Program-made: the position numbers and the translations under genes
DNA from: Patescibacteria group bacterium
GTDB taxonomy: Bacteria; Patescibacteriota; Minisyncoccia; UBA6257; 02-FULL-45-10c
DNA length: 64,000 bases
Assembly: GCA_018896875.1 (NCBI GenBank)
Contig: JAHILT010000006.1
Location: forward strand, 12,605-76,604
Direction of reading: 5' to 3'
The notes under the pieces: model-generated
The model's database searches: none
What the model saw: the letters and a program-made list of their open reading frames with translations, nothing else
Told to the model about the DNA's origin: nothing
Shown here: positions 1 to 64,000 of the stretch, piece after piece
How positions within the stretch are numbered: position 1 is the first letter of the stretch
How the letters are laid out: each line of letters starts with the position of its first letter

Positions 1-80
1 AAGTCTAAAGATAAGTATGAAAAAAAAGAGTATTTTGGTTTTAGTTTTGTGCCTCTTGTTAAAAATGTAATAAATAGTAG

Positions 81-142
81 TTAGCGACTAGAGAATTAGT
101 AATTAGTGAAAACTTTCTCTTATCTAATGGCTAGTGGCTAAT
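81..142. repeat. Inverted pair of a dispersed 11-nt motif (TTAGCGACTAG at 81-91, CTAGTGGCTAA at 131-141) around an AT-rich spacer
   Basis: Read directly. The same motif recurs at 2755-2777, 29901-29925, 29962-29995 and 47762-47772, always intergenic. Confidence 0.8.
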
Positions 143-230
143 TATTATTCTGGTAGTTGTTTTTTTATTTCCAGTATGGTTATACTAGAAATAAGATCTT
201 TAAAAATTAAATATTAATGGAGGGATTGAT

Positions 231-1586
231 ATGGAACATACTATAAGATTAGATGCAAATGAGCCTAGTAAAAAAGCATTGGATCTTTTAAGATTTATGC
301 TTTCTACTATAAAAGGACAAGATAAGGCCATTGAAGACCTGATAGATGCTATTGAAATATATGAATCGGGGCTTTTTTCTGAAAATTCAGAAAACAAACC
401 GATTTATGTAGGTCTTTGTTGTGGTCCTTCTGGTGTAGGTAAAACGCTTACCGCTGAATTGCTTTCAGAATTTTGGTTCAACAAAAGAAATTGTTTTACT
501 AAAATTAGCTGTGAGTCTTATTCAGAGAGTCATTCTATCTCAAGGCTTATTGGTTCTCCTGCGGGATATGTTGGTTATTGGGATCCTGATAATGGTAAAT
601 CTAGTGCTTCGCCTATTCTTTGGCAGGGGAACATAGATAAATATGCCCTTGAAATTGATCCCAGTCTTTTAAGACTAGAGAAAGACCGGAATAAATTAGA
701 AAAAATGTCTTTTTCCATAGAAATGCGTTTATATACTATCTCAGCAGAGATTATGGAATTATTTGAGGAAGAGGGTGATATACAACAGGAAGATATACTT
801 CTGCTTTCAGAAAAGGCAAAGAAATTCAATCCTTTAAACAAAATGTATTTAGAAATTGAAAAGAAGCTCAAACAAATTGATGCTAAGATTGCTTTCTCTG
901 TTATCAAGAATCCAAAATCAATAATCTTGTTTGATGAGATTGAGAAAGCCAGTCCGGCTCTTCATAATATCTTATTAAATGTTATTGATAAGGGAGAGAT
1001 TACTCTTTCTAATGGCATGAAAACAGACTTTTCTAATAGTGTTATTCTCATGACGACCAATGTCGGTTCTCGTGCTATTGCTGGAATACTAAATCCTGGT
1101 AAAAAAATTGGCCTGCGACCGATAGAGAGCAGTGGAGTATTCGATGAGAAAATAAAAGATAATCAAATCTACAAAGAAACAATGAAGGAAGTTAGAGAAA
1201 AGTTTCCTCCTGAATTTCTTGCAAGGTTTGATAGGATAAGCGTCTATAGGCCTCTTGGGAAAGAGACTCTTCGTAGTATTCTTGAAGTAGAGATAGAAAA
1301 GTTTCAGAATCAAGTATTAAAAAAGTTGCCTATTAAGTTTTGTTTTGATGAAGAAGTCAAAGACTTTATACTTAATGAAGCAACTGATAAACCTCAGGAT
1401 GGAGCTAGACTTGTAAAGCTTAAGGTTTACAAATACTTACGGAAGCCTTTATGTCGTATGAAAAACAACAGAAAATTAAAAGCTGGAGATATTCTTTATA
1501 TTAGCCTTGAAGACAACAATGGTAAAAAGGATATTGTGTTTAAAAAAGAGACAAAAGACAAAAAAGGTTCTTCTAAAATTGTTTAA
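231..1586 (+). CDS. Stand-alone Clp/Hsp100-type AAA+ ATPase: a single D2-like module with a ~100-aa coiled-coil insertion
   Basis: Walker A GPSGVGKT, GSPAGYVGY, Walker B ILFDEIEKA, FPPEFLARFD, and a D2-small-like C-terminus. Strong SD GGAGGG at 219-224. Confidence 0.75.
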   Translation: MEHTIRLDANEPSKKALDLLRFMLSTIKGQDKAIEDLIDAIEIYESGLFSENSENKPIYVGLCCGPSGVGKTLTAELLSEFWFNKRNCFTKISCESYSESHSISRLIGSPAGYVGYWDPDNGKSSASPILWQGNIDKYALEIDPSLLRLEKDRNKLEKMSFSIEMRLYTISAEIMELFEEEGDIQQEDILLLSEKAKKFNPLNKMYLEIEKKLKQIDAKIAFSVIKNPKSIILFDEIEKASPALHNILLNVIDKGEITLSNGMKTDFSNSVILMTTNVGSRAIAGILNPGKKIGLRPIESSGVFDEKIKDNQIYKETMKEVREKFPPEFLARFDRISVYRPLGKETLRSILEVEIEKFQNQVLKKLPIKFCFDEEVKDFILNEATDKPQDGARLVKLKVYKYLRKPLCRMKNNRKLKAGDILYISLEDNNGKKDIVFKKETKDKKGSSKIV

Positions 1587-1607
1587 TGTGAACATTAAAA
1601 CAATCGA

Positions 1608-1634
1608 GCCGCCCCTTAAAAAAGGGCGGCTTTT
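1608..1634 (+). terminator. Intrinsic terminator after the Clp-like gene
   Basis: GCCGCCC (1608-1614) pairs with GGGCGGC (1624-1630), followed by TTTT. Confidence 0.8.
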
Positions 1635-1685
1635 CATGTTATTTTGAGTTGACTTTAAGCGAACTGTTTGTTATATTTCACTTAC

Positions 1686-1786
1686 GTCCATAGACAATAG
1701 GCATCTAAAAAAAGATTAAGACCTATCGAGGAAATTAGCAAAACCGTTTAATAGCGGATATCTATGGACCTAAAAGGTCTTTTTTA
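1686..1786 (+). promoter_or_regulatory. Candidate rplJ (L10) leader with mutually exclusive helices (attenuator-like)
   Basis: GTCCATAGA (1686-1694) pairs with TCTATGGAC (1761-1769). The latter overlaps hairpin GGACC-TAAAA-GGTC (1766-1779), which is followed by a T6 run just upstream of rplJ. Confidence 0.4.
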
Positions 1787-1806
1787 ATATAAAAAATAAT
1801 AAATTT

Positions 1807-2322
1807 ATGTCTTTAACTAAAAAACAAAAAATTTCTTTAATTGATGCTGGCGAAAAAATTTTAAAAGAAAATACTATAGCAGTTTTTGTTGGTTTCAATG
1901 GTGTCTCAGTAGAAGATTTGAAATCTTTTAGAATAGAACTTAAAAAAGATGAAGCAGATTTTAAGGTGGTTAAAAAAAGATTACTTAATATTTCCTTAAA
2001 AAAATCTGGTATTGAATTTGATACTATGGTTGCGAAATTACAAGTAGGTATTATTTACACTACAAAAGATTTAGCCTCAATAGCTTCTATAGTTAACAAC
2101 TTCTCTAAAAAGATTAAGAAAACCAAGACAGGAGAGTTCGGTGTAATTGGTGCTTGTGATATAAAAGAAAATAGATTGGTCGATGTTGAAGAGTTTAATA
2201 TCATTGCCACATTGCCTTCTAGGGAGGTCTTGCTATCACAAATAGCTACAATGTTAACAATGCCAATTAAAAAAATTATGTTTGGCTTAAATGAAAAAGC
2301 CAAGAAAATTTCTACTCTGTAG
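1807..2322 (+). CDS. rplJ: 50S ribosomal protein L10
   Basis: The N-terminal KKQK...AVFVGFNGVSVEDLKSFR pattern is typical of L10. It lies immediately upstream of L7/L12. Confidence 0.9.
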   Translation: MSLTKKQKISLIDAGEKILKENTIAVFVGFNGVSVEDLKSFRIELKKDEADFKVVKKRLLNISLKKSGIEFDTMVAKLQVGIIYTTKDLASIASIVNNFSKKIKKTKTGEFGVIGACDIKENRLVDVEEFNIIATLPSREVLLSQIATMLTMPIKKIMFGLNEKAKKISTL

Positions 2323-2371
2323 AAAAAATTCGTCAATTGTCGAATAATATTAATTAATAAAAAATAAAATC

Positions 2372-2743
2372 ATGGAAAAATATAAAGATATTTTAGATAA
2401 AATAGCAGAATTAAAAGCAATTGAATTATCAGAGTTGGTTAAAGCCATGGAAGAAAAATTTGAGATTTCTGCCGCTATGCCAACAATGGTTGCTGGTGCT
2501 GGCGTTGGTGATGGTGATGGCGCAGAAGAAAAGTCATCTTTCAACGTAATGTTAAAGGCGGCTGGCGAACAAAAGATTCAAGTTATTAAGGCCATAAGAG
2601 AAATTACTGGATTAGGACTTAAGGAGAGTAAGGAGATAGTTGATGCTGCTCCAAAAGTTATAAAAGAAGGAGTGAATAAAGAAGAGGCCGAAGATTTAAA
2701 GAAGAAATTAGAAGAAGCTGGAGCTACTGTTGAATTGCAATAG
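2372..2743 (+). CDS. rplL: 50S ribosomal protein L7/L12
   Basis: Ala/Gly-rich hinge, then C-terminal domain [24 protein letters not shown]...EEAGATVEL. Confidence 0.95.
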
Positions 2744-2754
2744 TTTGAATAGAA

Positions 2755-2777
2755 ATTAGCCACTAGCGACTAGTTAG
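2755..2777. repeat. Two adjacent copies of the TTAGC[C/G]ACTAG motif
   Basis: ATTAGCCACTAGCGACTAGTTAG read directly downstream of rplL. Confidence 0.8.
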
Positions 2778-2782
2778 ATAGA

Positions 2783-3008
2783 AAAAAAAACACACCAATT
2801 GAATTTGCCGAGCAGGTCAGAACAGGCACTGTGTTCTAGACAATCGTTTTAGAGGAACATCTCGGAGGCGCTTTGCGCTGAGAGCGAAGCAAATTTTTCT
2901 CTTAGATTTTTCTCTTAGAAAAATTATGCTGTTTCCGAAAAAATGATTGTCTGAACCATTCTTTATTTAACAAAAAAAACGCACCAATTGAATTTGGCGT
3001 GTTTTTTT
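2783..3008. other. Direct-repeat-bounded ~190-nt segment with a GC-rich structured core (candidate small RNA or insertion remnant). Its right end forms an A8/T7-flanked bidirectional terminator hairpin (2972-3008).
   Basis: A9-CACACCAATTGAATTTG (2783-2808) repeats as A8-CGCACCAATTGAATTTG (2972-2996). Internal inverted repeat AGACAATCGTTTT (2838-2850) / AAAATGATTGTCT (2939-2951). GC-rich hairpin GCTTTGCGC...GCGAAGC. Tandem TTTTTCTCTTAGA x2. Confidence 0.4.
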
Positions 3009-3028
3009 ATTATAGTAAATATACTTTT

Positions 3029-3100
3029 GCGCGCATAGTTTATTGGCAAAACGTCGCATTCACATTGCGAAGACACTAGGTTCGATTCCTGGTGCGCGCA
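3029..3100 (+). tRNA. tRNA-Val (anticodon CAC)
   Basis: Manual cloverleaf: acceptor GCGCGCA/TGCGCGC, D stem GTTT/AAAC, anticodon stem TCGCA/TGCGA with loop TTCACAT, T arm CTAGG-TTCGATT-CCTGG. 72 nt, no encoded CCA. Confidence 0.9.
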
Positions 3101-3245
3101 CTATCAATTGATTATACAAATATAGTAGTAAGTAGTGGGGAAGTAAAGAAATATTTTCCCTGTGGATAATTTAAAATAGTGCCTCAAAAAGCCTTTGTTT
3201 ATGGGCTTTTTTAGTTTTTTGTAAATTTTTGACAATATATCTTTA

Positions 3246-3316
3246 GTGGGGTAGACTGTATGTATAGTGGTGAAAGGTGGATAAGTATGGGGATAAGGCT
3301 TAATTCTGGGGATAAG
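3246..3316 (+). promoter_or_regulatory. Candidate MraZ operator: phased TGG(G)GATAAG / GTGGG-type direct repeats upstream of mraZ
   Basis: TGG cores start at 3247, 3268, 3278, 3288 and 3307 (spacings 21, 10, 10, 19). Units are GTGGATAAGT, TGGGGATAAGG and TGGGGATAAGT. Extra copies at 3135-3140 and 3162-3169. Confidence 0.5.
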
Positions 3317-3339
3317 TCCCTCTTATATAATAAAAAAAT

Positions 3340-3771
3340 ATGTTCATCGGAGAATACAAACATAATTTAGATTCAAAAGGTAGAATTGCTCTTCCTGTAA
3401 AATTTCGTCAAGAGATAGGAAGTAGCGTGATTATTACCAAAGGATTAGATCGCTGTCTTTTTGCTTTTACTTCTAAGGACTGGGAAATATTAGCTCAAAA
3501 ACTTGTTAAATTACCATTAGTTCAGTCTAACTCTCGTGCCTTTGTTCGTTTGATGGTGGCAGGAGCTATGTCCGTAGAACCCGATAAACAAGGGAGGATT
3601 TTAATTCCTGATTATTTAAGACAATATGCTGATTTTAAAAAAGAAGTAGTAGTAGCTGGAGTTTATAATCGTATTGAAATCTGGAATAACGATACATGGA
3701 ATGATTATAAGTCAAAAACCGAGGCCTCTTCTGATGAAATAGCTGAAAAGCTAGGAGAGCTCGGTATTTAA
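3340..3771 (+). CDS. mraZ: Transcriptional regulator MraZ
   Basis: MFIGEYKHNLDSKGRIALP N-terminus and a duplicated SpoVT/AbrB-like half (DKQGRILIP). First gene of the dcw-type cluster. Confidence 0.95.
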   Translation: MFIGEYKHNLDSKGRIALPVKFRQEIGSSVIITKGLDRCLFAFTSKDWEILAQKLVKLPLVQSNSRAFVRLMVAGAMSVEPDKQGRILIPDYLRQYADFKKEVVVAGVYNRIEIWNNDTWNDYKSKTEASSDEIAEKLGELGI

Positions 3772-3856
3772 AAGTAAACAAATGATAGTTTGTGATGGCA
3801 AAAGGTTTGTAGGGCACGCCTAATGTTGTAAACGAATCATTTGTAAAAAATAAATA

Positions 3857-4756
3857 ATGGCACATATTCCTGTTCTTTTAAATGAAGTAATAGAATTACT
3901 AAATCCAAAAAATGGCGAATTCTTTATAGACGGAACTTTTGGCGCTGGTGGTCATTCTAAAAAAATTTTAGAAATGATAGGAGAGAAGGGGCTTCTTCTT
4001 GCATTTGATTGGGACCCTTCGACAGAGCTCAGGGCGAACAAAAAAGTAGAAGAAAGAAATGAGAGTTTTTTGACAAAAAAGAATGTTATATTCGTTAATG
4101 ATAATTTTACGAGAATTAAAGACGTTCTTCAGGAAAAAAAACTACCTAAGGCAGATGGATTGTTATTAGATCTAGGATTTTCTTCTGATCAACTTAGTGA
4201 TTCCGGAAAAGGATTTAGTTTTAAAAAAGATGAACCATTAATAATGTCTTATAGTGAGAATGGATTAACAGCTTATGAAGTAATTAATTCTTATTCAGAA
4301 GAAGACATTGAAGGAATTATTAAGGACTTAGGAGAAGAAAGATTTTCTAAAAGGATTACGAAAGCTATTATAAATAATAGAAAGAAAGAACCTATTAAGA
4401 CTAGTTTTCAGTTAGCAAAAATTATAAGAAATGCTGTTCCCGGGAATTATGAAAGAAGGAGGATTGACCCAGCCACAAGGACATTTCAGGCATTAAGGAT
4501 TTTTATTAATAGCGAATTAGAGAATCTTAAAGCAATTCTTGATGACTTAGAATTAATTTTAAAAAAAGAAGGACGAGTAGTTATTATATCATTTCATTCT
4601 TTAGAAGACAGAATCGTTAAAAATTATTTAAGAAATTTAAAAAATGAAAAAAAGGTCGAACTTTTAACTAGAAAACCCATTATTGCTTCTTGGCAAGAAG
4701 TATCAAGTAATCCGAGAAGCAGATCAGCTAAATTAAGAGGTGCAATATTAATTTAA
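3857..4756 (+). CDS. rsmH: 16S rRNA m4C1402 methyltransferase RsmH
   Basis: HIPVLL, GTFGAGGHS, DLGFSS, FQALRIFIN and SFHSLEDR motifs. Confidence 0.95.
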   Translation: MAHIPVLLNEVIELLNPKNGEFFIDGTFGAGGHSKKILEMIGEKGLLLAFDWDPSTELRANKKVEERNESFLTKKNVIFVNDNFTRIKDVLQEKKLPKADGLLLDLGFSSDQLSDSGKGFSFKKDEPLIMSYSENGLTAYEVINSYSEEDIEGIIKDLGEERFSKRITKAIINNRKKEPIKTSFQLAKIIRNAVPGNYERRRIDPATRTFQALRIFINSELENLKAILDDLELILKKEGRVVIISFHSLEDRIVKNYLRNLKNEKKVELLTRKPIIASWQEVSSNPRSRSAKLRGAILI

Positions 4757-4760
4757 TAAA

Positions 4761-5072
4761 ATGACAATCATAGAACCAAATAAATCAAAATATTCTTACA
4801 ATCCGATTATTTTAACATTATCGGTGTTTTTAGTAGCGTTAGTTTGTTTAAATATTTGTTTTTATAATAATAATGTTGTTTTAAAACAATCAATTTCTAT
4901 TGAATCTAAAAATCTTCAGAAATTACAAGTAGCTAATGCGGAGATTAAAGATCAGCTTTATAAAATTACAGATATAAATAATATGAATTCTGTTATTGAA
5001 GCTAAAAATTTGGTCAAAGATAGAAATCCAGAATATTTTAAGAATGAATCTGAAATTTTAGCTATAAATTAA
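4761..5072 (+). CDS. ftsL: Small bitopic membrane protein, probable FtsL-type division protein
   Basis: Single N-terminal TM helix followed by a coiled-coil. Occupies the conserved slot between rsmH and ftsI. Confidence 0.5.
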   Translation: MTIIEPNKSKYSYNPIILTLSVFLVALVCLNICFYNNNVVLKQSISIESKNLQKLQVANAEIKDQLYKITDINNMNSVIEAKNLVKDRNPEYFKNESEILAIN

Positions 5073-5100
5073 TTAGAAATCTGGCAATCTCTAAATAAAT

Positions 5101-6741
5101 ATGAAAATAAGAATTTTTTGTATATCTGCTCTTTTTATTTTTTCCTATTTGTTTTTGGTTTCTAATATTTATAAATTACAAGTATCTAAGGGTATTTATT
5201 ATTCGGCTCGTGCTGAATCACAAACTCGATTGTCTGGGTTTTTACAAGCCTTGCGGGGAAATATTTATTTTACCGACAGAAATGAAAATTCTTTTCCAGC
5301 GGCTATTAATAAAGAATATTATGTTATTTTTGCTGTGCCCACAGAAATTATTAACCCCGATATTGTCGCTGAACAAATTGCCAATTTGTTTGACTTAAAT
5401 AAAGAAGGACTAATAACTTCGTTTTCTAAACCCAACGATCTTTATGAGGTTATTCTAAAAAAAGCTTCAAAAGAACAAGCCAATATAATTAAAGAGTTAG
5501 ATATTGATGGTATTTATATAGACAAAGAAAATTTTCGTTTTTACCCTCTTGAGAATATAGCATCTCACCTTTTGGGATATATTTCTCCTAATTCAGAAAA
5601 TAACAAGTTGTCTGGTAGATATGGTATAGAAACATATTTTAACACAGAATTAACTGGCGAAGATGGATATACAAAAGATGGTAAGGTTATTAATCCTGAG
5701 GATGGTGGCGATATAATTTTAACAATTGATCCTATTATACAAAATAGAGCAGAGACTATGTTAATAGATTTAATTAATAAGCATGATGCTAAAAGTGGAT
5801 CTGTTATAGTTCAAGACCCTAAGTCTGGTAAAATTATTGCACTTGGTAATTATCCGAATTTTGATCCTAATAATTATTCAAAATTTGAAATTAAAAATTT
5901 TTTGAATCCAGTTGTAGAAAATATTTATGAGCCTGGATCAGTATTTAAGATTATTACTATGTCGGCTGGTCTGGATAGTAATAAATTCACGCCAGACACC
6001 ACCTATATAGATAAGGGCTTTATTAAACTTAATGGAAGGACCATAAAGAATTGGGATATTGATAGGTATGGACCACATGGAGAAGTTACTATGACTGAAA
6101 TTATAGAAAATTCTCTTAATACAGGAGCTTCTTATGCTGGGCAATTAATCGGGAAAGATTTATTTTATAATTATTTAGTTAAATTTGGTTTTGACCAGAA
6201 AACAGGAATTGAATTACCAGGAGAAGTAGCTGGAGATATCAGAAAATTAAAAACAAGCGTTAAGGACGTTGACTTTGCCACAGCTTCTTTTGGACAAGGA
6301 ATAGCGGTTTCTCCAATTGCTATGATTAACTCTTTCTCAGCTATTGCTAATGGAGGCAATCTCATGAGACCATATATTGTTTCTGGCAACGGCCCCGAAA
6401 TAATTCGCCAAGTCATTTCAAAAAAAGCTGCGACCGAAGTTATTGATATGATGGTGTCGGCTGTTGAAAAAGCTTATGTGGCTAGAATACAAAATTATAA
6501 AGTAGCTGGAAAAACAGGGACAGCTCAAGTGCCTGATTTTAAGAACGGCGGTTATTCAGACGAATACATTCATACTTTTATTGGTTTTGCTCCAGCTTAT
6601 AATCCTGAATTTACTATTTTGATTAAATTAGATAAACCAGCGGGATCTCCGCTTGCAGGGACAACGGTAGTTCCTGCATTTAGAGACCTAGCTGAATTTC
6701 TTTTAAATTATTATAATGTTTTACCAGATAATATAGAATAA
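5101..6741 (+). CDS. ftsI: Class B penicillin-binding protein (FtsI/PBP2-type transpeptidase)
   Basis: N-terminal TM. SxxK (SVFK), SxN (SLN) and KTGT motifs in the correct order. Confidence 0.9.
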   Translation: MKIRIFCISALFIFSYLFLVSNIYKLQVSKGIYYSARAESQTRLSGFLQALRGNIYFTDRNENSFPAAINKEYYVIFAVPTEIINPDIVAEQIANLFDLNKEGLITSFSKPNDLYEVILKKASKEQANIIKELDIDGIYIDKENFRFYPLENIASHLLGYISPNSENNKLSGRYGIETYFNTELTGEDGYTKDGKVINPEDGGDIILTIDPIIQNRAETMLIDLINKHDAKSGSVIVQDPKSGKIIALGNYPNFDPNNYSKFEIKNFLNPVVENIYEPGSVFKIITMSAGLDSNKFTPDTTYIDKGFIKLNGRTIKNWDIDRYGPHGEVTMTEIIENSLNTGASYAGQLIGKDLFYNYLVKFGFDQKTGIELPGEVAGDIRKLKTSVKDVDFATASFGQGIAVSPIAMINSFSAIANGGNLMRPYIVSGNGPEIIRQVISKKAATEVIDMMVSAVEKAYVARIQNYKVAGKTGTAQVPDFKNGGYSDEYIHTFIGFAPAYNPEFTILIKLDKPAGSPLAGTTVVPAFRDLAEFLLNYYNVLPDNIE

Positions 6742-6766
6742 GATGGCAATATAAAAATATTATAAA

Positions 6767-6900
6767 TCCCACACATAATAAAAACTAATAAAATAAATAA
6801 ATTCTTAGATATTACAAAAATCAATGAATAAGTCGCAAAAAAATAATTTAACAACATTGACCATGAGAACTTTGCTTTTAAGTCTTTGTTATGTGTGGGA
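6767..6900 (+). mobile_element. MITE-like inverted-repeat element, copy A
   Basis: The 19-nt terminal inverted repeats TCCCACACATAATAAAAAC (6767-6785) and GTCTTTGTTATGTGTGGGA (6882-6900) pair at 17/19 positions. Full-length homology to copies at 35637-35766 and 49278-49408. Confidence 0.85.
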
Positions 6901-8135
6901 TGAATAAAGATCGATTAAAAACAAAATTAGAAAAAATAATAAGAGGACTAGCTATTTTAACCATTAAGCGATATCAGCCTGGAATTATTGCAGTTACTGG
7001 TAGTGTGGGAAAAACATCAACAAAGGAAGCCATTTATAGCGTATTAAAAGATTCTCGTTTTGTTAGAGCTACTCATGGAAACTTTAATAATGAGTTTGGA
7101 CTACCTTTAACAATTTTGGGTGATTATACAAAAATTGTAGGAAAAATGTTTTGGGTTAAAGTTATTTTCAAATCTATTTTTAGATTAATTTTTAAACTTA
7201 AGTATCCTGAAATATTAATTTTAGAATATGCTGCAGATAAGCCGGGAGATATAAAAAATCTTTTAAGTATAGCTATGCCAAGAATTGGGGTTATTACTTC
7301 AATAGGAGAGATTCCTTCTCATATTGAATTTTATAGCGGACCGGAAGCTGTATCCAGAGAAAAGGCAAAAATTCTAGAAGTTCTACCTAGTATGGGGGTT
7401 GCTGTTTTAAATGCTGATGATAAGTATGTATTAGAAATGAAAACAAGAACAAAGGCTCATGTTATGACTTATGGTTTTGGTAGTGAATCTGAAATTCAGA
7501 TTACTAATTTTGAAAATAGAATTGAAAAAGGGAAGCCAGCAGGTATTTCTTTTAAGTTAAATTATGGAGGCTCTTTTGCTCCAATTCGTATTGTTGGATG
7601 TTTTGGTAAGTCGCAAGCTTATGCAGTTGCTGCTGCTAGCGCTATTGGATTTGTCTTTGGGATGAATCTTGTAAAAATTTCTGAAGCATTACGTTATTAT
7701 AAAATGCCTTCTCAAAGAGGAGAGATAATCCCAGGCATAAAAAAATCTTTTATAATTGATGATAGTTACAATGCTTCTCCCGCTTCTATGAAAGCTGCGA
7801 TAGAATTAGCAGACTCTATGAAGTTCAAGAGAAAAATTGCTGTATTGGGAGATATGTTAGAAATTGGAAAACATACAATTGAAGCGCATGAAAATATAGG
7901 AAAATTAATTGTAAATGTTTTTGATATTTTAATTACTGTTGGTCCAAGATCTAAATTTATAGCTGAGACGGCTTCTAAAAAGGGTTTTCCAGTTAAAAAT
8001 ATTTTAAATTTTGAATTTGCTGATGATGCCAAACTTAAAGTCCAAGAAATAATTAAAAAAGGAGACTTGATTTTAATTAAAGGGTCGCGCGCTCTAGAGT
8101 TAGAAAAAGTTGTAGAAGAAATAAAGATAGTATAA
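6900..8135 (+). CDS. murF: Mur ligase, MurF-like (UDP-MurNAc-tripeptide--D-Ala-D-Ala ligase), short N-terminus
   Basis: P-loop GSVGKTSTKE, DDSYNASP, VLGDMLELG-like (VLGDMLEIG). Position after ftsI. The start is moved from the track's 6891 to the ATG at 6900, because the first ATG lies inside the repeat element. Confidence 0.75.
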   Translation: MNKDRLKTKLEKIIRGLAILTIKRYQPGIIAVTGSVGKTSTKEAIYSVLKDSRFVRATHGNFNNEFGLPLTILGDYTKIVGKMFWVKVIFKSIFRLIFKLKYPEILILEYAADKPGDIKNLLSIAMPRIGVITSIGEIPSHIEFYSGPEAVSREKAKILEVLPSMGVAVLNADDKYVLEMKTRTKAHVMTYGFGSESEIQITNFENRIEKGKPAGISFKLNYGGSFAPIRIVGCFGKSQAYAVAAASAIGFVFGMNLVKISEALRYYKMPSQRGEIIPGIKKSFIIDDSYNASPASMKAAIELADSMKFKRKIAVLGDMLEIGKHTIEAHENIGKLIVNVFDILITVGPRSKFIAETASKKGFPVKNILNFEFADDAKLKVQEIIKKGDLILIKGSRALELEKVVEEIKIV

Positions 8136-8152
8136 GATTATTACTATCTTTT

Positions 8153-8224
8153 GGCCTTATCGTCTAGTGGTTAGGACATAGCCTTCTCAAGGCTAGAACA
8201 CGGGTTCGATTCCCGTTAAGGCTA
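8153..8224 (+). tRNA. tRNA-Glu (anticodon CTC)
   Basis: Manual cloverleaf: acceptor GGCCTTA/TAAGGCT (G1-U72 wobble), D arm GTCT-AGTGGTTA-GGAC, anticodon stem TAGCC/GGCTA with loop TTCTCAA, T arm ACGGG-TTCGATT-CCCGT. Confidence 0.85.
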
Positions 8225-8263
8225 CACTTCTAAGATGTCAATTGTTGTTTTTTCTATAATAAA

Positions 8264-9406
8264 ATGGATAAGTTTAATTTTAAAATATCTAAGAAAAGTA
8301 AAAAAAGTCAGGCTCGCGCTGGAATTATAAATACTCCTCATGGATTAATTCATACTCCTACTTTTTTCCCTGTTGGTACTAAAGCTACAGTAAAGGGGAT
8401 TACTCCTAGACAGTTAGATGAAATGAATATAGAAGCAGTTTTATGCAATACTTATCATTTATTTCTTAGGCCTGGAGACAAAATTATTAAAAAACTTGGT
8501 GGATTACATAAATTTATGAATTGGTCCAAACCTATTATTACTGATAGTGGTGGATTTCAGGTTTTTAGTCTTGGTTTTGGCATGAAACATGGAGTTTCAA
8601 AAATAGTTGGGTCTAATAAAAAAAATACAAGAAATAAAAATACAGAACAATTCGCAAAAATAACAGAAGAAGGAGTTCATTTCAGGTCATTTATAGATGG
8701 AGCAAAGCATTTTATCAGTCCAGAAGATTCTATGAAAATTCAAGAAAATTTAGGAGCAGATATCATATTTGCTTTTGATGAATGCACCTCTCCTCTTTCT
8801 AGTTATAAATACACGAAAGAAGCTATGGACCGCACTCATCGTTGGGCGATAAGATCTTTAAAAGCACACAAGAAGAAAAATCAAATGCTTTTTGGTATAG
8901 TACAGGGAGGAGAATTTAAAGATTTACGTTTAGCTAGTTCTAAATTTATAGGTGGAATGGATTTTGATGGTTTTGGCATAGGTGGTTCTTTTGGCAAGTT
9001 TGAGAAAAAGATTAAAAATGTTTTAGATTGGTCATTGGAGTATTTACCAGAAACTAAACCAAAACATCTTTTAGGTATAGGCTCGGTAAAAGATGTTATT
9101 GACGCTATCAAAAAAGGAATAGATACATTTGATTGTGTGTCTCCTACTAGGCTAGGGAGAAATGGTACGGCTATTACCGCAAAAGGTAATTTAAATCTCA
9201 AGGCTGGCCGTTTTTTATTAGACAAAAAACCAATTGAGACGGGATGCCAGTGCTATGCGTGCGTTAATTTTAATAGAGCATATATAAGACACTTGTTTCA
9301 AAGCGAGGAGATGTTAGCAGGAATATTAACTACATTACATAATGTTTATTTTATGGATAAATTGATGAAGGACATAAGAAAAGATATACTTAAGGGGAAG
9401 TTTTAG
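8264..9406 (+). CDS. tgt: Queuine tRNA-ribosyltransferase (tRNA-guanine transglycosylase)
   Basis: TPxFxPVGT, DSGGFQVFSL, and the zinc site CQCYAC...H. Confidence 0.9.
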   Translation: MDKFNFKISKKSKKSQARAGIINTPHGLIHTPTFFPVGTKATVKGITPRQLDEMNIEAVLCNTYHLFLRPGDKIIKKLGGLHKFMNWSKPIITDSGGFQVFSLGFGMKHGVSKIVGSNKKNTRNKNTEQFAKITEEGVHFRSFIDGAKHFISPEDSMKIQENLGADIIFAFDECTSPLSSYKYTKEAMDRTHRWAIRSLKAHKKKNQMLFGIVQGGEFKDLRLASSKFIGGMDFDGFGIGGSFGKFEKKIKNVLDWSLEYLPETKPKHLLGIGSVKDVIDAIKKGIDTFDCVSPTRLGRNGTAITAKGNLNLKAGRFLLDKKPIETGCQCYACVNFNRAYIRHLFQSEEMLAGILTTLHNVYFMDKLMKDIRKDILKGKF

Positions 9407-9410
9407 AATT

Positions 9411-9755
9411 ATGAATATATTTAAATTTAAGAAAGATAAATTCTTATTTTATCCATTATTGGCGAGTTTTATTCTTTTTTTAGCGTCTTTGCTTTTGGCT
9501 TTTTTAGGATTACTAGATACGAACAATCTTTTAATTTTACATTTTGATGGTTATAAAGGTATTGATTTTTTAGGGGAGAAAAAAGACATTTTTAATGTAG
9601 TGTTTCTATCTTTGGGTATGATTTTTTTAAATTTTTTTCTAGCTAAAAAAATATATTTTAAAGAAAGATTTTTGTCTTATTTGCTCGCCTTTATGACTCC
9701 ATTATTCTCTTTGTTGATTTTTATATGTGTTTTTGTTATTATATCTATTAATTAA
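9411..9755 (+). CDS. Hypothetical small membrane protein (about 3 TM helices)
   Basis: Hydrophobic segments only. No recognisable motif. Confidence 0.5.
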   Translation: MNIFKFKKDKFLFYPLLASFILFLASLLLAFLGLLDTNNLLILHFDGYKGIDFLGEKKDIFNVVFLSLGMIFLNFFLAKKIYFKERFLSYLLAFMTPLFSLLIFICVFVIISIN

Positions 9756-9769
9756 AGTGTATTAATATC

Positions 9770-10081
9770 ATGAAAATTGCAGTTATAGAAACAGGAGGAA
9801 AACAATATAAGATTATTGTTGGACAAAAACTTAAAGTAGAGAAACTAGACCAAGAGATTGGCACAGAGTTTGTTTTTGATAAGGTTCTATTATTGTCTGA
9901 AGATGATAAGGTTGAAGTTGGGTGTCCTTATTTAAAGAATACCAAGGTTAAGGTAATGATAATAAAAAACAAAAAAGATACTAAAAAAATTGTTTTTAAA
10001 TATCATGCCAAGAGTAGATATAGAAAGAAAAAAGGACATAGACAACAAATTACAGAAGTAGAAATATTAGATATTAAATAA
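9770..10081 (+). CDS. rplU: 50S ribosomal protein L21
   Basis: MKIAVIETGGKQYKI...HRQ signature. Confidence 0.9.
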   Translation: MKIAVIETGGKQYKIIVGQKLKVEKLDQEIGTEFVFDKVLLLSEDDKVEVGCPYLKNTKVKVMIIKNKKDTKKIVFKYHAKSRYRKKKGHRQQITEVEILDIK

Positions 10082-10105
10082 CCTCGCTACAAAGCGAGGT
10101 TATTT
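10081..10105 (+). terminator. Intrinsic terminator after rplU
   Basis: ACCTCGCT-ACAA-AGCGAGGT followed by a T-rich tail. Confidence 0.75.
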
Positions 10106-10134
10106 AATAAAAAGGCGACTCAAATGAGTCGCCT
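10106..10134 (-). terminator. Intrinsic terminator of the minus-strand wHTH gene
   Basis: AGGCGACTC-AAAT-GAGTCGCCT with an A-run on the plus strand (a T-run on the minus strand). Confidence 0.75.
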
Positions 10135-10139
10135 TAGTT

Positions 10140-10430
10140 TTATTCAGTTGGGCCCTTTTCAAGAAGAGAATCAAAAGTTTTTAAAAAACGCTTACCACGC
10201 CAGCTTAGCACATATCTAACCAGAATGAGGTTGTTTTTAATGGGCGTAGTCTTTATAAAGATATAGAATTCGCTACGCAGGAATTTCAAAGCATACTCTA
10301 TTTGTTTTGAATTTACTTGCAATTTTTTCTGAATTTCACTGATGAGGAGACCTTCTTGCCCCCGCAGAGCAAAGAGCATGCCCAAGATACAAAGGCGATC
10401 CTTGTTTGTTAGTTCTATCTTTCTAGCCAT
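10140..10430 (-). CDS. Small winged-helix DNA-binding protein (orphan, SD-led)
   Basis: 96 aa with a wHTH-like core (LLISEIQKKLQVNSKQIEYALKFL). Strong SD GGAGGA (complement of 10435-10440). Has its own terminator. Confidence 0.5.
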   Translation of the reverse strand: MARKIELTNKDRLCILGMLFALRGQEGLLISEIQKKLQVNSKQIEYALKFLRSEFYIFIKTTPIKNNLILVRYVLSWRGKRFLKTFDSLLEKGPTE

Positions 10431-10481
10431 TTTATCCTCCTATAAAATTTTTAACGATCTATTTAAAATAGGTATATCGTA

Positions 10482-11822
10482 TTAATGATATTTATCAATA
10501 CTCACAAAGCCAACTCTTTCTTGATCAAATTTTAATTTAATTGTTCCTGTTGGTCCATTTCTATGTTTAGCGATAATAATTTCTGCCGAATTTATTTCGC
10601 TAGCAAGAGGATTAGATTTATTGTAGTCTTTTCTGTGAATAAACATAACTACGTCTGCGTCTTGCTCTATTGATCCACTCTCTCTTAAATCAGAAAGTCG
10701 CGGTTTTTTATTTTCTCGTTGTTCAACACCTCTGGAAAGTTGAGATAATGCTAAAACGGGGATATTTAATTCCCTAGCTAATCCTTTTAATCCTCTAGAA
10801 ATTTCTGTAACTTGTTGCACTACATTATCTGCGCTCCTACGAGGCTGAATGAGTTGTAAGTAGTCTACAATCAAAAGATCTAATCCAGATTCTGCTTGAA
10901 GTCGTCTAGCCATAGATCTCATCTGTAAAATATTTGGAGAAGGGGTGTCGTCTATAAAAATTGAGACTCCATCAAGTTCATCTAAAGCTTTTTGAATATC
11001 GGAAAAAGCATCTTCTTTTTTTAGTTTTCCGGTTCTCAAGTTCCATAATGGAACCTGAGCTTGAGATGAAATAAATCTATCTACTACTTGTTCTTTGGAC
11101 ATTTCTAATGAAAAAATACCAACAGATTTTTTTTCATTGACTGCTACGTGTCTAGCTATATCTAAAGAAAGGGCCGTTTTTCCTAATGATGGCCTTGCTC
11201 CGATAATTATAAGATCAGAATTTTGTAGTCCAGAAAGTATATTATCTATATCTGTAAAACCAGTAGGAACTCCTCTTAGTCTACCTTCTCCATTGTGCAA
11301 GTTTTCTATTCTTTCATAAGCACTTACTAATCCTTCTTTAATAGTTGAAAATTTTTGAGAGATAGATCGTTGAGAAATAGAAAAGATTTTTTTTTCTATC
11401 TCGTCCAACATATCTTCCATGTTTTCATTGGGATTAAAAGCTTTTTCAGAAATTTTTCCAGAAGCGGTTATTAAATCTCGGCAAACTTTTTTTTCTTTAA
11501 CAATTTTAGCATAGTGATTAATATGCGCGGCAGAAGGAACCGATTCAATCATCTTGGTGAGATAAGCATTTCCTCCTATATCTTTAAATAAGCCAGATTC
11601 TTTTAATTTATTAGATACAGTAAAAAGATCTATTGGCTCTCTTTTGTCGTGAAGATCTAAAATAGCTTCATAAATTTTTTCATGAGCTGGTTTATAGAAA
11701 TCTTCTGATGACAAAATATCAGCGATATTAATAATTGCGTTTTTGTCTATCATTAAGGCGCCTAATACAGATTGTTCGGCTTCGATATTTTGTGGTGGTA
11801 GTTTTAATTTTTTAGAAATCAT
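10482..11822 (-). CDS. dnaB: Replicative DNA helicase DnaB
   Basis: PPQNIEAEQSVLG N-terminus, Walker A GARPSLGKT, IVDYLQL, SQLSR. Confidence 0.95.
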   Translation of the reverse strand: MISKKLKLPPQNIEAEQSVLGALMIDKNAIINIADILSSEDFYKPAHEKIYEAILDLHDKREPIDLFTVSNKLKESGLFKDIGGNAYLTKMIESVPSAAHINHYAKIVKEKKVCRDLITASGKISEKAFNPNENMEDMLDEIEKKIFSISQRSISQKFSTIKEGLVSAYERIENLHNGEGRLRGVPTGFTDIDNILSGLQNSDLIIIGARPSLGKTALSLDIARHVAVNEKKSVGIFSLEMSKEQVVDRFISSQAQVPLWNLRTGKLKKEDAFSDIQKALDELDGVSIFIDDTPSPNILQMRSMARRLQAESGLDLLIVDYLQLIQPRRSADNVVQQVTEISRGLKGLARELNIPVLALSQLSRGVEQRENKKPRLSDLRESGSIEQDADVVMFIHRKDYNKSNPLASEINSAEIIIAKHRNGPTGTIKLKFDQERVGFVSIDKYH

Positions 11823-11824
11823 TT

Positions 11825-13327
11825 TTAATCCTTACTTATTAAAGGACCTATTATTGTGTCCTCTATAATATATCCTAAGCTTTTTATTTTGTTTCTCAAT
11901 AGATCGGATTTAGTAAATTGTTTATTTCCTCTGCATAACTCTCTTTCTTGGGCTAATATGGTTATATTTTTAGGTATTTTGTGTGTTTTTAAGGTGGTTC
12001 CTAAAAATATAGATAATTTTTTAATTATAAATTTTTTAATTATAGTAGCTTCGTTTTTGGATAGCGTCCATATTTTAGGTTCTATCGTATTTATTAATTC
12101 AAAAATTGAAGCTATTGCTTTCGGAGTATTAAAGTCATCACTCATAGCAATATCAAAATTGTTTTCTGCTTTTTTAAGAAGATATTCAATTTCAGAGCTG
12201 ACAATTCCTTTTTCCTTTATAAAAGATAGAGAGGTTATTATTTTTTGTAATTTTTTAAGTGTATTAATACCTTGTTCTGCGGATTTTTCGGTATAATTAA
12301 AAGACGAACGATAATGATTGAGATTTATGAGTAGTCTTAGAATTTCTGGAGAATATTTTTTCGTAAAATCTTTTATTGTTGTAAAGTTTTTTAAAGATTT
12401 AGACATTTTTTTTCCATCAATCAAAAGAAATCCTGTATGCATCCATATTTTTACCATTGGTTTTTTACCAGAAGCTGATTCTTGTTGGGTAATTTCTGCT
12501 TCGTGGTGTGGAAATTTTAAATCTACGCCACCACCATGAATATCATATTGTGAACCAAAATAATGTTCGCTAATAGCTGTGTCTTCAATGTGCCATCCTG
12601 GACGACCCCAGCCGAGAGAAGTATACCAAACTGGTTCGTAGTTAATGATTTTCATTGAATTTTTCTTTCTGTGTAAGTCTGCGTTTATATCCCCGCCGAA
12701 GGCGCCGCCAGTAGCGAGCCTCGCCAAGGGCGGGAGGCTCGCCCTTTCGGGCGGCGCGCTAATCTGCGTTTTGGAGAATTTCCATAAAGCAAAATCTCCT
12801 TTGTTTTTTTTGTTTATATCATTATCAATTCTTGATGTTGCATCTTCGGCTTGAGAAGCGGTTCGTTTTGAGAGTTTTCCGTATTCTGGGAAAGTAGAAA
12901 TATCAAAATAATATCCGTCATTTATTTTATAGGCGCATCCTTTTTTAATTAATGTTTGGATTTGTTTTATGATTTGAGGAATGTGTTTACTAGCTTTAGC
13001 GTGTTTAACTGATTTTATATTCAATATTTTTTCAATTTTGTAATACTCTTTTTCAAATTTATTTGCTAATTCAAGAGGACTAATATGTTTTTCTTTAGCT
13101 CTTTCAATTATTTTATCATCAACATCTGTAATATTTTGAAGATAAAAAACATTTATTTTTTTAGATCTCAAATAACGCACAATAGTATCAAAGGCAATAT
13201 AAGTTCTGCCATGTCCAAGATGGGGATTGTCATATACTGTTGGACCGCAAACAAACAAACGTAACGGGCGAGTATTTGGTAGGTTTTCTTTTTTTCCGCT
13301 TAGGCTACTATATATTTTTATAGCCAT
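11825..13327 (-). CDS. cysS: Cysteine--tRNA ligase, carrying a GC-rich in-frame insertion
   Basis: HLGH (HIGH), GRPGWHIE and KMSKS motifs. Confidence 0.9.
   Translation of the reverse strand: MAIKIYSSLSGKKENLPNTRPLRLFVCGPTVYDNPHLGHGRTYIAFDTIVRYLRSKKINVFYLQNITDVDDKIIERAKEKHISPLELANKFEKEYYKIEKILNIKSVKHAKASKHIPQIIKQIQTLIKKGCAYKINDGYYFDISTFPEYGKLSKRTASQAEDATSRIDNDINKKNKGDFALWKFSKTQISAPPERASLPPLARLATGGAFGGDINADLHRKKNSMKIINYEPVWYTSLGWGRPGWHIEDTAISEHYFGSQYDIHGGGVDLKFPHHEAEITQQESASGKKPMVKIWMHTGFLLIDGKKMSKSLKNFTTIKDFTKKYSPEILRLLINLNHYRSSFNYTEKSAEQGINTLKKLQKIITSLSFIKEKGIVSSEIEYLLKKAENNFDIAMSDDFNTPKAIASIFELINTIEPKIWTLSKNEATIIKKFIIKKLSIFLGTTLKTHKIPKNITILAQERELCRGNKQFTKSDLLRNKIKSLGYIIEDTIIGPLISKD
12674..12773. 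repeat. GC-rich palindromic module inside cysS, bounded by TCTGCGTTT direct repeats
   Basis: GC-rich block at 12691-12760 with hairpins CGCC-GAA-GGCG, GCGAGCCTC...GAGGCTCGC and GCCC-TTTC-GGGC. TCTGCGTTT occurs at 12678-12686 and 12763-12771. Confidence 0.8.
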
Positions 13328-14229
13328 CTTTTCTTTTTAAATATCAACAGAGATATTACGGTAATGGTTATTATTATTGCCATACTAGCAAAAAAGAAAT
13401 TCGTATCACTTCCGCCGAATATTTCATTAAAAGCATCTATTGAAAAAAGTTGTAAAACAATAAGAAGGGGAACGGTCAAAAAAGCAAGAATTGTGAATTT
13501 TTGCATTATCAAGTTGATTTTGGCATCTAAAAGCTGGGCGTTAGTCTCCTCTAATGATTCCGCAATTTGTTTATAGTTTTCTAGTCGTTGCATTACTTTT
13601 AAATGATCTCCTATTAAATCAGAAAGATAAACGACTATACTATTATCCCAAAATTTTACTCCTGTTTCTTTCAGAGACTTAAGGATTATTTCTTGAGGGC
13701 GGTTAATAACCATGTAGTCTAAAAGATCTCTTTTAATGTAAGATATTTTTCTAAGCATTAAGTCTTCTTTACCGTCGAAGAGACTTTTAGTGAGATTGGT
13801 TATATTTTCTTCTATATGGCTTAATTGACGTTCACAAAAATTAATAATTTCTTCAATTAAGGAATATATTAATTTCCCGGTATTATCCATTGCTGATTCT
13901 TTAAAATGAGGGCTGTTAGCTATGTTTCTCATAAAATTATTTATTGGTTCTAATTCTTCATAGCGAACAGTAATTACCTTCTTTTTTGTTATAAGAAAAT
14001 CAATTTCAGCCTTACGAGATGTTTTTGTTTTTTGATCGTAAATAGGCATGTGATAGGTAAGAAAAAGATATTGACCATAAGATTCTACTCTAGTGCGAGC
14101 AGAGGTGTGAATAAGTTCGTCTAAAATGATAGGATGAAATTTGTGTTGCTTAGCTATAAATTCAATATCTTTTTTACTTGGTTTCACGACATCTATCCAT
14201 GTAATGTCCTTGTGTTTAATTATTTTCAT
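13318..14229 (-). CDS. corA: CorA-family divalent cation transporter-like protein with a degenerate GMN motif
   Basis: CorA-like N-terminal domain (WIDV...HPIILDEL) and two C-terminal TM helices. FSIDAF sits at the expected YGMNF position. Confidence 0.6.
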   Translation of the reverse strand: MKIIKHKDITWIDVVKPSKKDIEFIAKQHKFHPIILDELIHTSARTRVESYGQYLFLTYHMPIYDQKTKTSRKAEIDFLITKKKVITVRYEELEPINNFMRNIANSPHFKESAMDNTGKLIYSLIEEIINFCERQLSHIEENITNLTKSLFDGKEDLMLRKISYIKRDLLDYMVINRPQEIILKSLKETGVKFWDNSIVVYLSDLIGDHLKVMQRLENYKQIAESLEETNAQLLDAKINLIMQKFTILAFLTVPLLIVLQLFSIDAFNEIFGGSDTNFFFASMAIIITITVISLLIFKKKRWL

Positions 14230-14324
14230 TTTATAAATATTTTTTATTTTATAATTTATAATTTACATTATATCATAAAATATTGATTTATTTTATTTTT
14301 TAAATTAAGATGATTATTAGCTTT

Positions 14325-14395
14325 GCCCCCATAGCTTAATGGTAAAGCAGTTGCCTTTTAAGCAATTGACCATGGTTCGATTCCATGTGGGGGCA
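14325..14395 (+). tRNA. tRNA-Lys (anticodon TTT)
   Basis: Manual cloverleaf: acceptor GCCCCCA/TGGGGGC, D arm GCTT-AATGGTA-AAGC, anticodon stem GTTGC/GCAAT with loop CTTTTAA, T arm CATGG-TTCGATT-CCATG. Confidence 0.9.
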
Positions 14396-14397
14396 CA

Positions 14398-15249
14398 ATG
14401 CATCGTATGAAAACTTATATTATTAATTCAAGGAATGATAAAGAGATTTTTTCTTTCCATAAGGTTTTAAGATCGGCCAAAAGATCAGGGGCTTCACTTA
14501 CTGTATCCCAGCATATTGCCAAGCAAATTGAAAAAGAAGTTTATCCAGGAATTAAAACTTCAGAAATTTTCAAGAGAATAAAGGAGTTGCTTTCAAAAAA
14601 AACACCACAAGTAGCTTTAAAGTTTTCTTTAAGAGAAGCGATGAATAAGCTTGGTCCTACAGGCTTTCCATTTGAAGAGTTTATAAAAGGAATTTTAATA
14701 AATAATGGGTTTGAGGTAAAGATTAATCAATATATATCTGGGGTTTCTTCTATTTCTTATGAAATAGATTTTTTGGCGACAAAAGGAAAGTTAATATATA
14801 TAGGGGAGTGTAAATATCGCAATATGGCAGGAGAAAGAGTAGACATAAAGGTTGCTTTATATAATTATGCTCGTTTTTTAGATATTAAAAATAATTCTTA
14901 TTTTAAAAAACTTCAAGCAAATAAATTTAGAATAAAATCAATGTTAGTAACAAATACTAAATTTACCACATATGCAATTAAATACTCCGAATATCAAAAA
15001 ACAGAACTTCTAGGTTGGAAATATCCATTAAACAAAGGATTAGAGTATTTTATTGAAAAAGATGGGCTTTATCCAATCACTATTCTACCTTCTCTCAAAG
15101 GAGGCTTAAAAAATATTTTTATTCAAGAGGGAATAATGTTGGCTAAAGATTTATTGGACTTAGATATTGATTTATTTTCAAAAAATTTGAATATTCCTAA
15201 AAAATATATTTTACCGTTAATTGACGAAGCGAAAATCTTATTAAAATAA
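14398..15249 (+). CDS. ATP-cone domain fused to a PD-(D/E)xK (Mrr-like) nuclease domain
   Basis: ATP-cone-like N-terminus (EIFSFHKVLRSAKRSGAS...TSEIFKRIKELL). Nuclease core EIDFLA...(13 aa)...GECKYR. Confidence 0.55.
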   Translation: MHRMKTYIINSRNDKEIFSFHKVLRSAKRSGASLTVSQHIAKQIEKEVYPGIKTSEIFKRIKELLSKKTPQVALKFSLREAMNKLGPTGFPFEEFIKGILINNGFEVKINQYISGVSSISYEIDFLATKGKLIYIGECKYRNMAGERVDIKVALYNYARFLDIKNNSYFKKLQANKFRIKSMLVTNTKFTTYAIKYSEYQKTELLGWKYPLNKGLEYFIEKDGLYPITILPSLKGGLKNIFIQEGIMLAKDLLDLDIDLFSKNLNIPKKYILPLIDEAKILLK

Positions 15250-15265
15250 AAACATCTGAATGTTT

Positions 15266-15751
15266 TTATTTTTTAAAGCGGATAGCTTTTGGCAAGTTGT
15301 ATTTTTTTGAAAGTAGAGCATATTCAAAAATACCCTCTGTTTTTAATTGATTATTTTTTTTGTCTTTTCCGCCGAAGGCGGATCCGCCTTCGGCGGAAAT
15401 TTCTACTTTGATAATTATGCGATTGGTTTTAATTTTTACAAACTTTGCATTTGCTAATAATATTTTATCTTTATTTAAAATAATTGGATGATAAAATTTT
15501 ATTTTTTTTATTTCTGCTAATGGAGTAAAATATTTTGAATGCATCATGGCTACGGCTACTCCAGCGGCGTTTCCGAGTACAACTTGAACTCCGCCAGTTA
15601 TTATTTTGCCTTGAGCGCATTCTTTCATAGTTGAAGGCATTGAGATGACGGCTGAATTGGTATCTAGACTAATTAAAGATATTTGAAACCAATGAACAAA
15701 AGGATGTTTTTTAAACCATTTTTTAACCTCTTTGCTTTTTTTATTGTCCAT
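15266..15751 (-). CDS. PaaI/hotdog-fold thioesterase carrying a 30-bp palindrome in frame
   Basis: NSAVISMP...GKIITGGVQVVLGNAAGVAVAM pattern, typical of PaaI-type thioesterases. Confidence 0.6.
   Translation of the reverse strand: MDNKKSKEVKKWFKKHPFVHWFQISLISLDTNSAVISMPSTMKECAQGKIITGGVQVVLGNAAGVAVAMMHSKYFTPLAEIKKIKFYHPIILNKDKILLANAKFVKIKTNRIIIKVEISAEGGSAFGGKDKKNNQLKTEGIFEYALLSKKYNLPKAIRFKK
15368..15397. repeat. Perfect 30-bp palindrome (two tandem TCCGCC-N4-GGCGGA hairpins) inside a CDS
   Basis: TCCGCCGAAGGCGGATCCGCCTTCGGCGGA equals its own reverse complement. It encodes SAEGGSAFGG on the minus strand. Confidence 0.95.
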
Positions 15752-15769
15752 TTGCGTTACTGTTAATTG

Positions 15770-16879
15770 CTATATTTCTTTTTCTAGCTCTTCTAAAAGT
15801 TTTTTAGCTTTAGAGTTTATTTTTTTAGGTGTTTTAGTTTTAAATTTTATAAATAAATTTCCTCTACCCCTACTTTCAAGCCTAGACATTCCTTCGTTTG
15901 GAACTAAAAGTTTTTCTTGAATGCAAAAATTATCAGGAATTTCTATGTTTATTTTATTACCAGAAATAGTTGGTATTTCTATTTTCTTTTTGAGAAGTAG
16001 GTTTGTTAAACTAACGCTCTTTTCAATATAAAGATCGTTTTTAATTCTTTGAAAAATAGAGTGAGGCTTAATTTTTATTATTATGTAAAGATCTCCAGAT
16101 GGCCCGCCTTTTTCTCCTACTTCCCCCTCTTCTGCAATTTTTATGATTTGTTCATTATCAATTCCAGCAATAATATTAAAATTAAGAGTTTTGCGTTCTT
16201 GTATTTTTCCAGAGCTAGAGCAAGAAGGACATAATTTTTTAGGTATTTGTCCTAATCCATTACACTTTGAACAAATTCTAGTTTGGGCAAACTGTCCAAA
16301 AAAAGTTTTTTTAATTTCCCTGATTTCTCCGCTACCTTCGCAATTAGAGCATTTATCAAGTCCGTCTTTTTCTATATATCCTAATCCTGAACAATTTTTA
16401 CATTTAGAGAAACGATTATAAATTAATTGCTTGTTAGCTCCTTGAAAAGATTCTTCTAGTGTTATTTCTTGAATAATCTCTAAGTCAGCTCCCCGTCTTT
16501 TTGATGTTTTTTTTCTACCTCCTCCAAAAAAAGTTTCAAAAATGTCTCCTAAATTTCCAAATTGATTAATATCAAAATCTTCTTTTTGACGAGATCCTCC
16601 AAAGTCAAAACCAAAACCTCCGAAAGGATTTCCTCCGGCATAATTAAATCCGCCACCTTGTCCCATGTTATCAAAAGTTTTTCCGAATTGATCATATTGC
16701 CCCCTTTTTTCTTTATTAGAAAGAACTTGATAAGCTTCGTTAATTTCTTTGAATTTTTTTTCGTTTCCTCCAGCTTTGTCTGGATGATATTTATGAGCTA
16801 ATTTTCTATATGATGTTTTAATCTCATTTTGAGAAGCACTCTTATTAACCCCTAATATTTGGTAGTAATCTTTTTCCAT
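15770..16879 (-). CDS. dnaJ: Chaperone DnaJ
   Basis: J domain with HPD, G/F-rich region, four CxxCxGxG zinc repeats. Confidence 0.95.
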   Translation of the reverse strand: MEKDYYQILGVNKSASQNEIKTSYRKLAHKYHPDKAGGNEKKFKEINEAYQVLSNKEKRGQYDQFGKTFDNMGQGGGFNYAGGNPFGGFGFDFGGSRQKEDFDINQFGNLGDIFETFFGGGRKKTSKRRGADLEIIQEITLEESFQGANKQLIYNRFSKCKNCSGLGYIEKDGLDKCSNCEGSGEIREIKKTFFGQFAQTRICSKCNGLGQIPKKLCPSCSSSGKIQERKTLNFNIIAGIDNEQIIKIAEEGEVGEKGGPSGDLYIIIKIKPHSIFQRIKNDLYIEKSVSLTNLLLKKKIEIPTISGNKINIEIPDNFCIQEKLLVPNEGMSRLESRGRGNLFIKFKTKTPKKINSKAKKLLEELEKEI

Positions 16880-16894
16880 GTATATATTTGCATA

Positions 16895-17833
16895 CTATAA
16901 AATTATTATTTCTTTGCTGATTTTTTCGTAAGTAAGCCTGGAAAATCCCAAAGCCATTGATATTTCATAAAAAATATAAATAAAAACGTATACTATTAGC
17001 CAGCGAATTGGCAAAAAGAGTCCCTTAAGCGTTAGGAATGCCAACAAGAGTATAGATCCGAATATTATCCATTTTATTTTTTTGTCTAAATTGTTTACTT
17101 TTTCATTAATTAAATTGTAAACATTATCAAGAATAGTTTCTCCTGCCCCTAATTGTAATCCCATTTTTTTAAGCAATTCATTTACTAAAAGGGGATGTAG
17201 ATTATTTTCTTTGGCTAATTCACTAGCGGTCATTTCAATAGAAAAATTATTAATTTCTATAGGCAAGTAGTTGCTAGCTAATTTTATTATTAGTTCAGAC
17301 GGCGCTATTATTCTTTTGATTAAACTTTTAGAAATAACTAAATTGTCTGGATAAAATGGCTGGGAGTAAACAACAGAAATTAAGATAATTATTGCAGTTA
17401 TTGTTTTTGGCACAGAAAGTCTTGCTGCCTTAGACACTTTAATCTTTAATTGGTTATTAATTACTTCTTTGCTCTTCTTGAGAGATCTATAAAGACAGAA
17501 ATAGGTAATAGGAATAGCTATAAAAACGACAAGAGATTGGTTGTTAAAAACAAGAAATGAAGCTAGCCCGAGTGTTTCAAGTAAGATAACAAGCAAATTA
17601 ATTTTTGTTGTTTTAATGAATAATGATTGTAGAAAAAATATTACGATAAAAAGAATTATGAATGAAGCTGCTAAAATAAAACTTGATGGACTAGTTTCTC
17701 CAAAAAGAATATTAATAAAATAACTTGCGCCACAGGCGGTGATTATTCCTAAAATAGCTAAGCTTACAATTTTAGGCATAGAACTATCTACTTCAACGGC
17801 TTCATTTTTCGTCAATAAATTATTATTCATCAT
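16895..17833 (-). CDS. Hypothetical polytopic membrane protein embedded in the dnaK operon
   Basis: Multiple hydrophobic helices. Same strand as, and tightly spaced between, dnaK and dnaJ. Confidence 0.5.
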   Translation of the reverse strand: MMNNNLLTKNEAVEVDSSMPKIVSLAILGIITACGASYFINILFGETSPSSFILAASFIILFIVIFFLQSLFIKTTKINLLVILLETLGLASFLVFNNQSLVVFIAIPITYFCLYRSLKKSKEVINNQLKIKVSKAARLSVPKTITAIIILISVVYSQPFYPDNLVISKSLIKRIIAPSELIIKLASNYLPIEINNFSIEMTASELAKENNLHPLLVNELLKKMGLQLGAGETILDNVYNLINEKVNNLDKKIKWIIFGSILLLAFLTLKGLFLPIRWLIVYVFIYIFYEISMALGFSRLTYEKISKEIIIL

Positions 17834-17862
17834 TTATAGTGTTTAATTATAACAGAAAATTA

Positions 17863-19773
17863 TTATTTTTGATTGTCTTCTTCTTGCTGATCGTTATCCT
17901 TTTGATGTTCGTCGTCTTGAGACTGATTATCTTCTTGTTTTTGTTCATTACCTTGTTGCTGAGCGTTTTCTTTGTTTTTATACATAGCTTGCCCTATTTT
18001 CTGTATTTCTGAAGATAAATCTGTTGTTGCTGATTTTATTGCTTCTATATCTTCACTTGTTTTGAGATTTTTCAATACCTCAATTTTTTTATTAACCTCA
18101 TCTTTTATTTCTTGTCCCACCTTATCTTCTGCTTCACGCAAAGATTTTTCAGAAGCATAAATAAGACTTTCTGCTTGGTTGTGAGTTTCAGCTAATTCTT
18201 TTTTCTTTCTATCTTCTTCTGCATATTGCGTAGCTTCATTTTTTAATTTTTCTATTTCTTCCTTAGAAAGGTTAGTACTAGACTCTATTTTTACAGATTG
18301 AACTTTAGAGGTGGCCTTGTCTTTAGCAGAAACACTTAATATTCCATTGGCATCTATATCAAAAGTTACTTCAACCTGAGGGACGCCTCTTGGTGATGGC
18401 GGAATCCCGTCTAAAATAAATTTAGCTAAGGTTTTATTACCAGTAGCCATTTCACGTTCTCCTTGGAGCACATGGATTTCTACTGATGTTTGATTTTCGG
18501 CTGCGGTAGAAAATATTTGTGATTTATCGGTTGGGATAGTAGTATTTTTTTCAATTATTTTAGTGAAAACTCCACCCATAGTTTCTATTCCTAAGGAAAG
18601 AGGAGTGACGTCTAATAATAATATGTCCTTTACGTCTCCTTGTAATATTCCTCCTTGGATAGCTGCTCCGGTAGCAACTACTTCGTCTGGATTAATACCG
18701 AGATGAGGTTCTTTATTAAAGGTTTTTTTAACAGCCTCAATTATAGCTGGCATTCTAGTTTGTCCACCAACTAAAACAACTTCGTCTATGTCTTCTAGTT
18801 TAAAACCAGCATCCTTTACAGTTTCTTTTGTTAATTCAATTGATTTATCTATGTATTCTTTAACTAACTCTTCTAATTTTGCTCTAGTAAGTTTGGTTAA
18901 GAAATGTTTTGGACCAGCGGAATCAGATGTTATATAAGGAATGTTGATCTCTGTGTCAAAAGAAGAAGAAAGTTCATGTTTAGCTTTTTCAGCCGCTTCT
19001 TTCATTCTTTGTACAGCCAAAGGATCCTTAGATAAATCTATGCCTTCTTGTTTTCTATATTCAGTAATTAGGTGTTCTTGAATTTTTTTATCAAAATCAT
19101 CACCACCAAGATATGTGTCTCCTCCAGTAGATTTTACTTCAACGGTATCTTTAGTAACTTCCAAAACAGAAATATCAAAAGTGCCTCCACCAAAATCGTA
19201 AACCACGATTTGTTCGTCATTTTTTTTATTTAACCCATAAGCTAAAGCGGCAGCGGTAGGTTCGTTGATAATTCTTTTCACTTTCAAACCTGCGATTTCT
19301 CCTGCGTTTTTTGTAGATTGTCTTTGACTATCGTCAAAATAAGCAGGGACAGTAATAATAGCTTCTGTAATTGGTTCTCCAAGTTTAGCTTCAGCGTCAT
19401 TTTTAAGCTTTGCTAAAAACATAGCGGAGATTTCTTCTGGTTTATACCATTTGTCTCCCATTTTTATTTCTATGCCATCATTAGAAGCTTTGCGTATATC
19501 ATAAGGTAGCCATTTTTTATCTTTTTCAATTTCTGGATCTGAAAATTTGCGACCAATTAATCTTTTTACAGAAAAGATAGTATTTTTAGGATTAGTTATC
19601 GCTTGTCTCTTTGCCAAAAGTCCAGTTAGTTTTTCATTTGTTTTGCTAATAGCAACAATTGATGGGGTGGTTCGTGATCCTTCTGCATTTTCTAGGATTT
19701 TTGGTTGTCCTCCTTCAACGACAGAAACGGCAGAATTTGTTGTTCCTAAATCTATTCCAATAATTTTTGACAT
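17863..19773 (-). CDS. dnaK: Chaperone DnaK (Hsp70)
   Basis: [18 protein letters not shown] and [10 protein letters not shown] signatures. Confidence 0.97.
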
Positions 19774-19834
19774 ATATTTGTTTAATTTAATTTTAATTGT
19801 TTATTACGACTTATTTTTTGTATTTATTAGTATT

Positions 19835-19859
19835 ATTCGTATCATTCGAATGCATTCGT
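19835..19859. repeat. Phased ATTCG[T/A]A direct repeats in the grpE-dnaK spacer
   Basis: ATTCGT at 19835, ATTCGA at 19844 and ATTCGT at 19854 (spacings 9 and 10). The same unit, as ACGAAT, is arrayed at 47691-47730. Confidence 0.7.
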
Positions 19860-19877
19860 ATATTGGTATCACATTAG

Positions 19878-20357
19878 CTATTTTGCTATTTTTACTTTTG
19901 TGGGTCGTATCGCTTTATCATTTAATTTCCAACCTTTTACTAATTCTTCTAAAATTGTTCCGCTTTCTTTTTCCGATTCTTCTTGTGATATCGCTTCGTG
20001 GAGCGATGGATTAAATTTCTCTCCTAAAGCTTTTATTTTTTCTAATCCATGGTCTTTTAATATTTTTTCTAATTGGGAGTAGATCGTTTCAATTCCTTTT
20101 TGAGCCTCCTTGTCTTTAGTTGCTATTATGGATAGTTCAAGACTATCTAGGACCGAAAGTAATTCTTCAATAAGTTTTTGATTCCCGAATTTTACTATTT
20201 GTTCAATTTGCTTTAATCCAGATGTTTGTAAGTTTATATAATCAGCCTTTGTTCTTTTCCATCCGTTTAGATATTCGTCCCTTTCTTTTTCTAAATTTAT
20301 TATTTGTTCTGCAAGTAAATCTGTTTTCGATTTATTTTTATTTTCTTCTTGTTTCAT
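19878..20357 (-). CDS. grpE: Nucleotide exchange factor GrpE
   Basis: Coiled-coil N-terminus plus YLNGWKRTKADYINL... and a C-terminal beta domain. Operon context. Confidence 0.9.
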   Translation of the reverse strand: MKQEENKNKSKTDLLAEQIINLEKERDEYLNGWKRTKADYINLQTSGLKQIEQIVKFGNQKLIEELLSVLDSLELSIIATKDKEAQKGIETIYSQLEKILKDHGLEKIKALGEKFNPSLHEAISQEESEKESGTILEELVKGWKLNDKAIRPTKVKIAK

Positions 20358-20372
20358 ATCTTATTAGTTTAA

Positions 20373-21116
20373 TTATTTTTTATTTTTAATCGACTCTTTT
20401 ATTTTTCTAAGGTATTTAATATTTTTTTCATAATCCATTCTTTTCGGTCCGATAGCTACTAAATAAAATTTATTATTATCAATATTGTAAGAATCTATTA
20501 TTACAGATAAAAACTTGCTTTCGGTAACAGGGCTTTTCTTGCCAATAAATATTTTAGGAAAATTTGAATTATTTATTATCTTTGGAAGTTTCTCTAGTTT
20601 TTCATCAAGCATCTCAAAATCTTTGGCTATTTGACAAAAATCATCTCGTTCGTTTATTTCTAAATTTTCAAAAAGTTCGTTTAGTCCCGTTTTGTAAACT
20701 CTATTTTCATCGGTTCTGTAACCAGCACTTAAGAGTTGCATATCTTGAGAAATTTTATCTAAGAAGTTTGACCATTTTTCATCATCTAAAATGTTTATCC
20801 CAACACATAATTTATGTGTGGGATTTATTAATTTATTAAAATTTTGATGAAAAATTTCTGCTGAATCAAAAAAATCTTGAACTATATTATTAACGATAAA
20901 TTGATAACCCTTATCGGTAGGGATGCGTCCTCCGGAAATGTGAGACTGACTTAAAAAACCTTGTTCAGTTAATTTATTGAATTCAGAACGAATAGTAGCG
21001 TCTTTCACTCCGAATTTATATTTATTTACAATCTTTTTAGAACTTACTGGTTGTCCTTGTTTAATAAACTCTTGAATAGCAGCTTCTAATATTTTATATG
21101 TTCTTTCGTCAAACAT
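20373..21116 (-). CDS. hrcA: Heat-inducible transcription repressor HrcA (short form)
   Basis: N-terminal wHTH (ERTYKILEAAIQEFIKQGQPVSSKKI...DATIRSEFNKLTEQGFL). Operon context, with a CIRCE element upstream. Confidence 0.8.
   Translation of the reverse strand: MFDERTYKILEAAIQEFIKQGQPVSSKKIVNKYKFGVKDATIRSEFNKLTEQGFLSQSHISGGRIPTDKGYQFIVNNIVQDFFDSAEIFHQNFNKLINPTHKLCVGINILDDEKWSNFLDKISQDMQLLSAGYRTDENRVYKTGLNELFENLEINERDDFCQIAKDFEMLDEKLEKLPKIINNSNFPKIFIGKKSPVTESKFLSVIIDSYNIDNNKFYLVAIGPKRMDYEKNIKYLRKIKESIKNKK
20798..20823. repeat. Collapsed hairpin made of the two MITE terminal repeats, inside hrcA
   Basis: TCCCAACACATAA-T-TTATGTGTGGGA. The right arm is identical (12/12) to the copy A right terminus. 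The left arm differs by one extra A. Confidence 0.7.
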
Positions 21117-21166
21117 GCGAAAAATTAATTTATTAATTTGAACACTTTATTAAATGTTCTTTGAGC

Positions 21167-21186
21167 AATCCGCCAGCTGGCGGATT
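21167..21186. repeat. Perfect 20-bp GC-rich palindrome in the hrcA leader/promoter region
   Basis: AATCCGCCAGCTGGCGGATT. Same TCCGCC...GGCGGA arms as the palindrome at 15368-15397. Confidence 0.9.
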
Positions 21187-21235
21187 ATTTAATAGGGTAA
21201 TTTAAAAGTTAATTACAATATAGTATAAATCAACA

Positions 21236-21262
21236 TTGGCACTCTCGTCAAGGGAGTGCCAA
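21236..21262 (-). promoter_or_regulatory. CIRCE operator (HrcA binding site)
   Basis: TTGGCACTC-N9-GAGTGCCAA versus the consensus TTAGCACTC-N9-GAGTGCTAA. It lies 120-146 nt upstream of the hrcA start. Confidence 0.85.
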
Positions 21263-21269
21263 TAACTAT

Positions 21270-21316
21270 GGAGCAATTTCCAACGGCTCATATATTGAGC
21301 CGTTGGAAATTGCTCC
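21270..21316. repeat. Perfect 21-bp-stem hairpin (REP-like), copy 1
   Basis: GGAGCAATTTCCAACGGCTCA-TATAT-TGAGCCGTTGGAAATTGCTCC. The core recurs at 35558-35592. Confidence 0.9.
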
Positions 21317-21427
21317 AAATGGCGGTTTTAGTTTTGTTTTTAAATTTTAATAATTTTACATTTTTTATGATTTGCCATTTCAAAAATAATTTCGTACAAT
21401 AATCAACATATTATTTAGACCTAAAAA

Positions 21428-22690
21428 ATGAAAGCGAAAAATTTAACTTTATTTATAATTGTATTAGCTTTAACTATTTTAGCGGTTTTCTTTGTTTATC
21501 CTAAGCCACCAATTGGCGGATACCTAAGTCAGCATCTTCCATGGCGAATGGGCTTGGATTTAGTTGGAGGAAGTTATTTGGTTTACGAAGTTGATATGAC
21601 AGATGTCACATCTGCCGATAGAGGCTATGTTATGGATGGACTAAGAGATGTTATTGAAGAAAGAGTTAATTTGTTTGGCGTTGCTGAGCCTAGGGTTACC
21701 GCTTCTCAGTCTGGCGATGATTATCGTTTGAATGTTGAGCTTGCTGGAGTGAAAGACATAAAAGAAGCTATTAAACAAATCGGAGAAACTCCATTTTTAC
21801 AGTTTGCCGAAATAGGAGAAATCCCTGATTCTGTTTCTACTTCTACGCCTGTTGAGTCAGAATTTATTTTTAGCGATCTTAATGGAAGATTTATAAAAAG
21901 CGCGCATCTTAATTTCACCGATGTAGGTTTGCCATTAGTTAGTATAGAATTTGATAGTGAGGGCTCAGAGCTTTTTGAACAATTAACTACTAAAAATGTT
22001 GGAAAGCCATTGGCTATATTTTTAGACAATAATCTTATAAGTGCTCCAAGAGTAAACGAACCAATTAGTGGAGGCAGGGCGCAAATTACAGGCATTGACG
22101 ATATTAAGGAAGCTAAAAAATTAGTAGAAAGATTTAACGCCGGTGCTTTGCCAGCTCCAGTTACTTTAATAAATCAACAAACTATTAGCGCTTCTTTAGG
22201 TCAGGACTCTCTAGAAAAAACTCTTTGGGCGGGTATTTGGGGAACTTTGGCTATAATGTTGTTTATGCTGTTTTATTATCAAGGACTAGGTCTTTTTGCT
22301 TGTATAGCTTTGTTTATATATATAGCTTTGACATTAGCTGTGTTTAAACTTTTTTCGGTAACTATGACACTGGCTGGCATAGCTGGTTTCGTTTTATCTA
22401 TTGGTATGGCTATTGATGCAAATATTTTAATATTTGAAAGAACTAAAGAAGAGGTCAGAAAAGGATCGCGAACACTTATTGCTATAGAAGAAGGATTTAA
22501 AAGAGCGTGGACTTCTATTAGAGATTCTAATTTGACCACTATTTTAACAGCTTTGATTCTTTATAATTTAACTTCTGGTTTTGTAAAAGGCTTTGCGTTA
22601 ACTTTGCTTATAGGTGTAATTATAAGTATGTTTACAGCTATCACAGTTACTAAGAATTTATTAAAAATATTTTACGCAAAGGATAATTAA
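21428..22690 (+). CDS. secD: Protein translocase subunit SecD
   Basis: N-terminal TM, periplasmic domain, C-terminal 5-TM block with GLGLFACIAL...DANILIFER. Confidence 0.9.
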   Translation: MKAKNLTLFIIVLALTILAVFFVYPKPPIGGYLSQHLPWRMGLDLVGGSYLVYEVDMTDVTSADRGYVMDGLRDVIEERVNLFGVAEPRVTASQSGDDYRLNVELAGVKDIKEAIKQIGETPFLQFAEIGEIPDSVSTSTPVESEFIFSDLNGRFIKSAHLNFTDVGLPLVSIEFDSEGSELFEQLTTKNVGKPLAIFLDNNLISAPRVNEPISGGRAQITGIDDIKEAKKLVERFNAGALPAPVTLINQQTISASLGQDSLEKTLWAGIWGTLAIMLFMLFYYQGLGLFACIALFIYIALTLAVFKLFSVTMTLAGIAGFVLSIGMAIDANILIFERTKEEVRKGSRTLIAIEEGFKRAWTSIRDSNLTTILTALILYNLTSGFVKGFALTLLIGVIISMFTAITVTKNLLKIFYAKDN

Positions 22691-22698
22691 GTAACTAT

Positions 22699-23586
22699 AT
22701 GTTTGATTTAATTAAATACAAAAAATTATCTATAGGAATCTCTATTGTTTTGGTTTTGGTATCTTTGTTTAGTATCTCTACTTATGGTTTTAAACAAGGT
22801 GTTGATTTTGCTGGAGGTACTTTGTGGCAACTTAGTCTCTCTGAAAAAGAAATTGATGTTCCCGAAATAAAAAATTATTTAGAAACTACATTAGGTCTTG
22901 ATAATTTTGTAGTCACTACTGGGCTAGAAGAAGGAGTTTTGATGATTAGAGCTAAAGAATTTTCAGAAGAACAACATCAAATTTATTTTGAACAAATAAA
23001 ACAAGATTTTGGACAAGTTGAAGAACTACGTTTTGAAAGTATCGGACCTATTATTGGAGCTGAACTTAGAGAAAAAGCTATCTGGGCTTTTATCTTAACT
23101 CTTTTTGGCATTTCTTTATATATAGCTTTTGCCTTTAGAAAAGTTTCTTATCCAGTTAGTTCATGGAGATATGGTTGGGCTACTTTAATTTGTCTTTTTC
23201 ATGACGCTATAATTTCGGCCGGACTTTATGCGTGGTGGGGGAACATTAAGGGATTGGAACTTGATTCTAATTTTGTTGTGGCAATATTAGCAATAATGGG
23301 TTTTTCGGTTCACGATACGATTGTTGTTTTTGACAGAATAAGAGAAAACTTAATAACTCAAAAAGGTAAGAAGTTGGGCGAAATAATAAATATCAGTATT
23401 AACCAAACACTTACTAGATCAATAAATACATCTTTTACATTGGTATTGGTATTAACGTCTATGTTCTTATTTGGCGCATTTAGTCTAAGTCATTTCGTGC
23501 TTTTGATATTAGTTGGAACAGTTATAGGAACCTATTCTTCCATCTTTTTGGCCAGTCCGCTTTTGACCTATTTACAAAAGAAATAG
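22699..23586 (+). CDS. secF: Protein translocase subunit SecF
   Basis: GVDFAGGT...HDTIVVFDRIREN. Adjacent to secD. Confidence 0.9.
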   Translation: MFDLIKYKKLSIGISIVLVLVSLFSISTYGFKQGVDFAGGTLWQLSLSEKEIDVPEIKNYLETTLGLDNFVVTTGLEEGVLMIRAKEFSEEQHQIYFEQIKQDFGQVEELRFESIGPIIGAELREKAIWAFILTLFGISLYIAFAFRKVSYPVSSWRYGWATLICLFHDAIISAGLYAWWGNIKGLELDSNFVVAILAIMGFSVHDTIVVFDRIRENLITQKGKKLGEIINISINQTLTRSINTSFTLVLVLTSMFLFGAFSLSHFVLLILVGTVIGTYSSIFLASPLLTYLQKK

Positions 23587-23642
23587 TTTATGGCATTATA
23601 TTCATAGGTAATAAGTAGGGTTGATTTAAAAATAATAAATGT

Positions 23643-24689
23643 ATGATTAAAAGCAATACAGAAAAATTACTAGATCAAATATTAAGTATTTTAAATTCTA
23701 GACAAAAAGATGTTATTGAACGTCGTTTTGGATTAAGAGATGGAAAGCCTATCACTTTGGCCGAGCTTGGTAATAATTATTCTATCACTAGAGAAAGAGT
23801 AAGACAGATTGAAGCCGAGTCATTAAAAGAACTTAGAAAGTTTATTAAAGGAGGAATTTTAGACAAACTTTTAACAACTACAAGCAAGCATGTTAAAAAT
23901 ATGGGCGGAGCTAGAAGAGAAACCTTGCTTTTGGCTGATTTTCAATTATTACTTGGAGAAAAAACTTCTCCAATGTTTAATAACCAAATTAAGTTTTTAT
24001 TAGAACTTGACGGTTCTTTTAAATATTACACAGAAGATGGGGAATTTTATTCTTATTGGTATCAAGAAGATGCTAAACAGAAAAAAATTATTGGTTTTAT
24101 TACCAAGCTTGTTAAATATATGAAAACTAAGAAAGAAAAAGTTCTTTCTCATAACAGCGTAGATAAAGTTTTCAAAGAAGCTATTAAGCCTAATAATTTA
24201 AAAGATTTAATAGCTTTAAATTATATTTCTATTTCTAAAAATTTCCATATTAATAATTTTGGAGATTTTGGCTTATCTAGTTGGAAAGAAATTAATCCTC
24301 GTACTATTTGCGATTGGGCTTATATGGTTTTAAAGAAAGAAAAGAAATCTTTGCATTTTACGGAAATAGCCAATGCTATCAAAGTATATAAAAATGTTGA
24401 TAAAAAAATTAATTCTCAAACAGTACATAATGAACTTATTAAAGATAGCAAGTTTATATTAGTTGGACGTGGTATGTACAATTTGAAAGAATTTGGACAT
24501 ATTTCTGGCACAGCCAAAGAAGTAATGGCAAGAATTTTGAAAAGTCAGGGACCACTTAAACCAAAGGAGTTAATAGAATTTGTTTTAAAAGAAAGAATTT
24601 TTAAGAAAAATACTATTTTTATTAATCTTCAAAACAGAAAACATTTTACTCGTTTAGACGATGGTAAGTATAAAGCTAATCTAGCTTAA
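23643..24689 (+). CDS. Sigma-70 region-4-like HTH protein with a C-terminal HARE-HTH-like domain
   Basis: LNSRQKDVIERRFGL...TLAELGNNYSITRERVRQIE (region 4 signature). The C-terminal SLHFTEIANAI...VHNELIKDSKFILVGRGMYNLKEF resembles the HARE-HTH/RpoE N-domain. No region 2. Confidence 0.6.
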   Translation: MIKSNTEKLLDQILSILNSRQKDVIERRFGLRDGKPITLAELGNNYSITRERVRQIEAESLKELRKFIKGGILDKLLTTTSKHVKNMGGARRETLLLADFQLLLGEKTSPMFNNQIKFLLELDGSFKYYTEDGEFYSYWYQEDAKQKKIIGFITKLVKYMKTKKEKVLSHNSVDKVFKEAIKPNNLKDLIALNYISISKNFHINNFGDFGLSSWKEINPRTICDWAYMVLKKEKKSLHFTEIANAIKVYKNVDKKINSQTVHNELIKDSKFILVGRGMYNLKEFGHISGTAKEVMARILKSQGPLKPKELIEFVLKERIFKKNTIFINLQNRKHFTRLDDGKYKANLA

Positions 24690-24737
24690 TTCTATTAGCT
24701 TTTGTTTTTTGGTTCTTTTCTTGTAGAATAATACTAT

Positions 24738-26036
24738 ATGGATATGAATATCTGGGAAATAGCGCCTAGCATAGGAAGATTTATTTCGGAGTTTTTAATA
24801 AGTAGCTGGTGGGTGATTATGCCTATCGGTTTGTTTTTTATTTTTATAAATTTTTGGTGTTGGGGATTAAGAGTTCTTTTTTTGCAAAAAATGGAATGGG
24901 TTTTTTTAGAAATTAGACTTCCAAGAAATATTTTAAAGACTCCGAAAGCGATGGAGAATATTTTTACTGGACTCCATAGTCTCTATTCTGGAGAGTTATC
25001 ATGGGAAGATATTTATTTAAAAGGAAAGGTTATGCCTTGGTATTCTTTTGAAATTGTTGGTTATGCCGGTGGTGTAAGTTTTTATGTTAGGGCGCCAGAA
25101 TTTACTAGAAATTTAGTTGAATCTGCGGTTTATTCTGAATATCCTGATGCAGAAATATCTTTGGCTGATGATTATATAAATTTTATGCCGAATGTTTTAC
25201 CTAATAATACTTATGATATTTGGGGCAATGACTATGTTTTATCTAAAGATAATCCGTATCCTATAAAAACTTATCCTTATTTTGAGTCTCCATCTGAAGA
25301 ACAAAGACTTGATCCTGTCTCTGCTATAACAGAAGTTATGTCCAAATTACACGAAGGAGAGGCTATTTGGCTTCAGTATCTTATGATGCCCGTCGGAGAA
25401 AAATGGAAAGAAGAAGGAGACGAGATAAGAGATAAAATGTATGCGAGAAAAAAACCGTCATCTCCTCCCAGCTTTTTAGGCGGACTTATTGATGGTCTCT
25501 TAGAGTTTTTTAAAAATTTATTAAAAGGAGTTATTGAAGAACCTATATGGGCAGATGAAAAAAAACAAAATGAAGATAAACTTCAAACACCGCATTTGTC
25601 CCCAGGAGAAAGGAATGTTTTGGAGGCTGTTGAAAATAAGGTTTCTAAATTTGGTTTTGAAACAGCCGTGAGGTTTGTTTATATTGATAAGGCAGATGAA
25701 TTTACACAACTTAATGTTTCTGCTATATCTGGCGCCTTTAAACAATTTGGCACTCAGGATATGAATAGTTTTAAAATTGTAAGCGATACCAAGACATTTG
25801 TTACTAGTTCTAAATTTACAACTAAGAGTTGGTTTAGAAAAAGCAAAGTACATGCAAGAAAAAGAGCTATCTATGACGCTTATAGATTAAGATCTATTCC
25901 TTCAAAAACTTCTATTTTATGTACAGAAGAATTAGCAACAATTTATCACTTCCCATTATCTAGCGTGGAAGCTCCGCTTTTGCGCAGATTAGAAACTAGA
26001 AAAGGAGAGCCTCCTGTTAGTTTACCAATTGCTTAA
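24738..26036 (+). CDS. Hypothetical membrane protein (2 N-terminal TM helices plus a large soluble domain), partner of the downstream ATPase
   Basis: Two hydrophobic helices at residues ~15-50. 17-nt gap to the next gene on the same strand. Confidence 0.5.
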   Translation: MDMNIWEIAPSIGRFISEFLISSWWVIMPIGLFFIFINFWCWGLRVLFLQKMEWVFLEIRLPRNILKTPKAMENIFTGLHSLYSGELSWEDIYLKGKVMPWYSFEIVGYAGGVSFYVRAPEFTRNLVESAVYSEYPDAEISLADDYINFMPNVLPNNTYDIWGNDYVLSKDNPYPIKTYPYFESPSEEQRLDPVSAITEVMSKLHEGEAIWLQYLMMPVGEKWKEEGDEIRDKMYARKKPSSPPSFLGGLIDGLLEFFKNLLKGVIEEPIWADEKKQNEDKLQTPHLSPGERNVLEAVENKVSKFGFETAVRFVYIDKADEFTQLNVSAISGAFKQFGTQDMNSFKIVSDTKTFVTSSKFTTKSWFRKSKVHARKRAIYDAYRLRSIPSKTSILCTEELATIYHFPLSSVEAPLLRRLETRKGEPPVSLPIA

Positions 26037-26053
26037 ATAACAATTTACTTACT

Positions 26054-27604
26054 ATGGATGATATAACAATATTTGGAAAAACAAATTTTAGAAACGAAGA
26101 AAAAAGATTTGGTATAAAAACTGACGATAGAAGACGCCATATGTACATCATAGGTAAAACGGGCGTAGGAAAATCAACGTTGTTAGAAAATATGATTGTG
26201 GCTGATATTAAGGCTGGGAAGGGCGTTGCTTTGGTTGATCCTCATGGAGAAACAGCTGAAAAAATACTTGATTTTATTCCAGAGGAAAGACTAAATGATG
26301 TCGTTTATTTTAATCCTCAGGATATTAATTTCCCTATTGCTTTTAATCCGTTGGAACAGGTAGGGATAGAATACAGATACTTAGTGGCTTCTGGCATTAT
26401 GGGTGTTTTCAAAAAAATATGGCCCGATGTTTGGTCTGCTAGAATGGAGTACATATTAAATAATTCTTTATTAGCGCTTTTAGAATATCCAGGTTCTACT
26501 TTATTAGGCATAATGAGACTTCTTTCGGACAAGGAGTATAGAAAAGTTATTGTTGATAATTTGCAAGATCCAGTGGTAAAAAGTTTTTGGACAAATGAAT
26601 TTGCTAAATATACCCAAAGATTAGAAAGTGAAGCTACTGCTGCTATTCAAAATAAAGTTGGGCAGTTTGTTACTAATCCGCTTATTAGAAATGTTTTAGG
26701 GCAATCTAAATCGTCTATAGATATGAAAAAAATGATGGATGAAGAGAAGATTTTAATTGCTAATCTTTCTAAGGGAAAAATAGGAGAAGATAATTCTAAT
26801 TTATTAGGAGCTATGCTTATTACTAAAATTCAGCTAGCCGCAATGTCTAGGGTTGATACACCAGAAAATCAAAGAAAAGATTTTTATCTTTATGTAGATG
26901 AATTTCAAAATTTTGCCACTGATTCTTTTGCCGCTATTTTATCTGAAGCTAGGAAGTATCATTTGTGTCTTATTATGGCTCATCAATATATTCGTCAACT
27001 AACAAACGGCGAAAATACAAAAGTTAGAGATGCTGTTTTTGGTAATGTTGGCACAATGATAGCTTTTAGGGTTGGGGCTGAAGATGGAGAGTTTTTAGAA
27101 AAAGAATATCAACCAGATTTTTTGGTAAATGATTTTGTTAATCTTCCTAAATATAATTTTTATACTAAGTTAATGATTGATGGTGTTGCTTCTAAACCAT
27201 TTTCTGCTAAATCTGTAGGGCCGTTAGAACAATCAGGAGAAAGTTTTAAGGATGTCGTTATAGAAAATAGCCGTAGAGTCTATAGTACTCCAAGAGAAGT
27301 TATAGAAAAGAAGATAGCATTAGAATGGTCAGTTGGAGGAAGAGAATTGGCACAAAATAAGTTAGGTAAAACAACAGAACGTCCTTTATCTGAAGTTTTA
27401 GAACAAACAGACAAATATAAAGGCAATTCCTTTGGACATAGAGAGCAAGAAAGAAGAACAGCTCCAAAACATTTTGATAGACCGGCTAAAAAAAAGGTAG
27501 ACATGGTTGATTTAAGAAAAGCGTTAAAACAAAGTTTGACTAAAGATTTTGGAGATCAAGAAAGTATTCCCGAAAGCCCTAAAAAAGATGAGAATATAAT
27601 ATAG
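26054..27604 (+). CDS. VirD4/TraD-like (FtsK-HerA superfamily) P-loop ATPase, soluble, orphan
   Basis: Walker A GKTGVGKST, Walker B FYLYVDEFQNF, ARKYHLCLIMAHQYIRQL (coupling-protein-like), basic/acidic C-terminal tail. Confidence 0.65.
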   Translation: MDDITIFGKTNFRNEEKRFGIKTDDRRRHMYIIGKTGVGKSTLLENMIVADIKAGKGVALVDPHGETAEKILDFIPEERLNDVVYFNPQDINFPIAFNPLEQVGIEYRYLVASGIMGVFKKIWPDVWSARMEYILNNSLLALLEYPGSTLLGIMRLLSDKEYRKVIVDNLQDPVVKSFWTNEFAKYTQRLESEATAAIQNKVGQFVTNPLIRNVLGQSKSSIDMKKMMDEEKILIANLSKGKIGEDNSNLLGAMLITKIQLAAMSRVDTPENQRKDFYLYVDEFQNFATDSFAAILSEARKYHLCLIMAHQYIRQLTNGENTKVRDAVFGNVGTMIAFRVGAEDGEFLEKEYQPDFLVNDFVNLPKYNFYTKLMIDGVASKPFSAKSVGPLEQSGESFKDVVIENSRRVYSTPREVIEKKIALEWSVGGRELAQNKLGKTTERPLSEVLEQTDKYKGNSFGHREQERRTAPKHFDRPAKKKVDMVDLRKALKQSLTKDFGDQESIPESPKKDENII

Positions 27605-27612
27605 TCTATTTC

Positions 27613-28185
27613 TTATTTCGCTTTCTCTACTCTTTCTACGTACTGTCCAGTGTCTGTATTTATCCTAATAATATCGTCGGTGTTTATAAATAAGGGGACA
27701 GCTACTTGTACTCCGGTTTCTAGTGTCGCCATTTTTGTTCCTCCTTGTGCGGTATTGCCACGTGTACCTGGGGGCGCGTCTTTGATTTTTACTTCAATTT
27801 TAATTGGAAGTTTTATAGACAAAATTTGTTCGTCTAATTTCATAGCTAGGACTTCACTATTAGATTTTATAAAATCAATACCGTTGCCAACTTTTTCCTT
27901 AGAAATTTCGAATCTATTTTTTGGATTTCCCTTTTCGCAGAACCAATATTGTCCTTTGTTGTTATATAAATATATAATTGGAACTTTGTCTACTTCGATT
28001 TCTTTAAGGTTCTCGTTTTGGTGAAAATTTCTTTCAATAACTTGTCCTGTTATTAAATTTTTTATCTTAGTTTTTGCTACAGGTTTTCTTTGTTGCATTC
28101 TTAAAAATTCGTATGCTAATACTTCATACGGAGTGCCGTCAACTTCAAAAAGAGTTCCTATTTTTAATTCATTATAACTAAGCAT
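27613..28185 (-). CDS. efp: Elongation factor P
   Basis: Three-domain EF-P pattern: GTLFEVDG..., TKIKNLITGQ, PPGTRGNTAQGGTKMATLETG. Confidence 0.9.
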   Translation of the reverse strand: MLSYNELKIGTLFEVDGTPYEVLAYEFLRMQQRKPVAKTKIKNLITGQVIERNFHQNENLKEIEVDKVPIIYLYNNKGQYWFCEKGNPKNRFEISKEKVGNGIDFIKSNSEVLAMKLDEQILSIKLPIKIEVKIKDAPPGTRGNTAQGGTKMATLETGVQVAVPLFINTDDIIRINTDTGQYVERVEKAK

Positions 28186-28313
28186 ATATTTGATTTTACG
28201 TTAGAAAAAGCATTTAGGCAAGAATAATTTGATTTATAATGGTAAGTATTTTATTATGATGTTAGTTATTTAAAAGACCTATAATATAAGAATATTCGGT
28301 CAAGGAGGATAAT

Positions 28314-28631
28314 ATGAATAATTTGAAAGAATTAAGATTTGGGGATCTTGAGGATATTATTTTGATTAAAAAAGTAGAAGTTCAATCGCTACAGAAAGAG
28401 CTTAATTCTTTGTTTAATCAAGAATGTGATTATGTTAAAAACTGCAGTTTTCGCAATGAAAAAACTGGTTGTAATCTTTGTATATTAAAAGATGAATGTA
28501 GAGAAGAATCTAGAAAGATATTTGCGAGAATAGATATTCTTGAGGAAAAAATAGCTGGGATGTTACGAAAATTAGAATCTTTGTTTTTTGAATTGTTTGT
28601 AAAACAACAAAAAGAATCCAAAGAATCTTAA
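28314..28631 (+). CDS. Hypothetical small Cys-rich/coiled-coil protein (SD-led orphan)
   Basis: SD AGGAGG at 28303-28308. Cys cluster CDYVKNC...CNLC...C. Has its own terminator. Confidence 0.5.
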   Translation: MNNLKELRFGDLEDIILIKKVEVQSLQKELNSLFNQECDYVKNCSFRNEKTGCNLCILKDECREESRKIFARIDILEEKIAGMLRKLESLFFELFVKQQKESKES

Positions 28632-28636
28632 AAACT

Positions 28637-28672
28637 GCCCCCTTACTCGCAATAGAGTAAGGGGGCTTTATT
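28637..28672 (+). terminator. Intrinsic terminator
   Basis: GCCCCCTTACTC-GCAATA-GAGTAAGGGGGC followed by TTTATT. Confidence 0.85.
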
Positions 28673-28703
28673 AAATGATAGATTATTAGTAATCTTTAAA
28701 CTT

Positions 28704-29897
28704 ATGGTAATTAAACAAAAAAAATCTAAGCTTAAGGTGTTTGTAGGAATGTCTGGAGGTGTCGATAGCTCAGTGGCAGCCGCTGTTCTAAAAAAGGACG
28801 GATACAGTGTAATTGGGGTACATTTGAAGTGTTTTAATTTAGATGGTTGCGCCGATAGAGACTTAGAAGACGCTCGTAGGGCAGCGGAGGTTTTGGGTAT
28901 TCCTTTTTATGTTTTTGATTTTGAAAAAGAATATAAAAAGAATGTTATGAAATATATGATTGATGGTTATAGAGATGGGATTACTCCTAATCCTGATGTG
29001 ATGTGTAATAAGGAAATAAAATTTGGATTGTTTTTAGACAAGGCATTAGAAATGGGAGCTGATTATGTAGCGACTGGGCACTATGTAGACTTGAAGCCAA
29101 ATTTCCAATTTCCAATTTCCAATTTCCAAAAAAAATCTAAATTCAAAGCTTTAAAAAACAGAAAACTCACTACCAGCTATTCATTGTTTATCGCTAAAGA
29201 TAAAAACAAAGATCAAAGTTATTTTCTTTGGACTTTGACTCAAAAACAATTGAAACATTGCTTGTTTCCTTTAGGAGATTTAAAAAAACCGGAAGTTAGA
29301 AAAATTGCTCAAAAGTTTAAATTGCTTAATGCTAATAAAAAAGATTCGCAGGGGATTTGTTTTTTGGGAAAAATTGGACTTGAAGATTTTCTTAAAAAAT
29401 ATATAAAATCAAAAAAAGGAAAAATTGTTGATACAGAAGGGAATGAGTTGGGCGAACATGATGGAGTTTATTATTATACGTTAGGACAAAGACATGGACT
29501 GCATTTATGTAAAACTGCTAAAACGCCAGACAATAAACCATACTATGTTGCCGATAAAATTTTGAAAACCAATAGAATAATAGTAGCTCAAGGGAAAAAT
29601 AATCCAGCTTTATTTAAAAAAGAAATTAATTTAATTAATGTCAGTTTAATTAATCCTGCATCCACCATATCCCTTATTCGCGCGAATGGGCGAATGAAGG
29701 TATTAGCTAGAGTTCGTTATAGACAACCGCTCTTTGGGGCTGAATTATTTATAACTAATGTTAAAAAGAATAATTATAAAATGGTTTTCGATAGTCCTCA
29801 AAAATTTATAGCCAAAGGACAGTCGGTTGTATTTTACGAAAGGAGCCCTTCGACAAGCTTAGGATTAAAAATGCTCGGCGGAGGAATTATTAATTAG
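28704..29897 (+). CDS. mnmA: tRNA-specific 2-thiouridylase MnmA, with several repeat-derived insertions
   Basis: PP-loop GMSGGVDSS, NPDVMCN, ATGHY, KDQSYFLW, DSQGICF. Confidence 0.9.
   Translation: MVIKQKKSKLKVFVGMSGGVDSSVAAAVLKKDGYSVIGVHLKCFNLDGCADRDLEDARRAAEVLGIPFYVFDFEKEYKKNVMKYMIDGYRDGITPNPDVMCNKEIKFGLFLDKALEMGADYVATGHYVDLKPNFQFPISNFQKKSKFKALKNRKLTTSYSLFIAKDKNKDQSYFLWTLTQKQLKHCLFPLGDLKKPEVRKIAQKFKLLNANKKDSQGICFLGKIGLEDFLKKYIKSKKGKIVDTEGNELGEHDGVYYYTLGQRHGLHLCKTAKTPDNKPYYVADKILKTNRIIVAQGKNNPALFKKEINLINVSLINPASTISLIRANGRMKVLARVRYRQPLFGAELFITNVKKNNYKMVFDSPQKFIAKGQSVVFYERSPSTSLGLKMLGGGIIN
29101..29128 (+). repeat. Heptanucleotide tandem repeat (ATTTCCA)x4 inside mnmA
   Basis: Counted directly. 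Translated as NFQFPISNFQ within an insertion after the ATGHY motif. Confidence 0.95.
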
Positions 29898-29900
29898 CTA

Positions 29901-29995
29901 TTAGCCACTAGGAGTTAGCCACTAGTGATTAATATTAAAAAATAAAAGGTTATTTTGGATTCGACTAGTCGCTAGTGGCTAGTCGCTAATCACTA
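29901..29995. repeat. Cluster of five CTAGT[C/G]GCTAA / TTAGCCACTAG motifs (two in one orientation, three in the other) around an AT-rich spacer
   Basis: TTAGCCACTAG at 29901 and 29915. CGACTAGTCGCTAGTGGCTAGTCGCTAATCACTA at 29962-29995. Confidence 0.9.
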
Positions 29996-29999
29996 AATT

Positions 30000-30983
30000 A
30001 TGAAAGGATTCTGGAAAAAAATATCGGAGAAGGCAAAAAAGGAAAAGCGTCCTATTACGGCTTCTGCTTCTATGTCTAATGTTACCGATGCAGCTTTTAG
30101 GCGAATGATTGCGAAACATGGAAAACCAGATGTTATTTGGACAGAATTTGTTTCTTGTGATGGGTTGTGTTCTAGAGGTAGGGATAAATTAATGCAAGAT
30201 CTTATTTTTGATAAGGCAGAACATCCAATCGTTGTACAATTTTTTGGTTCTAAACCGGAAAATTTTTATAAATGCGCTTTGTTGGCGCAAGAGTTAGGTT
30301 TTGATGGAATTGATATAAATATGGGGTGTCCAGATAGAGCGATTTTAAAACAAGGAGCTGGAGCGAGTTTGATAAAAAATCCTAGGTTAGCAAGGAGGAT
30401 AATAAAAGAAACCATACGTGGGGCTGGCAAACTCCCGGTATCAGTTAAAACACGTATTGGTTTTAATGAAATAGAAATTAAAAAATGGTTACCACAACTT
30501 TTAAATGTTGGTTTATCGGCCATTACGATTCATGGGCGAACAAAAAAAGAAATGTCTAAAGTATTAACTCATTGGGATGTTATTGCCGAAGCAGTGAAGA
30601 TAAGAGATAAAAAACAAGCTAAAAACCGTGTATTAATTTTAGGCAATGGAGATATAGAGAGCTTAAGTGAAGCGCAAGAAAAATATGAAAAATACGGAGT
30701 GGATGGAATAATGGTGGGAAGGGGACTTTTTGGCAATCCATGGTTTTTTAATTCAAAAACAAAGGGAATAACATTAAAAAGAAAATTAAAAGCAGTCTTG
30801 GAACATACAAAACTTTTTGAAAAGATTTTTGGAGATAATAAACATTTTGATGTTATAAAAAAACACTACAAATCTTATGTCTCAGGATTTGATGACGCCA
30901 AAAAAATACGTATTAAATTAATGACAGTTAAAAATATAATAGAGGCTAAAAAGTTATTGGAAAAATATATAAAAAAACTATAA
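30000..30983 (+). CDS. dus: tRNA-dihydrouridine synthase
   Basis: Dus pattern: ASMSNVTDAAFR, DINMGCP, VSVKTRIG, ITIHGRT. Confidence 0.85.
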   Translation: MKGFWKKISEKAKKEKRPITASASMSNVTDAAFRRMIAKHGKPDVIWTEFVSCDGLCSRGRDKLMQDLIFDKAEHPIVVQFFGSKPENFYKCALLAQELGFDGIDINMGCPDRAILKQGAGASLIKNPRLARRIIKETIRGAGKLPVSVKTRIGFNEIEIKKWLPQLLNVGLSAITIHGRTKKEMSKVLTHWDVIAEAVKIRDKKQAKNRVLILGNGDIESLSEAQEKYEKYGVDGIMVGRGLFGNPWFFNSKTKGITLKRKLKAVLEHTKLFEKIFGDNKHFDVIKKHYKSYVSGFDDAKKIRIKLMTVKNIIEAKKLLEKYIKKL

Positions 30984-31958
30984 ACTTTTTTTATCGGAAA
31001 TCTTATTAAGAAGTTTCTTTATATTTTCTACGCTATCAAAATCATAAATTGAAACGGGATAGATTCTTGTTTTTGGAATTTTTAATTTTTTGGAAAAATC
31101 AGAAATTTTTCTTTTAATGTCTTTTGGCTGCAAGGTATCGGTTTTACTAATAATCAAGTATTCCTTCTTTTTTAAAAGTTTTTTATTATATTTTTCTAAT
31201 TCTTTGCGGATATTTTTGTAATCAGTAATAGGAGTTTTGGATTCCGAGGAAATAAAATGGAATAAGATTTCCGTTCTTTCTATATGTCTTAAAAATTTTA
31301 TACCCAAACCTTTGCCTTTAGCAGCGCCCTTAATAAGTCCAGGAATATCGGCAAGAATAATATCATAATAGACCCCAAGGTTTGGTTCTAGTGTAGTAAA
31401 TGGATAGTTTGCTACCTTGGTTCTAGCATTAGTAATTTCATTAAGAAGACTAGACTTTCCTATATTAGGCAATCCTATAAATCCAATATCCGCTATTAAT
31501 TTTAATTCTAATCTTAAATCAAATGATTGCCCTGACCTTCCTACTTCAAATTCTTCAGGGCTAGTATTGGTAGCTGATTTAAAATGAAAATTTCCTCTTC
31601 CTCCTCTTCCTCCTCTGGCTACTAAAATCTTTTCGTTAATTTTAGTTATTTCTGTCTCTTGTCCTGTGCTTAAATTATGTATGATTGTGCCGACAGGAAT
31701 TTTAAGTGTTAAGCTTTCTCCGTCTTGTCCGTCATTGTATTGTGGTCGGCCATCCTTACCGCTAATAGCTTTTATTATTTTTTTATACCTAAATTGACTT
31801 AGGGCTCCTAGGTTTGATATGCCTATGAAATAAATATCTCCGCCACGACCACCGCTTGCGCCAGCTGGTCCTAAGGCTAATTTATTTTTATCAAAAGCTA
31901 CGGCTCCTGTACCTCCGTTTCCTGCGATAGCTTTAATTTTTACTTCATCTATAAGCAT
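30978..31958 (-). CDS. obg: GTPase Obg
   Basis: Obg fold GNGGTGAVAF...GGRGGD. G1 GLPNIGKSS, G3 DIPG, G4 SKTD-like. Confidence 0.9.
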   Translation of the reverse strand: MLIDEVKIKAIAGNGGTGAVAFDKNKLALGPAGASGGRGGDIYFIGISNLGALSQFRYKKIIKAISGKDGRPQYNDGQDGESLTLKIPVGTIIHNLSTGQETEITKINEKILVARGGRGGRGNFHFKSATNTSPEEFEVGRSGQSFDLRLELKLIADIGFIGLPNIGKSSLLNEITNARTKVANYPFTTLEPNLGVYYDIILADIPGLIKGAAKGKGLGIKFLRHIERTEILFHFISSESKTPITDYKNIRKELEKYNKKLLKKKEYLIISKTDTLQPKDIKRKISDFSKKLKIPKTRIYPVSIYDFDSVENIKKLLNKISDKKSL

Positions 31959-32093
31959 GCCAAATTTGCTTTATTTATTGTTATATAGTATCATTTTTTT
32001 TGTAGGTTCTCAATTGATCTCGTTCTGTCATTTATTTGATGTAAGAAGAGTACAAGATGAGTGGTCGTCCTATAGTATAAATAAATCAAATTA

Positions 32094-32429
32094 ATGGCTA
32101 AAAAATTATATATTGGCGGTTTGCCTTACAGCACCACGAATGAAGAATTAAAAGAATTCTTTGGTGAAGCTGGTACAGTTTCTTCAGCAAACGTCATAAT
32201 TGATAAAATGTCAGGTAGGTCCAGAGGATTTGGTTTCGTAGAAATGGAGAATGACGCCGACGCTGAAAAAGCGGTTGAAATGTTCAACGAAAAAGAACTA
32301 GGTGGCAGAAGAATCATTGTAAACGAAGCTCGTCCAATGGAAGATCGCCCAAAAAGAACAGGCGGTGGTGGTGGTGGCTACAATAGAGGAGGTGGAGATA
32401 GAGGTGGCTACAACAATAGAAACTTCTAG
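32094..32429 (+). CDS. RRM-type RNA-binding protein with a Gly/Arg-rich tail
   Basis: RNP-2 KLYIGGL and RNP-1 RGFGFVEM. C-terminal GGGGGYNRGGGDRGGY. Confidence 0.85.
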   Translation: MAKKLYIGGLPYSTTNEELKEFFGEAGTVSSANVIIDKMSGRSRGFGFVEMENDADAEKAVEMFNEKELGGRRIIVNEARPMEDRPKRTGGGGGGYNRGGGDRGGYNNRNF

Positions 32430-32435
32430 TTCTAT

Positions 32436-32467
32436 AAAAAAACCGTCTTTTTATAAGGCGGTTTTTT
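32436..32467 (+). terminator. Intrinsic terminator
   Basis: AAAAAACCGTCTT...AAGGCGGTTTTTT, imperfect 13-bp stem plus a T-run. Confidence 0.75.
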
Positions 32468-32513
32468 GTTTGTTAACTATCAATTTATCAATCGCTAATT
32501 TATACTATTGTTT

Positions 32514-34031
32514 ATGACAACTATTTCAAAATCTAATTATCTTCTTTATAGAGAATGTAAGAAAAATGTTTGGCTTAAAATATATAGGCCAGATATATAT
32601 AAAGAACAATCAAAATTATCTGAATTTGAGGAGGCTATAATAGAAACCGGAAACGAAGTTGAGTTATTAGCGAGAAAACTTTTTCCGACTGGAATTTTGA
32701 TTGAGGGCATAGGAGAGAAAGCACAAGAATTAACCCAACAATATATTGATAAAAAAGAGTCTATCTTATTTCAACCAATTTTCGTTAAGAGTGATTTTTT
32801 AGCAGCGGTTGATGTCTTAGAATACGACAAGCAAATTGGTGGTTATATAATATCCGAAATAAAGGCCACTAATCAGATTAAAGAAAAAAAACATTTTTAC
32901 GACTTGGCTTTTCAAGTTAATTTGCTTAGAAAATTAGATTTGGACGTTAAGAAAATAAAAATAATGCATTTGAATTCTGAATATACGCGTTCAGGAGAAT
33001 TAGACTTAAAAAATCTTTTTTTAATTGAAGATGTAACCGAGTCTGTTGAGAAAATTGTTGATGAGGTAAACGAGGAGATGGATATGGCTTTAGAATATCT
33101 TTCAAGCGACATTGAGCCAGAAGGTCCTTGTAGTTGTCTTTATAAAAGTAGGAATAACCATTGTCCTACTTTTTGCTATTCAAATCCTTGCGTTCCGAAA
33201 TATAGCATTCATGACATAGCTCGTATAGGCAATAGTAAAAAGAAAATTCAACAATTAGTTGATGCTAATATTTTTTGTATTGATGAAATTCCAGAGGATA
33301 TTAAACTTACCGATATTCAAAGAAATCAAGTTGAATCCTTTGTTTTTGATAAGATTATGGTAGAAAAAGAATCAATAGCAAGAGAACTTGAAAATTTAAT
33401 TTTTCCATTATATTTTCTAGATTACGAAACTTGCCCAACAGCAGTTCCTCGTTTTGATAGTTATTCTCCGTATCAGCAAATTCCATTTCAATATTCACTT
33501 CATAAATTAGTGGCACCCATTCGACAGGATCAGGGTGTTCTAGCTAAGCTGGAACATTTTGAATTTTTACATACCAAACCTTCCGATCCGAGCAGGGCAT
33601 TAGCAGAGACACTTCAAGAACACATCGGCAATGTGGGCACGATTATCGTGTGGAATAAAAAATTTGAATGTAAGATGAATAAAGAATTAGCGGAAAGATT
33701 GCCAGAATTTAAATTATTTATGGAATCTATAAATAGTCGAATTTATGATTTAATGGATATTTTTTCCAAACAACATTATGTTCATAAAGATTTTAAAGGG
33801 AGCACTTCAATAAAGCGTGTTTTACCAGTGCTCGCTCCAGAATTATCTTATAAAGATCTTTGTATACAAGAAGGAGGCACTGCGTCTCAGAGTTGGGACA
33901 AAATTGCTCTAAACTCTATTCCTAAAGAAGAAAAAGATAAAATAACTAAAGATTTATTGGCTTATTGTAAATTGGATACTTATGCAATGTATGCAATTTG
34001 GCGAAAAATTAATAATTTGCTAATTAAATAA
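32514..34031 (+). CDS. DUF2779-like protein: Cas4/RecB-type nuclease N-domain plus RNase H-like exonuclease C-domain
   Basis: N-terminal SKSNYLLYRECKKNVWL, Cys cluster CSCLYKSRNNHCPTFC, YFLDYET motif. The start is placed at the ATG at 32514 rather than the TTG at 32508. Confidence 0.55.
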   Translation: MTTISKSNYLLYRECKKNVWLKIYRPDIYKEQSKLSEFEEAIIETGNEVELLARKLFPTGILIEGIGEKAQELTQQYIDKKESILFQPIFVKSDFLAAVDVLEYDKQIGGYIISEIKATNQIKEKKHFYDLAFQVNLLRKLDLDVKKIKIMHLNSEYTRSGELDLKNLFLIEDVTESVEKIVDEVNEEMDMALEYLSSDIEPEGPCSCLYKSRNNHCPTFCYSNPCVPKYSIHDIARIGNSKKKIQQLVDANIFCIDEIPEDIKLTDIQRNQVESFVFDKIMVEKESIARELENLIFPLYFLDYETCPTAVPRFDSYSPYQQIPFQYSLHKLVAPIRQDQGVLAKLEHFEFLHTKPSDPSRALAETLQEHIGNVGTIIVWNKKFECKMNKELAERLPEFKLFMESINSRIYDLMDIFSKQHYVHKDFKGSTSIKRVLPVLAPELSYKDLCIQEGGTASQSWDKIALNSIPKEEKDKITKDLLAYCKLDTYAMYAIWRKINNLLIK

Positions 34032-34158
34032 ATACTGTATAAAATAAAGTAATCTTACCAAAAAAATAAAGTATTTCTCGGAACGACTAAGAGATGTTCC
34101 TTAAAACACTTTAGTTTTTTGGTAAAAATAATACTAACCAATATAATAATTATTCAAT

Positions 34159-34806
34159 ATGATAAAAAAAATATTATCAATTTTAGCACCGATTCTTTTC
34201 TTTGTTTTTATTTATTTTTACGGCGGAGATATTATGAATAAGCAAACAATTAACAATGGCGTTAACGAAAACGCTCAAACAATTAATCAACCAAAAAATA
34301 TGAATTTACCAAAACCGGATATGCAAATAGACGAGAGTAAAGTTTATAACGCTATATTAAAAACATCAGAAGGTGATATTGAAATATCCTTAAATATTAA
34401 AGATATGCCTATTACAGTAAATAATTTTGTTTATTTAGCTAAAAATAGTTTATACGAAAATACTATTTTTCATAGAATTATAAAAGGTTTTATGATTCAA
34501 GGTGGTGATCCAGAGGGAACTGGAATGGGTGGACCAGGTTATCAATTTGATGACGAGCCGTTTTCTGGGGAATATACTCGCGGAACTGTAGCGATGGCTA
34601 ACTCCGGGCCAAATACTAATGGTAGTCAATTCTTTATAATGCACGCCGACACTCCACTTCCAAAAAATTATGTAATCTTTGGACAAGTTGTTGAAGGATT
34701 GGATGTAGTAGATAAAATTGCTTCAGCTCCAGTTATTCCTTCTGGCGAAATGTCTCAGCCAGTTAAACCAGTAATTGTAAGTTCTGTTGATATAATAGAG
34801 AAGTAA
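34159..34806 (+). CDS. Cyclophilin-type peptidyl-prolyl isomerase with an N-terminal membrane anchor
   Basis: FHRIIKGFMIQGGDP and MANSGPNTNGSQFFI motifs. Confidence 0.9.
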   Translation: MIKKILSILAPILFFVFIYFYGGDIMNKQTINNGVNENAQTINQPKNMNLPKPDMQIDESKVYNAILKTSEGDIEISLNIKDMPITVNNFVYLAKNSLYENTIFHRIIKGFMIQGGDPEGTGMGGPGYQFDDEPFSGEYTRGTVAMANSGPNTNGSQFFIMHADTPLPKNYVIFGQVVEGLDVVDKIASAPVIPSGEMSQPVKPVIVSSVDIIEK

Positions 34807-34825
34807 ATCAAAAATATTTGCTAAA

Positions 34826-34852
34826 ACAGCCTAAATACCCTAGGCTGTTTTT
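34826..34852 (+). terminator. Intrinsic terminator
   Basis: ACAGCCT-AAATACCCT-AGGCTGT followed by TTTT. Confidence 0.7.
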
Positions 34853-34880
34853 AGTTGTTTAAAAACTTCGGAGGTGTTTT

Positions 34881-35495
34881 ATGAAAATAATAAAAGCTTA
34901 TTTTGTAATTGAAGATGAATTGAATGGAGAAAGATTTTTAAAATCTTTAGAAAAATATGGACGAGTTTGTTACAAAAGCGAGACCAATATAACTTTAGAT
35001 TCGGCTAAAAAATTTATAGCCAACATTCTTAAAAATCATCACGAATCAGTAATAGAACATGAAAAGGTAACTGTGCGGATTGTTTGTGATCGTGGTGTAA
35101 CTCATGAAATAGTGCGTCACAGACTTGGTTCTTATAGTCAGGAATCTACTCGTTATTGTGATTACCAAAAATCTGGCGAGGTAGTTTTCATAAAACCGTG
35201 TTTTTGGGGAAAAGACGATTCTGGATATTTAATCTGGGAGAAGTCTATGAAAGAAGCTGAACAGAAATACAACGAATTAAGAAAACTTGGTGCTACTCCT
35301 CAGGAAGCACGTTCTGTTCTTCCTAATTCTCTTAAGACCGAAATTATCGTTACTTATAATCTAAGAGAATGGCGTCATTTTTTCAAACTTCGTTGCTCAA
35401 CAAAAGCACATCCTCAAATGAGAGAGGTAGCAATATCTCTTTTGGCAGAATTCAGAAAAATAATTCCGATTATATTTGATGATATATCAGTATAA
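34881..35495 (+). CDS. thyX: FAD-dependent thymidylate synthase ThyX (SD-led)
   Basis: ThyX motif RHRLGSYSQESTRY. SD GGAGGTG at 34870-34876. Confidence 0.9.
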   Translation: MKIIKAYFVIEDELNGERFLKSLEKYGRVCYKSETNITLDSAKKFIANILKNHHESVIEHEKVTVRIVCDRGVTHEIVRHRLGSYSQESTRYCDYQKSGEVVFIKPCFWGKDDSGYLIWEKSMKEAEQKYNELRKLGATPQEARSVLPNSLKTEIIVTYNLREWRHFFKLRCSTKAHPQMREVAISLLAEFRKIIPIIFDDISV

Positions 35496-35507
35496 TAGTA
35501 AAACCAT

Positions 35508-35535
35508 AAAGCCCCCGTTCGCGGGGGCTTTTTTA
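35508..35535 (+). terminator. Intrinsic terminator
   Basis: GCCCCCG-TTCG-CGGGGGC plus T6. Confidence 0.9.
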
Positions 35536-35557
35536 TAAATTAAGGCTATTTCAAACC

Positions 35558-35592
35558 ATTTCCAACGGCTCATATATTGAGCCGTTAGGAAT
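35558..35592. repeat. REP-like hairpin, copy 2
   Basis: ATTTCCAACGGCTCA-TATAT-TGAGCCGTTAGGAAT. One bulged A relative to the copy at 21270-21316. Confidence 0.85.
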
Positions 35593-35636
35593 TTTAATAA
35601 AATCTTGATTATTTGGTATAATAAGCATGGAATGAA

Positions 35637-35766
35637 TCCCCCACATAATTAAGACTGATAAAGTATAAATACTAGATGATGTAAAATTAATGAGTAAGTC
35701 GTAAAAAAATAATTTAATGATATTGATTATGAAAGTTTCACTTTCTGGTCTTTGTTATGTGGGGGA
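35637..35766 (+). mobile_element. MITE-like inverted-repeat element, copy B
   Basis: TCCCCCACATAATTAAGAC ... GTCTTTGTTATGTGGGGGA. Flanked by ATGAA on both sides (35632-35636 and 35766-35770). Confidence 0.85.
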
Positions 35767-37049
35767 TGAAAATAAAAAATTTTAAAAAATTAGCGACATC
35801 TAAAGATAGAAAAAAAGTGCTTGAAATTATTGAGAGCGGCTTAAATGCTATTGATACAAGAAAGGCAGTTTTGAATTCTATCAGAATTAAAAATGAAAAA
35901 TTATTAGTAAATAATCATTCTTTTTCTTTAAAAAATGCCAAGAAGATTTTAATTATTGGAATCGGAAAATGTTCTTTAGAAGCAGGTTCGGCTATGGAAA
36001 AGATTTTAGGAAAAAGATTGACTGGCGGAATTGTATTGGATGTGCATGAAGGAAAATTAAAAAAATTAAAAACTTTTACAGGCGATCATCCTTTGATGTC
36101 TCCTCGTAATGTGGATGCTACAAAGAAAATTATTAAATCTCTTTTTGGTCTTACCGAACAAGATTTAGTTATTTTTATAATTTCTGGCGGTGGCTCAGCG
36201 TTACTTTGCCAGCCAAAAGGTTTTACGTGTTTTGAAGAATCAGCAGTGGTTGAAGCTTTAATGCATTCTGGGGCAGATATTTACGAAGTGAATACAGTTA
36301 GAAAACATTTGTCTTTAGCCCGTGGCGGATTTTTGGCTAAGTACGCTTATCCAGCTCGTGTTGTTTCTTTGATTTTTTCTGACGTAGTAGGGGATAATCT
36401 TGAATTTATAGCTTCTGGTCCGACTATTAAAGACACCACTACTATAGAACAAGCTATGGACGTTCTTAAAAAATACAATATTTATGAAAAATGTAATTTT
36501 CCACCATTGAATCTTGTTGAAACTCCAAAAGATGATAAATATTTTGAACAAAACAGAAATGTTTTATTCGTTTCTAGCCAGACTGCTCTTGAAGCTATGG
36601 CAGAAAAATCTAGGGAATTAGGTTATTTACCTAAAATTCGTAAAAATGATTTAACAGGCGAAGCCAAAGAGGTTGCTAAAGAAATTATTGAGGAATTGTC
36701 CCAAGAAAACTCAGGAACTGTCTTATTATATGGAGGAGAAACAACTGTAAAAATCACAGGGAAGGGCAAAGGAGGAAGAAATCAAGAAATGTCTCTTTCT
36801 AGTTTGAGGTTTATAAAAGATAATCAAATCCTAGTTTCTTTTGCGTCAGATGGACGAGACAATTCTGATAATGCTGGCGGTATTTGTGATATAATTACTA
36901 AGAAAAAAGCTTTAAAGAAAAATCTAAATATAGAAAAGTATTTAAAAAATAACGATTCATATAATTTCTTTAAAGAAATTGGCGATTTTTTAAACACAGG
37001 AGATACTGGTTCTAATGTGGCAGACATTATAATCGCGATTAATAATTAA
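35766..37049 (+). CDS. Glycerate kinase (DUF4147/MOFRL-type glycerate 2-kinase)
   Basis: Typical MOFRL-family pattern: IIGIGKCS, ISGGGSALL and GGETTV...GKGGRNQE. The start is moved to the ATG at 35766, outside the repeat. Confidence 0.75.
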   Translation: MKIKNFKKLATSKDRKKVLEIIESGLNAIDTRKAVLNSIRIKNEKLLVNNHSFSLKNAKKILIIGIGKCSLEAGSAMEKILGKRLTGGIVLDVHEGKLKKLKTFTGDHPLMSPRNVDATKKIIKSLFGLTEQDLVIFIISGGGSALLCQPKGFTCFEESAVVEALMHSGADIYEVNTVRKHLSLARGGFLAKYAYPARVVSLIFSDVVGDNLEFIASGPTIKDTTTIEQAMDVLKKYNIYEKCNFPPLNLVETPKDDKYFEQNRNVLFVSSQTALEAMAEKSRELGYLPKIRKNDLTGEAKEVAKEIIEELSQENSGTVLLYGGETTVKITGKGKGGRNQEMSLSSLRFIKDNQILVSFASDGRDNSDNAGGICDIITKKKALKKNLNIEKYLKNNDSYNFFKEIGDFLNTGDTGSNVADIIIAINN

Positions 37050-37065
37050 AAAAAATAATAAAAAA

Positions 37066-39519
37066 ATGGGGATGAAAAGAGAAAAAAAATTTGTTTTATG
37101 GTTTGAAGAATTAGGAATTAATGATATTCCTTTGGTTGGCGGAAAAAATGCGGCGATCGGAGAGATGTATTCAAATTTAGTCCCGCTTGGAATTGGTATT
37201 CCAAATGGGTTTGCTTTGACAGCTTATGCTTATAGATTTTTTTTCGAAAAGACTGGACTAGACGATAAGATTAAAGAAGTTTTATCAGATCTTAATACGC
37301 ACGATATTAGAAATTTACGAGCAAGAGGAGCGAGTTGCAGAAAAGCTATTTTGTCTACTGAATTACCTATTGAGATTAAAAAAATATTAGCTCTTACTTA
37401 TAAACAACTAGAAAAAAAATATGGGAAGCGAGTAGATGTGGCTGTTCGTTCTTCTGCTACTGCAGAAGATTTGCCCGATGCTTCTTTCGCTGGACAACAA
37501 GAAACCTTTTTAAATATTTCAGGAGAGGAGGCACTAGAGGAAGCCGTTCATAAGTGTATAGCTTCTTTATTTACAGACAGAGCTATTTCGTATAGAACAG
37601 ATAAAGGTTTTTGTCATTTTGACACAGCGCTTTCTGTTGGTGTTCAAAAAATGGTGCGTTCTGATTTAGCTAGTAGCGGAGTTATTTTTACTCTAGATAC
37701 AGAATCAGGATTTGATAAAGTTGTGGTTATTAATAGTGTCTATGGTTTAGGGGAAATGATTGTTCAAGGACGAGTTATACCAGATGAATTTATAGTTTTT
37801 AAACCTACGCTTGAGAAAGGATTTAAATCTATTATTGCTCAAGATCTAGGAGTTAAGGACAAGAAAATGGTTTACGCTTCTAAAGAAACAAAAGTTGTTG
37901 ATGTCAGCAAAAAAGATCAAGAAGCTTTTTCTTTAACCAATCAAGAAGTTTTAAAATTAGCGGATTGGTCTGTGAAAGTTGAAAAACATTTTTCTGCAAA
38001 AAAAGGAAAATATCAAGCTATGGATATTGAATGGGCGAAGGATGGAAAAACTCAAAAATTATTTATAGTGCAAGCTAGACCAGAAACAGTGCATTCTTCT
38101 AAAGACCCGAATGTTTATCAAGAATTTAAATTAAAAAAGACAGGCAAATTACTGTTTTCTGGAATAGCTGTTGGTAAAAAAATAGCATCAGGAAAAGTGC
38201 GGGTAATCAAAGATACTAAAAATATGTTGCAGTTTAAAAAAGGAGAAATTTTAGTTACTGAAATAACTGATCCTGATTGGGAGCCAATTATGAAAATTGC
38301 TTCAGCTATTATTACTGACAAAGGTGGACGTACTAGTCATGCTGCAATTGTTTCACGTGAATTGGGAATTCCTTGCATTGTTGGATCTGAAAAAGCGACA
38401 AGGCTTTTGAAGGATGGAGTGGAAATTACAGTTGATTGTGCTTCTAGCGAAGAGGGAAGAATTTATAAAGGAAAATTACCTTTTATCATTAATAAGCAAA
38501 GATTAAACAAAATTCCAAAAATAAAGACCAAGGTAATGCTTAATATTGGTTCTCCTGGCGAAGCTTTTAAAAATAGTCATTTGCCTGTAAGCGGAGTTGG
38601 TTTAGGCAGATTGGAGTTTATTATAGCTTCTCATATCGGCATACATCCTAATGCTTTGATTAATTATCAAAAAATTAAAAAACAAAAAAATACTGAAGCA
38701 AGAAAGATTATTAAAGAAATAGACAAAAGAACACCTAGCTATAAAATCAAATCAGATTTTTATATTGATGAATTAGCGGAAGGTATTGCTAAAATTGCTG
38801 CTGCTTTTTGGCCTAATGATGTAATCATTAGATTTTCTGATTTTAAAACTAATGAATATAGTAAACTCGTGGGCGGAAGCTTATATGAACCACAGGAAGA
38901 AAATCCTATGATTGGCTGGAGAGGTGCGTCTCGTTATTATGATCCAAAATTTAAAGAAGCTTTTGGTTTGGAATGTAAGGCCTTTAAAAAAGTCCGTGAA
39001 GTTATGGGGTTGGTTAATATAGTACCTATGGTTCCTTTCTGTAGAACGCCAGAAGAGGGGCAGAAAGTTCTTGGTGTTATGAAAGAGTACGGGCTTTCTC
39101 GTAGTCCGCGTCAGTCAGCGTCTAGTCTGCGTAAGTCTGCGCTTGAGGGACTCAAAGTATATGTGATGTGCGAGATACCATCTAATATTCTTTTAGCTGA
39201 TGAATTTTTGGAAATTTTTGATGGAATGTCTATAGGTTCAAATGATTTAACTCAATTAGTTTTAGGAATGGACAGAGACTCTGGTGTCATTACACATATT
39301 GCTAATGAGAATAACGAAGCGGTGAAAAAAATGGTTGCGGATATTATTACTAAATGTACAGCGAAGAAAAAGTATATTGGTATTTGTGGACAGGCTCCTT
39401 CCGACTATCCTGAATTTACTGCGTTTTTAGTAGAAAAAGGAATAGAAAGTATATCTTTAACTCCTGATACAATTATCAAAAACATTTTAATGATTGCGGA
39501 AAAAGAAAAAGGAAAATAA
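37066..39519 (+). CDS. ppsA: Phosphoenolpyruvate synthase (pyruvate, water dikinase)
   Basis: VAVRSSATAEDLP, phospho-His loop GGRTSHAAIVSRELGIPC, and a C-terminal PEP-utilising TIM domain (GSNDLTQ). Confidence 0.9.
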   Translation: MGMKREKKFVLWFEELGINDIPLVGGKNAAIGEMYSNLVPLGIGIPNGFALTAYAYRFFFEKTGLDDKIKEVLSDLNTHDIRNLRARGASCRKAILSTELPIEIKKILALTYKQLEKKYGKRVDVAVRSSATAEDLPDASFAGQQETFLNISGEEALEEAVHKCIASLFTDRAISYRTDKGFCHFDTALSVGVQKMVRSDLASSGVIFTLDTESGFDKVVVINSVYGLGEMIVQGRVIPDEFIVFKPTLEKGFKSIIAQDLGVKDKKMVYASKETKVVDVSKKDQEAFSLTNQEVLKLADWSVKVEKHFSAKKGKYQAMDIEWAKDGKTQKLFIVQARPETVHSSKDPNVYQEFKLKKTGKLLFSGIAVGKKIASGKVRVIKDTKNMLQFKKGEILVTEITDPDWEPIMKIASAIITDKGGRTSHAAIVSRELGIPCIVGSEKATRLLKDGVEITVDCASSEEGRIYKGKLPFIINKQRLNKIPKIKTKVMLNIGSPGEAFKNSHLPVSGVGLGRLEFIIASHIGIHPNALINYQKIKKQKNTEARKIIKEIDKRTPSYKIKSDFYIDELAEGIAKIAAAFWPNDVIIRFSDFKTNEYSKLVGGSLYEPQEENPMIGWRGASRYYDPKFKEAFGLECKAFKKVREVMGLVNIVPMVPFCRTPEEGQKVLGVMKEYGLSRSPRQSASSLRKSALEGLKVYVMCEIPSNILLADEFLEIFDGMSIGSNDLTQLVLGMDRDSGVITHIANENNEAVKKMVADIITKCTAKKKYIGICGQAPSDYPEFTAFLVEKGIESISLTPDTIIKNILMIAEKEKGK
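39101..39142. repeat. Four tandem 10-nt units AGTC[C/A/T]GCG.. inside ppsA
   Basis: AGTCCGCG at 39103, AGTCAGCG at 39113, AGTCTGCG at 39123 and AGTCTGCG at 39133. Exact 10-nt period. Translated as SPRQSASSLRKSA. Confidence 0.9.
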
Positions 39520-39647
39520 AAAATTAACCTTGTTTTTCCCTGGTGCTTTGCTAGGCTTATCAATATAAGTTGTTCTTTGATTTTAAAAATATAAAAGGTC
39601 GCCTACTCCGTCAACTGGCGGATATGGCGAACTAAAGGAGGCGCTAT

Positions 39648-40034
39648 ATGGATGAGCAGACACGACAGTCAATTTGTAAAATAATACAAATTACAGAAAT
39701 GACTCGGAAGGGTCAAGTGATTTGGCATAAAAAACCAAAAAGCATGTTACTAACCGATTCTTTTCGAATCGTGCATTGGGTGAATCCAAACAAACACTAC
39801 AAAGATGTTTATCTTGGATTAGAAACAAAAAAGAACATTCTTTGTATGGTAATAGAAGACTATAAATTGCATAATGACAAAAACTATATAAACGCCGAAG
39901 GTCAGGCAAAGAAATTAATGAAAAAACTTTTTTGTCTTGTGGAAAAGAGAGTAATAGAAAGAAAAATTTGCCAAAAATGTAAAGAAATAAGAATGCTTTT
40001 AAAACTAAGAAGAGACAAAGGATTTAGTAGGTAG
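39648..40034 (+). CDS. Hypothetical protein (SD-led orphan)
   Basis: SD AAGGAGG at 39635-39641. Has its own GC-rich terminator. No recognisable domain. Confidence 0.45.
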   Translation: MDEQTRQSICKIIQITEMTRKGQVIWHKKPKSMLLTDSFRIVHWVNPNKHYKDVYLGLETKKNILCMVIEDYKLHNDKNYINAEGQAKKLMKKLFCLVEKRVIERKICQKCKEIRMLLKLRRDKGFSR

Positions 40035-40096
40035 TTCTTTAGTATTTTTAGCTAATCATATTACAAGTGAACCACAACATTTCAAATTGCTTTTCG

Positions 40097-40133
40097 CCCC
40101 CACACTTATATTAAGTGTGGGGGTTTATTTTTT
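40097..40133 (+). terminator. Intrinsic terminator with MITE-like arms
   Basis: CCCCCACACTTA-TAT-TAAGTGTGGGGG followed by TTTATTTTTT. Confidence 0.9.
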
Positions 40134-40207
40134 ATCCTCCCGAACATTCGCCCTAGGCGAATGTTTTAGGGTATAATTAAAAATAATTATCATTAATTTA
40201 CATAAAT

Positions 40208-41215
40208 ATGAAAATAGCATTTTTTGAATTAAAAGATTGGGAAGAAGAAATTGTTAAGCAAAAATTTTCTGAAGACGATTTATTTTTTAGTAAGGAAAAA
40301 TTAGAATCATTTAATATTCCTTCTCAAAAAGATTTTGATATAATTTCTGTTTTTGTAGGTTCGGTTTTAGATAAAGAAATGTTAAGTAATTTTCCTAACT
40401 TGAAATTTGTAGCGACTCGCTCAACCGGCTTTGATCATATTGATTTAGCTTATTGTAAGAAAAAAGGAATTAAGGTTGGTTATGTTCCAGGTTATGGCGT
40501 GAACACTGTGGCTGAATATGCCTTTGGTTTGATTTTAAATTTAACTAGAAAGATTTATCAGAGCATAGATCAAATAAAAGAACACGGAGATTTTTCCTTA
40601 GAAGGTCTTCAAGGAGTAGACATAAAAGGGAAAACTTTAGGAATTATAGGTACTGGACGAATAGGGAAAGAGTCTATAAAAATTGCTAATGGTTTTGGAA
40701 TGAATATTATCGCCTACGATCTTCATCCAAATGAAACACATGCCGTTGAGCAAAATTACAAATATGTATCCCTAGAAGATTTATTAAAAAATTCTGATAT
40801 TATTACCATTCACGCTCCCTATACCAAAGAAACACATTATTTAATTAATGAAGATAATTTTCAACTTATTAAAAAAGGTGCTTTTTTAGTTAATACTGCT
40901 CGTGGAGCAATCGTGCAAACAGAAGCTTTAATAGTTGCTTTAAAATCTGGAAATTTGGCTGGTTATGCCACTGATGTTCTAGAAGACGAAGGTGAAGTAA
41001 AAGATGAATTAAATTATCTTACCAAGACTAGACTTAAAGATGATGTAATTAAGAACATGCTTTATAATCATATTTTGATGGAAATGCCTAACGTTCTCAT
41101 AACTCCGCATAATGCTTTTAATTCCATAGAGGCCCTACAGAGAATTTTGAACACAACTATGGAAAATATTAAAGGATTTCAGTCTGACGGACAGTTTGCG
41201 GAAGTAAAATCTTAA
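40208..41215 (+). CDS. D-isomer-specific 2-hydroxyacid dehydrogenase (glycerate/lactate dehydrogenase-like)
   Basis: NAD fold GIIGTGRIG, catalytic-region NTARG...D...PH pattern. Confidence 0.8.
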   Translation: MKIAFFELKDWEEEIVKQKFSEDDLFFSKEKLESFNIPSQKDFDIISVFVGSVLDKEMLSNFPNLKFVATRSTGFDHIDLAYCKKKGIKVGYVPGYGVNTVAEYAFGLILNLTRKIYQSIDQIKEHGDFSLEGLQGVDIKGKTLGIIGTGRIGKESIKIANGFGMNIIAYDLHPNETHAVEQNYKYVSLEDLLKNSDIITIHAPYTKETHYLINEDNFQLIKKGAFLVNTARGAIVQTEALIVALKSGNLAGYATDVLEDEGEVKDELNYLTKTRLKDDVIKNMLYNHILMEMPNVLITPHNAFNSIEALQRILNTTMENIKGFQSDGQFAEVKS

Positions 41216-41233
41216 ATTATTAAATTATCCAAT

Positions 41234-42436
41234 ATGATATTAGAGAATATTATAGTTCATAAAATTCTTGATTCACGAGGAGAACCTACTATAGAAGTAG
41301 AAGTTGTAGATGAAAATCTTAATTCTTTTTTTGCGCAAATTCCGTCTGGAAAAAGTACGGGCAAAAAAGAAGCTGTTGTTTTGAGTTTTGAAGAAGCAGA
41401 GAATGTTTTAAATACATTGGTCAAAAAAGAGATAATACACAAAAACTTTTCTTCAATTAAAGATATTGATAGTTTTTTAATTAGCCTTGATGGAACGGAG
41501 GATAAAAAGAAAGTTGGTGGTAATTTAATGCTGGGCATATCAATAGCTTTTGCTCGCGCTTTAGCCGCAAAAGAAAACAAAGAATTATGGCAAGTTTTGA
41601 AACAAGAATTTTGGGGAGGACTTATTTCTAATAAAAAACCGTTGATTTTTTCTAATTTAATAAATGGCGGAGCTCATACTGATAATAATTTAGACATTCA
41701 AGAGTATATGGTGGTTGTTGATCCGAAAGACGGAACGTACATAGACTGTATTAAGGTTCTAACTGATTTTTATAAAAAGCTCGGTGATTTATTGCTTGAA
41801 AAATATAAATTACAAGAATTAAAAATAGGCGATGAAGGAGGTTATTCATTAGACTTCCAAAATAATTTTGAACCAATAAAAATAATGGAAGATATGATAA
41901 ATTCAGAAGACCTAGCCGATTCTTTTTCTTTGGCGTTAGATGTAGCAGCTTCTAATTTTTATAAAGAAGGTAAGTATAATTTTGAAAATAATCTAATATC
42001 CTCAGAAGCATTAAAACAAGAATTTCTTAATTATTTAATAGAATCAAAATTATTAATGTCTATAGAAGATCCTTTTGACGAAGTAGATTTTGATGGTTTT
42101 AAAATGTTTAATAGTGAATTTTCTCGTGCATGGGTTATTGGAGACGACATAACAGTTACTAATCCGCAATTAGTTGAAAAATTTGCTAGAGAAAAATTGA
42201 TTAATGGAGTAATAATAAAACCTAATCAAATTGGAACTGTGTTTGAAACTTGTCAGACCATAAGAGCGGCTCAAGAGAATGGTTTAAAAACCATAGTATC
42301 TCATCGCTCAGGAGAAACCAAAGATGTTTTCATCATTCATTTAGCTAAAGCCGCCAACGTTGATGCAGTAAAAATCGGAGCACCTGTAAAAGAAAGACTT
42401 ATAAAATTTGATGAATTAATCAGACTGTACGATTAA
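41234..42436 (+). CDS. eno: Enolase (divergent, short)
   Basis: ILDSRGEPTIEVEV N-terminus, SHRSGETKD, IKPNQIGT. Confidence 0.8.
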   Translation: MILENIIVHKILDSRGEPTIEVEVVDENLNSFFAQIPSGKSTGKKEAVVLSFEEAENVLNTLVKKEIIHKNFSSIKDIDSFLISLDGTEDKKKVGGNLMLGISIAFARALAAKENKELWQVLKQEFWGGLISNKKPLIFSNLINGGAHTDNNLDIQEYMVVVDPKDGTYIDCIKVLTDFYKKLGDLLLEKYKLQELKIGDEGGYSLDFQNNFEPIKIMEDMINSEDLADSFSLALDVAASNFYKEGKYNFENNLISSEALKQEFLNYLIESKLLMSIEDPFDEVDFDGFKMFNSEFSRAWVIGDDITVTNPQLVEKFAREKLINGVIIKPNQIGTVFETCQTIRAAQENGLKTIVSHRSGETKDVFIIHLAKAANVDAVKIGAPVKERLIKFDELIRLYD

Positions 42437-42525
42437 ATCGTTTAGCGCTTTGACAAGCTTAATTGAATATTGCATACTGTTATTAGTATCGTTTTTTTGA
42501 CAAATTTTAAACAAGGAGAATGATT

Positions 42526-42711
42526 ATGAAAGATAAAGAAGCTGAGGAGAATAAAAAACAGCAACAACATAATTCTAATAAGATTAATATAACAGAAATT
42601 GTTTTTTTTGTATTTATATTAATTATTTTCATTATTGCCTTAATTGAAGAAAGGCCTGGTATTGAAAAAAAATCGCCAGAAATAGAACAAAGTCAAAATA
42701 AAACACACTAG
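42526..42711 (+). CDS. Small single-TM protein (SD-led orphan)
   Basis: SD AAGGAG at 42513-42518 fits the ATG at 42526, not the track start at 42520. One hydrophobic helix. Confidence 0.4.
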   Translation: MKDKEAEENKKQQQHNSNKINITEIVFFVFILIIFIIALIEERPGIEKKSPEIEQSQNKTH

Positions 42712-42722
42712 CTCTTTATTTA

Positions 42723-42757
42723 CCCCCACACCTATATATAAGTGTGGGGGTTTATTT
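42723..42757 (+). terminator. Intrinsic terminator with MITE-like arms
   Basis: CCCCCACAC-CTATATATAA-GTGTGGGGG followed by TTTATTT. Confidence 0.85.
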
Positions 42758-42790
42758 GTTGTAGAAGTATTTTTTGTTATAATTAAAAGG

Positions 42791-43981
42791 ATGTCATTAT
42801 CTTTTATAGGAAAGATTTTAGTTACTACAGGGATTATTGGATCTGCTTTTTTCTTTTTAAATGCGGATAATTTCGCTTTATTTAAAAGCCAGTCATGGTT
42901 GAATGGTGATTTAGTAATTAACAAAGAAGTATTGCTTGGTTCTACTTTTAGCGTTCTTTCTAGTCAGGCTGGCGTGGCGACTAGCACCGTAGATGATATT
43001 TTAAAGAAAGCAAAAGGAACTTATGATTTGTCTAATATTAAGACTGGCAACGAATTAATTTTTGTTTTTAACAAAAATACTAATGAGCTTAAAAAACTTG
43101 TTTATACTGTAAGTACGAAAGAAAAATTAGTAGTTGAAAACAATTCTAGTACAACTGAAAATGTATGGGAGGCAAGTATGGTGCCTATTGAATATTATGT
43201 TGAGATAGATTTAATTGAAGGCGGAATTGATTCTTCTTTATACAAAGCTATAACAGACAAAGGAATAGATGCTCGATTGGCTATTAAATTAGCTGAAGTT
43301 TTTGCTTGGCAAATAGATTTTGCGAAAGAAATTAAAAAAGATGATTATTTTAAGGTTATATATGAAAAAAAGTTTTTAGATGGTATTTATGTTATGCCTG
43401 GTAAAATTTTAGCAGCTAAGTTTATTGCTAGCGGAAATGTATATGATGGATTTTATTTTAAAGATAGCGATGGTCAAGAAGGATATTATGATAAAGATGG
43501 AAAGTCTTTACAAAAAGTGTTTTTAAAATCTCCTATACAATATAAATATATAAGTTCAGGTTATAGTTATAATAGGCTTAATCCCGTTACTAGAATAAGG
43601 CATCCTCATCGCGCTATTGATTATGCTGCTAACTATGGTACTCCAGTAGTGAGCATCGGAGACGGAACAGTCGTACAGGCAGGTTGGAATGGGGATTATG
43701 GTATATCAGTTAAAATTAGACATAATGGCACTTATAGTACTGTTTATGGGCATTTTTCTAGCTTGCCAAGAGAGATAAAGAAGGGAGTCGTTGTTAAACA
43801 AGGACAAGTTATAGGTTACGTTGGCTCAACTGGTATGTCTACTGGTCCGCACCTTCATTTTGAAATGCATAAATTTGGTAGCTTTATTAATCCTTTAACA
43901 TTTAAGTCCCCAGACGGGAAGTCTATAAAAGAAGCAGACAGATTTTTATTTGAAGAAACAAAACAACAATATGATATTTAA
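42791..43981 (+). CDS. M23-family (LytM-type) peptidoglycan metallo-endopeptidase
   Basis: HRAIDYAA...GSTGMSTGPHLHFEM. N-terminal TM. Confidence 0.85.
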   Translation: MSLSFIGKILVTTGIIGSAFFFLNADNFALFKSQSWLNGDLVINKEVLLGSTFSVLSSQAGVATSTVDDILKKAKGTYDLSNIKTGNELIFVFNKNTNELKKLVYTVSTKEKLVVENNSSTTENVWEASMVPIEYYVEIDLIEGGIDSSLYKAITDKGIDARLAIKLAEVFAWQIDFAKEIKKDDYFKVIYEKKFLDGIYVMPGKILAAKFIASGNVYDGFYFKDSDGQEGYYDKDGKSLQKVFLKSPIQYKYISSGYSYNRLNPVTRIRHPHRAIDYAANYGTPVVSIGDGTVVQAGWNGDYGISVKIRHNGTYSTVYGHFSSLPREIKKGVVVKQGQVIGYVGSTGMSTGPHLHFEMHKFGSFINPLTFKSPDGKSIKEADRFLFEETKQQYDI

Positions 43982-44028
43982 TATAAAAATTAAAATTAAA
44001 GTCGTCATATAAAATTTATTAATTTAAT

Positions 44029-44817
44029 ATGAGAAAAATTAAAAATAAAAAACTCATTCGATCCATTCGACAGGCTCAGGACAGGCAGGCTCAGGGCAAG
44101 ACAAAAATAGCCGTTTTTGATATAGACGGTACGATTTTTAGATCGTCTCTTTTAGTTGAACTAGTTAATTTAATGGTTGAAGATAAGCTTTTTTCAAAAT
44201 CAATAGAAAATGAGATTGAAAAAGATTATCATTCTTGGTTAAATCGTGAAGGAAATTATGATACTTATATAAACAAAGTTGCAGAAGTTTATTTTAAGCG
44301 TGTTGTTGGTTACCGATATAAAGACATAACTAAAGTAAGTAGGAAAGTTATGATAAAACAAAAGCGCAGAGTTTATCGTTTTACAAGAGATTTAGTTAAA
44401 GAATTGAAGGGGAAAGGATATTATTTGATTGCTATATCTGGTTCTCCGGTTTTTATGGTTAAAGATTTTGCTAAGAAAATGGGTTTTGATATAGCTTTTG
44501 GTACTGCGTTAGAAGTTCAAAATGGACTTATGACTGATCGTTTTGTAGCAAGAGATTCTTATAATAAAAAAAGCAAATTGCTTAAAAAAATAGTTAAAGA
44601 TTGTGATATTATTCCTGACTGGAAAAATTCTGTTGCTGTTGGTGATAGCGCCACTGATATTTCTATGCTTGAAATGGTTGGAAAGCCGATTGCTTTTAAT
44701 CCTGACGGAGTATTGGTAAAAACTGCGAAAAAAAATGGCTGGAGGATAGTAACAGAGCGTAAAAACGTAGTTTATGACATTAAAAAATTCGACTTTGTTC
44801 ATTATAAAAACCAGTAA
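44029..44817 (+). CDS. HAD-IB family hydrolase (SerB-like) with a repeat-derived N-terminal extension
   Basis: DIDGT motif I, SGSP motif II, GDSATD motif IV. The N-terminal LIRSIRQAQDRQAQGK is encoded by GC-rich repeats at 44054-44100. Confidence 0.75.
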   Translation: MRKIKNKKLIRSIRQAQDRQAQGKTKIAVFDIDGTIFRSSLLVELVNLMVEDKLFSKSIENEIEKDYHSWLNREGNYDTYINKVAEVYFKRVVGYRYKDITKVSRKVMIKQKRRVYRFTRDLVKELKGKGYYLIAISGSPVFMVKDFAKKMGFDIAFGTALEVQNGLMTDRFVARDSYNKKSKLLKKIVKDCDIIPDWKNSVAVGDSATDISMLEMVGKPIAFNPDGVLVKTAKKNGWRIVTERKNVVYDIKKFDFVHYKNQ

Positions 44818-44899
44818 AATACACTGGTTTTTATAGCTATTTTTTGCTATAATCTTTATACTAAAGTGTTGTTTTTAGATGTAAAATAATTATCTTAAA

Positions 44900-46852
44900 A
44901 TGCCAAAAAATATTAAAAAGAAGGAAGTCCCGATGACAAATCAAAACCCCTCTTATACAGCTAAGGATATTTATATTTTAGAAGGGCTTGATCCTGTTAG
45001 AAAAAGACCTGGTATGTATATTGGATCCACAGGAGTTGATGGGTTGCATCATTTAATTTGGGAGGTTATTGATAATTCTATAGATGAAGCTATGGCTGGT
45101 TATGCCAAAAATATTCGTCTTGAATTTTTACCAGACAATAAGATAAGTATAACTGATGATGGTCGTGGTATTCCCGTTGAGATTCATAAGCAGACAAAAA
45201 AATCAGCGCTAGAAACAGTAATGACAACTTTGCATGCTGGAGGAAAGTTTGGAGGTGATTCCTATAAGGTTTCAGGTGGATTACATGGAGTTGGTGTGTC
45301 TGTAGTTTGCGCTTTATCTTCTTGGTCAAGAGCTGAGGTATGTAGAGATGGTGAAATTTATGCACAAGAATACAAACAAGGCAAACCTCAATTCAAAGTC
45401 AAAAAAGTTGGAAAATCAAATAAGACTGGAACAAAAATTATTTTTCAAGCTGACTCAGAAATATTCAAAGTCATTGAGTTTAACAGAAAAAGGGTAATAG
45501 ATCATTTGCGTCAACAAGCTTTTTTGACGAAGGGGGTGAAAATAGAAATTGTTGATTCTAGGGAGTTGCCTGTTTTTTATCATGCCTTTAAATTTGATGG
45601 TGGAATTTTGTCTTTTATTAAATATTTAAGCGAAACGTCTAAAAATCTTCAAGAACAACCATTTTATATTGATAAAGAATACGAAGGAATAGGAGTGGAA
45701 GTTTCTTTTATTTTTAATGATGAGATGGAAACATCCGAATTAAGTTTTGCCAATAACATTCACACAGCAGATGGAGGAACCCATTTAACAGGGTTTCGTT
45801 CGGCTTTAACTAGAGTGCTTAATGATTTTGCGAAAAAAGAAGGATACACAAAACGTCTTGAAGATAATTTAACAGGAGATGACGTAAGAGAAGGTTTGAC
45901 TACTGTTATTTCTGTAAAAGTAAGAGAGCCTCAATTTGAAGGGCAAACGAAAGCAAGGCTTGGTAATACTGAAGCTAGGACTGCCGTTGAGAGTGTTGTC
46001 GGGGAAGCATTGAAAATTTTTTTGGAAAGATTTTCTTCTGATGGACGTAAAATTATAGAAAAATGTATGTTAGCTGCTAAGGCTAGAAAAGCAGCTAGAG
46101 CTGCCAGAGAAACAGTTTTAAGAAAAGGTGTTTTGGAAGGATTAACTCTTCCTGGAAAACTTTCTGATTGTAGTTCGCGCAGTCCCGAAGAATCTGAATT
46201 GTTTATTGTTGAGGGAGATAGTGCTGGCGGTAGTGCAAAACAAGGAAGAGATAGAAGGACGCAGGCTATTTTGCCATTGAAAGGCAAGATTTTAAATGTT
46301 GAAAAATCTAGAATAGATAAAATTCTTCTTAATAAAGAAATAAGATCTTTGGTTATAGCATTAGGAACAGCAATTGCTGAGTCGTTTGATATTTCCAAAA
46401 TTCGTTATCACAAAATTGTTTTGATGACCGACGCCGATGTTGATGGATCACATATCAGAACATTACTTCTTACTCTTTTTTATCGTTATTTTCCTAAAAT
46501 TATTAAAGATGGTTATCTTTATATAGCTCAGCCGCCTCTTTATCGTTTACAGAAAGGAAAAACCTTTGAGTACGTTTATACCGAAGCTGAAAAGGAAAAA
46601 ATGTTTAAGGAAATGTCTAAGAATAGCGATATAAAAATAGGCATTCAAAGATATAAGGGTCTTGGAGAAATGAACCCAGAACAGTTATGGGATACGACTA
46701 TGGATCCTGAGAATAGGCTTTTGAAGAAAGTAATTATAGACGATGCTGTAAGTGCAGACAAAATGTTTGATATTTTAATGGGGGAAGAAGTTGGTCCTCG
46801 TAAAAATTTTATTCAAGCACATGCTTTATCGGTTAAAAACTTAGATATTTAA
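44900..46852 (+). CDS. gyrB: DNA gyrase subunit B
   Basis: GLHHLIWEVIDNSIDE, GGLHGVG, EGDSAGG, PLKGKILNVE, DADVDGSHI. Confidence 0.97.
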   Translation: MPKNIKKKEVPMTNQNPSYTAKDIYILEGLDPVRKRPGMYIGSTGVDGLHHLIWEVIDNSIDEAMAGYAKNIRLEFLPDNKISITDDGRGIPVEIHKQTKKSALETVMTTLHAGGKFGGDSYKVSGGLHGVGVSVVCALSSWSRAEVCRDGEIYAQEYKQGKPQFKVKKVGKSNKTGTKIIFQADSEIFKVIEFNRKRVIDHLRQQAFLTKGVKIEIVDSRELPVFYHAFKFDGGILSFIKYLSETSKNLQEQPFYIDKEYEGIGVEVSFIFNDEMETSELSFANNIHTADGGTHLTGFRSALTRVLNDFAKKEGYTKRLEDNLTGDDVREGLTTVISVKVREPQFEGQTKARLGNTEARTAVESVVGEALKIFLERFSSDGRKIIEKCMLAAKARKAARAARETVLRKGVLEGLTLPGKLSDCSSRSPEESELFIVEGDSAGGSAKQGRDRRTQAILPLKGKILNVEKSRIDKILLNKEIRSLVIALGTAIAESFDISKIRYHKIVLMTDADVDGSHIRTLLLTLFYRYFPKIIKDGYLYIAQPPLYRLQKGKTFEYVYTEAEKEKMFKEMSKNSDIKIGIQRYKGLGEMNPEQLWDTTMDPENRLLKKVIIDDAVSADKMFDILMGEEVGPRKNFIQAHALSVKNLDI

Positions 46853-46929
46853 CAATCATTTAATAATTACAAGGACTTGAAAAGATAAGATAAGGTTGTT
46901 ATTATCTAATATAAATTAAAAATAAAAAT

Positions 46930-47112
46930 ATGTTTTCTAAATTTATATCATTTGTACAAGAGTCTAAACAAGAGCTTAGAAGAGTAGAGTGGCCAACACA
47001 AGCAGAAACAACTAAATTCACGATTATAGTTATTTTAATTTCGATAGGAGTATCTATATATTTAGGAGCATTGGACTATGTTTTTACTAAAATATTGGGA
47101 TTATTTATATGA
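46930..47112 (+). CDS. secE: Preprotein translocase subunit SecE
   Basis: 60 aa, ELRRVEWP motif plus a single TM. Overlaps the nusG start (ATGA). Confidence 0.85.
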   Translation: MFSKFISFVQESKQELRRVEWPTQAETTKFTIIVILISIGVSIYLGALDYVFTKILGLFI

Positions 47113-47684
47113 CGTCTAAACCTAAAAAAGAAGTAGAGAAACTAAAAGAAAAAATTGCAGAAAGACATTGGTATGCTATTCATACTTATTCTGGTTACGA
47201 AGATGCCGTTGTTAGATATTTAAAACAGAGAGTAGATTCTTTGGCGATGGATGATAAAATTTTTAATATTTTAGTTCCGAAAGAAACAAAAGTAAAAATT
47301 AAAAATGGGAAAAGAAAAACGGTAGAAGAAAAAATTTATCCAGGGTATGTTTTAGTAGATATGATTTTAAATGAAGACTCTTGGTATGTAGTTAGAAACA
47401 CTCCAAGAGTTACTGGTTTTGTTGGACCAGATTCTACAGTGCCAGTTCCTCTTTCTAAAGAAGAGATAGATGTTCTTATGATTCGCATGGGGGACAAGGA
47501 GGCTAAATTCAAAATTGATGTTTGTGTGGGAGAGACAGTAAAAATTATCGATGGTCCATTTAAAGATTATGATGCTAAGGTTTCTGAGGTTGACGAAGAT
47601 AAGGGTAAGGTTAAGGTGTTGGTGCCAATTTTTGGACGAGATACAGCAGTAGAGTTGGATTCTTTACAAATTAAAAAACAATAA
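47109..47684 (+). CDS. nusG: Transcription termination/antitermination factor NusG
   Basis: WYAIHTYSGYE NGN domain and C-terminal KOW (GETVKIIDGPFKDYDAKV). Confidence 0.95.
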   Translation: MTSKPKKEVEKLKEKIAERHWYAIHTYSGYEDAVVRYLKQRVDSLAMDDKIFNILVPKETKVKIKNGKRKTVEEKIYPGYVLVDMILNEDSWYVVRNTPRVTGFVGPDSTVPVPLSKEEIDVLMIRMGDKEAKFKIDVCVGETVKIIDGPFKDYDAKVSEVDEDKGKVKVLVPIFGRDTAVELDSLQIKKQ

Positions 47685-47690
47685 TCTAAT

Positions 47691-47730
47691 ACGAAATAAC
47701 GAATAAATTAACGAATTACTACGAATTAAA
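47691..47730 (+). repeat. Four direct ACGAA[T/A] repeats in the rplK leader
   Basis: ACGAA at 47691, 47699, 47711 and 47721. Followed by the CTAGTCGCTAA motif at 47762-47772. Confidence 0.75.
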
Positions 47731-47797
47731 AAATATCTTCCAAATTTGTATTTTTTCTTAACTAGTCGCTAACTATTAACAACTAACAACTATTTTT

Positions 47798-48223
47798 ATG
47801 GCAAAACCTATTAAAATAATTTTAAAATTACAATTAGAAGCAGGCAAGGCAAATCCTGCTCCTCCTGTTGGCACCGCATTAGGACCGCATGGAGTTAATA
47901 TTCAAGATTTTTGTAAAAAATTTAATGATGCCACGAAAGATATGATAGGGGATGTTGTTCCAGCTGAAATTACTATTTACGAAGATAGAAGTTTTGATTT
48001 TAAGCTTAAGACTTCACCAGCTTCCTCCTTACTTAAAAAAGCTGCTGGGATTGAAAAAGGCTCAGCAAATGCTTTGACTCAAAAAGTTGGCAAAGTTACC
48101 AAAGCTGATATAAAAGAAATAGCTGAAAAGAAAATGGTTGACTTAAATGCTTATGACTTAGACGCTGCGATGAAGATTATTGAAGGCACTGCAAGAAATA
48201 TGGGAATAGAAGTTGAGAAATAA
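47798..48223 (+). CDS. rplK: 50S ribosomal protein L11
   Basis: [26 protein letters not shown] signature. Confidence 0.97.
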
Positions 48224-48232
48224 ACAAAATAT

Positions 48233-48263
48233 AAAAAACCGGTCATTTAAATGACCGGTTTTT
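48233..48263. terminator. Bidirectional intrinsic terminator
   Basis: AAAAAACCGGTCATTTAAATGACCGGTTTTT, a perfect palindrome flanked by A and T runs. Confidence 0.9.
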
Positions 48264-48287
48264 GATTGTCTTTAATTAAGACACATA

Positions 48288-48536
48288 TTAAAATATCTTC
48301 TTAATCTTAAAGGAATAATACCAATATTTCTTTGCTATCCAAAAGTAGAGTTTACTAATTTTAAACACTAATGGTTTTTCTTGGTTGTGATTATGAGTGG
48401 TGGCGGTTATTTTACAACGCAAACATCGCCAGTCTTTCAGTTGTTCAAATTTTAAGAGATTATCCCGCCATGATTCTATTTCTGCAAAATTTCTTAAATC
48501 CCAAGCATGTCCAAACAAAAGACAAATTTTATTCAT
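48288..48536 (-). CDS. Small Cys/His protein, DUF1660-like (SD-led orphan)
   Basis: CLLFGHAW...CLRC pattern. SD GGAGGG (complement of 48541-48546). Confidence 0.4.
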   Translation of the reverse strand: MNKICLLFGHAWDLRNFAEIESWRDNLLKFEQLKDWRCLRCKITATTHNHNQEKPLVFKISKLYFWIAKKYWYYSFKIKKIF

Positions 48537-48659
48537 AACTCCCTCCTTTTAAAGTTCTATTGTCATTTTACATCTATTTTTTAATTTAGTCAAATTTACT
48601 ATTAGCTGATTTTTTGTCATTTATATATAATAAAATTTATACTATACTAAGATAAACAT

Positions 48660-49289
48660 ATGAAAAAAGGAAAATTTATTGTATTAGATGGAATAGATGG
48701 CTGTGGCAAAGGAACGATTCTTAAAAAAATCGCGTCTTATTTAGTTAATAAAAATAAAATGAGCCATGTCTTATTAACTCGTGAGCCATATATCTCTGAA
48801 CATAATGCTGAAATTCGAAGAATGATGAAAGAGAATGCTAATCCTTATGATAATGCTGAAATTTTCGCTGATCTTTTTGTAAAAGATAGAAAAGTTCATG
48901 CCGATTGGATTCAAAAAGAATTAGTAGCTGGGCATCACGTAGTTTGTGATAGATATAAATATTCGACATTAGCATATCAGCAAACACAAGGTATTTCTTT
49001 GATAAAACTTATAGAAATGCATAAAGGAGTTTTAATTCCAGATCTTGCGATAATTGTGGATGTGCCTGTGGAAGAAGCAATTCGTCGCGCCAATAAGGAC
49101 AAGAATAGAAATTTTAAGGAGGTTTTTGAAAAACAAGAATTTCAGGAAAAATTAAGAACGAATTATCTTGCTTTTCCCAAGGCTTTTCCGAAAGAAAATA
49201 TAGTTGTTTTAACGGGAGTTAGTTCTGATATAATTTTTGAAAAATCTAAAATTGAAATTGATAAAATTTTAAACGAGTCCCACACATAA
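48660..49289 (+). CDS. tmk: Thymidylate kinase
   Basis: P-loop DGIDGCGKGT, DRYKYST, LID-like RR motif. The last 4 codons and the stop lie inside MITE copy C. Confidence 0.9.
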   Translation: MKKGKFIVLDGIDGCGKGTILKKIASYLVNKNKMSHVLLTREPYISEHNAEIRRMMKENANPYDNAEIFADLFVKDRKVHADWIQKELVAGHHVVCDRYKYSTLAYQQTQGISLIKLIEMHKGVLIPDLAIIVDVPVEEAIRRANKDKNRNFKEVFEKQEFQEKLRTNYLAFPKAFPKENIVVLTGVSSDIIFEKSKIEIDKILNESHT

Positions 49290-49408
49290 CAAAAACTGAT
49301 AAAATATAATATTTTAAATATCATAAAAACTGATGAATAATTCGCGAGAAAATAATTAACAACATTAATTACAAAAGCCTTACTTTTGGGTTTTTGTTAT
49401 GTGGGGGA
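49278..49408 (+). mobile_element. MITE-like inverted-repeat element, copy C
   Basis: TCCCACACATAACAAAAAC ... GTTTTTGTTATGTGGGGGA (18/19 paired). Flanks are ACGAG and ATGAG. Confidence 0.85.
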
Positions 49409-50880
49409 TGAGTAAATATTTACCAACAATAGGATTAGAGGTTCACGCTGAGCTTTGTACTAAAACAAAGATGTTTTGTGATTGCCCAAATAATCCTAAT
49501 GAAAAAAGAGCCAATATTAATGTTTGTCCAATTTGCCTAGGCCACCCCGGGGCTTTGCCAGTTATAAATAGAAAAGCTATTGAGATGGTGATTAAAATTG
49601 GATTTGCCGTAAAAGGGGAGATTAATGATAATTTTAAATTTGACAGAAAAAATTATTTTTATCCCGACCTTCCTAAGGGTTATCAGATTTCACAAAGCGA
49701 TTTACCAATAGTAAAAGGAGGCATTGTAGATATTTCTAGTTACCTAGGATATGACAGAATAATAAAGGTTAATAGGGTTCATTTAGAAGAAGATGCGGGG
49801 AAATTAGTTCATAGCGTTGATAAAGAAGGAAAAGATATCTCATTGGTTAATTTTAATAGAGGAGGGCTTCCTTTAGTGGAAATGGTTTCTGAACCAGATA
49901 TTCATAGCGCTGAAGAAGCTGTGGCTTATGCAAAAGAATTGCAATTAATTTTACGTTATTTAGGGGCTTCTACTGCTGATTTAGAAAACGGACAAATGAG
50001 AGCAGACGTAAATATATCTATTAGTGATAACGATAATCTTGGCACTAAGGTTGAGATTAAGAATTTAAATTCTTTCAATTCTATTGGAAACTCAATTAAT
50101 TATGAGATAAAGAGACAGGCAGAAATTTTGTCTAACGATAAAAATACAAAAATCATTCACGAAACTCGTGGCTGGGACGACATAAAACAAAAAACTTTTT
50201 CTCAACGATCCAAAGAAGAGGCTCAAGATTATCGTTATTTTCCAGAACCAGATTTGCCACCTTTAACTAAAGATGGATTTGATATTGAAGGACTTTCTAA
50301 AAGTATTCCAGAGCTTCCTATAGAAAAAAGAGCACGATTTAATAAGCAATACGATTTATCCCCGGATCAAATAAGTATATTAATTGAAGACAAGAAAATG
50401 TCTGACTATTTTGAGCAGTCTCTTTCAGAGTTAGAGGCGGACAATCAAAAAAAAGCTAATCTAGAAAAGATAAAATTAATTTTTAATTATTTATCTAGTG
50501 ATTTGAGAGGATTATTAATTATTAAAGGAGTCGGGTTTGATGAATGTAAAATTACTCCTGAGAATTTTGCCGATCTTATAGATATGATAATAAAAAAAGA
50601 AATTACTAGTCGGGTTGCAAAAGATTTATTGGTTAAGATATTAGAAACAGGCTCTGATCCTAGAGATATAGTTAGTCAAGAAGGGTTGGGGCAAATTTCT
50701 GATGAAGCAGGGTTGAAAGATTTGGTTATAAAAATAATCGAAGAAAATCCAAAGGCAGTAGATGATTATAGAAAAGGCAAAATACAGGTTGTTATGTTTT
50801 TAATAGGAAAGACCATGGCTATTTTAAAGGGTCGTGGAAATCCAGATATTTTGAAAAAATTATTTAAAGAAAATATTTAA
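49408..50880 (+). CDS. gatB: Asp/Glu-tRNA amidotransferase subunit B
   Basis: IGLEVHAEL, CPICLGHPGALP, NRGGLPLVE, and a C-terminal YqeY-like domain. The start is moved to the ATG at 49408, outside the repeat. Confidence 0.92.
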   Translation: MSKYLPTIGLEVHAELCTKTKMFCDCPNNPNEKRANINVCPICLGHPGALPVINRKAIEMVIKIGFAVKGEINDNFKFDRKNYFYPDLPKGYQISQSDLPIVKGGIVDISSYLGYDRIIKVNRVHLEEDAGKLVHSVDKEGKDISLVNFNRGGLPLVEMVSEPDIHSAEEAVAYAKELQLILRYLGASTADLENGQMRADVNISISDNDNLGTKVEIKNLNSFNSIGNSINYEIKRQAEILSNDKNTKIIHETRGWDDIKQKTFSQRSKEEAQDYRYFPEPDLPPLTKDGFDIEGLSKSIPELPIEKRARFNKQYDLSPDQISILIEDKKMSDYFEQSLSELEADNQKKANLEKIKLIFNYLSSDLRGLLIIKGVGFDECKITPENFADLIDMIIKKEITSRVAKDLLVKILETGSDPRDIVSQEGLGQISDEAGLKDLVIKIIEENPKAVDDYRKGKIQVVMFLIGKTMAILKGRGNPDILKKLFKENI

Positions 50881-50892
50881 TACATAGGCAAT

Positions 50893-50920
50893 AAAAAAGG
50901 TCTCGCTCGAGACCTTTTTT
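50893..50920. terminator. Bidirectional intrinsic terminator between gatB and thrS
   Basis: AAAAAAGGTCTC-GCTC-GAGACCTTTTTT. Confidence 0.9.
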
Positions 50921-50921
50921 A

Positions 50922-52814
50922 TTAATTATTAGGTTTGTTTTCTGAATCTAATTTTTCAATTAATTCTTTCGTAGACATTTCTCCTATCGTTCCTATCCCT
51001 CTTTGTCTAATATTTACTGTTTTATTCTTTTCTTCTTTTTCTCCTACAATTAAGATGTACGGATATTTTTTCATTTCAGCTTCACGAATTTTTTTACCGA
51101 TAGTATTATTAGACAAATCAATCTCTACTCTATACTCTTTTTCAAATAATTGTTTTTGGATTGATTGAGCGTAGTCATTAATATTCTCAGAGATTGGTAA
51201 AATCATTATTTGCGTAGGCGAAAGCCAAAGAGGAAATTTCCCTTCATAATGTTCTATTAATAAACCAATAAATCTTTCAAAGCTTCCAAAGAGAGCCCTA
51301 TGTAATACATAAGGTCTTTCGTTCTCTCCTTTATTATTAATAAAGGTCATATCAAAACGTTTAGGTAAATTGAAATCAAATTGTAGGGTAGAGCATTGCC
51401 ACTCTCGCCCTAATACATCTTTAATTTTAAAGTCTAATTTTGGTCCATAAAAAGCCGCTTCTCCAATTTCTTCTTTAAACTCAAGTTTTTTTTCTTTGGC
51501 TACTTTTCTCAAAATTTTCTCGGTAAATATCCACCCTTTATCATTCCCAGCATATTTAACCTTGTCCTTAGGGTCACGTAAGGAAAGATAAACATTAATA
51601 GAATTAATATCAAAGCCAAAGGACTTAAACATAAATAAAATAAAATCAATAACTTTTTTAAGTTCATCTTCTAATTGGTCTTGTCTACAAATAATATGGG
51701 CATCGTCTTGAGTAAAACCTCGTACTCTAGTTAATCCAGAAAGTTCTCCCTTTTTTTCAAATCTATAAACAGTTCCACATTCAGCCCATCTAAAAGGAAA
51801 TTCTCTGTATGACTTTGGTGTATTTTTATATATTTGAATATGAAACGGACAATTCATTGGTTTGAGCAAGTATTCTTCTGAAGTTTCAGCTTTCTTTTTG
51901 TTCTTTTTTTCTTCCAATGTTTGTCCCGCTTCTAGTGGAGGATACATACTACTACTATAAAATCCCCAGTGACCAGAAGTTTCCCAAAGATTACGATGTC
52001 CAATATGAGGACTCCTCACAAGGTCGTAGCCGTTTTTAAGATGTTCTTTGTACCAAAAAGCTTCAATTATTCTCCAAAGAATTGCGCCCTTAGGATGCCA
52101 AAGTGGCAAGCCAAGTCCTACTTTTTCATCAATATGGAATAAATCTAATTCTTTTCCTAGTTTTCTATGGTCTCTCTTTTTTGCTTCTTCTAAGAGGTGG
52201 AGATAATCTTTTAATTCCTTCTTGCTATCAAAAGCTATTCCATAAATTCTAGTGAGCATAGGATTTTTTTCACTTCCTTTCCAATAAGCTCCAGCTATGT
52301 GAGTAAGCTTAAAAGAATCAAATCCGATTTCTTTGGTATTTTTTACATGAGGGCCCTTACAGAGATCAGTAAAAATGTCTCCGGTATCATAAATATGAAT
52401 AGGAGCTTTTTCTTTTTGTAATTCTTTAATAAGTTCTAATTTAAATTTTTGATTACTAAATATTTTTTTAGCTTTTAACGGAGTGATTTTTTCGCTTTTA
52501 AAATCTATTCTTTTATTAATAAAAGAACGCATTTCTTTTTCCAGCATCGGCAAATCTAATTCGCCGATCGCTGACCCCGCTGACTTTGGCTGACCCCGCT
52601 GACTTATTTTTTGTCCGCGAAGTCCGCTTTTGTCCGCGGAGTCTGCACTAAAGAGGAAGTCATAATAAAAACCGTTTTCTATAGTTGGTCCTATACCTAA
52701 TTTTGTTTTAGGATATTTTTTGAGAACAGCCGCAGCCAAAAGATGGGCTAGCGAATGTCTAGCCTTATCTATACTAGCTTGTTTTAATTCTTCTGAATTG
52801 GTTTGTTTGCTCAT
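50922..52814 (-). CDS. thrS: Threonine--tRNA ligase, carrying a ~30-aa repeat-derived insertion
   Basis: RHSLAHLLA editing-domain motif, class II core (FRWAECGTVYRFE, GFTQDDAH, HRALFGSFERF), anticodon-binding C-terminus. Confidence 0.92.
   Translation of the reverse strand: MSKQTNSEELKQASIDKARHSLAHLLAAAVLKKYPKTKLGIGPTIENGFYYDFLFSADSADKSGLRGQKISQRGQPKSAGSAIGELDLPMLEKEMRSFINKRIDFKSEKITPLKAKKIFSNQKFKLELIKELQKEKAPIHIYDTGDIFTDLCKGPHVKNTKEIGFDSFKLTHIAGAYWKGSEKNPMLTRIYGIAFDSKKELKDYLHLLEEAKKRDHRKLGKELDLFHIDEKVGLGLPLWHPKGAILWRIIEAFWYKEHLKNGYDLVRSPHIGHRNLWETSGHWGFYSSSMYPPLEAGQTLEEKKNKKKAETSEEYLLKPMNCPFHIQIYKNTPKSYREFPFRWAECGTVYRFEKKGELSGLTRVRGFTQDDAHIICRQDQLEDELKKVIDFILFMFKSFGFDINSINVYLSLRDPKDKVKYAGNDKGWIFTEKILRKVAKEKKLEFKEEIGEAAFYGPKLDFKIKDVLGREWQCSTLQFDFNLPKRFDMTFINNKGENERPYVLHRALFGSFERFIGLLIEHYEGKFPLWLSPTQIMILPISENINDYAQSIQKQLFEKEYRVEIDLSNNTIGKKIREAEMKKYPYILIVGEKEEKNKTVNIRQRGIGTIGEMSTKELIEKLDSENKPNN
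52566..52648. repeat. GC-rich composite repeat inside thrS
   Basis: GCTGACCCCGCTGACTT x2 (52570-52586 and 52589-52605), then GTCCGCG, AGTCCGC, GTCCGCG and AGTCTGC units at 52613-52646. Confidence 0.9.
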
Positions 52815-52877
52815 AGGTTCTATTATAGATTAATTTTTAAAAAAATGCATTATGCCATGCATTTTTGACATATTCAT

Positions 52878-52906
52878 TTGACAGAAAAACAAGGCACCGA
52901 TACAAT
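52878..52906 (+). promoter_or_regulatory. Near-consensus sigma-70-type promoter for the small zinc-ribbon gene
   Basis: TTGACA (52878-52883), a 17-nt spacer, then TACAAT (52901-52906). SD AGGAGG at 52931-52936. Confidence 0.55.
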
Positions 52907-52944
52907 AAAAACATCTTTAAAAATTTAATAAGGAGGAATGGATT

Positions 52945-53175
52945 ATGTCAGAAAAAAAAAGTTGTGATAATGAAAAATGCAGAGTTTGTGGAAAAGATAA
53001 GATGCTTACCGCTGAAGGAGTGTGTGTGTATTGTTCTTATCCTCCAGGTTATCCTTTGCATAAAGACTGGAAAAAACTACAGAAAGAACTTCTTCCGAAA
53101 CAACGAGAAAAAGACCGGAAATTAAAAAAATGGGCTCGGAATTGGAAGAAATCCCTTAGCCGAAAACGTACGTAG
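52945..53175 (+). CDS. Small zinc-ribbon protein with a highly basic tail (SD-led orphan)
   Basis: CDNEKCRVCG...CVYC four-Cys pattern. The C-terminus is rich in K/R. Confidence 0.5.
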   Translation: MSEKKSCDNEKCRVCGKDKMLTAEGVCVYCSYPPGYPLHKDWKKLQKELLPKQREKDRKLKKWARNWKKSLSRKRT

Positions 53176-53198
53176 ATATTTAAATCAAGGTCTAACAA

Positions 53199-53229
53199 AA
53201 GGAGCATTAGAATATAATGCTCCTTTTTT
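53199..53229. terminator. Intrinsic terminator
   Basis: GGAGCATT-AGAATAT-AATGCTCC followed by TTTTTT. Confidence 0.85.
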
Positions 53230-53249
53230 CTTTGTATTTTATTTTTATT

Positions 53250-56200
53250 TTAAAGAAATATTTTAGCCGTTCTACAAATTATCTTAGGATCATTATCTCT
53301 TAAGGATATTTTTCCAGAGATTAAAATTATGTTTCCTTCTATCCATATATTGCGTGTTTTTTCTAAAACATCTGAGAAAACTAATATTTCTACATTAGAT
53401 TCAAGGTCTTCTACTTTAACAAAAAGCATAGGTTGTCCTAATTTTGTATTTATTTGTTTAACCTTAGTTATCAATCCAGCTATTTTAACGTTTTTAGGGC
53501 GAGACCATTCATCATTATCTCCTCTTGTTAACGCTTGCTTTATTCCTGTTGCCCCAGCTTTTTTAATTTTTTCTCCAAGACTATCCAAGGGATGTCCAGA
53601 TATAAAAATACCTAAAACTTCTTTCTCCCAATTTGTTTTTTCAATTGATGTGGCAACTGCGCAAGATTTTAATTTTAAGGCATCGGTTGAAATTCTAGGT
53701 CCCCCAAATAAACTATTTTGAGTATTAGTCTTTGATTTTCGTATACTAGCGGTAAATTTAATTATATCTTCTATATTTATTAGAATTTGATTTCTTTCTA
53801 TTCCTAAGCAATCTAAAGATCCAGATTTAGCAAGGCTTTCTAATGATTTTTTATTCAAATCTTTATGGTCTACTCTTTCTAATAAATCAACAAAATTTTT
53901 ATAAGGTCCATTCCTTTGTCTTTCTGCGACAATGGCGTCTACTATATTTTGTCCAATATTTTTAATAGCTATTAGTCCAAATCTAATATTTTTGTTTTCT
54001 GGAACAAATTTAGCGAAACTTTTATTAACGTCAGGAGGTAAGACCTCTATTCCTATTTTTTGAGATTCTTTGACAAGAAAGGCCTCTCTTTCTATGTCTC
54101 CAGAATCGGCATCTAAAAGGCTCGTATAGAATTCTATTGGATAATGTGCTCGTAAGTATGCTGTACGATATCCTATAATTGCATAACAAGCGGCATGACT
54201 TCTATTAAAACCATATTGAGCAAATGGCACAAACCATTGCCATATTTGTTCAGCAACTTTTTTTTCTATACCATTCTTAGTCATTCCGTTTATCATTTTT
54301 TGGGATTGTTCGTCTAATAATGTTTTAATTTTTTTACCAACAGCCTTTCTTAGAATGTCTGCTTCTGAAATAGAAAAGCCAGCCAAATTTTGAGCTATCT
54401 TTATCAATTGTTCTTGATAAATAGCTACTCCGTATGTTTTTTTAAGAACCGGTTCAAGCTTAGGATGAATATAGTTTATTGCTTCTTTTTTAAATTTTCT
54501 AGCAATGTATTTAGGAATAAATTCCATTGGACCAGGTCTATAAAGGGCTACCATTGCAATGATGTCTTCTATCTCGCTAGGTTCTAATTCTTTCAAATAA
54601 CGTCTCATTCCACTAGATTCAAGTTGAAAAACTCCAGTTGTATCTCCAGCTTGAAGGACCTTAAAAGTTTTTTTATCGTTTAAAGGTATTTTTTCAATAT
54701 TCAAATCAATATCATAATTTTCCTTTATCAAGCGCATGGTATTTTCTATAATTGTTAAGTTTTTAAGTCCGAGAAGATCGATTTTTAAAATACCTAAATC
54801 TTCTACGCTGTGCATTTCAAATTGAGTAATAATGGTACTTTTGTCTTTTGGGGCGTATTGAACAGGCATATAATCAGTTAGCGGATTTTTGGTTATAACA
54901 GTTCCGCAAGCATGAACAGAGGCATGCCTTACGACTCCTTCTAAATTTTTAGCGGCGTCAAGCAGTTTTTTACCTTCAGGATTATTCTCATAAATATTTT
55001 TTAGTTCTGGAATAGAATCGATGGCTTCTTTTAATTTTGTATTAAAGGGGATTAATTTGGCTGTCATATCGCAAAAAGAAAGAGGGATTCCTAATGCTCT
55101 TCCCGAATCTCTAATCGCTGCACGAGCAGCCATAGTTCCAAATGTTATTATATGCGCTACGTGATCCATTCCATATTTTTCTTGGAGATAACCAAAAACT
55201 TCGTCTCTGCGAGTATCGGCAAAATCTAAGTCTATATCAGGCATTTGAATACGTTCAGGATTTAAGAATCTTTCAAATATAAGATCATATGCTAAAGGAT
55301 CAAGGTCTGTTATGCCTAAAATATAAGAAACGATACTTCCTGCTGCCGAACCTCTTCCTGGTCCAACAGATATGCCTCTTTCTTTAGCCCAGTTTACAAA
55401 GTCTTGTACTATCAAAAAATAATCTATAAAACCAGTTTTTTTAATTATTTCTAGCTCATATTTAAGTCTTGTTTCTATTTCTTTTGTAAGCTTTGGATAA
55501 CGGAAAGATAGTTTTTCTTTAATTAATTTTTCTAAATAAATTTCAGATGTTTCATTCTCAGGAAGAGGGAATTTAGGTAAATGAATTTTTCCAAGTTGGA
55601 TTTTTACGTTGCATCTATCAGAAATTTTCATTGTATTCTCCAATACTTCAGGTATGTCTTTAAAAAATTCAGCCATTTGTTCTGGAGATCGCAATGAAAA
55701 ATCATCGTCTAAGACTAGGCGATTTGGATCATTAACGGTTGTGCCAGTTTGTACAGACAAGAGAATATCGTGATATTTAGCATCCTCGGATTTAATATAA
55801 TGAACATCTTGAGTGGCCACTATTTCAATTCCTGTTTTTTTAGATATTTTTATCATCCCTTCATTTACTTTTTTGACTTCAGGAATATTTGGATGATGTC
55901 CGATTTCAAGAAAAAAATTACCGATACCAAATATTTCTTGATATTCCAAGGCAATTTCTTTTGCTTTTTCAAATTTATTATTCATTAAGGCTCGTCCAAT
56001 TTCTCCTGCGGGGCAAGCAGAAAGACCAATGAGTCCTTCATGATATTTTTTTAATAATTTTTTATCTATTCTTGGCTTGTAATAAAAACCTTCTAAATTT
56101 GCCTTGCTTACTAATTTAATTAAATTTTTCCACCCTGTATTATTTTCTGCCAATAAAACTAAATGATAAGATTTATTATCTATTCCACTTCTTTTATCAA

Positions 56201-56429
56201 GATGGCTGTTTGGCGCTACATAGACTTCTACTCCCAATATTGGTTTAATGCCAGCTTTTTTCGCTTTTTTGTAAAATTCAATTGCTGCGTAAAGATTGCC
56301 GTGGTCAGTTATAGCTATTGAATCCATTCCTAGTTCTTTTGTTGTTTTGATTATATCGTCTATCTTTGCTAATCCATCAAGAAGAGAATAGCAAGAATGA
56401 GTATGTAGGTGAGTAAAATTATTCTTCAT
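53250..56429 (-). CDS. dnaE: DNA polymerase III alpha subunit
   Basis: PHP domain HLHTHSCYSLLDG, palm/fingers motifs (PDIDLDF, GLLKxDxLGL-like ILKIDLLGLKNL), C-terminal OB fold. Confidence 0.95.
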   Translation of the reverse strand: MKNNFTHLHTHSCYSLLDGLAKIDDIIKTTKELGMDSIAITDHGNLYAAIEFYKKAKKAGIKPILGVEVYVAPNSHLDKRSGIDNKSYHLVLLAENNTGWKNLIKLVSKANLEGFYYKPRIDKKLLKKYHEGLIGLSACPAGEIGRALMNNKFEKAKEIALEYQEIFGIGNFFLEIGHHPNIPEVKKVNEGMIKISKKTGIEIVATQDVHYIKSEDAKYHDILLSVQTGTTVNDPNRLVLDDDFSLRSPEQMAEFFKDIPEVLENTMKISDRCNVKIQLGKIHLPKFPLPENETSEIYLEKLIKEKLSFRYPKLTKEIETRLKYELEIIKKTGFIDYFLIVQDFVNWAKERGISVGPGRGSAAGSIVSYILGITDLDPLAYDLIFERFLNPERIQMPDIDLDFADTRRDEVFGYLQEKYGMDHVAHIITFGTMAARAAIRDSGRALGIPLSFCDMTAKLIPFNTKLKEAIDSIPELKNIYENNPEGKKLLDAAKNLEGVVRHASVHACGTVITKNPLTDYMPVQYAPKDKSTIITQFEMHSVEDLGILKIDLLGLKNLTIIENTMRLIKENYDIDLNIEKIPLNDKKTFKVLQAGDTTGVFQLESSGMRRYLKELEPSEIEDIIAMVALYRPGPMEFIPKYIARKFKKEAINYIHPKLEPVLKKTYGVAIYQEQLIKIAQNLAGFSISEADILRKAVGKKIKTLLDEQSQKMINGMTKNGIEKKVAEQIWQWFVPFAQYGFNRSHAACYAIIGYRTAYLRAHYPIEFYTSLLDADSGDIEREAFLVKESQKIGIEVLPPDVNKSFAKFVPENKNIRFGLIAIKNIGQNIVDAIVAERQRNGPYKNFVDLLERVDHKDLNKKSLESLAKSGSLDCLGIERNQILINIEDIIKFTASIRKSKTNTQNSLFGGPRISTDALKLKSCAVATSIEKTNWEKEVLGIFISGHPLDSLGEKIKKAGATGIKQALTRGDNDEWSRPKNVKIAGLITKVKQINTKLGQPMLFVKVEDLESNVEILVFSDVLEKTRNIWIEGNIILISGKISLRDNDPKIICRTAKIFL

Positions 56430-56547
56430 GTGTTTTCATATTATATCTAATTTATTATAACTCATAAATTTTAAAAACTTAAATATTTTGCCTTTTATGT
56501 GATTTTATGATATTTTTAATACATATAATTAAAAATAAATTAATAAT

Positions 56548-56706
56548 ATGGGTGGTGTACCAGTAAAACATCGTTCTAAATCAAAAGTTGGCAGAAGTAG
56601 GTCTCATCAAGCATTAAAAAGAGCTAATATTTCGGCTTGTAAGAGCTGTAAAGCTCCTGTTTTGTCTCATAGGCTTTGTCCAAATTGCAAGGAATACAAA
56701 AAATAG
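56548..56706 (+). CDS. rpmF: 50S ribosomal protein L32 (52 aa, below the ORF-track length cutoff)
   Basis: Hand translation: [53 protein letters not shown]32 signature VPKxRxSK...RSH plus CxxC...CxxC. Confidence 0.85.
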
Positions 56707-56710
56707 TAAT

Positions 56711-57193
56711 ATGGCCACAAGACACTTAGCTAGATCTATAGTGCTCCAATCTCTTTATGAGTGGGATTTTTATAATCAGAAAAAAGATTTAACAGAAATT
56801 CTAGAAAGAAATATGATAGAGTTTGGACCAGGTATAGACGAGCCAGAATTTGTTTGGAATTTAATGAATAAGATTATTATTCATAAAAAAGAAATTGATA
56901 ATGTTATTGAAAAAGCAGCTCCTGAGTGGCCAATAAAACAAATATCTATTGTAGATAGAAATGCGTTGCGTATTGGTCTTTACGAGCTTTTATATGCGGA
57001 TAAGGACGAAATACCGTCAAAAGTAGCTATAAATGAAGCAATAGAATTGGCAAAAAATTTTGGGGGAAATAATTCAGGAAAATTTATAAATGGTGTATTA
57101 GGCACTGTTTATAGAGAAATAGGTGAGTCTGACAAAGATAACAAAAAGCCAATAGTTGAAGACGAACAACCAACAATTAACGATAAAAAATAA
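56711..57193 (+). CDS. nusB: Transcription antitermination factor NusB
   Basis: [16 protein letters not shown]..., [20 protein letters not shown]. Confidence 0.9.
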
Positions 57194-57217
57194 TTTTGAC
57201 ATTTTGAATTTACTACC

Positions 57218-57898
57218 ATGGATTACGAAAAGTTAGAAAAAGCAATTTTTTACAAATTTAAAAAAGACAGATTTCTTAACGAAGCGATGACTCATCGCTC
57301 TTATTTAAATGAAAATCCAAATTGGAAATTTTATCATAACGAGAGATTAGAATTTTTAGGAGATGCCGTTTTAGAATTAGCAGTAACAGAAATTTTATTT
57401 AGTCAATATCCTGACTATGCTGAAGGCAAGCTTACTTCTTTAAGAGCCGCCCTTGTTAATTATCAGATGTTGTCGGAAATCTCTAGGGATATAGAGTTAG
57501 AAAATTTTCTTCTTCTTTCTAAAGGGGAGTCAAAAGACACAGGAAGAGCCAGGGATGTTATTTTGGCCAATGCCATAGAGGCATTAATTGGAGCTATTTA
57601 TTTAGATGGTGAATATGAGAAAGCTAAGAAATTTATAGAAAAATTTGTAATAATTAAATTAGAAAAAGTAATAGCAGAGCAACTTTACAGAGATGCCAAA
57701 AGTGTTTTACAAGAGAAAACTCAAGCTGAGTTAAAAGCTACTCCAATTTATAAAGTTTTAGGAACAGAAGGGCCTGATCATAAAAAAACTTTTAATGTTG
57801 GAGTTTATTTAAATGATAAAATAATAGCTAATGGACGAGGTCTTTCTAAGCAAGACGCAGAAGTGGAAGCTGCCAAGAAAGCATTGGAAGAACTTTAG
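57218..57898 (+). CDS. rnc: Ribonuclease III
   Basis: Signature NERLEFLGDAVLEL and a C-terminal dsRBD (GPDHKKTFNV...AEVEAAKKAL). Confidence 0.95.
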   Translation: MDYEKLEKAIFYKFKKDRFLNEAMTHRSYLNENPNWKFYHNERLEFLGDAVLELAVTEILFSQYPDYAEGKLTSLRAALVNYQMLSEISRDIELENFLLLSKGESKDTGRARDVILANAIEALIGAIYLDGEYEKAKKFIEKFVIIKLEKVIAEQLYRDAKSVLQEKTQAELKATPIYKVLGTEGPDHKKTFNVGVYLNDKIIANGRGLSKQDAEVEAAKKALEEL

Positions 57899-57917
57899 GA
57901 ATTAGGAATTTACTATT

Positions 57918-60098
57918 ATGTTACTTAAACGTTTAGAATTAATTGGCTTTAAATCTTTTGCTAACAAAACGGTGTTAGATTTTTCTGGTGGAATTGCTGG
58001 AGTTGTCGGTCCTAATGGTAGTGGAAAAAGCAATATTATTGATGCTGTTCGTTGGGTATTAGGAGAAAGAGAAGCCAAAAATTTGAGAGGAGATAAAGTT
58101 GAAGATTTAATTTTTGCGGGAACACAGAAAAGAGCTAGAGTAGGAATGGCTCAGGTATCTTTAATTTTTGATAATAGCACAGGATTTTTTCCTGTAGATT
58201 TTTCTGAGGTTTCTATCGTAAAAAGAATAGGGAGAGAAGGGCATTCTCAATATTTTTTAAATAAAGCAGAAGTAAGACTTAAGGATATTGTTAGTTTTTT
58301 CGCCAAGGCAAGACTAGGAACACATGGTTTAACTATTATTAATCAAGGCGAGGGAGATCTTTTTGTTAAGTCTTCTCCAGAAGAAAGGAGAGAAATGATT
58401 GAAGAGATATTAGGACTTAGACAATATCAAATTAAGAAAAAAGATGCGCAAAGAAAGCTTAAAAATACAAGTGTTAATATAGATAAAGTTAAAGCAGTTG
58501 TAGAAGAAATAATTCCTCATTTGAAATTTTTAAAACGCCAAACAGCTAAATGGGAGAAACTTTCTGAAACAGAAAAGGAATTAAACGATTTAGAAAGAAT
58601 TTATTTTAAAAACAAGTTAAAAGAAATATTTGTTGAACTTGATAAATTTACGCCACGTTTAAAAGAAATTGACGAAAAGGTTTTTCAGAAATCTAAGGAA
58701 TTAAAAATTTTACAAGAAGAATTGCGTAAGGTTGAAGACAGCAGGCCTAGTAATAGAACACAACTTAATGATATTCAATTAAAAAAAGATGAATTGTTTT
58801 CCAAAAAATCAGAGCAAGAAAAAGAACTAGGTCGTCTTGAAGCCAAAATTGAATTTTCTTCTTTGGTTAAAATAGATTCTCAAAAAGCTATTGAAACTCT
58901 CAAGGATTTAAGAATAGTTATTAAAAATTTATCAGAAGAAAGCGACTTAGAGAAATTAAAATCAAAGCTAAACGAAGTTTTCTTAAAAATAGATAATTTT
59001 TTGAATTTCGGAAGCGAACAAGGTGCTTCTAATGAATTATTAGAACTCAAAAAATCAAAAGATGAATTATCAAATAAGATTACGGGTATTGTTAATGAAT
59101 TAGAAGAATTTAGAAAAGCGGAAACCAATATTTCGTCTGGTTTGGAAAGTTTTAATTTTGAGTTTAAAAAAGCTTTTGAAAAAGTGGAGTCAAAAAAAGA
59201 TGAATTAGCAGAACTAGAATCTGACAAAAATAGAATAAATTTTAACGCCGAGAGATTTAATTTGAAGATGCAAGATTTGAAAACTCAAATTGAACAGGCA
59301 GGAAAAGATGTTAATGAATTAAAATCTAACTTAGAAGACGTAGCGCCTACTAGTGTTTTTGAGACAGAAAGAAAAATCTTTAAATTAAAAGCAGAAATAG
59401 CTAGCGCAGGGGAAATAGATCACGTCTTATTGGATGAATTTAAGGAAACTGAGAAAAGACATGATTTTCTATCTTCTCAATTAATTGATTTAGAAAAAGC
59501 TTCTAATGATTTAAATGTATTAATAAAGGATTTAGATTTTAAAATTAATGATGAATTTATTTCGTCATTGAATAAAATAAATGAAGAATTTAATAAATTT
59601 TTTCAGTTAATGTTTGGAGGTGGAAAAGCAAAATTATATTTAGAAAAATTCAAACCTAAAAAACAAATATTACCCGACGAGTCATTAGCGGATAGCGAAC
59701 AAAAAATAATTGAAGAATTAGAAGATGAAGAAAACGAAATGTCTGCTGGAATTGAAATAGATTTAAGTTTGCCTAGAAAAAAAATCAGAGGACTAGAAAT
59801 GCTCTCGGGAGGTGAAAAAAGTTTGCTTTCTATTGCTGTTCTTTTTGCGTTAATTTCTGTGAGCCCGCCGCCATTTTTGGTTTTAGATGAAATAGACGCG
59901 GCATTGGACGAAAGAAACACCCGTCGTTTTGCTGAATTAATTAAAGATTTTTCTAAAAAAAGCCAATTTATAATTGTTACTCATAATAGAGCCACAATGG
60001 AGGCCGCTGATGTTTTGTATGGTGTGACTATGGAAGAAAGCGGTGTTTCTAAAATTCTTTCTATAGACTTAAGCAATCAACCAATAACGAATAGATAG
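57918..60098 (+). CDS. smc: SMC-family ATPase, unusually short (726 aa) with no recognisable hinge
   Basis: The N-head FKSFANKT...GPNGSGKSNIIDAVRWVLGE and C-head LSGGEKSLLSIAVLFAL...LDEIDAALD are joined only by coiled-coil sequence. Confidence 0.8.
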   Translation: MLLKRLELIGFKSFANKTVLDFSGGIAGVVGPNGSGKSNIIDAVRWVLGEREAKNLRGDKVEDLIFAGTQKRARVGMAQVSLIFDNSTGFFPVDFSEVSIVKRIGREGHSQYFLNKAEVRLKDIVSFFAKARLGTHGLTIINQGEGDLFVKSSPEERREMIEEILGLRQYQIKKKDAQRKLKNTSVNIDKVKAVVEEIIPHLKFLKRQTAKWEKLSETEKELNDLERIYFKNKLKEIFVELDKFTPRLKEIDEKVFQKSKELKILQEELRKVEDSRPSNRTQLNDIQLKKDELFSKKSEQEKELGRLEAKIEFSSLVKIDSQKAIETLKDLRIVIKNLSEESDLEKLKSKLNEVFLKIDNFLNFGSEQGASNELLELKKSKDELSNKITGIVNELEEFRKAETNISSGLESFNFEFKKAFEKVESKKDELAELESDKNRINFNAERFNLKMQDLKTQIEQAGKDVNELKSNLEDVAPTSVFETERKIFKLKAEIASAGEIDHVLLDEFKETEKRHDFLSSQLIDLEKASNDLNVLIKDLDFKINDEFISSLNKINEEFNKFFQLMFGGGKAKLYLEKFKPKKQILPDESLADSEQKIIEELEDEENEMSAGIEIDLSLPRKKIRGLEMLSGGEKSLLSIAVLFALISVSPPPFLVLDEIDAALDERNTRRFAELIKDFSKKSQFIIVTHNRATMEAADVLYGVTMEESGVSKILSIDLSNQPITNR

Positions 60099-60149
60099 CA
60101 GATATGTAAATATAATTTTATATATAATTTATTATTAATAATATTTAAA

Positions 60150-60185
60150 TTTTACATTGTCATTTTACATTTTGAGATTTACATT
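60150..60185 (+). repeat. Three direct (T)TTTACATT repeats upstream of rmuC
   Basis: TTTTACATT at 60150 and 60163, TTTACATT at 60178. Confidence 0.7.
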
Positions 60186-60199
60186 TTAAACTTATTATA

Positions 60200-61258
60200 A
60201 TGACTTTAGAATTTTTATTATTTATAATATTAACTGCATTATTAATTGGCTTTGTTTTTATTTTTATTTCTTTAAAAAAATACTTATTACTTAGCGAAAA
60301 AAACAAGACAGACGATTCGTCTGTTTTGCTTTTACAAAATCAGCTTCATGAAATAACTAAAAGATTAGATATTAGCAAAGGAGAAATGAGTAATACTATG
60401 CAACGTCAATTTAGCGAGAGCGCTAATATAATACGTGATGTTACTGAAAGACTTACGAAGCTTGATGAAACTAACAAGCAGGTAGTTGGTTTTGCTGATC
60501 AACTTAAAAATTTACAAAATATTTTAAAAAATCCAAAACAAAGAGGAGTGTTAGGCGAATATTACTTAGAGACTTTGTTAAAAAATGTGATGCCACCAGG
60601 GGCTTTTGAAATGCAATATAAGTTTAAGAATGGAGAAATTGTAGACGCAGTTGTTTTTGTAAAAGACAAGATTATTCCGATTGATTCAAAATTTAGTTTA
60701 GAAAACTACAATAGAATTATAGAAGAAAATGATCCAGCTAGGCATACTGAGCTTGAAAAAATATTTAAGCAAGATTTAAAAAATAGAATTGACGAAACTT
60801 CAAAATATATAAAACCAGAAGAGGGAACAATGGAATTCGCTTTTATGTTTATTCCAGCAGAAGGTATTTATTACGATCTTTTAGTAAATAAAGTTGGTAC
60901 GATTAAATCTAATACACAAGATTTAATTCAATATGCTTTTAGAGAAAAGAAAGTTATTATCGTTTCACCAACATCTTTTTTGGCTTATTTACAAACTGTT
61001 TTACAGGGGCTTAAAGCTTTACGAATTGAAGAAACTGCCAAAGAAATTAAAAAAAGAGTTGAAGGACTAGGGAAACACCTAATGAGTTATGAAACTTATA
61101 TGAAAAAACTTGGAGGACACTTAGGAACTACAGTTAGTATGTATAACAATGCTAACAAAGAATTTAGTAAAATAGATAAAGATGTTTTAAAAATTACAGG
61201 AGAGTCTATTGGTATAAAATCAGAGTCCTTAGAGGCTCCAGAAAATTTAGAAGAATAG
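60200..61258 (+). CDS. rmuC: DNA recombination protein RmuC
   Basis: N-terminal TM plus coiled-coil. RGVLGEYYLETLL and FMFIPAEGIYY motifs. Confidence 0.85.
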   Translation: MTLEFLLFIILTALLIGFVFIFISLKKYLLLSEKNKTDDSSVLLLQNQLHEITKRLDISKGEMSNTMQRQFSESANIIRDVTERLTKLDETNKQVVGFADQLKNLQNILKNPKQRGVLGEYYLETLLKNVMPPGAFEMQYKFKNGEIVDAVVFVKDKIIPIDSKFSLENYNRIIEENDPARHTELEKIFKQDLKNRIDETSKYIKPEEGTMEFAFMFIPAEGIYYDLLVNKVGTIKSNTQDLIQYAFREKKVIIVSPTSFLAYLQTVLQGLKALRIEETAKEIKKRVEGLGKHLMSYETYMKKLGGHLGTTVSMYNNANKEFSKIDKDVLKITGESIGIKSESLEAPENLEE

Positions 61259-61285
61259 TGACTTATTAATTAGAAATTAATAATT

Positions 61286-61448
61286 ATGGATTCAATTGAA
61301 TTAAGAAAGAAACCAGAGCACATAAATTTTATTTATGTGCTCGGTCGAGCCCATAGTGTTTTACACTATGTGCTTATATAATTTAATAACTAATTTTATT
61401 AAACTATTTAATATAACAAATATGACATCTATTGAATTAAGAAAGAAA
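61286..61448 (+). repeat. Duplicated alaS 5' end flanking a 118-nt hairpin-bearing insert
   Basis: ATTGAATTAAGAAAGAAA at 61295-61312 and 61431-61448, each 9 nt after an ATG (61286 and 61422). Insert hairpins are GAGCACATAAA-TTTTA-TTTATGTGCTC and CATAGTGT-TTT-ACACTATG. Confidence 0.85.
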
Positions 61449-63326
61449 TTTTTAAATTTTTTCAAGGATAGAAATCATACAGTTGTTTCGTCTTCTTCTT
61501 TGGTGCCGAATGATTCTTCGGTGCTTTTGACAACTGCTGGAATGCAACAATTTAAACCGTATTATACAGGCAAGGTTGATCCAATAAGAGATTTTGGTAG
61601 TAAGAGCACGGTTTCAATTCAGAAATGTTTTAGAACTTCTGATATTGAAGAAGTAGGAGACGACACACATCTTTCATTCTTTGAAATGTTTGGCAATTTT
61701 TCTTTTGGTGATTATTTTAAAAAAGAAGCAATCCATTATGCTTATAAATTTGTGGTTGAAGAACTTGGAATTGAAAGAAATAGAATTTACGTAACAATTT
61801 TTGCTGGTGATAATTCTGTCTCTGGAGACGAAGAATCTTTTAAAATTTGGAACGAAGAAATTGGGTTGCCTAAAAAACAGATAAAACGAAGAGGTCGCTC
61901 GGACAATTGGTGGGGACCAACTGGCAGCGAAGGTCCTTGTGGTCCAACTACAGAAATTTATGTTGCCAAAAATTTAGATGACGCAAGATTAGGCAATGGG
62001 TTAGAAATATGGAATATTGTTTTTAATGAATATTATCAGAACAAAAAAGGAGATTTTGATAAATTAGAAATACCGGGAATTGATACGGGAATGGGTTTGG
62101 AGAGATTAGCTGTTATGACACAGGGAGCTAATAATATTTTTGAAACAGATTTATTCATTCCTATAATAAGGCAAATTAAAGAAGTGAGTAATGGATTAGA
62201 ACCCCGAATTATAAGAATTTTGGCCGACCACATTCGCTCATCTATTTTTTTAATTGCTGATGGTGTTAGACCGTCAAACAAAGAAACAGGCTATATTTTA
62301 AGAAGATTTTTAAGAAAAGTTATAGTTTATGGTTCTAAATACGATATTCATGCTGATTTATTTCCAGTTGTTTTAGAGAGGGTCGCTGAAATTTTTGGAG
62401 AAATTTATCCAGACCTAAAAAATAAGGAAGAAATTTTGAATGTTTATTATGAAGAAAAGGGGAAATTCAATAAAGCGCTAAGCAATGGATTAAAAATTTT
62501 TAATGATTTTGTTTTACGAATAAAACCAGAAAACTCAATACATAAATTACAAAAAATTTTAGGTATTGGTCGTTTTCAAAATATATTTCATGGCAAAGAA
62601 GCTTTCTCTCTTTATGAAACCTATGGGCTTCCTAAGGAATTAATACAAGAATTTTGCGAAGAAAAAGGGATTGTTTTTGACGAAAAAGGCTTTGATGAAG
62701 AATACAAGAAGCATCAAGAAGTTTCTCGGGCTGGATCTGAGAAGAAATTTGGCGGACATGGTTTAGTTTTGGATACAGGAGAATTAAAAGCTGGATCTCA
62801 GGAAGATTCAGAAAAAGTTATTAAATTACATACTGCTACTCATTTACTTCAGCAAGCGTTACGTAATGTCTTGGGTAATGATGTTAAACAAATGGGGTCA
62901 GATATTAATTCCGAAAGAGGAAGATTTGATTTTTCTTTTAATAGAAAACTCACGGAAGAAGAAATTGAGAAAGTAGAGGAAGAAATAAATGAAATAATAA
63001 ACAAAGACCTTCCAGTTTATTATAAAGAAATGTCTATAGAAGAAGCTAAAGAAACAGGAGCGCTTTATTTCTTTAAGGAAAAATACCCCAATAAAGTACG
63101 AGTGTACTTTATTGGCCCGAAAGATGGCTTTCCTTCGACAAGCTCCCGCCCAGCAGAGCTGGGCGAGGCTCGCCCCAAAGGGGTGGCAGGACGTGCTTAT
63201 AGCGTAGAATTTTGCGGAGGACCACACGTAGAGAACACTCTTAAAGTTGGAAAGTTCAAAATACAAAAACAAGAATCTGTTGGGGCAGGGGTAAGAAGAA
63301 TTAAGTTTGGAGTGATTACTGCTTGA
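61422..63326 (+). CDS. alaS: Alanine--tRNA ligase, short form (no C-Ala domain) with a GC-rich in-frame insertion
   Basis: N-terminus MTSIELRKKFLNFFKDRNH, FFEMFGNFSFGDYFK, editing-site HTATHLL and CGGPHV. The start is placed at 61422. The track start at 61335 reads through the insert. Confidence 0.9.
   Translation: MTSIELRKKFLNFFKDRNHTVVSSSSLVPNDSSVLLTTAGMQQFKPYYTGKVDPIRDFGSKSTVSIQKCFRTSDIEEVGDDTHLSFFEMFGNFSFGDYFKKEAIHYAYKFVVEELGIERNRIYVTIFAGDNSVSGDEESFKIWNEEIGLPKKQIKRRGRSDNWWGPTGSEGPCGPTTEIYVAKNLDDARLGNGLEIWNIVFNEYYQNKKGDFDKLEIPGIDTGMGLERLAVMTQGANNIFETDLFIPIIRQIKEVSNGLEPRIIRILADHIRSSIFLIADGVRPSNKETGYILRRFLRKVIVYGSKYDIHADLFPVVLERVAEIFGEIYPDLKNKEEILNVYYEEKGKFNKALSNGLKIFNDFVLRIKPENSIHKLQKILGIGRFQNIFHGKEAFSLYETYGLPKELIQEFCEEKGIVFDEKGFDEEYKKHQEVSRAGSEKKFGGHGLVLDTGELKAGSQEDSEKVIKLHTATHLLQQALRNVLGNDVKQMGSDINSERGRFDFSFNRKLTEEEIEKVEEEINEIINKDLPVYYKEMSIEEAKETGALYFFKEKYPNKVRVYFIGPKDGFPSTSSRPAELGEARPKGVAGRAYSVEFCGGPHVENTLKVGKFKIQKQESVGAGVRRIKFGVITA
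63126..63197. repeat. GC-rich palindromic module inside alaS
   Basis: Contains CCTTCGACAAGCT (also at 29847-29859), CCCAGC-AGA-GCTGGG, and GGGCGAGGCTCGCCC (compare GGGCGGGAGGCTCGCCC in cysS at 12728-12744). Confidence 0.85.
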
Positions 63327-63367
63327 TATTGATTTCCCAGTTTGTTTTAAAAATGGTATGATAATAA

Positions 63368-64000
63368 GTGTTTAACTATACATTTTTAAAACAAGTAGTT
63401 TCTAAATTTACGGGTAAAAAACCCGATTTTTTGGTTATTGAAATAATAAATCACTATATTCAAGTTACTTTGTTAAAGGCTGATTTTAGCAATAAGAATA
63501 TTCTGATTTGTAAGAATATAACGAAAGACATTAAAAAATTAGATGTGCCTTATTTGTTAAAAGAAGTAAAAAATATTTTAAGGAAGATACCAAAAAAATC
63601 TGATTTTAATGTTATTTTGAATCTTGATTCTAGCTTAGCTTCTACTGTTTATTCTTCTGTTTCATTAATTAGATCAAAACCAAAAGAGCTAATAGATGAA
63701 GCTGATCTTGATAATTTAATATCTCAAGTTATTTGGAAATTTTTTGACAAACATAGGTCTAAAGTTTCTAAAAAAATGGGAATAGAAGAGATAGATGTTC
63801 TTTTAGGAGATGTTCGTATACGAGGGATAAAAGTTGATGGGCACAAAGTTGTAAATCCATTAGGATTTAAGGCTAAATCTGTAGAGATTTATTTGAGTGA
63901 AACTTTTACGATAAGAGATTTCATAAAAGGAATAAGAGAAATAATGCCTTTAAACAAAATTGTTTTTGTGAGTGAGGCCGGGACTATTCTTTCTCATACT
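63368..64000 (+). CDS. Partial ORF running off the window end. Hypothetical, possibly an actin-like (FtsA/PilM-type) ATPase.
   Basis: Open frame from the GTG at 63368 (in-frame TAA just upstream) to the window end, 211 codons. Only weak resemblance (LVIEIINHYIQV start, SHS2-like middle). Confidence 0.35.
   Translation, partial: MFNYTFLKQVVSKFTGKKPDFLVIEIINHYIQVTLLKADFSNKNILICKNITKDIKKLDVPYLLKEVKNILRKIPKKSDFNVILNLDSSLASTVYSSVSLIRSKPKELIDEADLDNLISQVIWKFFDKHRSKVSKKMGIEEIDVLLGDVRIRGIKVDGHKVVNPLGFKAKSVEIYLSETFTIRDFIKGIREIMPLNKIVFVSEAGTILSHT

Follow-up and report, generated by a model that had tools for sequence, protein, structure and literature searches.

The window, namely the whole 64,000-nt stretch of DNA analyzed in this study, carries three short non-coding elements, copies A, B, and C (Table 1), and in all three the ...GGG end abuts the ATG of a plus-strand gene, identified by Pfam as Mur ligase, glycerate kinase (DUF4147/MOFRL), and GatB, respectively. 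A first-pass annotation, made from the letters alone, had described three copies aligning end to end, with 19-nt terminal inverted repeats paired at 17–18 of 19 positions, in front of functionally unrelated genes (murF-like, glycerate kinase, and gatB) and between the flank pairs ATAAA/ATGAA, ATGAA/ATGAA, and ACGAG/ATGAG. Our direct reading bore out this description: the coordinates hold, the copies can be aligned over their full length with a mean column identity of 83%, the 19-nt arms of copies A, B, and C pair at 17/19, 17/19, and 18/19 positions, the flanks read as described, and the Pfam assignments agree on the unrelated genes. The copies are 130–134 nt long and, read from the left flank, hold frames of 6–8 codons only. 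Within the window, the 11-mer TTATGTGKGGG was found 11 times with at most one mismatch, against 0.8 occurrences expected, and a 23-nt core block three times, against 0.04 expected. The folding of copies A, B, and C yielded z values of −5.3 to −6.9 on either strand.

Table 1. Positions of the elements, their arms and flanks, and an associated promoter-like site in the window.
Feature	Position	Strand	Details
Copy A, short non-coding element	6767–6900	+	arms 6767–6785 and 6882–6900
Flank 5-mers of copy A	6762–6766 and 6900–6904		ATAAA (left) and ATGAA (right); the last A of the element doubles as the first base of the murF-like start codon
Promoter-like site	35594–35622	+	TTAATA-17-TATAAT with extended −10 TG; consensus match only
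Copy B	35637–35766	+	arms 35637–35655 and 35748–35766
Flanks of copy B	35632–35636 and 35766–35770		perfect ATGAA on both sides; ends on the glycerate kinase start codon
Copy C	49278–49408	+	arms 49278–49296 and 49390–49408
Flanks of copy C	49273–49277 and 49408–49412		ACGAG (left) and ATGAG (right); ends on the gatB start codon
Repeat-only mini element, 26 nt	20798–20823	−	reads TCCCACACATAAATTATGTGTTGGGA (minus strand); flanked left and right by ATAAA

The upstream tmk ORF enters the left arm of copy C by 12 nt, where it stops at TAA 49287–49289. The N-termini MCGM and MWGM, previously taken for artefacts, are confirmed as such, since the NCBI call of the kinase after copy B has 430 aa versus 427 aa in an element-free relative. 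A 9-mer likeness to the 3' end of tRNA-Lys, pointed out in the first-pass annotation, is also real; it consists of the T-stem ATG and the acceptor-strand TGGGGG, and we judged it to be a coincidence.

The mini element lies in hrcA and forms a fourth family member in the window, absent from the first-pass annotation. It constitutes a 30-nt in-frame insertion, which adds the residues N-P-T-H-K-L-C-V-G-I, and the HrcA encoded at locus L005 has a 10-residue gap where the window hrcA carries it. Mini hairpins of the same kind are present in L026, L020, L048, and L114–L140.

Empty Sites in Relatives

Empty sites at orthologous junctions, which had been suggested as a check on insertion, were found for all three copies. 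For copies B and C, the sites are cleanly empty in a close relative with 89% protein identity. At the copy B site (L146/L147), this relative reads a single ATGAA versus ATGAA-element-ATGAA in the window; at the copy C site (L144/L145), its tmk and gatB genes overlap by 8 nt, so that the prediction of overlapping genes split by insertion holds here. The ftsI/murF junction orthologous to the copy A site is empty in L031, and the ftsI and murF starts show reciprocal presence/absence between the window and L031. At copy C, the empty site of the relative has ATGTC in place of ATGAG (Ser codon TCT versus AGT). To account for this difference, one must assume either that a fast-evolving codon underwent two substitutions or that some mechanism brings in flanking bases. 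At the level of sequence comparison, the target duplication and the empty orthologous sites show insertion rather than an ancestral leader.

Distribution, Target Site, and Orientation

An exact-pattern scan detected family members at 75 loci. These lie in about 27 genome assemblies, almost all of them from Patescibacteria; here and for the long forms below, some of the metagenome loci may be duplicates of one another or chimeras joined at the repeat. As the search patterns prescribed 12 and 11 nt at the outer ends of the repeats, the invariance of these nucleotides is by construction; the flanks were left out of the pattern, so the flank counts were not imposed by the scan. Positions 1–19 of the repeats show 90–100% Watson–Crick pairing, which stops abruptly at position 20. 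Position 5 covaries (A-T in 56 cases, C-G in 10, and one mismatch, with T-A as a third type in L151), as do positions 14–19, with 2–4 Watson–Crick pair types each.

The flanks of the short elements are a perfect ATGAA/ATGAA in 44 of 73 cases, and the variants ATGAG, ATGGA, and ATTGA covary between the two sides. The ATGAR target duplication proposed in the first-pass annotation is thus upheld by about 130 further copies with covarying flanks and by the clean single-ATGAA empty site, while its length is less certain: the 5-bp reading is no better than one of 4 bp. A 4-bp duplication (TGAR) would flank a perfectly symmetric TCCC...GGGA, and the A of the new ATG would then come from the element. 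A 2-bp GA duplication around ATCCC...GGGAT was excluded by the cases in which ATGAG directly precedes TCCC, because the base before TCCC covaries with right-flank position 5. GIY-YIG homing enzymes cut with a 2-nt stagger, which the 2-bp reading would have fitted.

In 60 of 73 loci, the right-flank ATG is the start of an ORF that spans 60 codons or more or runs off the locus end, and in 16 loci the left-flank TGA terminates an upstream ORF. In the window, 14 of the 318 ATGAR sites are start-like. At least 82% of the insertions were observed at starts, compared with 39% under a crude tolerance null (P about 4e-14). The core has a single, fixed orientation relative to the host gene in each subfamily with strong pairwise similarity. 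The family scan, including this tabulation of orientation and start-codon position, which had been recommended, supports the earlier view of a mobile element that has terminal inverted repeats and inserts exactly at start codons.

Beyond the 5-mer, the insertion sites showed neither conservation nor a Shine–Dalgarno-like signal. There was no sign of selection for the loss of the left ATG, and single-base flank differences were spread across all five positions. Viral contigs gave 0 matches for the short form and 0 for the long form, and full-text literature searches revealed no published description of this element. Integron attC, IS110, and IS605 models were dropped, since the flanks derive from the target and the genes concerned are housekeeping genes.

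Long Forms Encoding a GIY-YIG Nuclease

A long form of 285–305 nt, with ends and flanks as in the short elements and one ORF, was found at 60 metagenome loci, and the ORF is intact and in sense orientation in about 50 of these. The 19-bp terminal inverted repeats read TCCC[A/C]CACATAAC followed by 6 variable bp; the flanks are ATGAA/ATGAA in 24 of 60 elements, ATGGA in three, and ATGAG in two. Long elements that are 90–99% identical precede apparent rpmI, rpmJ, and membrane-protein genes, identified from their N-terminal sequences only.

Sequence and predicted-fold matches identify the ORF product as an 84–93-aa GIY-YIG nuclease of the Slx1/UPF0213 type. The protein matches PF01541 GIY-YIG (E = 2e-16, 60 bits versus a cut-off of 22.6), and the residues Y13, Y24, R34, H38, and E70 are invariant in 56 sequences. 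The closest solved structures are UPF0213 BH0048 and Slx1; sequence matches were obtained with 1zg2 (E = 2e-11) and Slx1 7cq2 (E = 1e-7), and the predicted fold matched Slx1/UPF0213 with a Foldseek probability of 1.0 and TM of 0.54–0.68. In many long copies, the ORF begins at the left ATG and translates the left repeat as M-N-P-T-H-N; an N-terminus of MNPTHN or MSPTHN, formed by the flank ATG and the left repeat, was present in 11 of the 33 homologues read. The end of the ORF falls within the right repeat or shortly beyond it; usually, 13 nt separate its stop codon from the end of the element. Six long copies are pseudogenised (L108, L117, L120, L125, L129, and L138). More distant GIY-YIG mini-genes (L010, L151) have other repeats but TCCC...GGGA tips and (T)GAA flanks.

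Concerning the relationship between the two forms, short elements of the TTACAC subfamily retain collinear sense-strand coding remnants, Y-I-G and K-S-L-K-L-H-A-Q-G-L-R (best E = 0.003), and short and long forms lie side by side in loci L039 and L040. Derivation from the nuclease cassette by internal deletion is thus significant for the TTACAC subfamily only. The cores of the window copies had no significant similarity to the nuclease gene by nhmmer, and their weak matches to it were 28 in sense versus 9 in antisense. A by-eye likeness of GATGAATAAGTCGCAAAAAAATAATTTAAC to the D-A-Y-x-R-E-K-S-L-K region was rejected (nhmmer best E = 1.5). The window copies presumably derive from the nuclease cassette as well, given that ends, flanks, and orientation are common to both. 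We also considered whether an open frame is selected for in the short elements: a frame running from the left ATG to a TGA that overlaps the host ATG is open in 15 of 68, but antisense frames are equally open (13–18 of 68), so such frames are not evidence of selection.

The copies in the window have the following features of MITEs. They are short, non-coding, and multicopy, with 68 further short copies in other genomes; their terminal inverted repeats pair at 17–18 of 19 positions, and at 90–100% across the family; and the duplication is seen in covarying flanks and against the single ATGAA of the relative. The longer elements with the same ends encode the GIY-YIG nuclease only, a candidate for the mobilising protein. 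The window copies are therefore MITE-like and, as had been suggested before, non-autonomous, although the partner expected at that time was a transposase and the gene carried inside the 285–305-nt same-end elements is instead that of the 84–93-aa nuclease. No GIY-YIG gene was found in the window, where tblastn gave weak matches only (E above 0.4), or in 33 kb of the close relative, so that we can only infer a trans source in this genome.

Discussion

This study suggests that the three copies and the hrcA hairpin are very probably non-autonomous, MITE-like members of a Patescibacteria-wide family whose full-length form is a GIY-YIG cassette. The anatomy, the duplication, the orientation, the presence/absence pattern, and the near-identical copies before different genes were all observed directly. 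The elements insert at ATGAR, overwhelmingly that of a host start codon, always in sense orientation and with duplication of 4–5 bp of the target. The left duplicate retains the original host ATG, and often also the TGA stop of an upstream gene overlapping as ATGA. As the host ATG is rebuilt by the right duplicate, the host gene remains intact and can be translated by coupling. In the case of the short forms, host translation would need ribosomes that unwind the left arm, and these might come from the 6-codon upstream ORF at copy B and from the tmk read-in at copy C.

The GIY-YIG protein would be the mobilising enzyme. Its Slx1-like fold suggests that it may recognise the repeats as a hairpin or cruciform and cut ATGAR with a stagger, and the short window copies, which retain the ends only, would need the nuclease in trans. 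To our knowledge, no GIY-YIG enzyme carries out transposition, and the GIY-YIG homing endonucleases characterised so far produce 2-nt 3' overhangs rather than a 4–5-nt stagger. Going further, we tentatively propose that the 285–305-nt elements may be autonomous transposons with an 85-aa Slx1-like GIY-YIG nuclease as their sole protein, and the window copies their MITEs. The strategy of such elements would be to seize the promoter, ribosome entry, and start codon of the host and to return a rebuilt ATG through the 4–5-bp ATGAR duplication. An element of this kind would be the smallest autonomous prokaryotic transposable element that we know of.

Terminal inverted repeats that accompany a short duplication of the target are a classic hallmark of DDE-type transposition and, together with the lack of a known transposing GIY-YIG enzyme, would fit ordinary MITEs moved by a DDE-type transposase encoded elsewhere, with the GIY-YIG ORF as a passenger. 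We consider this quite improbable. About 50 long elements contain the GIY-YIG ORF alone, coding into both repeats; no longer element with these ends was found among the solo ends in 600 kb of loci; and the distant mini-genes keep the same tips and flanks despite their different repeats.

GIY-YIG enzymes are classic homing endonucleases, and the gene could in principle be a free-standing one that spreads by break repair between alleles, with the short elements as its immobile decay products. The pseudogenised long copies agree with such a process, and the ATGTC/ATGAG oddity at copy C could reflect co-conversion of donor flanks. Nevertheless, this explanation appears highly unlikely, as one deletion architecture with 83% mean column identity recurs at three unrelated genes in the window, and the flanks track the target, with ATGGA and ATGAA inside one subfamily. 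Spread would be limited to cognate alleles in the case of a homing gene, whereas the 90–99% identical copies precede different genes, and different host sites offer no homology for repair-based copying. The protein also consists of the catalytic domain alone and lacks the DNA-binding modules found in known homing enzymes.

An effect of the elements on mRNA is physically plausible. The promoter-like site upstream of copy B ends 9 nt before the left ATGAA, and its GTATAATAAGCATGAA-ATG arrangement is also present in the relative; judging from these letters, the kinase mRNA would have been almost leaderless before the insertion, and copy B would now be its entire 5' leader. In Rfam searches, only three tRNAs passed the gathering score in the window, and a permissive search around copy A yielded nothing above 20 bits. 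That the elements are selected cis-regulatory RNA leaders (thermosensor, riboswitch-like switch, or RNase III site) whose terminal helix hides the start codon would suit the stable 19–21-bp helix taking in the A and U of AUG, the leader position of copy B, the sense orientation of all copies, and a small hairpin, GAAAGC...GCTTTC, read with some covariation near the 3' end of the AAAGAC subfamily, but has only a very faint probability, given that the downstream genes are unrelated, the cores of different subfamilies cannot be aligned, Rfam has no match, folding is equally good on both strands, the arms are strictly Watson–Crick (G-T pairs only 0–6%), duplications and empty sites indicate insertion, the full-length relatives encode protein, and one member lies in frame within hrcA.

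If the GIY-YIG protein moves the elements, as proposed here for the nuclease cassette, a new nuclease family would join the transposition enzymes and define a new enzymatic class of prokaryotic transposable element. It would also be an extremely small selfish element of about 290 bp, coding even in its terminal repeats. The docking rule represents a route for parasite survival in compact, gene-dense genomes, as the host ATG is reused and then regenerated. In practical terms, the elements cause false N-termini, with MCGM/MWGM starts in mechanical gene calls as well as public ones; they separate genes that overlapped and, as hrcA shows, insert peptides in frame; and they set a 19–21-bp helix on the initiation region, in leaders that have no Shine–Dalgarno-like motif at the insertion sites. 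They are also strain-level presence/absence markers and may yield a lead for Patescibacteria genetic tools.

Comparison with Known Systems

Like the short forms, the Correia elements of Neisseria are non-coding, measure ~100–150 bp, occur in many copies, and have terminal inverted repeats and a short duplication of the target. They are often found in 5' leaders, and their transcripts there form a long hairpin cleavable by RNase III. They differ in their TA duplication, about 26-bp repeats, either orientation, and lack of start-codon docking, and no GIY-YIG partner is known for them, whereas the window family has an ATGAR target, a fixed orientation, and a nuclease-coding relative. The (A)TGAR duplication and the 19-bp repeats of unrelated sequence thus set it apart from Correia/NEMIS.

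The IS200/IS605, PATE, and REP/RAYT systems are similarly very small, with ends that form DNA hairpins, a short and specific target sequence, orientation-specific insertion, and palindromic non-autonomous derivatives. They rely on an HUH tyrosine transposase and insert 3' of a tetra- or pentanucleotide without duplicating the target, and have no terminal inverted repeats; the window family has both terminal repeats and a covarying duplication, which separates it from PATE.

The homing genes of phage T4 (Seg and I-TevI) are selfish GIY-YIG genes located between host genes and harmless to them, as in the long form. However, they encode about 200–250 aa with separate DNA-binding domains, lack terminal repeats and target duplication, and spread from allele to allele by break repair, whereas the long-form copies precede unrelated genes. 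The 84–93-aa long-form protein is only weakly similar to I-TevI (E = 0.04, Foldseek probability 0.41).

Slx1 and UPF0213 (YhbQ, BH0048, and EF2693) are the best matches of the nuclease in both sequence and fold, and Slx1 cuts branched and hairpin-like DNA. Unlike the long form, these proteins are cellular repair enzymes or uncharacterised, and neither a mobile context nor repeats nor docking on start codons have been reported for them; Slx1 additionally has a RING/PHD domain and depends on Slx4.

Finally, no partner enzyme is known for the Rickettsia palindromic elements, which do not favour start codons and are unrelated in sequence; they are comparable in being short palindromes that persist in frame in coding genes, as the 30-nt insert does in hrcA.

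Results

The first-pass annotation had read the three inverted repeats on start codons (copies A, B and C) as mobile elements. This reading is essentially right, and we rate them as elements of the MITE kind. All three full-length copies were confirmed, aligning end to end with a mean column identity of 83%; each has 19-nt arms, with pairing read from the sequence, and a right end of ...GGG directly followed by the ATG of a plus-strand gene. According to Pfam, the downstream genes encode a Mur ligase, a DUF4147/MOFRL glycerate kinase and GatB, and the upstream genes a PBP transpeptidase, ThyX and thymidylate kinase. In the window, 11 occurrences of the repeat 11-mer were counted against 0.8 expected, and 3 of a 23-nt core block against 0.04. 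The copies fold to a long terminal helix on either strand (z -5.3 to -6.9), and an Rfam search returned no family matching them.

Features of the element family in the window and in other loci
Feature	Location	Strand	Remarks
Copy A	6767-6900	+	Ends on murF-like start; 17/19 arm positions paired
Copy B	35637-35766	+	Ends on glycerate kinase start; 17/19 arm positions paired
Copy C	49278-49408	+	Ends on gatB start; 18/19 arm positions paired
Fourth family member, repeat-only palindrome in hrcA	20798-20823	minus	Found by repeat search
False-start ATG in right repeat	35757-35768 and 6891-6902		ATGTGGGGGATG
GatB codon 2	Window 49408-49413 vs L144 (relative) 10001-10006		Ser AGT vs TCT
Long element	L039 5257-5551		Found among solo repeat ends of fetched loci
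Long element	L040 5510-5796		Found among solo repeat ends of fetched loci

The ATG within the right repeat acts as a false start for gene callers, so the N-termini MCGM and MWGM are artefacts, as had been proposed: the NCBI glycerate kinase has 430 aa vs 427 aa in an element-free relative, and the ORF lister shows a like false start at murF and gatB. The identity of the right-arm 9-mer ATGTGGGGG with the tRNA-Lys end (14385-14393; 0.04 expected per window) was likewise reproduced, the tRNA part being the T-stem ATG plus the acceptor strand TGGGGG. The insertion in hrcA reads ATAAA-TCCCACACATAAATTATGTGTTGGG-ATAAA on the minus strand; its 30 extra nt keep the frame and encode N-P-T-H-K-L-C-V-G-I, and the HrcA of another locus (L005) has a 10-residue gap there. 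Elsewhere in the window (40096-40124), the stem of a terminator-like hairpin, CCCCCACACTTA-tat-TAAGTGTGGGGG with a T run behind it, is similar to the element repeat (CCCCCACATAA); the counterpart of this hairpin in the relative (L146, about 14250-14275) is a different terminator hairpin. The window hairpin may be a repeat-only remnant that was co-opted, or the likeness may be coincidental.

The relative, represented by a JGI contig of 445 kb, has GatB and glycerate kinase 89% identical to those of the window. At the copy B site it reads ...GTATAATAAGCATGAA-ATGAA-AATAAAAAAT, where the window has ...GCATGGA-ATGAA-element-ATGAA-AATAAAAAAT; this is a clean empty site with the 5-mer present once. 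At the copy C site the relative lacks the element in almost identical sequence surroundings, and its tmk and gatB overlap by 8 nt, in agreement with the split overlap predicted from the window, in which a TAA of the left repeat now terminates tmk. The 5-mer there is ATGTC in the relative vs GAG in both flank copies of the window. Because relatives vary greatly at GatB codon 2 (S, T, H, P, N, A), two substitutions before insertion, amounting to a serine codon switch, are plausible; alternatively, the flanking bases may have been imported by the insertion. In L031, a locus about 69% identical in DNA, the ftsI|murF junction is empty where the window has copy A, and a short element occupies the ftsI start, a site without insertion in the window. 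No element copy was found in the relative's 33 kb syntenic with window 25.7-59 kb.

One genome per species was scanned for short elements with the pattern TCCCMCACATAA-N(90-120)-TTATGTGKGGG, which leaves the flanks free. This gave 75 loci in about 27 assemblies, with record titles naming Saccharibacteria, Paceibacterota, Sungiibacteriota and Azam-, Yanofsky-, Wolfe- and Harrisonbacteria, and a few matches from other phyla (Binatia, Cryomorphaceae). Perfect ATGAA stands on both sides in 44 of 73 elements, and the variant flanks ATGAG, ATGGA and ATTGA agree left and right. In 60/73 the right-flank ATG starts an ORF that either reaches 60 codons or more or runs past the end of the locus, and in 16 loci the left TGA is the stop of the upstream ORF, marking a split ATGA overlap. 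Cores cannot be aligned from one subfamily to another; each subfamily with strong pairwise similarity has a single core orientation relative to the downstream gene (forward scores up to 156 vs reverse 20-30), apparent exceptions being mis-assigned sense. The Binatia (L013, L032, L044, L050, L052) and Cryomorphaceae (L027) matches are 136-142-nt palindromic elements with TCCCACACATAAG... ends and without ATGAA. Since their palindrome continues into the flanks (e.g., CTAGTGTCCTG|TCCC...), they probably belong to a different family outside Patescibacteria.

The long elements of L039 and L040 have the same ends as the short forms, ATGAA/ATGAG flanks and one ORF each, matching PF01541 GIY-YIG (E = 2e-16). 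The L040 ORF begins at the left-flank ATG, reads through the repeat as M-S-P-T-H-N-L and stops at a TAA in the inner right repeat. In a protein search, 94 homologues of about 85-93 aa were found; 11 of the 33 with sequences read start with MNPTHN or MSPTHN, and a few homologues end in ...KLCGG or ...KLCVG, matching right-repeat read-through (AAG TTA TGT GTG GGA TGA). The DNA of L134 has such read-through, and a TGA that overlaps the host ATG serves as its stop. Metagenomes scanned with a 250-280-nt gap yielded 60 loci, about 50 with an intact sense-strand GIY-YIG ORF and 6 pseudogenised; the stop codon ends 13 nt short of the element end in 32, and the flanks are perfect ATGAA in 24, ATGGA in three and ATGAG in two. 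Sampling via the protein instead of the repeat agrees with this picture. The P0069 element lies on an ATGA overlap with pilM directly downstream, the P0078 element is on the mazG start with ATGGA flanks, and P0087, a homologue with 47% identity, is encoded by a free-standing gene whose repeats are only vestigial. In L010, a more distantly related GIY-YIG mini-gene lies between different repeats (TCCCGTTAGAGCC), which keep the TCCC...GGGA tips and a TGAA right flank. L048 has a GIY-YIG gene (3887-4141, minus; P0023, 100% identical) at which no terminal repeats can be recognised; a short element (3742-3864) follows directly downstream, and the pair could be a rearranged or decaying composite.

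Long elements 90-99% identical precede three different genes, namely rpmI, rpmJ and a membrane protein gene as read from N-terminal sequences. A tandem, repeat-only mini hairpin that shares the ATGAA precedes several long copies; therefore, a regenerated target can evidently be re-hit. Tandem and nested arrays were seen among L133, L114, L121, L132, L140, L120, L008, L046 and L063; they comprise the form ATGAA-26-nt mini hairpin-TGAA-full-length element-ATGAA and short elements nested within one another. L133 and L114 have a common left flank and different right flanks; either the copies have recombined or the assembly is chimeric at this repeat.

Two unrelated observations were also made. Upstream of the relative's glycerate kinase (L146 9918-9984), a ~66-nt inverted-repeat element (CCAGGTAGTGTAACTTCGAG...CTCGAAGTTCTACTAACCTGG) just upstream of a GTATAAT -10 box is a second, unrelated MITE-like family of the same lineage; the window has nothing at the matching position. 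The GatB homologues P0118 and P0158 (638-658 aa) carry a PF13366 (GxxExxY, PD-(D/E)XK-like) domain inserted in frame mid-protein, which resembles a further type of small nuclease gene residing in a housekeeping gene.

Discussion

Repeat positions 1-19 are 90-100% Watson-Crick paired, and position 20 falls to about 20%. Because the search pattern fixes the outer 12 and 11 nt, their invariance carries no evidential weight; position 5, free in the pattern on both sides, covaries (A-T 56, C-G 10, one mismatch; T-A in L151). Positions 14-19 each show 2-4 Watson-Crick pair types, and G-T pairs make up 0-6% of the arms. This pattern fits arms required to match as DNA, or copied from one another, better than an RNA helix. 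The duplication must be at least 3 bp because 5-mer positions 3-5 covary. A 5-bp duplication (ATGAR) around TCCC...GGG and a 4-bp one (TGAR) around a perfectly symmetric TCCC...GGGA fit equally well; with the 4-bp reading, the new ATG receives its A from the end of the element. The ATGAG|TCCC cases rule out a 2-bp GA duplication.

Among 318 ATGAR sites in the window, 14 are start-like and 22 intergenic. If these two classes alone were tolerated, and equally, 39% of insertions would fall at starts; at least 82% do (P about 4e-14, a rough value because window composition stands in for all genomes). As short elements need no expression, their start-codon and sense bias points to an insertion machinery that targets such sites, and not to selection alone. 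Outside the 5-mer, no sequence motif was seen at the insertion sites.

The TTACAC-subfamily short elements retain collinear sense-strand remnants of the Y-I-G and K-S-L-K-L-H-A-Q-G-L-R regions (best E = 0.003) and are internal-deletion derivatives of the long form. The window subfamily (inner repeat AAAGAC/AAAAAC) has no significant similarity to the GIY-YIG gene; its placement in the family rests on common ends, flanks, orientation and short/long co-occurrence in L039 and L040.

Concerning expression, copy B is preceded by a promoter-like site (extended -10) that ends 9 nt upstream of the left ATGAA, so the glycerate kinase mRNA was presumably nearly leaderless before insertion. The transcript would now begin with a 6-codon ORF (M-N-P-P-H-N) and a 21-bp helix including the A and U of the real AUG. 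Ribosomes on this ORF, or at copy C those ending tmk inside the left arm, could open the helix; copy A has neither short ORF nor read-in, the ftsI stop lying 25 nt upstream. A candidate RNase III site is physically reasonable given the helix length, and the gene is present (the L144 ortholog of ORF 57218-57898 is annotated as RNase III).

Beyond the first reading, this study adds the coding partner of the elements and the logic of their docking site. In the open-access literature, we found no description of terminal-repeat-bounded GIY-YIG mini-genes, start-codon docking or MITEs in Patescibacteria. There is a substantial, though less than even, chance that the parent element is a new enzymatic class of transposon. 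Compared with solved structures, a 56-sequence profile of its protein matched UPF0213 BH0048 (E = 2e-11) and Slx1 (E = 1e-7), and the AlphaFold model (pLDDT 86) likewise predicts a fold matching Slx1 and BH0048 (probability 1.0), with UvrC and I-TevI far weaker.

What the first reader, a model, noticed from the sequence alone, without database searches (positions are those of the whole stretch)
12674..12773. GC-rich palindromic module translated inside cysteinyl-tRNA synthetase
Conserved CysRS motifs DFALWK and GRPGWHIE normally lie about a dozen residues apart. Here the protein carries about 40 extra residues between them (…APPERASLPPLARLATGGAFGGDINADLHRKK…).

The core, at 12691-12760, is strikingly GC-rich in an AT-rich gene. 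It is built from hairpins CGCC-GAA-GGCG, GCGAGCCTC/GAGGCTCGC and GCCC-TTTC-GGGC, and is bounded by TCTGCGTTT direct repeats.

Sub-modules recur elsewhere:
- CGCCGAAGGCG at 15370-15380
- GGGCG(G)GAGGCTCGCCC in alaS at 63161-63175
- AGTCTGCG units in ppsA and thrS

This resembles the Rickettsia palindromic elements, which insert in frame into protein-coding genes.
Basis: partly seen in the sequence, partly recalled or inferred. Interest (0 to 1): 0.7.

Follow-up and report, generated by a model that had tools for sequence, protein, structure and literature searches.

The report
Selfish GC-rich hairpin inside CysRS gene
A 72-base GC-rich hairpin repeat sits in frame in a floppy surface loop of an essential enzyme gene in a tiny AT-rich Patescibacteria genome, and it belongs to a scattered repeat family not found in the searched literature that behaves like the "selfish DNA inside genes" known from Rickettsia and yeast mitochondria.

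Summary
Window 12689-12760 (minus strand, CysRS codons S190-D213) is a 72-nt, 76% GC palindromic block in a 31% GC Patescibacteria genome.

- **Recent insertion.** It is absent from the closest orthologue (80% identity, syntenic).
- **Not an artefact.** An independent assembly carries it with one SNP.
- **Tolerated position.** It lies in a loop that ranges from 14 to 57 residues among 119 CysRS relatives. This loop holds the only low-confidence segment of an otherwise confident AlphaFold model.
- **A dispersed family.** A metagenome scan found homologous copies in frame in three unrelated genes: a helicase, an M29-like/GGDEF protein and a CHAD-like protein. A profile built only from those three recovers the cysS copy (E=5.5e-10) and a second window copy in alaS (E=2.9e-4). 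The alaS copy has a clean empty site in two close relatives.
- **Flanking repeats.** The TCTGCGTTT repeats are not a target duplication. They are units of a separate roughly 10-nt-period array that other CysRS genes carry at the same loop without the GC core.
- **A wider pattern.** At least three more short insertions, two of them clear hairpins, interrupt other genes in frame. All five sized insertions are multiples of three.

Best reading: a translated, selfish or neutral palindromic repeat. It works like Rickettsia palindromic elements and mitochondrial GC clusters but is not a member of either. How it moves is unknown.

The parts
11825..13327 (-). cysS, cysteinyl-tRNA synthetase (500 aa), the host gene
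   Evidence: ORF. It is 100% identical to NCBI 'cysteine--tRNA ligase [Patescibacteria group bacterium]' (P0001). The AF2 model has mean pLDDT 90.4 and matches CysRS structures at TM 0.85-0.90 normalised by target length.
12689..12760 (-). E1: the 72-nt GC-rich palindromic insert (76% GC), codons S190-D213, peptide SAPPERASLPPLARLATGGAFGGD
   Evidence: Coordinates. It is absent from the 80%-identical syntenic orthologue L081 (24-residue gap). A profile built from three external copies hits 12759-12687 on the minus strand at E=5.5e-10. It is present in the independent assembly L104 with one mismatch. Residues 197-219 are the only segment with pLDDT below 50.
12761..12772 (-). Array unit 1 (sense AAA ACG CAG ATT, K186-I189). 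It contains one copy of the 9-nt repeat (12763-12771).
   Evidence: The same ACGCAGATTx units occur 3-4 times at this loop in L083 and L084 with no GC core.
12662..12688 (-). Array units 2-3 (sense ATA AAC GCA GAC TTA CAC AGA AAG AAA, I214-K222). They contain the other copy of the 9-nt repeat (12678-12686).
   Evidence: The peptide INADLHRKK matches NADLRRKK of P0034 and P0035.
63135..63197 (+). E3: a second copy of the same family, 63 nt and 70% GC, in frame in alaS (61335-63326). It lies in the loop before the CGGPHV motif of the editing domain.
   Evidence: The external-copy profile hits 63129-63182 on the plus strand at E=2.9e-4. There is a clean empty site in L101 (89% identity) and L100 (88% identity). 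Where scored, this loop is short in most of the 150 AlaRS representatives, from about 2 to about 10 aa in those read by eye.
15368..15397 (-). E2: a perfect 30-nt GC-rich palindrome, TCCGCCGAAGGCGGA plus TCCGCCTTCGGCGGA, in frame as SAEGGSAFGG in the ORF 15266-15751. It shares CCGCCGAAGGCG with E1.
   Evidence: Clean 30-nt insertion versus L081. DNA fold -17.9 kcal/mol, z = -5.96.
4016..4039 (+). E4: a 24-nt insert CCTTCGACAGAGCTCAGGGCGAAC, in frame as PSTELRAN in rsmH. The same CCTTCGACA-AGCTC string sits at the 5' edge of E3 in alaS.
   Evidence: Clean insertion versus L081. It is also present in a second MAG assembly, L102, which is 99.85% identical. It has no significant fold of its own (z = -0.40).
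20793..20822 (-). E5: a 30-nt AT-rich hairpin insert in hrcA, made of a 24-nt hairpin CCCACACATAAATTATGTGTTGGG plus a 6-nt duplication ATAAAT/ATAAAC.
   Evidence: Clean insertion versus L081. Fold z = -2.87.

Best explanation
E1 is one copy of a dispersed family of roughly 60-75-nt GC-rich palindromic (long-hairpin) repeats. The core consensus is GGCGAGCCTCCCGCC - 3-4 nt - GGCGAGGCTCGCC(C) - 3-4 nt - GG(G)CGGCGCC, closed by an outer GCCGCC/GGCGGC stem in three of the four compared copies (E1, L095, L097).

**Shown.**
- The copy entered cysS after this lineage split from its closest sequenced relative.
- It landed in a loop that tolerates almost any length and already held an older short-repeat array.
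- It is exactly 24 codons long with no stop codon.

**Inferred.**
- It is transcribed and translated as a disordered Pro/Ala/Gly/Arg/Leu-rich excursion on the enzyme surface, leaving the CysRS fold and motifs intact.
- It is selfish or neutral DNA.
- Within genes of a gene-dense genome, copies may survive mainly where their length is a multiple of three and the site is a permissive loop.

**How it spreads is not shown.** My best guess is copying or transposition of a single-stranded hairpin. The reasons are that the clean empty sites of the smaller hairpin inserts show no target duplication (one shows 6 nt), that intergenic terminator-like hairpins of the same design exist in these genomes, and that no transposase was seen.
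For: **Recent insertion**
- Absent from L081, which is 80% identical in CysRS and syntenic (CorA-CysRS-DnaB).
- Absent from nearly all of 119 relatives.

**A real sequence**
- The independent assembly L104 matches window 8660-12825 with one mismatch. That mismatch lies in a hairpin loop of E1.

**A family**
- A metagenome scan gave 5 loci.
- L095, L097 and L099 align with the E1 sense strand over about 75 nt, well beyond the 26 bases fixed by the search pattern.
- A profile built from those three finds E1 at E=5.5e-10 and E3 in alaS at E=2.9e-4, and nothing else in the window.
- E3 was not used to design the search pattern.

**In frame in unrelated hosts**
- Helicase (L095), M29-like/PAS/GGDEF protein (L097), CHAD-like protein (L099), CysRS and AlaRS.
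- Copies occur in both orientations and in different reading frames.

**A permissive site**
- The loop spans 14-57 aa in relatives.
- PDB CysRS chains leave query residues 187-230 unaligned.
- pLDDT falls below 50 only at residues 197-219, while the whole model has mean pLDDT 90.4 and TM 0.85-0.90 to CysRS structures.

**Translated rather than removed**
- All five insertions sized against close relatives are multiples of 3: 72, 63, 30, 30 and 24 nt.
- The chance of that is (1/3)^5 = 0.004 if frame did not matter.
- None carries a stop codon in the host frame.

**Same design in intergenic hairpins**
- TCCGCCAGCTGGCGGA is intergenic at window 21169-21184 and in L085/L010.
- The same 16-mer is in frame in cysS of L085 but absent from L010. 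Flanking genes of that pair are 98-100% identical (most 99-100%); cysS itself is 95.2%.
Against: - Only five coding copies and two intergenic variants of the E1 family were found. The copy number per genome is unknown (2 in 64 kb here).
- A translated six-frame search for E1-like peptides found nothing, not even the source protein, so that test was uninformative.
- The external copies were found with a pattern taken from E1, so part of the similarity is there by construction.
- No transposase, RAYT or IS was seen in the 30 window ORFs scanned. No consistent target-site duplication was found.
- Transcription and translation of the insert were not observed.
- The exact ends of E1 cannot be fixed, because the flanking loop differs completely from the closest relative.
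- The organisms carrying L095, L097 and L099 (45-56% GC) were not identified.
Confidence: 0.8

Rival explanations
1. The insert is a functional, lineage-specific protein feature: a selected extension of the CysRS connective-peptide region, for example for binding tRNA or a partner.
For: The loop is extended in many Patescibacteria, commonly to 33 aa. Part of the extension (MKII, residues 225-228) is predicted as a confident beta strand pairing with residues 231-236.
Against: - The 24 residues are missing from the closest relative.
- Their composition is that of GC-rich DNA rather than of a folded segment, and they are predicted to be disordered.
- The same DNA occurs in other genes in other frames and in the opposite orientation, where it gives unrelated peptides.
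Confidence: 0.03
2. The insert is an assembly or binning artefact: a chimeric join or a misassembled GC-rich read.
For: The source is a metagenome-assembled genome. Another assembly of the same population breaks 40 nt from the insert, where L103 and L104 overlap at 12800-12825.
Against: - L104, from the Logan assembly of SRR13662871, reads straight through E1 with a single SNP and keeps the frame.
- Homologous in-frame copies occur in JGI, ENA and NCBI assemblies made by different groups.
- E4 is present in a second MAG.
Confidence: 0.02
3. The insert is not translated. It is removed from the mRNA (intron-like) or skipped by the ribosome, as with the bypass elements derived from GC clusters in Magnusiomyces mitochondria or T4 gene 60.
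For: - It is a strong hairpin in the mRNA (-48.7 kcal/mol).
- GC clusters in one yeast mitochondrion are bypassed during translation (PMC8811140).
- Identical 9-mers flank the insert.
Against: - The insert is exactly 24 codons with no stop, and all five sized inserts are multiples of 3. That constraint is needed only if they are translated.
- The flanking 9-mers lie in different reading frames, so they cannot serve as matched take-off and landing codons.
- There is no Rfam match, intron or otherwise.
Confidence: 0.05
4. The insert was generated locally, with no mobile family involved. GC-rich palindromes would arise on the spot by template switching or hairpin-primed synthesis at a fragile loop, or by stepwise accretion of small hairpins.
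For: - E1 and E3 share only parts, so the make-up is modular.
- L086 to L082 shows a small hairpin that has apparently grown from within.
- E2 is a tandem pair of one hairpin with the loop flipped.
- Two clean empty sites (E2, E4) show no target duplication.
Against: E1 matches copies in unrelated genes of other organisms over about 75 nt, including the tails. Independent local generation would not produce that. The sequence is unrelated to its AT-rich flanks.
Confidence: 0.07
5. The insert is a co-opted nucleic-acid signal. The hairpin would act at the DNA or RNA level, for example as a terminator of antisense transcription, a translation pause, a protein-binding site or a recombination hotspot, with the peptide as a by-product.
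For: - E2 scores as a terminator-like hairpin on the strand of the convergent neighbouring gene, 119 nt past that gene's stop.
- The same hairpin designs occur as intergenic terminator-like structures.
Against: - E1 itself is not followed by a T-run and is not called terminator-like.
- Copies occur in both orientations relative to their host genes.
- No covariation supports a conserved RNA: 0 of 21 predicted pairs show compensatory change.
- The insert is absent from close relatives with the same gene order.
Confidence: 0.05

Closest known systems
Rickettsia palindromic elements (RPEs; Ogata et al. 2000, as summarised in PMC10969869)
   Same: - Short palindromic repeats dispersed in a small, AT-rich, reduced genome.
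- Inserted in frame into unrelated housekeeping genes, including aminoacyl-tRNA synthetase-type enzymes.
- Compatible with protein fold and function.
- No transposase of their own, and a mechanism of spread that is unknown.
   Different: - The host is Patescibacteria, not Rickettsia.
- Length is about 60-75 nt rather than roughly 100-150 bp.
- The element is strongly GC-rich against a 31% GC background.
- Copies sit in both orientations and several reading frames, so there is no conserved element-encoded peptide, whereas each RPE family encodes one.
- Sequence similarity to RPE families was not tested.
Yeast mitochondrial GC clusters (var1 in-frame insertions; PMC8811140)
   Same: - GC-rich palindromic clusters in a very AT-rich genome.
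- Mostly intergenic, but also in frame in a protein gene, where they give size polymorphism.
- Clusters merge and shuffle to form new ones. This matches the modular make-up of E1, E2 and E3 and the nested growth seen from L086 to L082.
   Different: - The genome is bacterial, not organellar.
- No AG/TAG terminal repeats were seen.
- There is no evidence for ribozyme activity or for translational bypass.
REP/BIME elements mobilised by RAYT transposases (PMC3733652)
   Same: Short GC-rich imperfect palindromes forming stable stem-loops, present in multiple copies. A hairpin-recognising single-strand transposase would be a plausible mobiliser.
   Different: - REPs are extragenic by definition, whereas these copies are intragenic and translated.
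- The GTAG/CGTC tag is not conserved among the copies.
- No RAYT was seen in the window, though the scan was incomplete.
Bacterial MITEs that make in-frame fusions (ERIC, BOX, QMITE1, Correia; PMC10969869)
   Same: Non-autonomous short repeats that are occasionally found inside ORFs.
   Different: MITEs have terminal inverted repeats matching a parent IS, and a defined target-site duplication. No parent IS and no consistent duplication were found here.

Membership tests
Rickettsia palindromic elements (RPE) | Short palindromic repeat present in multiple dispersed copies | tested here: met
   Long-hairpin fold. Two copies lie in the window (cysS, alaS), and there are three coding plus two intergenic relatives in metagenome contigs.
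Rickettsia palindromic elements (RPE) | Inserted in frame in unrelated protein-coding genes without disrupting them | tested here: met
   In frame in CysRS, AlaRS, a helicase, an M29-like protein and a CHAD-like protein. The CysRS model keeps its fold.
Rickettsia palindromic elements (RPE) | Each family encodes a conserved peptide (same frame and orientation in its host genes) | tested here: not met
   E1 and E3 are in the sense orientation, while L095, L097 and L099 are antisense. E1 reads LARLA where E3 reads LGEARP from the same DNA motif.
Rickettsia palindromic elements (RPE) | Sequence homology to RPE-1 to RPE-10, and occurrence in Rickettsia | not testable with these tools
   No RPE sequences or Rickettsia genomes were available. 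The host is annotated as a Patescibacteria group bacterium. No Rfam family matched.
Rickettsia palindromic elements (RPE) | Length of roughly 100-150 bp | tested here: not met
   E1 is 72 nt and E3 is 63 nt. The aligned family core is about 75 nt.
REP/BIME with RAYT | Extragenic location | tested here: not met
   Five of seven family copies lie inside ORFs.
REP/BIME with RAYT | Conserved GTAG or CGTC tetranucleotide at one end of the palindrome | tested here: not met
   GTAG precedes the inner stem only in E1 (plus strand, AGTAGCGAGCC). The other copies have CTCTGG, TTTAGG and GAGCGG there.
REP/BIME with RAYT | A cognate RAYT (Y1 transposase) gene in the genome | tested here: inconclusive
   None among the 30 window ORFs scanned with Pfam. 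Only 64 kb of the genome is available.
MITE | Terminal inverted repeats plus a fixed-length target-site duplication | tested here: inconclusive
   The ends are inverted repeats simply because the whole element is a palindrome. A TA...TA duplication is possible for E1. There is none at the clean empty sites of E2 and E4, 6 nt at E5, and nothing clear at E3.
MITE | A parent insertion sequence sharing the ends | tested here: inconclusive
   No transposase in the window. No blastn match in the plasmid or phage collections.
Mitochondrial GC clusters / translational bypass elements | GC-rich palindromic cluster in an AT-rich genome, found in frame in a coding region | tested here: met
   76% GC against 31% GC, and in frame.
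Mitochondrial GC clusters / translational bypass elements | Bypass signature: matched take-off and landing codons, a length not constrained to multiples of 3, stops inside the element | tested here: not met
   No stop codon in frame. All five sized inserts are multiples of 3. The flanking 9-mers are in different frames.
Self-splicing intron / intein | Catalytic RNA core or intein splicing motifs | tested here: not met
   72 nt is too short for either. Rfam found no match above gathering score and only chance-level hits at permissive thresholds.

The most novel reading that the evidence does not exclude
Patescibacteria, and perhaps other groundwater bacteria, may host an undescribed population of hairpin elements. 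It would include the GGCGAGCCTC...GAGGCTCGCC family, the TCCGCC-loop-GGCGGA hairpins, CACAC...GTGTG hairpins and ACGCAGA arrays.

These elements would copy themselves, or copy terminator-like intergenic hairpins, into permissive loops of essential proteins. The mechanism would act on single-stranded hairpins and leave no target duplication.

The result would be nested composite inserts at hotspots such as the CysRS and AlaRS loops. This would be a major source of protein-length variation in these ultra-small genomes.
Probability: 0.35. Interest if true: 0.75.

Novelty: new variant of a known kind. Interest (0 to 1): 0.62.

Why it matters
**Extends a rare phenomenon.** In-frame selfish DNA inside essential genes has been treated as a peculiarity of Rickettsia and of yeast mitochondria. 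Finding the same behaviour in Patescibacteria suggests it recurs in very small, AT-rich, gene-dense genomes. In such genomes permissive protein loops may be among the few tolerated landing sites.

**Practical consequences.**
- The inserts inflate and diversify proteins used as phylogenetic markers (aaRS genes, RsmH, HrcA).
- They may affect assembly or read coverage. One contig break lies 40 nt from E1, though its cause was not established.
- They generate odd Pro/Ala/Gly/Arg-rich or 'NADLRRKK'-type peptides that could be mistaken for real motifs.

**A tractable system.** Clean filled and empty site pairs between close relatives give a way to work out how hairpin elements move without an obvious transposase.

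Tried and rejected
- **Six-frame peptide search.** I concatenated translations of E1 and searched the 5.8-billion-protein database. Nothing scored, not even the source protein.
- **Genome-collection scan with CysRS.** It returned mostly distant, non-Patescibacteria loci. Only about 10 were useful, and none carried the element.
- **Short shared motif on viral contigs.** GGGCG..AGGCTCGCCC....GGG gave only chance hits in contigs of 56-71% GC. The longer family pattern gave none.
- **9-nt repeats as a target-site duplication.** Rejected. The 85-nt spacing breaks the frame, the two copies are read in different frames, and L083 and L084 have the same units with no GC core.
- **Known RNA families.** Rfam gave nothing at gathering thresholds and only chance-level hits at permissive ones.
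- **Covariation test of an RNA structure.** All pairs are invariant, so the test is uninformative.
- **Plasmid and phage blastn.** No match.
- **Transposase hunt in the window.** None found among 30 ORFs.
- **Literature searches.** Searches for the motifs and for intragenic palindromes in Patescibacteria/CPR found no description.
- **Consistent target site.** TAT(A) abuts the element in E1, E3, L095 and L099 (3' side) and in L097 (5' side). This is suggestive only, because the boundaries in the metagenome copies are not fixed.
- **Recollection of a 'PFDKLRAN' repeat peptide.** I recalled E4/E3's CCTTCGACAAGCTC as part of a widespread repeat. I could not document it, so it is not used as evidence.
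Full report
**What is there**

The window is a 31.4% GC contig. Its CysRS is 100% identical to an NCBI protein annotated 'Patescibacteria group bacterium' (P0001). cysS lies on the minus strand at 11825-13327 and encodes 500 aa.

Between the motifs DFALWK and GRPGWH the protein has 57 residues. Among 119 relatives the baseline is 15 residues, and many Patescibacteria have about 33. A GC-rich island reaches 78-80% GC. It is one of only six stretches of at least 24 nt that reach 75% GC in the 64 kb.

The sense strand folds at -48.7 kcal/mol, z = -3.05. GC-rich perfect hairpins number 18 raw hits (about 13 distinct) in the window, against 0.43 expected.

**Size and limits of the insert**

The closest relative is L081, on a 445-kb JGI contig. 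It is 80% identical in CysRS, with the same CorA-CysRS-DnaB order. It has 33 residues in this loop and no GC-rich block.

Codon-by-codon comparison gives a net difference of 24 codons. I place the insert at codons S190-D213, window 12689-12760: 72 nt, 76% GC, peptide SAPPERASLPPLARLATGGAFGGD.

What remains around it reads FSKTQI|INADLHRKKNSMKIINY. This is the translation of repeated ACGCAGAyTT units. L083 and L084 (P0035 and P0034) carry 3-4 such units at the same place with no GC core, as FSKTQIYANRNADLRRKK and FSKTRINADLNADLRRKK.

The two TCTGCGTTT copies are therefore units of that array. They are 85 nt apart, which is not a multiple of 3, and they are read in different frames. They are not a duplication made by the GC element.

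Of the roughly 42 extra residues relative to canonical CysRS, 24 come from the GC module. The rest is an older, lineage-variable extension. Part of that extension (MKII, residues 225-228) is predicted as a real beta strand.

**It is real, and it sits in a permissive place**

An independent assembly, L104 (Logan, SRR13662871), matches window 8660-12825 with a single mismatch. That mismatch lies inside E1, in a hairpin loop: CCGCCGACGGCG versus CCGCCGAAGGCG.

PDB CysRS sequences align on both sides and leave query residues 187-230 unaligned. An AlphaFold2 model built on 68 sequences has mean pLDDT 90.4. Its only segment below 50 is residues 197-219. The model matches CysRS crystal structures at TM 0.85-0.90, normalised by target length.

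The loop is a hotspot. Other relatives carry different GC-rich inserts there:
- P0003/L082 has a 67-nt GC-rich block.
- P0006/L086 has a near-identical hairpin (TCCGCC-GGCT-GGCGGA), and P0009/L085 has the 16-nt hairpin TCCGCC-AGCT-GGCGGA itself; P0012 shows the same NPPAGG peptide, but its DNA was not fetched.
- L085 has the hairpin while L010 lacks it. Flanking genes of that pair are 98-100% identical (most 99-100%), and cysS itself is 95.2% identical.

Array-type loops are scattered over a neighbour-joining tree of the 119 CysRS sequences, interleaved with 15-residue loops.

**It belongs to a dispersed family**

A metagenome scan used a pattern taken from the inner hairpins and found five loci.

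| Locus | Position relative to genes |
|---|---|
| L095 | In frame in a UvrD/AddA-like helicase, between GSGKT and ILAITFTNKAA |
| L097 | In frame in an M29-like domain of a PAS/GGDEF protein, where the match to PDB 7CN3 is interrupted |
| L099 | In frame in a CHAD-like protein |
| L096, L098 | A shorter intergenic variant |

Because the element is palindromic, the pattern matched E1's plus strand. The real correspondence is between the E1 sense (minus) strand and the plus strand of L095 and L097. They align over about 75 nt, including tails that were not in the search pattern.

A profile HMM built only from the three external coding copies finds E1 at E=5.5e-10. It also finds a second site in the window at E=2.9e-4, the GC island in alaS, and nothing else.

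That alaS copy (E3, 63135-63197, 63 nt) has a clean empty site in two close relatives, L101 at 89% identity and L100 at 88% identity. Where scored, the loop it occupies is short in most of 150 AlaRS representatives, from about 2 to about 10 aa in those read by eye. A few carry other inserts there.

Relative to their host genes, E1 and E3 are in the sense orientation and the three metagenome copies are antisense. The shared DNA is read in different frames. There is therefore no conserved element-encoded peptide.

The consensus structure is one long hairpin. It shows no covariation: 0 of 21 predicted pairs change in a compensatory way. That says nothing either way about an RNA function.

**A wider phenomenon in this genome**

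I compared every ORF of the window with the sister contig over about 33 kb of shared gene order. The window-specific in-frame insertions of at least 3 residues are:

| Insert | Host gene | Size | Notes |
|---|---|---|---|
| E1 | cysS | 72 nt | GC-rich long hairpin |
| E3 | alaS | 63 nt | Same family as E1 |
| E2 | 161-aa ORF, 15368-15397 | 30 nt | Perfect GC-rich palindrome; shares CCGCCGAAGGCG with E1 |
| E4 | rsmH, 4016-4039 | 24 nt | Shares CCTTCGACA-AGCTC with the edge of E3; also present in a second MAG, L102, at 99.85% identity; no significant fold of its own (z = -0.40) |
| E5 | hrcA, 20793-20822 | 30 nt | 24-nt AT-rich hairpin plus a 6-nt duplication |

The sister genome has only one comparable insertion (12 nt, non-palindromic).

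All five window inserts are multiples of three. The probability of that is 0.004 if frame were irrelevant, and none has a stop in the host frame. This argues that they are translated rather than spliced or bypassed.

Hairpins of the same design also occur intergenically as terminator-like structures. Examples are TCCGCCAGCTGGCGGA at 21169-21184 and CCCCCACAC..GTGTGGGGG at 40097-40123. In addition, ACGCAGA-type arrays are in-frame insertions in ppsA (12 aa versus PDB 2OLS) and thrS (about 24 aa versus 1NYQ).

**How it most likely works**

Shown:
- It is a recent, in-frame, palindromic insertion.
- It belongs to a dispersed family.
- It lies in a hypervariable loop that is predicted to be disordered.

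Inferred:
- The insert is transcribed and translated into a harmless surface excursion.
- It persists as selfish or neutral DNA because, within genes of a gene-dense genome, permissive loops may be among the few sites where such insertions are tolerated.

Not shown: how it moves. There is no transposase among the 30 ORFs scanned. There is no consistent target duplication: none at E2 and E4, 6 nt at E5, and a possible TA at E1. TAT(A) abuts the element in all five coding copies, but the boundaries of the metagenome copies are not fixed.

The hairpin architecture, the intergenic look-alikes and the modular or nested composites (L086 to L082; shared blocks among E1, E2 and E3) are what one would expect from hairpin-directed single-strand transposition or templated copying. 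They also recall the 'merger and shuffling' described for yeast mitochondrial GC clusters (PMC8811140). This step is speculation.

**Comparison with known systems**

- **RPEs.** Functionally this is the behaviour described for Rickettsia palindromic elements, which are palindromic repeats inserted in frame in many unrelated genes (PMC10969869, citing Ogata et al. 2000). It also matches the in-frame GC clusters of yeast mitochondrial var1 (PMC8811140).
- **Not shown to be an RPE.** The length is 63-75 nt rather than 100-150. There is no conserved peptide or frame. The host phylum is different. Sequence homology to RPEs was not testable here.
- **Not a REP.** It is intragenic, the GTAG tag is not conserved, and no RAYT was seen.
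- **Not shown to be a MITE.** No parent IS and no fixed duplication were found.
- **Not a bypass element or an intron.**

Seven literature searches, plus searches for the motif strings themselves, found no description of such elements in Patescibacteria/CPR. The library does not cover subscription journals.

**Verdict**

It is best described as a new variant of a known kind of element: a GC-rich hairpin repeat family that colonises protein loops in Patescibacteria.

Confidence is about 0.8 that it is a translated, recently inserted copy of a dispersed palindromic repeat. Confidence in any specific mobility mechanism is low.

Noticed in passing
window 12662-12688 and 12761-12772 (cysS); 39103-39138 (ppsA); 52563-52649 (thrS): Short tandem arrays with a period of about 10 nt (ACGCAGAyTT and relatives such as GCGGAC, and AGTCTGCGT on the other strand) are translated in frame as 'TQINADLRRKK' or 'SPRQSASSLRKS'-type peptides. 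They are 12-aa and roughly 24-aa insertions relative to solved PEP synthase and ThrRS structures. The same array type sits at the same CysRS loop in phylogenetically scattered relatives. Their origin and spread are unexplained.
   Followed up: partly
window 15368-15397: E2 is a perfect 30-nt GC-rich palindrome in frame in a 161-aa ORF with no Pfam hit, and it is absent from the sister genome. On the opposite strand it scores as a terminator-like hairpin, 119 nt past the stop of the convergent gene 14398-15249. It could terminate the neighbour's transcript from inside a coding region.
   Followed up: partly
window 4016-4039 (rsmH) and 20793-20822 (hrcA): Two more clean in-frame insertions relative to the sister genome. 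One is a 24-nt block sharing CCTTCGACA-AGCTC with the alaS element. The other is a 24-nt AT-rich hairpin with a 6-nt duplication (ATAAAT/ATAAAC). A similar CACAC..GTGTG hairpin is intergenic at 40097-40123 and in frame in cysS of L085 and L010.
   Followed up: partly
window 21169-21184; L085 4525-4540 and 8857-8878; L010 6561-6582; L082 1500-1566: The 16-nt palindrome TCCGCCAGCTGGCGGA occurs as an intergenic terminator-like hairpin. It also occurs in frame in the CysRS loop of some relatives, and it is absent from L010 (flanking genes 98-100% identical to L085, most 99-100%). In L082 it appears to have grown from within to 67 nt.
   Followed up: partly
window 21269-21317 and 35564-35586: The palindrome AACGGCTCATATATTGAGCCGTT occurs twice in intergenic regions, once inside a 49-nt perfect hairpin upstream of secD. 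It looks like an operator or another repeat.
   Followed up: no
proteins P0066 and P0091 (CysRS relatives); P0154 (AlaRS relative): The CysRS loops of P0066 and P0091 contain 'GGEPR', which is the translation of GGCGGCGAGCCTCGC, the family core. The AlaRS loop of P0154 contains 'NPSTSSHSSLS', the same PSTSS string as the window's alaS insert. These may be independent hits of related elements at the same loops. The DNA was not fetched.
   Followed up: no
L103 and L104 (window 12800-12825): The Logan assembly of SRR13662871 breaks into two contigs that overlap by 26 nt, 40 nt from E1. The cause (coverage, a variant or a repeat) is unknown. A second MAG of the same population (GCA_022013275.1) seems to lack an intact cysS gene call.
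   Followed up: partly
window 26054-27604: A VirD4/TraG-like coupling-protein ORF (TrwB_AAD_bind, T4SS-DNA_transf) sits among housekeeping genes. Its neighbour at 24738-26036 has no Pfam hit.
   Followed up: no

Follow-up and report, generated by a model that had tools for sequence, protein, structure and literature searches.

Translation initiation without a Shine–Dalgarno (SD) sequence is probably the default of the genome analyzed here—a member of the Parcubacteria/Paceibacterota with 31% GC—while a minority of free-standing genes appears to start by means of a strong and selected SD. Within the window, that is, the whole stretch of 64,000 nucleotides, and across related loci, the difference between the two classes tracks gene type, with conserved core genes on one side and lineage-restricted or unshared genes on the other. 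This division is seen in the bimodal distribution of SD strength, in the spacing of the motif, in the conservation of SD and terminator among orthologues of those genes that were traced, and in the pattern across the lineage.

SD strength was computed as the energy of the anti-SD duplex with the canonical 16S tail 5'-ACCUCCUUU-3', from which the host's own tail may differ; on this scale, seven of the 60 genes in the window reach −9.8 kcal/mol or lower, and the gene at 42526 follows as the eighth with −8.3 kcal/mol. The gene at 28314 is referred to as the focal gene below.

219–1631, plus strand: cassette 1, with the SD GGAGGG (219–224; spacer of 6 nt; −9.8 kcal/mol), the CDS 231–1586, and a terminator at 1607–1631.
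10112–10441, minus strand: cassette 2, with the SD AGGAGGA (AGGAGG at 10441–10436; spacer of 4 nt; −10.2 kcal/mol), the CDS 10430–10140 (96 aa), and a terminator at 10135–10112.
28229–28285, plus strand: promoter-like region of the focal gene, with TTGATT-17-TATTAT (28229–28257) and a perfect TATAAT (28280–28285), found by consensus scan and presumed to be active.
28303–28308, plus strand: SD of the focal gene, AGGAGG, 5 nt before the ATG (−11.2 kcal/mol).
28314–28631, plus strand: CDS of the focal gene, 105 aa, a predicted two-helix coiled-coil hairpin with a Cys4 knuckle (C44, C53, C56, C62).
28637–28666, plus strand: intrinsic terminator of the focal gene, GCCCCCTTACTC-loop-GAGTAAGGGGGC followed by TTTATT, with 12 pairs, 8 of them GC.
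34870–35531, plus strand: cassette 4, with the SD GGAGGTG (34870–34876; spacer of 4 nt; −10.8 kcal/mol), the thyX CDS 34881–35495, and a terminator at 35508–35531.
39635–40124, plus strand: cassette 5, with the SD AAGGAGG (39635–39641; spacer of 6 nt; −11.7 kcal/mol), the CDS 39648–40034, and a terminator at 40096–40124.
42513–42751, plus strand: cassette 6, with the SD AAGGAG (42513–42518; spacer of 7 nt; −8.3 kcal/mol), the CDS 42526–42711 (61 aa, one TM helix), and a terminator at 42722–42751.
48234–48548, minus strand: cassette 7, with the SD AAGGAGGGAG (48548–48539; −12.3 kcal/mol), the CDS 48536–48288 (82 aa), and a terminator at 48263–48234.
52878–53227, plus strand: cassette 8, with a predicted promoter TTGACA-17-TACAAT (52878–52906), the SD AAGGAGG (AGGAGG at 52931–52936; spacer of 8 nt; −11.1 kcal/mol), the CDS 52945–53175, and a terminator at 53197–53227.

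Over the 60 genes, the distribution of SD strength is bimodal. The range between −9.8 and −5 kcal/mol holds only the gene at 42526 and two artefacts: gene 14398 (−8.4 kcal/mol), where the tRNA-Lys 3' end occupies the upstream region, and gene 9411 (−7.3 kcal/mol), which carries a GGGGAAG 12 nt from its start. All remaining genes are weaker than −5 kcal/mol. The median of the SD-less genes amounts to +0.6 kcal/mol as compared to −0.5 kcal/mol at random positions and, hence, their leaders are depleted of SD-like sequence. The ribosomal, chaperone, and replication genes of the window are without SD; housekeeping identities were confirmed for L10, L7/L12, L21, L11, L32, MraZ, RsmH, PBP, MurF, DnaK/J, GrpE, HrcA, CysS, ThrS, AlaS, GatB, DnaB, DnaE, GyrB, SecE, and NusG, among others. 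The sequence-only reading of this DNA, which had set an SD-less core against eight SD-led genes, holds up in this respect, as all eight motifs and starts lie where it had placed them; SD strength is bimodal in the window, and the two classes are tied to gene type there and across the lineage.

Seven of the eight SD sites hold GGAGG and one holds AGGAG, with energies from −8.3 to −12.3 kcal/mol versus the canonical tail, and their spacers of 4–8 nt lie in the canonical SD range. In the 5.8 kb of intergenic DNA, GGAGG occurs nine times over both strands, which is an about fivefold enrichment over shuffling (mean 1.7, maximum 7 in 2000 trials), and seven of these nine copies are the SDs of the listed genes, 5–8 nt before the ATG. 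The ORFs behind intergenic GGAGG comprise at least 76 aa; no further SD-led small ORFs were found in the intergenic DNA of the window. RNA folding does not separate the classes, whose folding energies from −25 to +25 around the starts are alike (p 0.17).

A terminator hairpin with a T-run stands 3' of all eight SD-led genes, which bears out the earlier claim of a GC-rich intrinsic terminator behind each of them. Such terminators are not confined to this class—they are present also after 32429, 34806, 44817, and 50880. The terminator at 48263–48234 is bidirectional and common to cassette 7 and rplK, and the one after 42711, which was overlooked by the scan tool, has a near-identical counterpart after 40034. 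A monocistronic nature of all eight genes, as claimed before, is plausible overall but unproven for the gene at 10430, for thyX, and for the gene at 39648: the gene at 10430 follows dnaB by 51 nt with no terminator in between, and there is no clear promoter between the upstream terminator and thyX. For cassette 7, a promoter TTGACT-17-TAAAAT is predicted at 48593–48565. Upstream of the SD, the 5' UTRs of six of the eight SD-led genes bear a TTTAAA(A) motif versus 13 of the 52 others. A motif ATC[T/G]TTAAAAATT is common to the 5' UTRs of the genes at 231, 10430, and 52945, and of its four exact copies, three immediately precede an SD; with one mismatch allowed, it is found 7 times with 3.9 expected, which is not above chance.

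For the SD-less genes, the sequence upstream of the start offers more than one route to initiation. In a set of 673 SD-less genes preceded by a gap, −10 boxes peak at 6 nt from the start, with 41 cases versus a background of about 7, and the window itself holds nine leaderless candidates. A −10 box at exactly this distance before the ATG in many SD-less first genes suggests leaderless mRNAs, and we infer from the sequence that these first genes would be leaderless. Between −11 and −2, the leaders of SD-less genes are rich in A and hold only 4–10% G; SD-less genes other than the leaderless candidates either have leaders of this kind or are coupled to the preceding gene. An SD is likewise absent from core genes that are operon-internal or leadered.

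The focal gene is flanked by efp and mnmA, as are its orthologues in the loci L081 (77% identity), L090 (79%), and L001 (40%); in L001, MnmA has 66% identity as compared to the 40% of the focal protein. The SDs of these orthologues read AAGGAGG in L081, AAAAGGAGG in L090, and GGAGG in L001, and their terminators are hairpins at the matching place with differing stem sequences. Thus, a GGAGG SD and a GC-rich terminator are kept in all three loci down to 40% protein identity, although the sequence around them has diverged, and conservation of the SD over this distance speaks for selection rather than mere retention. The TTGATT and a block TTAGTTATTTAAAA upstream of the gene are likewise conserved in the three loci. 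A dN/dS of 0.18–0.28 versus L081 and L090 shows, at the level of substitutions, purifying selection on the focal protein. Its four cysteines (C-x8-C-x2-C-x5-C) are invariant across 13 sequences of the family, and an AF2 model (pLDDT 83) places helices at residues 4–43 and 60–104. As modeled, the conserved 105-aa product of the focal gene is a coiled-coil hairpin with a predicted Cys4 metal-binding tip. This architecture—a predicted antiparallel coiled coil with a cysteine cluster at the turn—resembles the Rad50 hook and DUF164 proteins (CT398, MSMEG_4306); unlike in these, four apex cysteines reside in one chain instead of a single CxxC, and the 105 aa bear no further domain. No significant fold or sequence match to zinc-hook or zinc-ribbon proteins was obtained, and no known fold could be assigned, as the Foldseek matches are generic coiled coils (best E 0.25); Pfam, PHROG, and PADLOC gave no match. 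A search of 1.84 billion representatives yields a small family of 11 clusters at 50% identity. The possibility that the supposed orphans are conserved core genes of the lineage, which would have spoken against the earlier reading, applies to the focal gene by half: the gene is conserved, but within this narrow family of 11 clusters.

The other SD-led genes are a heterogeneous set. Cassette 1, located between a PCMT gene and rplJ, encodes a stand-alone AAA+ ATPase with AAA_2 and ClpB_D2-small domains that matches PADLOC PDC-M37B—a model for a phage-defence candidate—at 4e-29. The product of the gene at 10430 is likely a wHTH protein, a label that rests on a sub-threshold match. The CDS at 34881–35495 is thyX (Pfam Thy1, E 4e-52, 177 bits versus a gathering cutoff of 24.8); its orthologue in L081 has 90% identity and keeps both the SD (GAGGAG) and a GC-rich terminator, again amid diverged surrounding sequence. 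The product of the gene at 39648 comprises 128 aa with 5 Cys and belongs to no family; its single homologue, P0006 in L089 (77% identity), shares the position between PPDK and 2-hydroxyacid dehydrogenase, has the SD GGGAGGTG, and keeps the terminator as well. At the site of the gene at 42526, L085 carries other genes. For the gene at 48288–48536, an assignment to DUF1660 is not warranted, since the match stays below threshold (18.1 bits versus a cutoff of 21.4, E 0.004), as does that to PHROG 2670 (E 4e-4). The gene at 52945 encodes 76 aa with CxxC...CxxC and has no homologue among 5.8 billion proteins. Of the earlier description of the class as mostly Cys-rich small genes, a clear richness in cysteine remains for four of the eight only.

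The same pattern is found in the relatives. All 72 related loci examined are SD-poor, and in the pooled loci, the spacing from GGAGG to ATG peaks at 5–7 nt with A enriched just 5' of the core. Relatives carry extended SDs such as AGAAAGGAGGTGAT, complementary to the canonical 16S tail. The share of SD-led genes is 8.1% among unshared genes versus 1.8% among family genes, where "unshared" is an impure category that includes core genes outside the sampled synteny block; with the same impurity, a stratified test gives a Mantel–Haenszel odds ratio of 4.4 (CMH p 7e-6), that is, an about fourfold enrichment among unshared genes. L087, a non-relative from a metagenome scan anchored on M23 peptidase, was left out of this test; the four loci from that scan are all too distant to inform on the genes at 48288 and 52945. 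In the family analysis, the SD was sought within the first 10 codons; a rule that picked the best SD over 30 codons gave false positives, for example, a GGAGG that encodes SGGVDS inside mnmA and is followed by a GTG. In the relatives, SD-led genes are richer in Cys (p 3e-6), the hairpins that follow them are stronger (p 3e-7), and the genes are often adjacent (14 pairs versus 5 expected).

The reading that probably accounts best for these observations is a genome with two modes of initiation. Many first genes of operons would be transcribed from a −10 box that ends 6 nt before the ATG and would, thus, be leaderless, while other genes would rely on A-rich, G-poor leaders or on translational coupling to the upstream gene. 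Eight of the 60 genes (∼13%) would form free-standing units: a promoter-like site, clear in some units and weak or absent in others, precedes a short 5' UTR whose SD is strong and well spaced, and the ORF is followed by a strong intrinsic terminator. In these units, the SD would be the working initiation signal and would be maintained by purifying selection, as suggested by its conservation in the orthologues of the focal gene (L081, L090, L001), of thyX (L081), and of the gene at 39648 (L089). Most members of the class would be lineage-restricted or unshared, many of them small and rich in cysteine; a few are enzymes, thyX and the AAA+ ATPase among them. The class would not represent freshly imported DNA. 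SD-led genes may depend on their SD because neither a 5'-terminal AUG nor coupling is usable for them.

The sequence-only reading had considered the SD-led genes as recently acquired minigenes of phage or plasmid origin—similar to phage morons—that retain the promoter, SD, and terminator of their donor and have not yet adapted to the SD-independent mode of the host. SD-led genes do share with morons the placement of a small gene between unrelated operons, a strong terminator and, for some, a predicted promoter-like site; they are enriched among genes without homologue in the other loci and occur as adjacent pairs in the relatives. The wHTH gene (10140–10430) is atypical, with a GC3 of 0.39 versus 0.215 in core genes and a CAI of 0.41; the genes at 48288, 39648, 52945, and 231 are mildly so, and five of the eight genes show a somewhat raised GC3 and a lower CAI (p 0.017), which together with the adjacency in relatives makes a horizontal origin likely for part of the class. 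The missing homologue of the gene at 52945, the weak prophage-family matches of the gene at 48288, the phage-defence-candidate match of the ATPase, the near-identical terminator of two cassettes, and the motif shared by three 5' UTRs fit this as well. On the contrary, the overall GC of SD-led genes equals that of core genes; the focal gene and thyX are host-like in GC, GC3, and codon usage, the gene at 42526 is so in GC3 and CAI, and the gene at 39648 is host-like in overall GC. The codon usage comparison proposed earlier sets apart the gene at 10140 and, mildly, four others. Unlike morons, the cassettes have no prophage, phage neighbours, or viral homologues; integrases, phage genes, and att-like tRNA junctions are found beside none of them, the neighbours being housekeeping genes. 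IMG/VR yielded no relatives: scans with the genes at 48288 and 39648 returned nothing and the ATPase gave one distant match (32% identity), while neither PHROGs nor PADLOC returned anything decisive on the small genes. Several of the genes occupy matching positions in different species—the focal gene, thyX, and the gene at 39648 neither lie in a prophage nor are absent at the matching site in relatives, as would be expected for a mobile insertion, and their syntenic orthologues keep SD and terminator. Recent acquisition is not supported for these three. A foreign origin is plausible for some members, such as the wHTH gene and the gene at 52945, but as an explanation of the whole class, recent acquisition is unlikely.

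A second possibility, quite unlikely in our judgment, is a translational regulon made up of the SD-led genes. Its premise would be an anti-SD that is normally out of reach, like that of Bacteroidia, which bS21, bS18, and bS6 sequester; translation of SD-led mRNAs would then fall mainly to one state of the ribosome or to certain conditions. What speaks for this is that core genes—highly expressed ones included—are uniformly without SD, and yet SDs are conserved on a specific set. SD-less leaders are A-rich as in Bacteroidia (PMC6028130). Precedent exists in the SD-dependent autoregulation by bS21-lacking ribosomes in Flavobacterium johnsoniae (PMC9976891, PMC13000453), and bS21 is often missing in Parcubacteria (PMC9297842). 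The TTTAAA(A) upstream of the SD could mark such a set. SD-like motifs inside coding regions are not avoided in the window (O/E 1.15; 0.88 in relatives), a ratio that says little on whether the anti-SD is active. The products of the SD-led genes, however, share no common function, their breadth of conservation is heterogeneous, and a share of ∼13% is far above the one or few genes in Flavobacterium. A related proposal for the uL1-less clade, in which reportedly no anti-SD is detectable, appears similarly improbable: SD-led mRNAs would be a separate channel, with the anti-SD normally occluded or used by a subpopulation of ribosomes, and the conserved SD-led genes for small Cys-rich proteins, thyX, and the AAA+ ATPase would be gated together at translation.

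That GGAGG is no ribosome-binding site at all, but a protein-binding or transcriptional element in a lineage without functional anti-SD, is very unlikely. Tsurumaki et al. (2022) did not detect the CCTCCT anti-SD motif in about half of the Parcubacteria, largely in the uL1-lacking group (PMC9297842), and rplA is absent from both usual positions in the window; the lack of avoidance of internal SD-like motifs could be read in the same way. The undetected anti-SD in draft MAGs may merely reflect truncated 16S genes, though. For the genome at hand, no match to the conserved AAGTCGTAACAAGGTA region of 16S was found in the window or in the loci L001–L081, and an Rfam scan of the window returned tRNAs only. 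A distance of 4–8 nt to the ATG is the canonical SD spacing, and both the A residues beside the motif and the longer matches to AUCACCUCCUUUCU seen in relatives agree with the 16S tail. Conserved and correctly spaced SDs argue on the sequence level for an anti-SD that remains in use, at a minimum in this sublineage, and we infer that the ribosome keeps a usable anti-SD. Chance or a gene-calling artefact, for which the mechanical calling of small ORFs and the lack of homologues for some could be invoked, is effectively refuted by the fivefold enrichment of intergenic GGAGG, almost always well spaced before an ORF of at least 76 aa, by orthologues under purifying selection, and by the terminator that each cassette has of its own.

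Two probable modes of initiation in one genome have counterparts elsewhere: mixed initiation is known in Bacteroidia, Actinobacteria, and Deinococcus, and we found no description for Patescibacteria in the literature. As in Bacteroidia (Flavobacterium johnsoniae, Bacteroides), most genes are SD-less with A-rich, G-poor leaders, and a small number of genes has strong SDs that are apparently selected (PMC6028130, PMC7797042, PMC9976891). In contrast to the ∼3% or single gene there, ∼13% are SD-led here; these encode mostly small lineage-specific proteins rather than rpsU or prfB, and leaderless starts are apparently common. The Pribnow box at a fixed short distance and the two start models are reminiscent of GeneMarkS-2 group C, that is, Actinobacteria and Deinococcus (PMC6028130). 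Non-leaderless genes of that group generally use SDs, whereas here they are missing from operon-internal and leadered core genes as well, and only a small class of free-standing genes carries one. With the uL1-lacking Parcubacteria, the genome shares the taxon, the absence of rplA at its usual places, and core genes almost without SDs (PMC9297842); the conserved and well-spaced SDs differ from the suggestion that this group forms no SD helix (PMC9297842).

The present data bear on the proposal that part of the Parcubacteria cannot form an SD helix (PMC9297842), and a small, evolutionarily stable set of genes with SDs makes the anti-SD question directly testable. The gated regulon, if true, would be a second independent case of an SD-blind ribosome with SD-gated genes, known so far only from Bacteroidia. 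Small, conserved, and probably metal-binding proteins are flagged as real genes where most small ORFs are ignored. For gene finders, the two classes give a reason to use dual start models in these genomes. The simple longest-ORF caller, for its part, misplaced starts at the L001 orthologue as well as at three MITE-like insertions.

The genes of the window fall into two classes by Shine–Dalgarno (SD) sequence—a division that the sequence-only reading had proposed and that extends across the lineage. SD strength was scored at every start as the duplex of positions -20 to -3 with 5'-ACCUCCUUU-3', a canonical 16S tail and not the host's own. This confirms an SD at all eight genes for which one had been claimed:

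231-1586: AAA+ ATPase gene, stand-alone; AAA_2 + ClpB_D2-small, without N-terminal or first AAA domain
10140-10430, minus strand: wHTH gene
28314-28631, plus strand: focal gene, 105 aa, Cys4 protein
34881 (start): thyX
39648 (start): gene 39648
42526 (start): gene 42526
48288-48536, minus strand: DUF1660-like gene
52945 (start): gene 52945

Seven of these reach -9.8 to -12.3 kcal/mol and gene 42526 reaches -8.3 kcal/mol with the second ATG taken as start. The remaining genes are all weaker than -5 kcal/mol, except for two intermediate scores that proved to be artefacts—a tRNA-Lys 3' end in one case and a mis-spaced GGGGAAG in the other. The median is +0.6 for SD-less genes vs -0.5 for random positions. 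The intergenic DNA (5.8 kb, both strands) contains nine GGAGG (1.7 expected), and seven of them precede the ATG of one of the eight genes by 5-8 nt; a further SD-led small ORF was not found in this intergenic DNA.

A hairpin with T-run follows every SD-led gene (8/8), as had been noted, with C5/G5 runs forming the stem basis in four. Terminators are not confined to this class, as several SD-less genes also have one. Of the eight genes described as monocistronic, three are only putatively transcribed separately. A Cys-rich product is clear in only four of eight rather than in most, and the DUF1660 and wHTH labels correspond to matches that exist but are sub-threshold. The terminators of genes 39648 and 42526 (40091-40134 and 42717-42760) are near-identical over ~38 nt, CCCCCACAC-TATAT-AAGTGTGGGGGTTTATTT, despite unrelated proteins, and look like a duplicated module.

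The related loci are all SD-poor, with an SD-led share of 0-30% of genes, usually <15%. Clustering of their 1,591 predicted proteins shows SD-led starts in 8.1% of proteins without homologue elsewhere in the loci vs 1.8% in families of at least three (Mantel-Haenszel odds ratio stratified by locus 4.4, p 7e-6); the only consistently SD-led family among them is that of the focal gene. The relatives' SD-led genes have higher Cys content and stronger downstream hairpins, are often neighbours (14 pairs vs 5 expected), and many encode small Zn-ribbon-like or membrane proteins.

One proposed explanation was recent acquisition of foreign minigenes, which is not borne out for the traceable members—the focal gene, thyX, and gene 39648—as these occupy the same sites in relatives with their SDs kept. 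Close homologues of the focal gene share 77–79% identity with it. On L081, a related 445-kb contig with the window's gene order from hrcA to PPDK, its orthologue is led by AAGGAGG-N5-ATG and followed by a GC-rich terminator whose stem differs, an arrangement shared by the related locus L090. In L001, the closest species representative, an orthologue located between efp and mnmA has just 40% identity, yet retains GGAGG-N5-ATG and a GC-rich terminator. The dN/dS of the focal gene is 0.18-0.28. Searched with a profile, 1.84 billion representatives yield a family of 11 clusters of ~100 aa with four invariant Cys (C-x8-C-x2-C-x5-C); the AF2 model (pLDDT 83) predicts two helices paired as an antiparallel coiled coil whose tip bears the Cys4 cluster, and a PDB fold search with it gave no significant match. 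The L081 thyX keeps GAGGAG and its terminator, while 16 other genes there have no SD. Gene 39648 has one homologue, at the same site, with 77% identity and GGGAGGTG; gene 52945 has none. In overall GC the eight do not differ from the core. By GC3 and CAI, the focal gene, thyX, and gene 42526 resemble the host, the wHTH gene is atypical (GC3 0.39), and four others are mildly so. No viral relatives were found, apart from one distant IMG/VR match to the ATPase (32% identity), which also matches the phage-defence-candidate model PDC-M37B (E 4e-29) and has no adjoining partner gene. Given this mixed conservation and composition, the class is heterogeneous in age; sequence conservation indicates that its SDs are maintained and not mere leftovers.

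The leaders share further elements. TTTAAA or TTAAAA is found in 6/8 SD-led leaders vs 13/52 other genes, and the block TATTTAAAA is kept 5' of the SD in all four focal-gene orthologues; it could be a -10 element, placing the SD at the mRNA 5' end, or an A/U-rich enhancer. Three leaders have ATC[T/G]TTAAAAATT in common, 7-11 nt 5' of the SD:

196-208: copy at gene 231
52913-52925: copy at gene 52945
10458-10446, minus strand: copy at the wHTH gene

For the SD-less genes, a scan of the window plus 72 related loci, covering those with an upstream gap of at least 50 nt (n=673), finds a TATAAT-like hexamer ending exactly 6 nt 5' of the start codon in 41, vs ~7 at other offsets; the peak has a shoulder at 7-11 nt. 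Leaderless mRNAs show this -10-box-to-start geometry, for example in GeneMarkS-2 group C (PMC6028130). The window holds nine candidate leaderless genes, including efp, thrS, the M23 peptidase gene, mraZ, and rplJ; 18 genes begin at most 40 nt from the upstream gene and 25 carry AT-rich leaders. From -11 to -2 the leaders of SD-less genes are rich in A; they have T at -1 and just 4-10% G, similar to those of Bacteroidia.

The Bacteroidia provide the precedent for a second reading, namely that the SD-led genes might form a regulon gated by the ribosome, as SD-blind ribosomes with an SD-gated rpsU are described there (PMC7797042, PMC9976891, PMC13000453). With this precedent, the regulon reading has a low probability. 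In relatives, many SDs are longer and read AGAAAGGAGGTGAT, which is exactly complementary to a canonical 16S tail; in the pooled SDs, A is enriched directly 5' of GGAGG and the commonest spacing is 5-7 nt. These features speak indirectly for an intact anti-SD in this group. Inside coding regions, SD-like motifs have an O/E of 1.15 in the window and 0.88 in relatives, with no consistent sign of avoidance. Tsurumaki et al. 2022 did not detect CCTCCT in roughly half of the Parcubacteria, a set that overlaps with the uL1-less group, and suggested that no SD helix forms there (PMC9297842). The conserved, correctly spaced SDs argue against such a loss for this sublineage. Mixed initiation modes within one genome are already known; in this case the genes with an SD are free-standing and mostly lineage-specific, and the clade is one whose SD mechanism had been considered possibly lost.

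The window (31% GC) fits the uL1-lacking Parcubacteria subgroup (PMC9297842): in the stretch 47798-48263, rplK ends at a bidirectional terminator with rplA not next, and in the stretch 1-2743 the genes 5' of rplJ-rplL are those for PCMT and the AAA+ ATPase, so uL1 is missing at both canonical positions. MnmA has its top match at 66% identity among 185,579 species genomes, and good matches are all Patescibacteria, Parcubacteria or Paceibacterota MAGs. The housekeeping genes are densely packed (rplJ-rplL, the mraZ-rsmH-ftsI-murF cluster, tgt, rplU, dnaB, cysS, hrcA-grpE-dnaK-dnaJ, secDF, efp, mnmA, obg, PPDK, enolase, gyrB, secE-nusG-rplK, tmk, gatB, thrS, dnaE, rpmF, nusB, rnc, smc, rmuC, alaS). 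A 34-nt GC-rich perfect hairpin, TTTCCGCCGAAGGCGGATCCGCCTTCGGCGGAAA (15366-15399, 10 GC pairs), lies within the unannotated minus-strand ORF 15266-15751, which may be shorter than called or no gene at all.

A MITE-like element of ~134 nt is present in three copies (6767-6900, 35637-35766, and 49278-49408, plus strand), 64-84% identical by stretch compared, with 14-17-nt terminal inverted repeats (ATCCCMCACATAA...TTATGTGKGGGAT) and folding as long hairpins of -30 to -39 kcal/mol. The insertions lie exactly at the start codons of murF, the MOFRL/glycerate-kinase gene, and gatB in matching orientation, and add a false ATG (MWG/MCG) 9 nt 5' of the true starts 6900, 35766, and 49408. The element has no Rfam match and no further copy in the window and is missing at the orthologous MOFRL site of L081; its TIR-anchored pattern has one candidate match among the fetched loci (L063). 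A 36-nt palindrome, ATTTCCAACGGCTCATATATTGAGCCGTTGGAAATT, occurs at 21276-21311 (hrcA/secD gap) and 35558-35593 (thyX terminator/MOFRL gap), with a related copy 3' of thyX in L081, and looks like an operator that a dimeric regulator could bind. At ~21225-21265, hrcA-grpE-dnaK is preceded by an inverted repeat of CIRCE type, TTGGCACTC...GAGTGCCA; one is also present at the orthologous L081 site.
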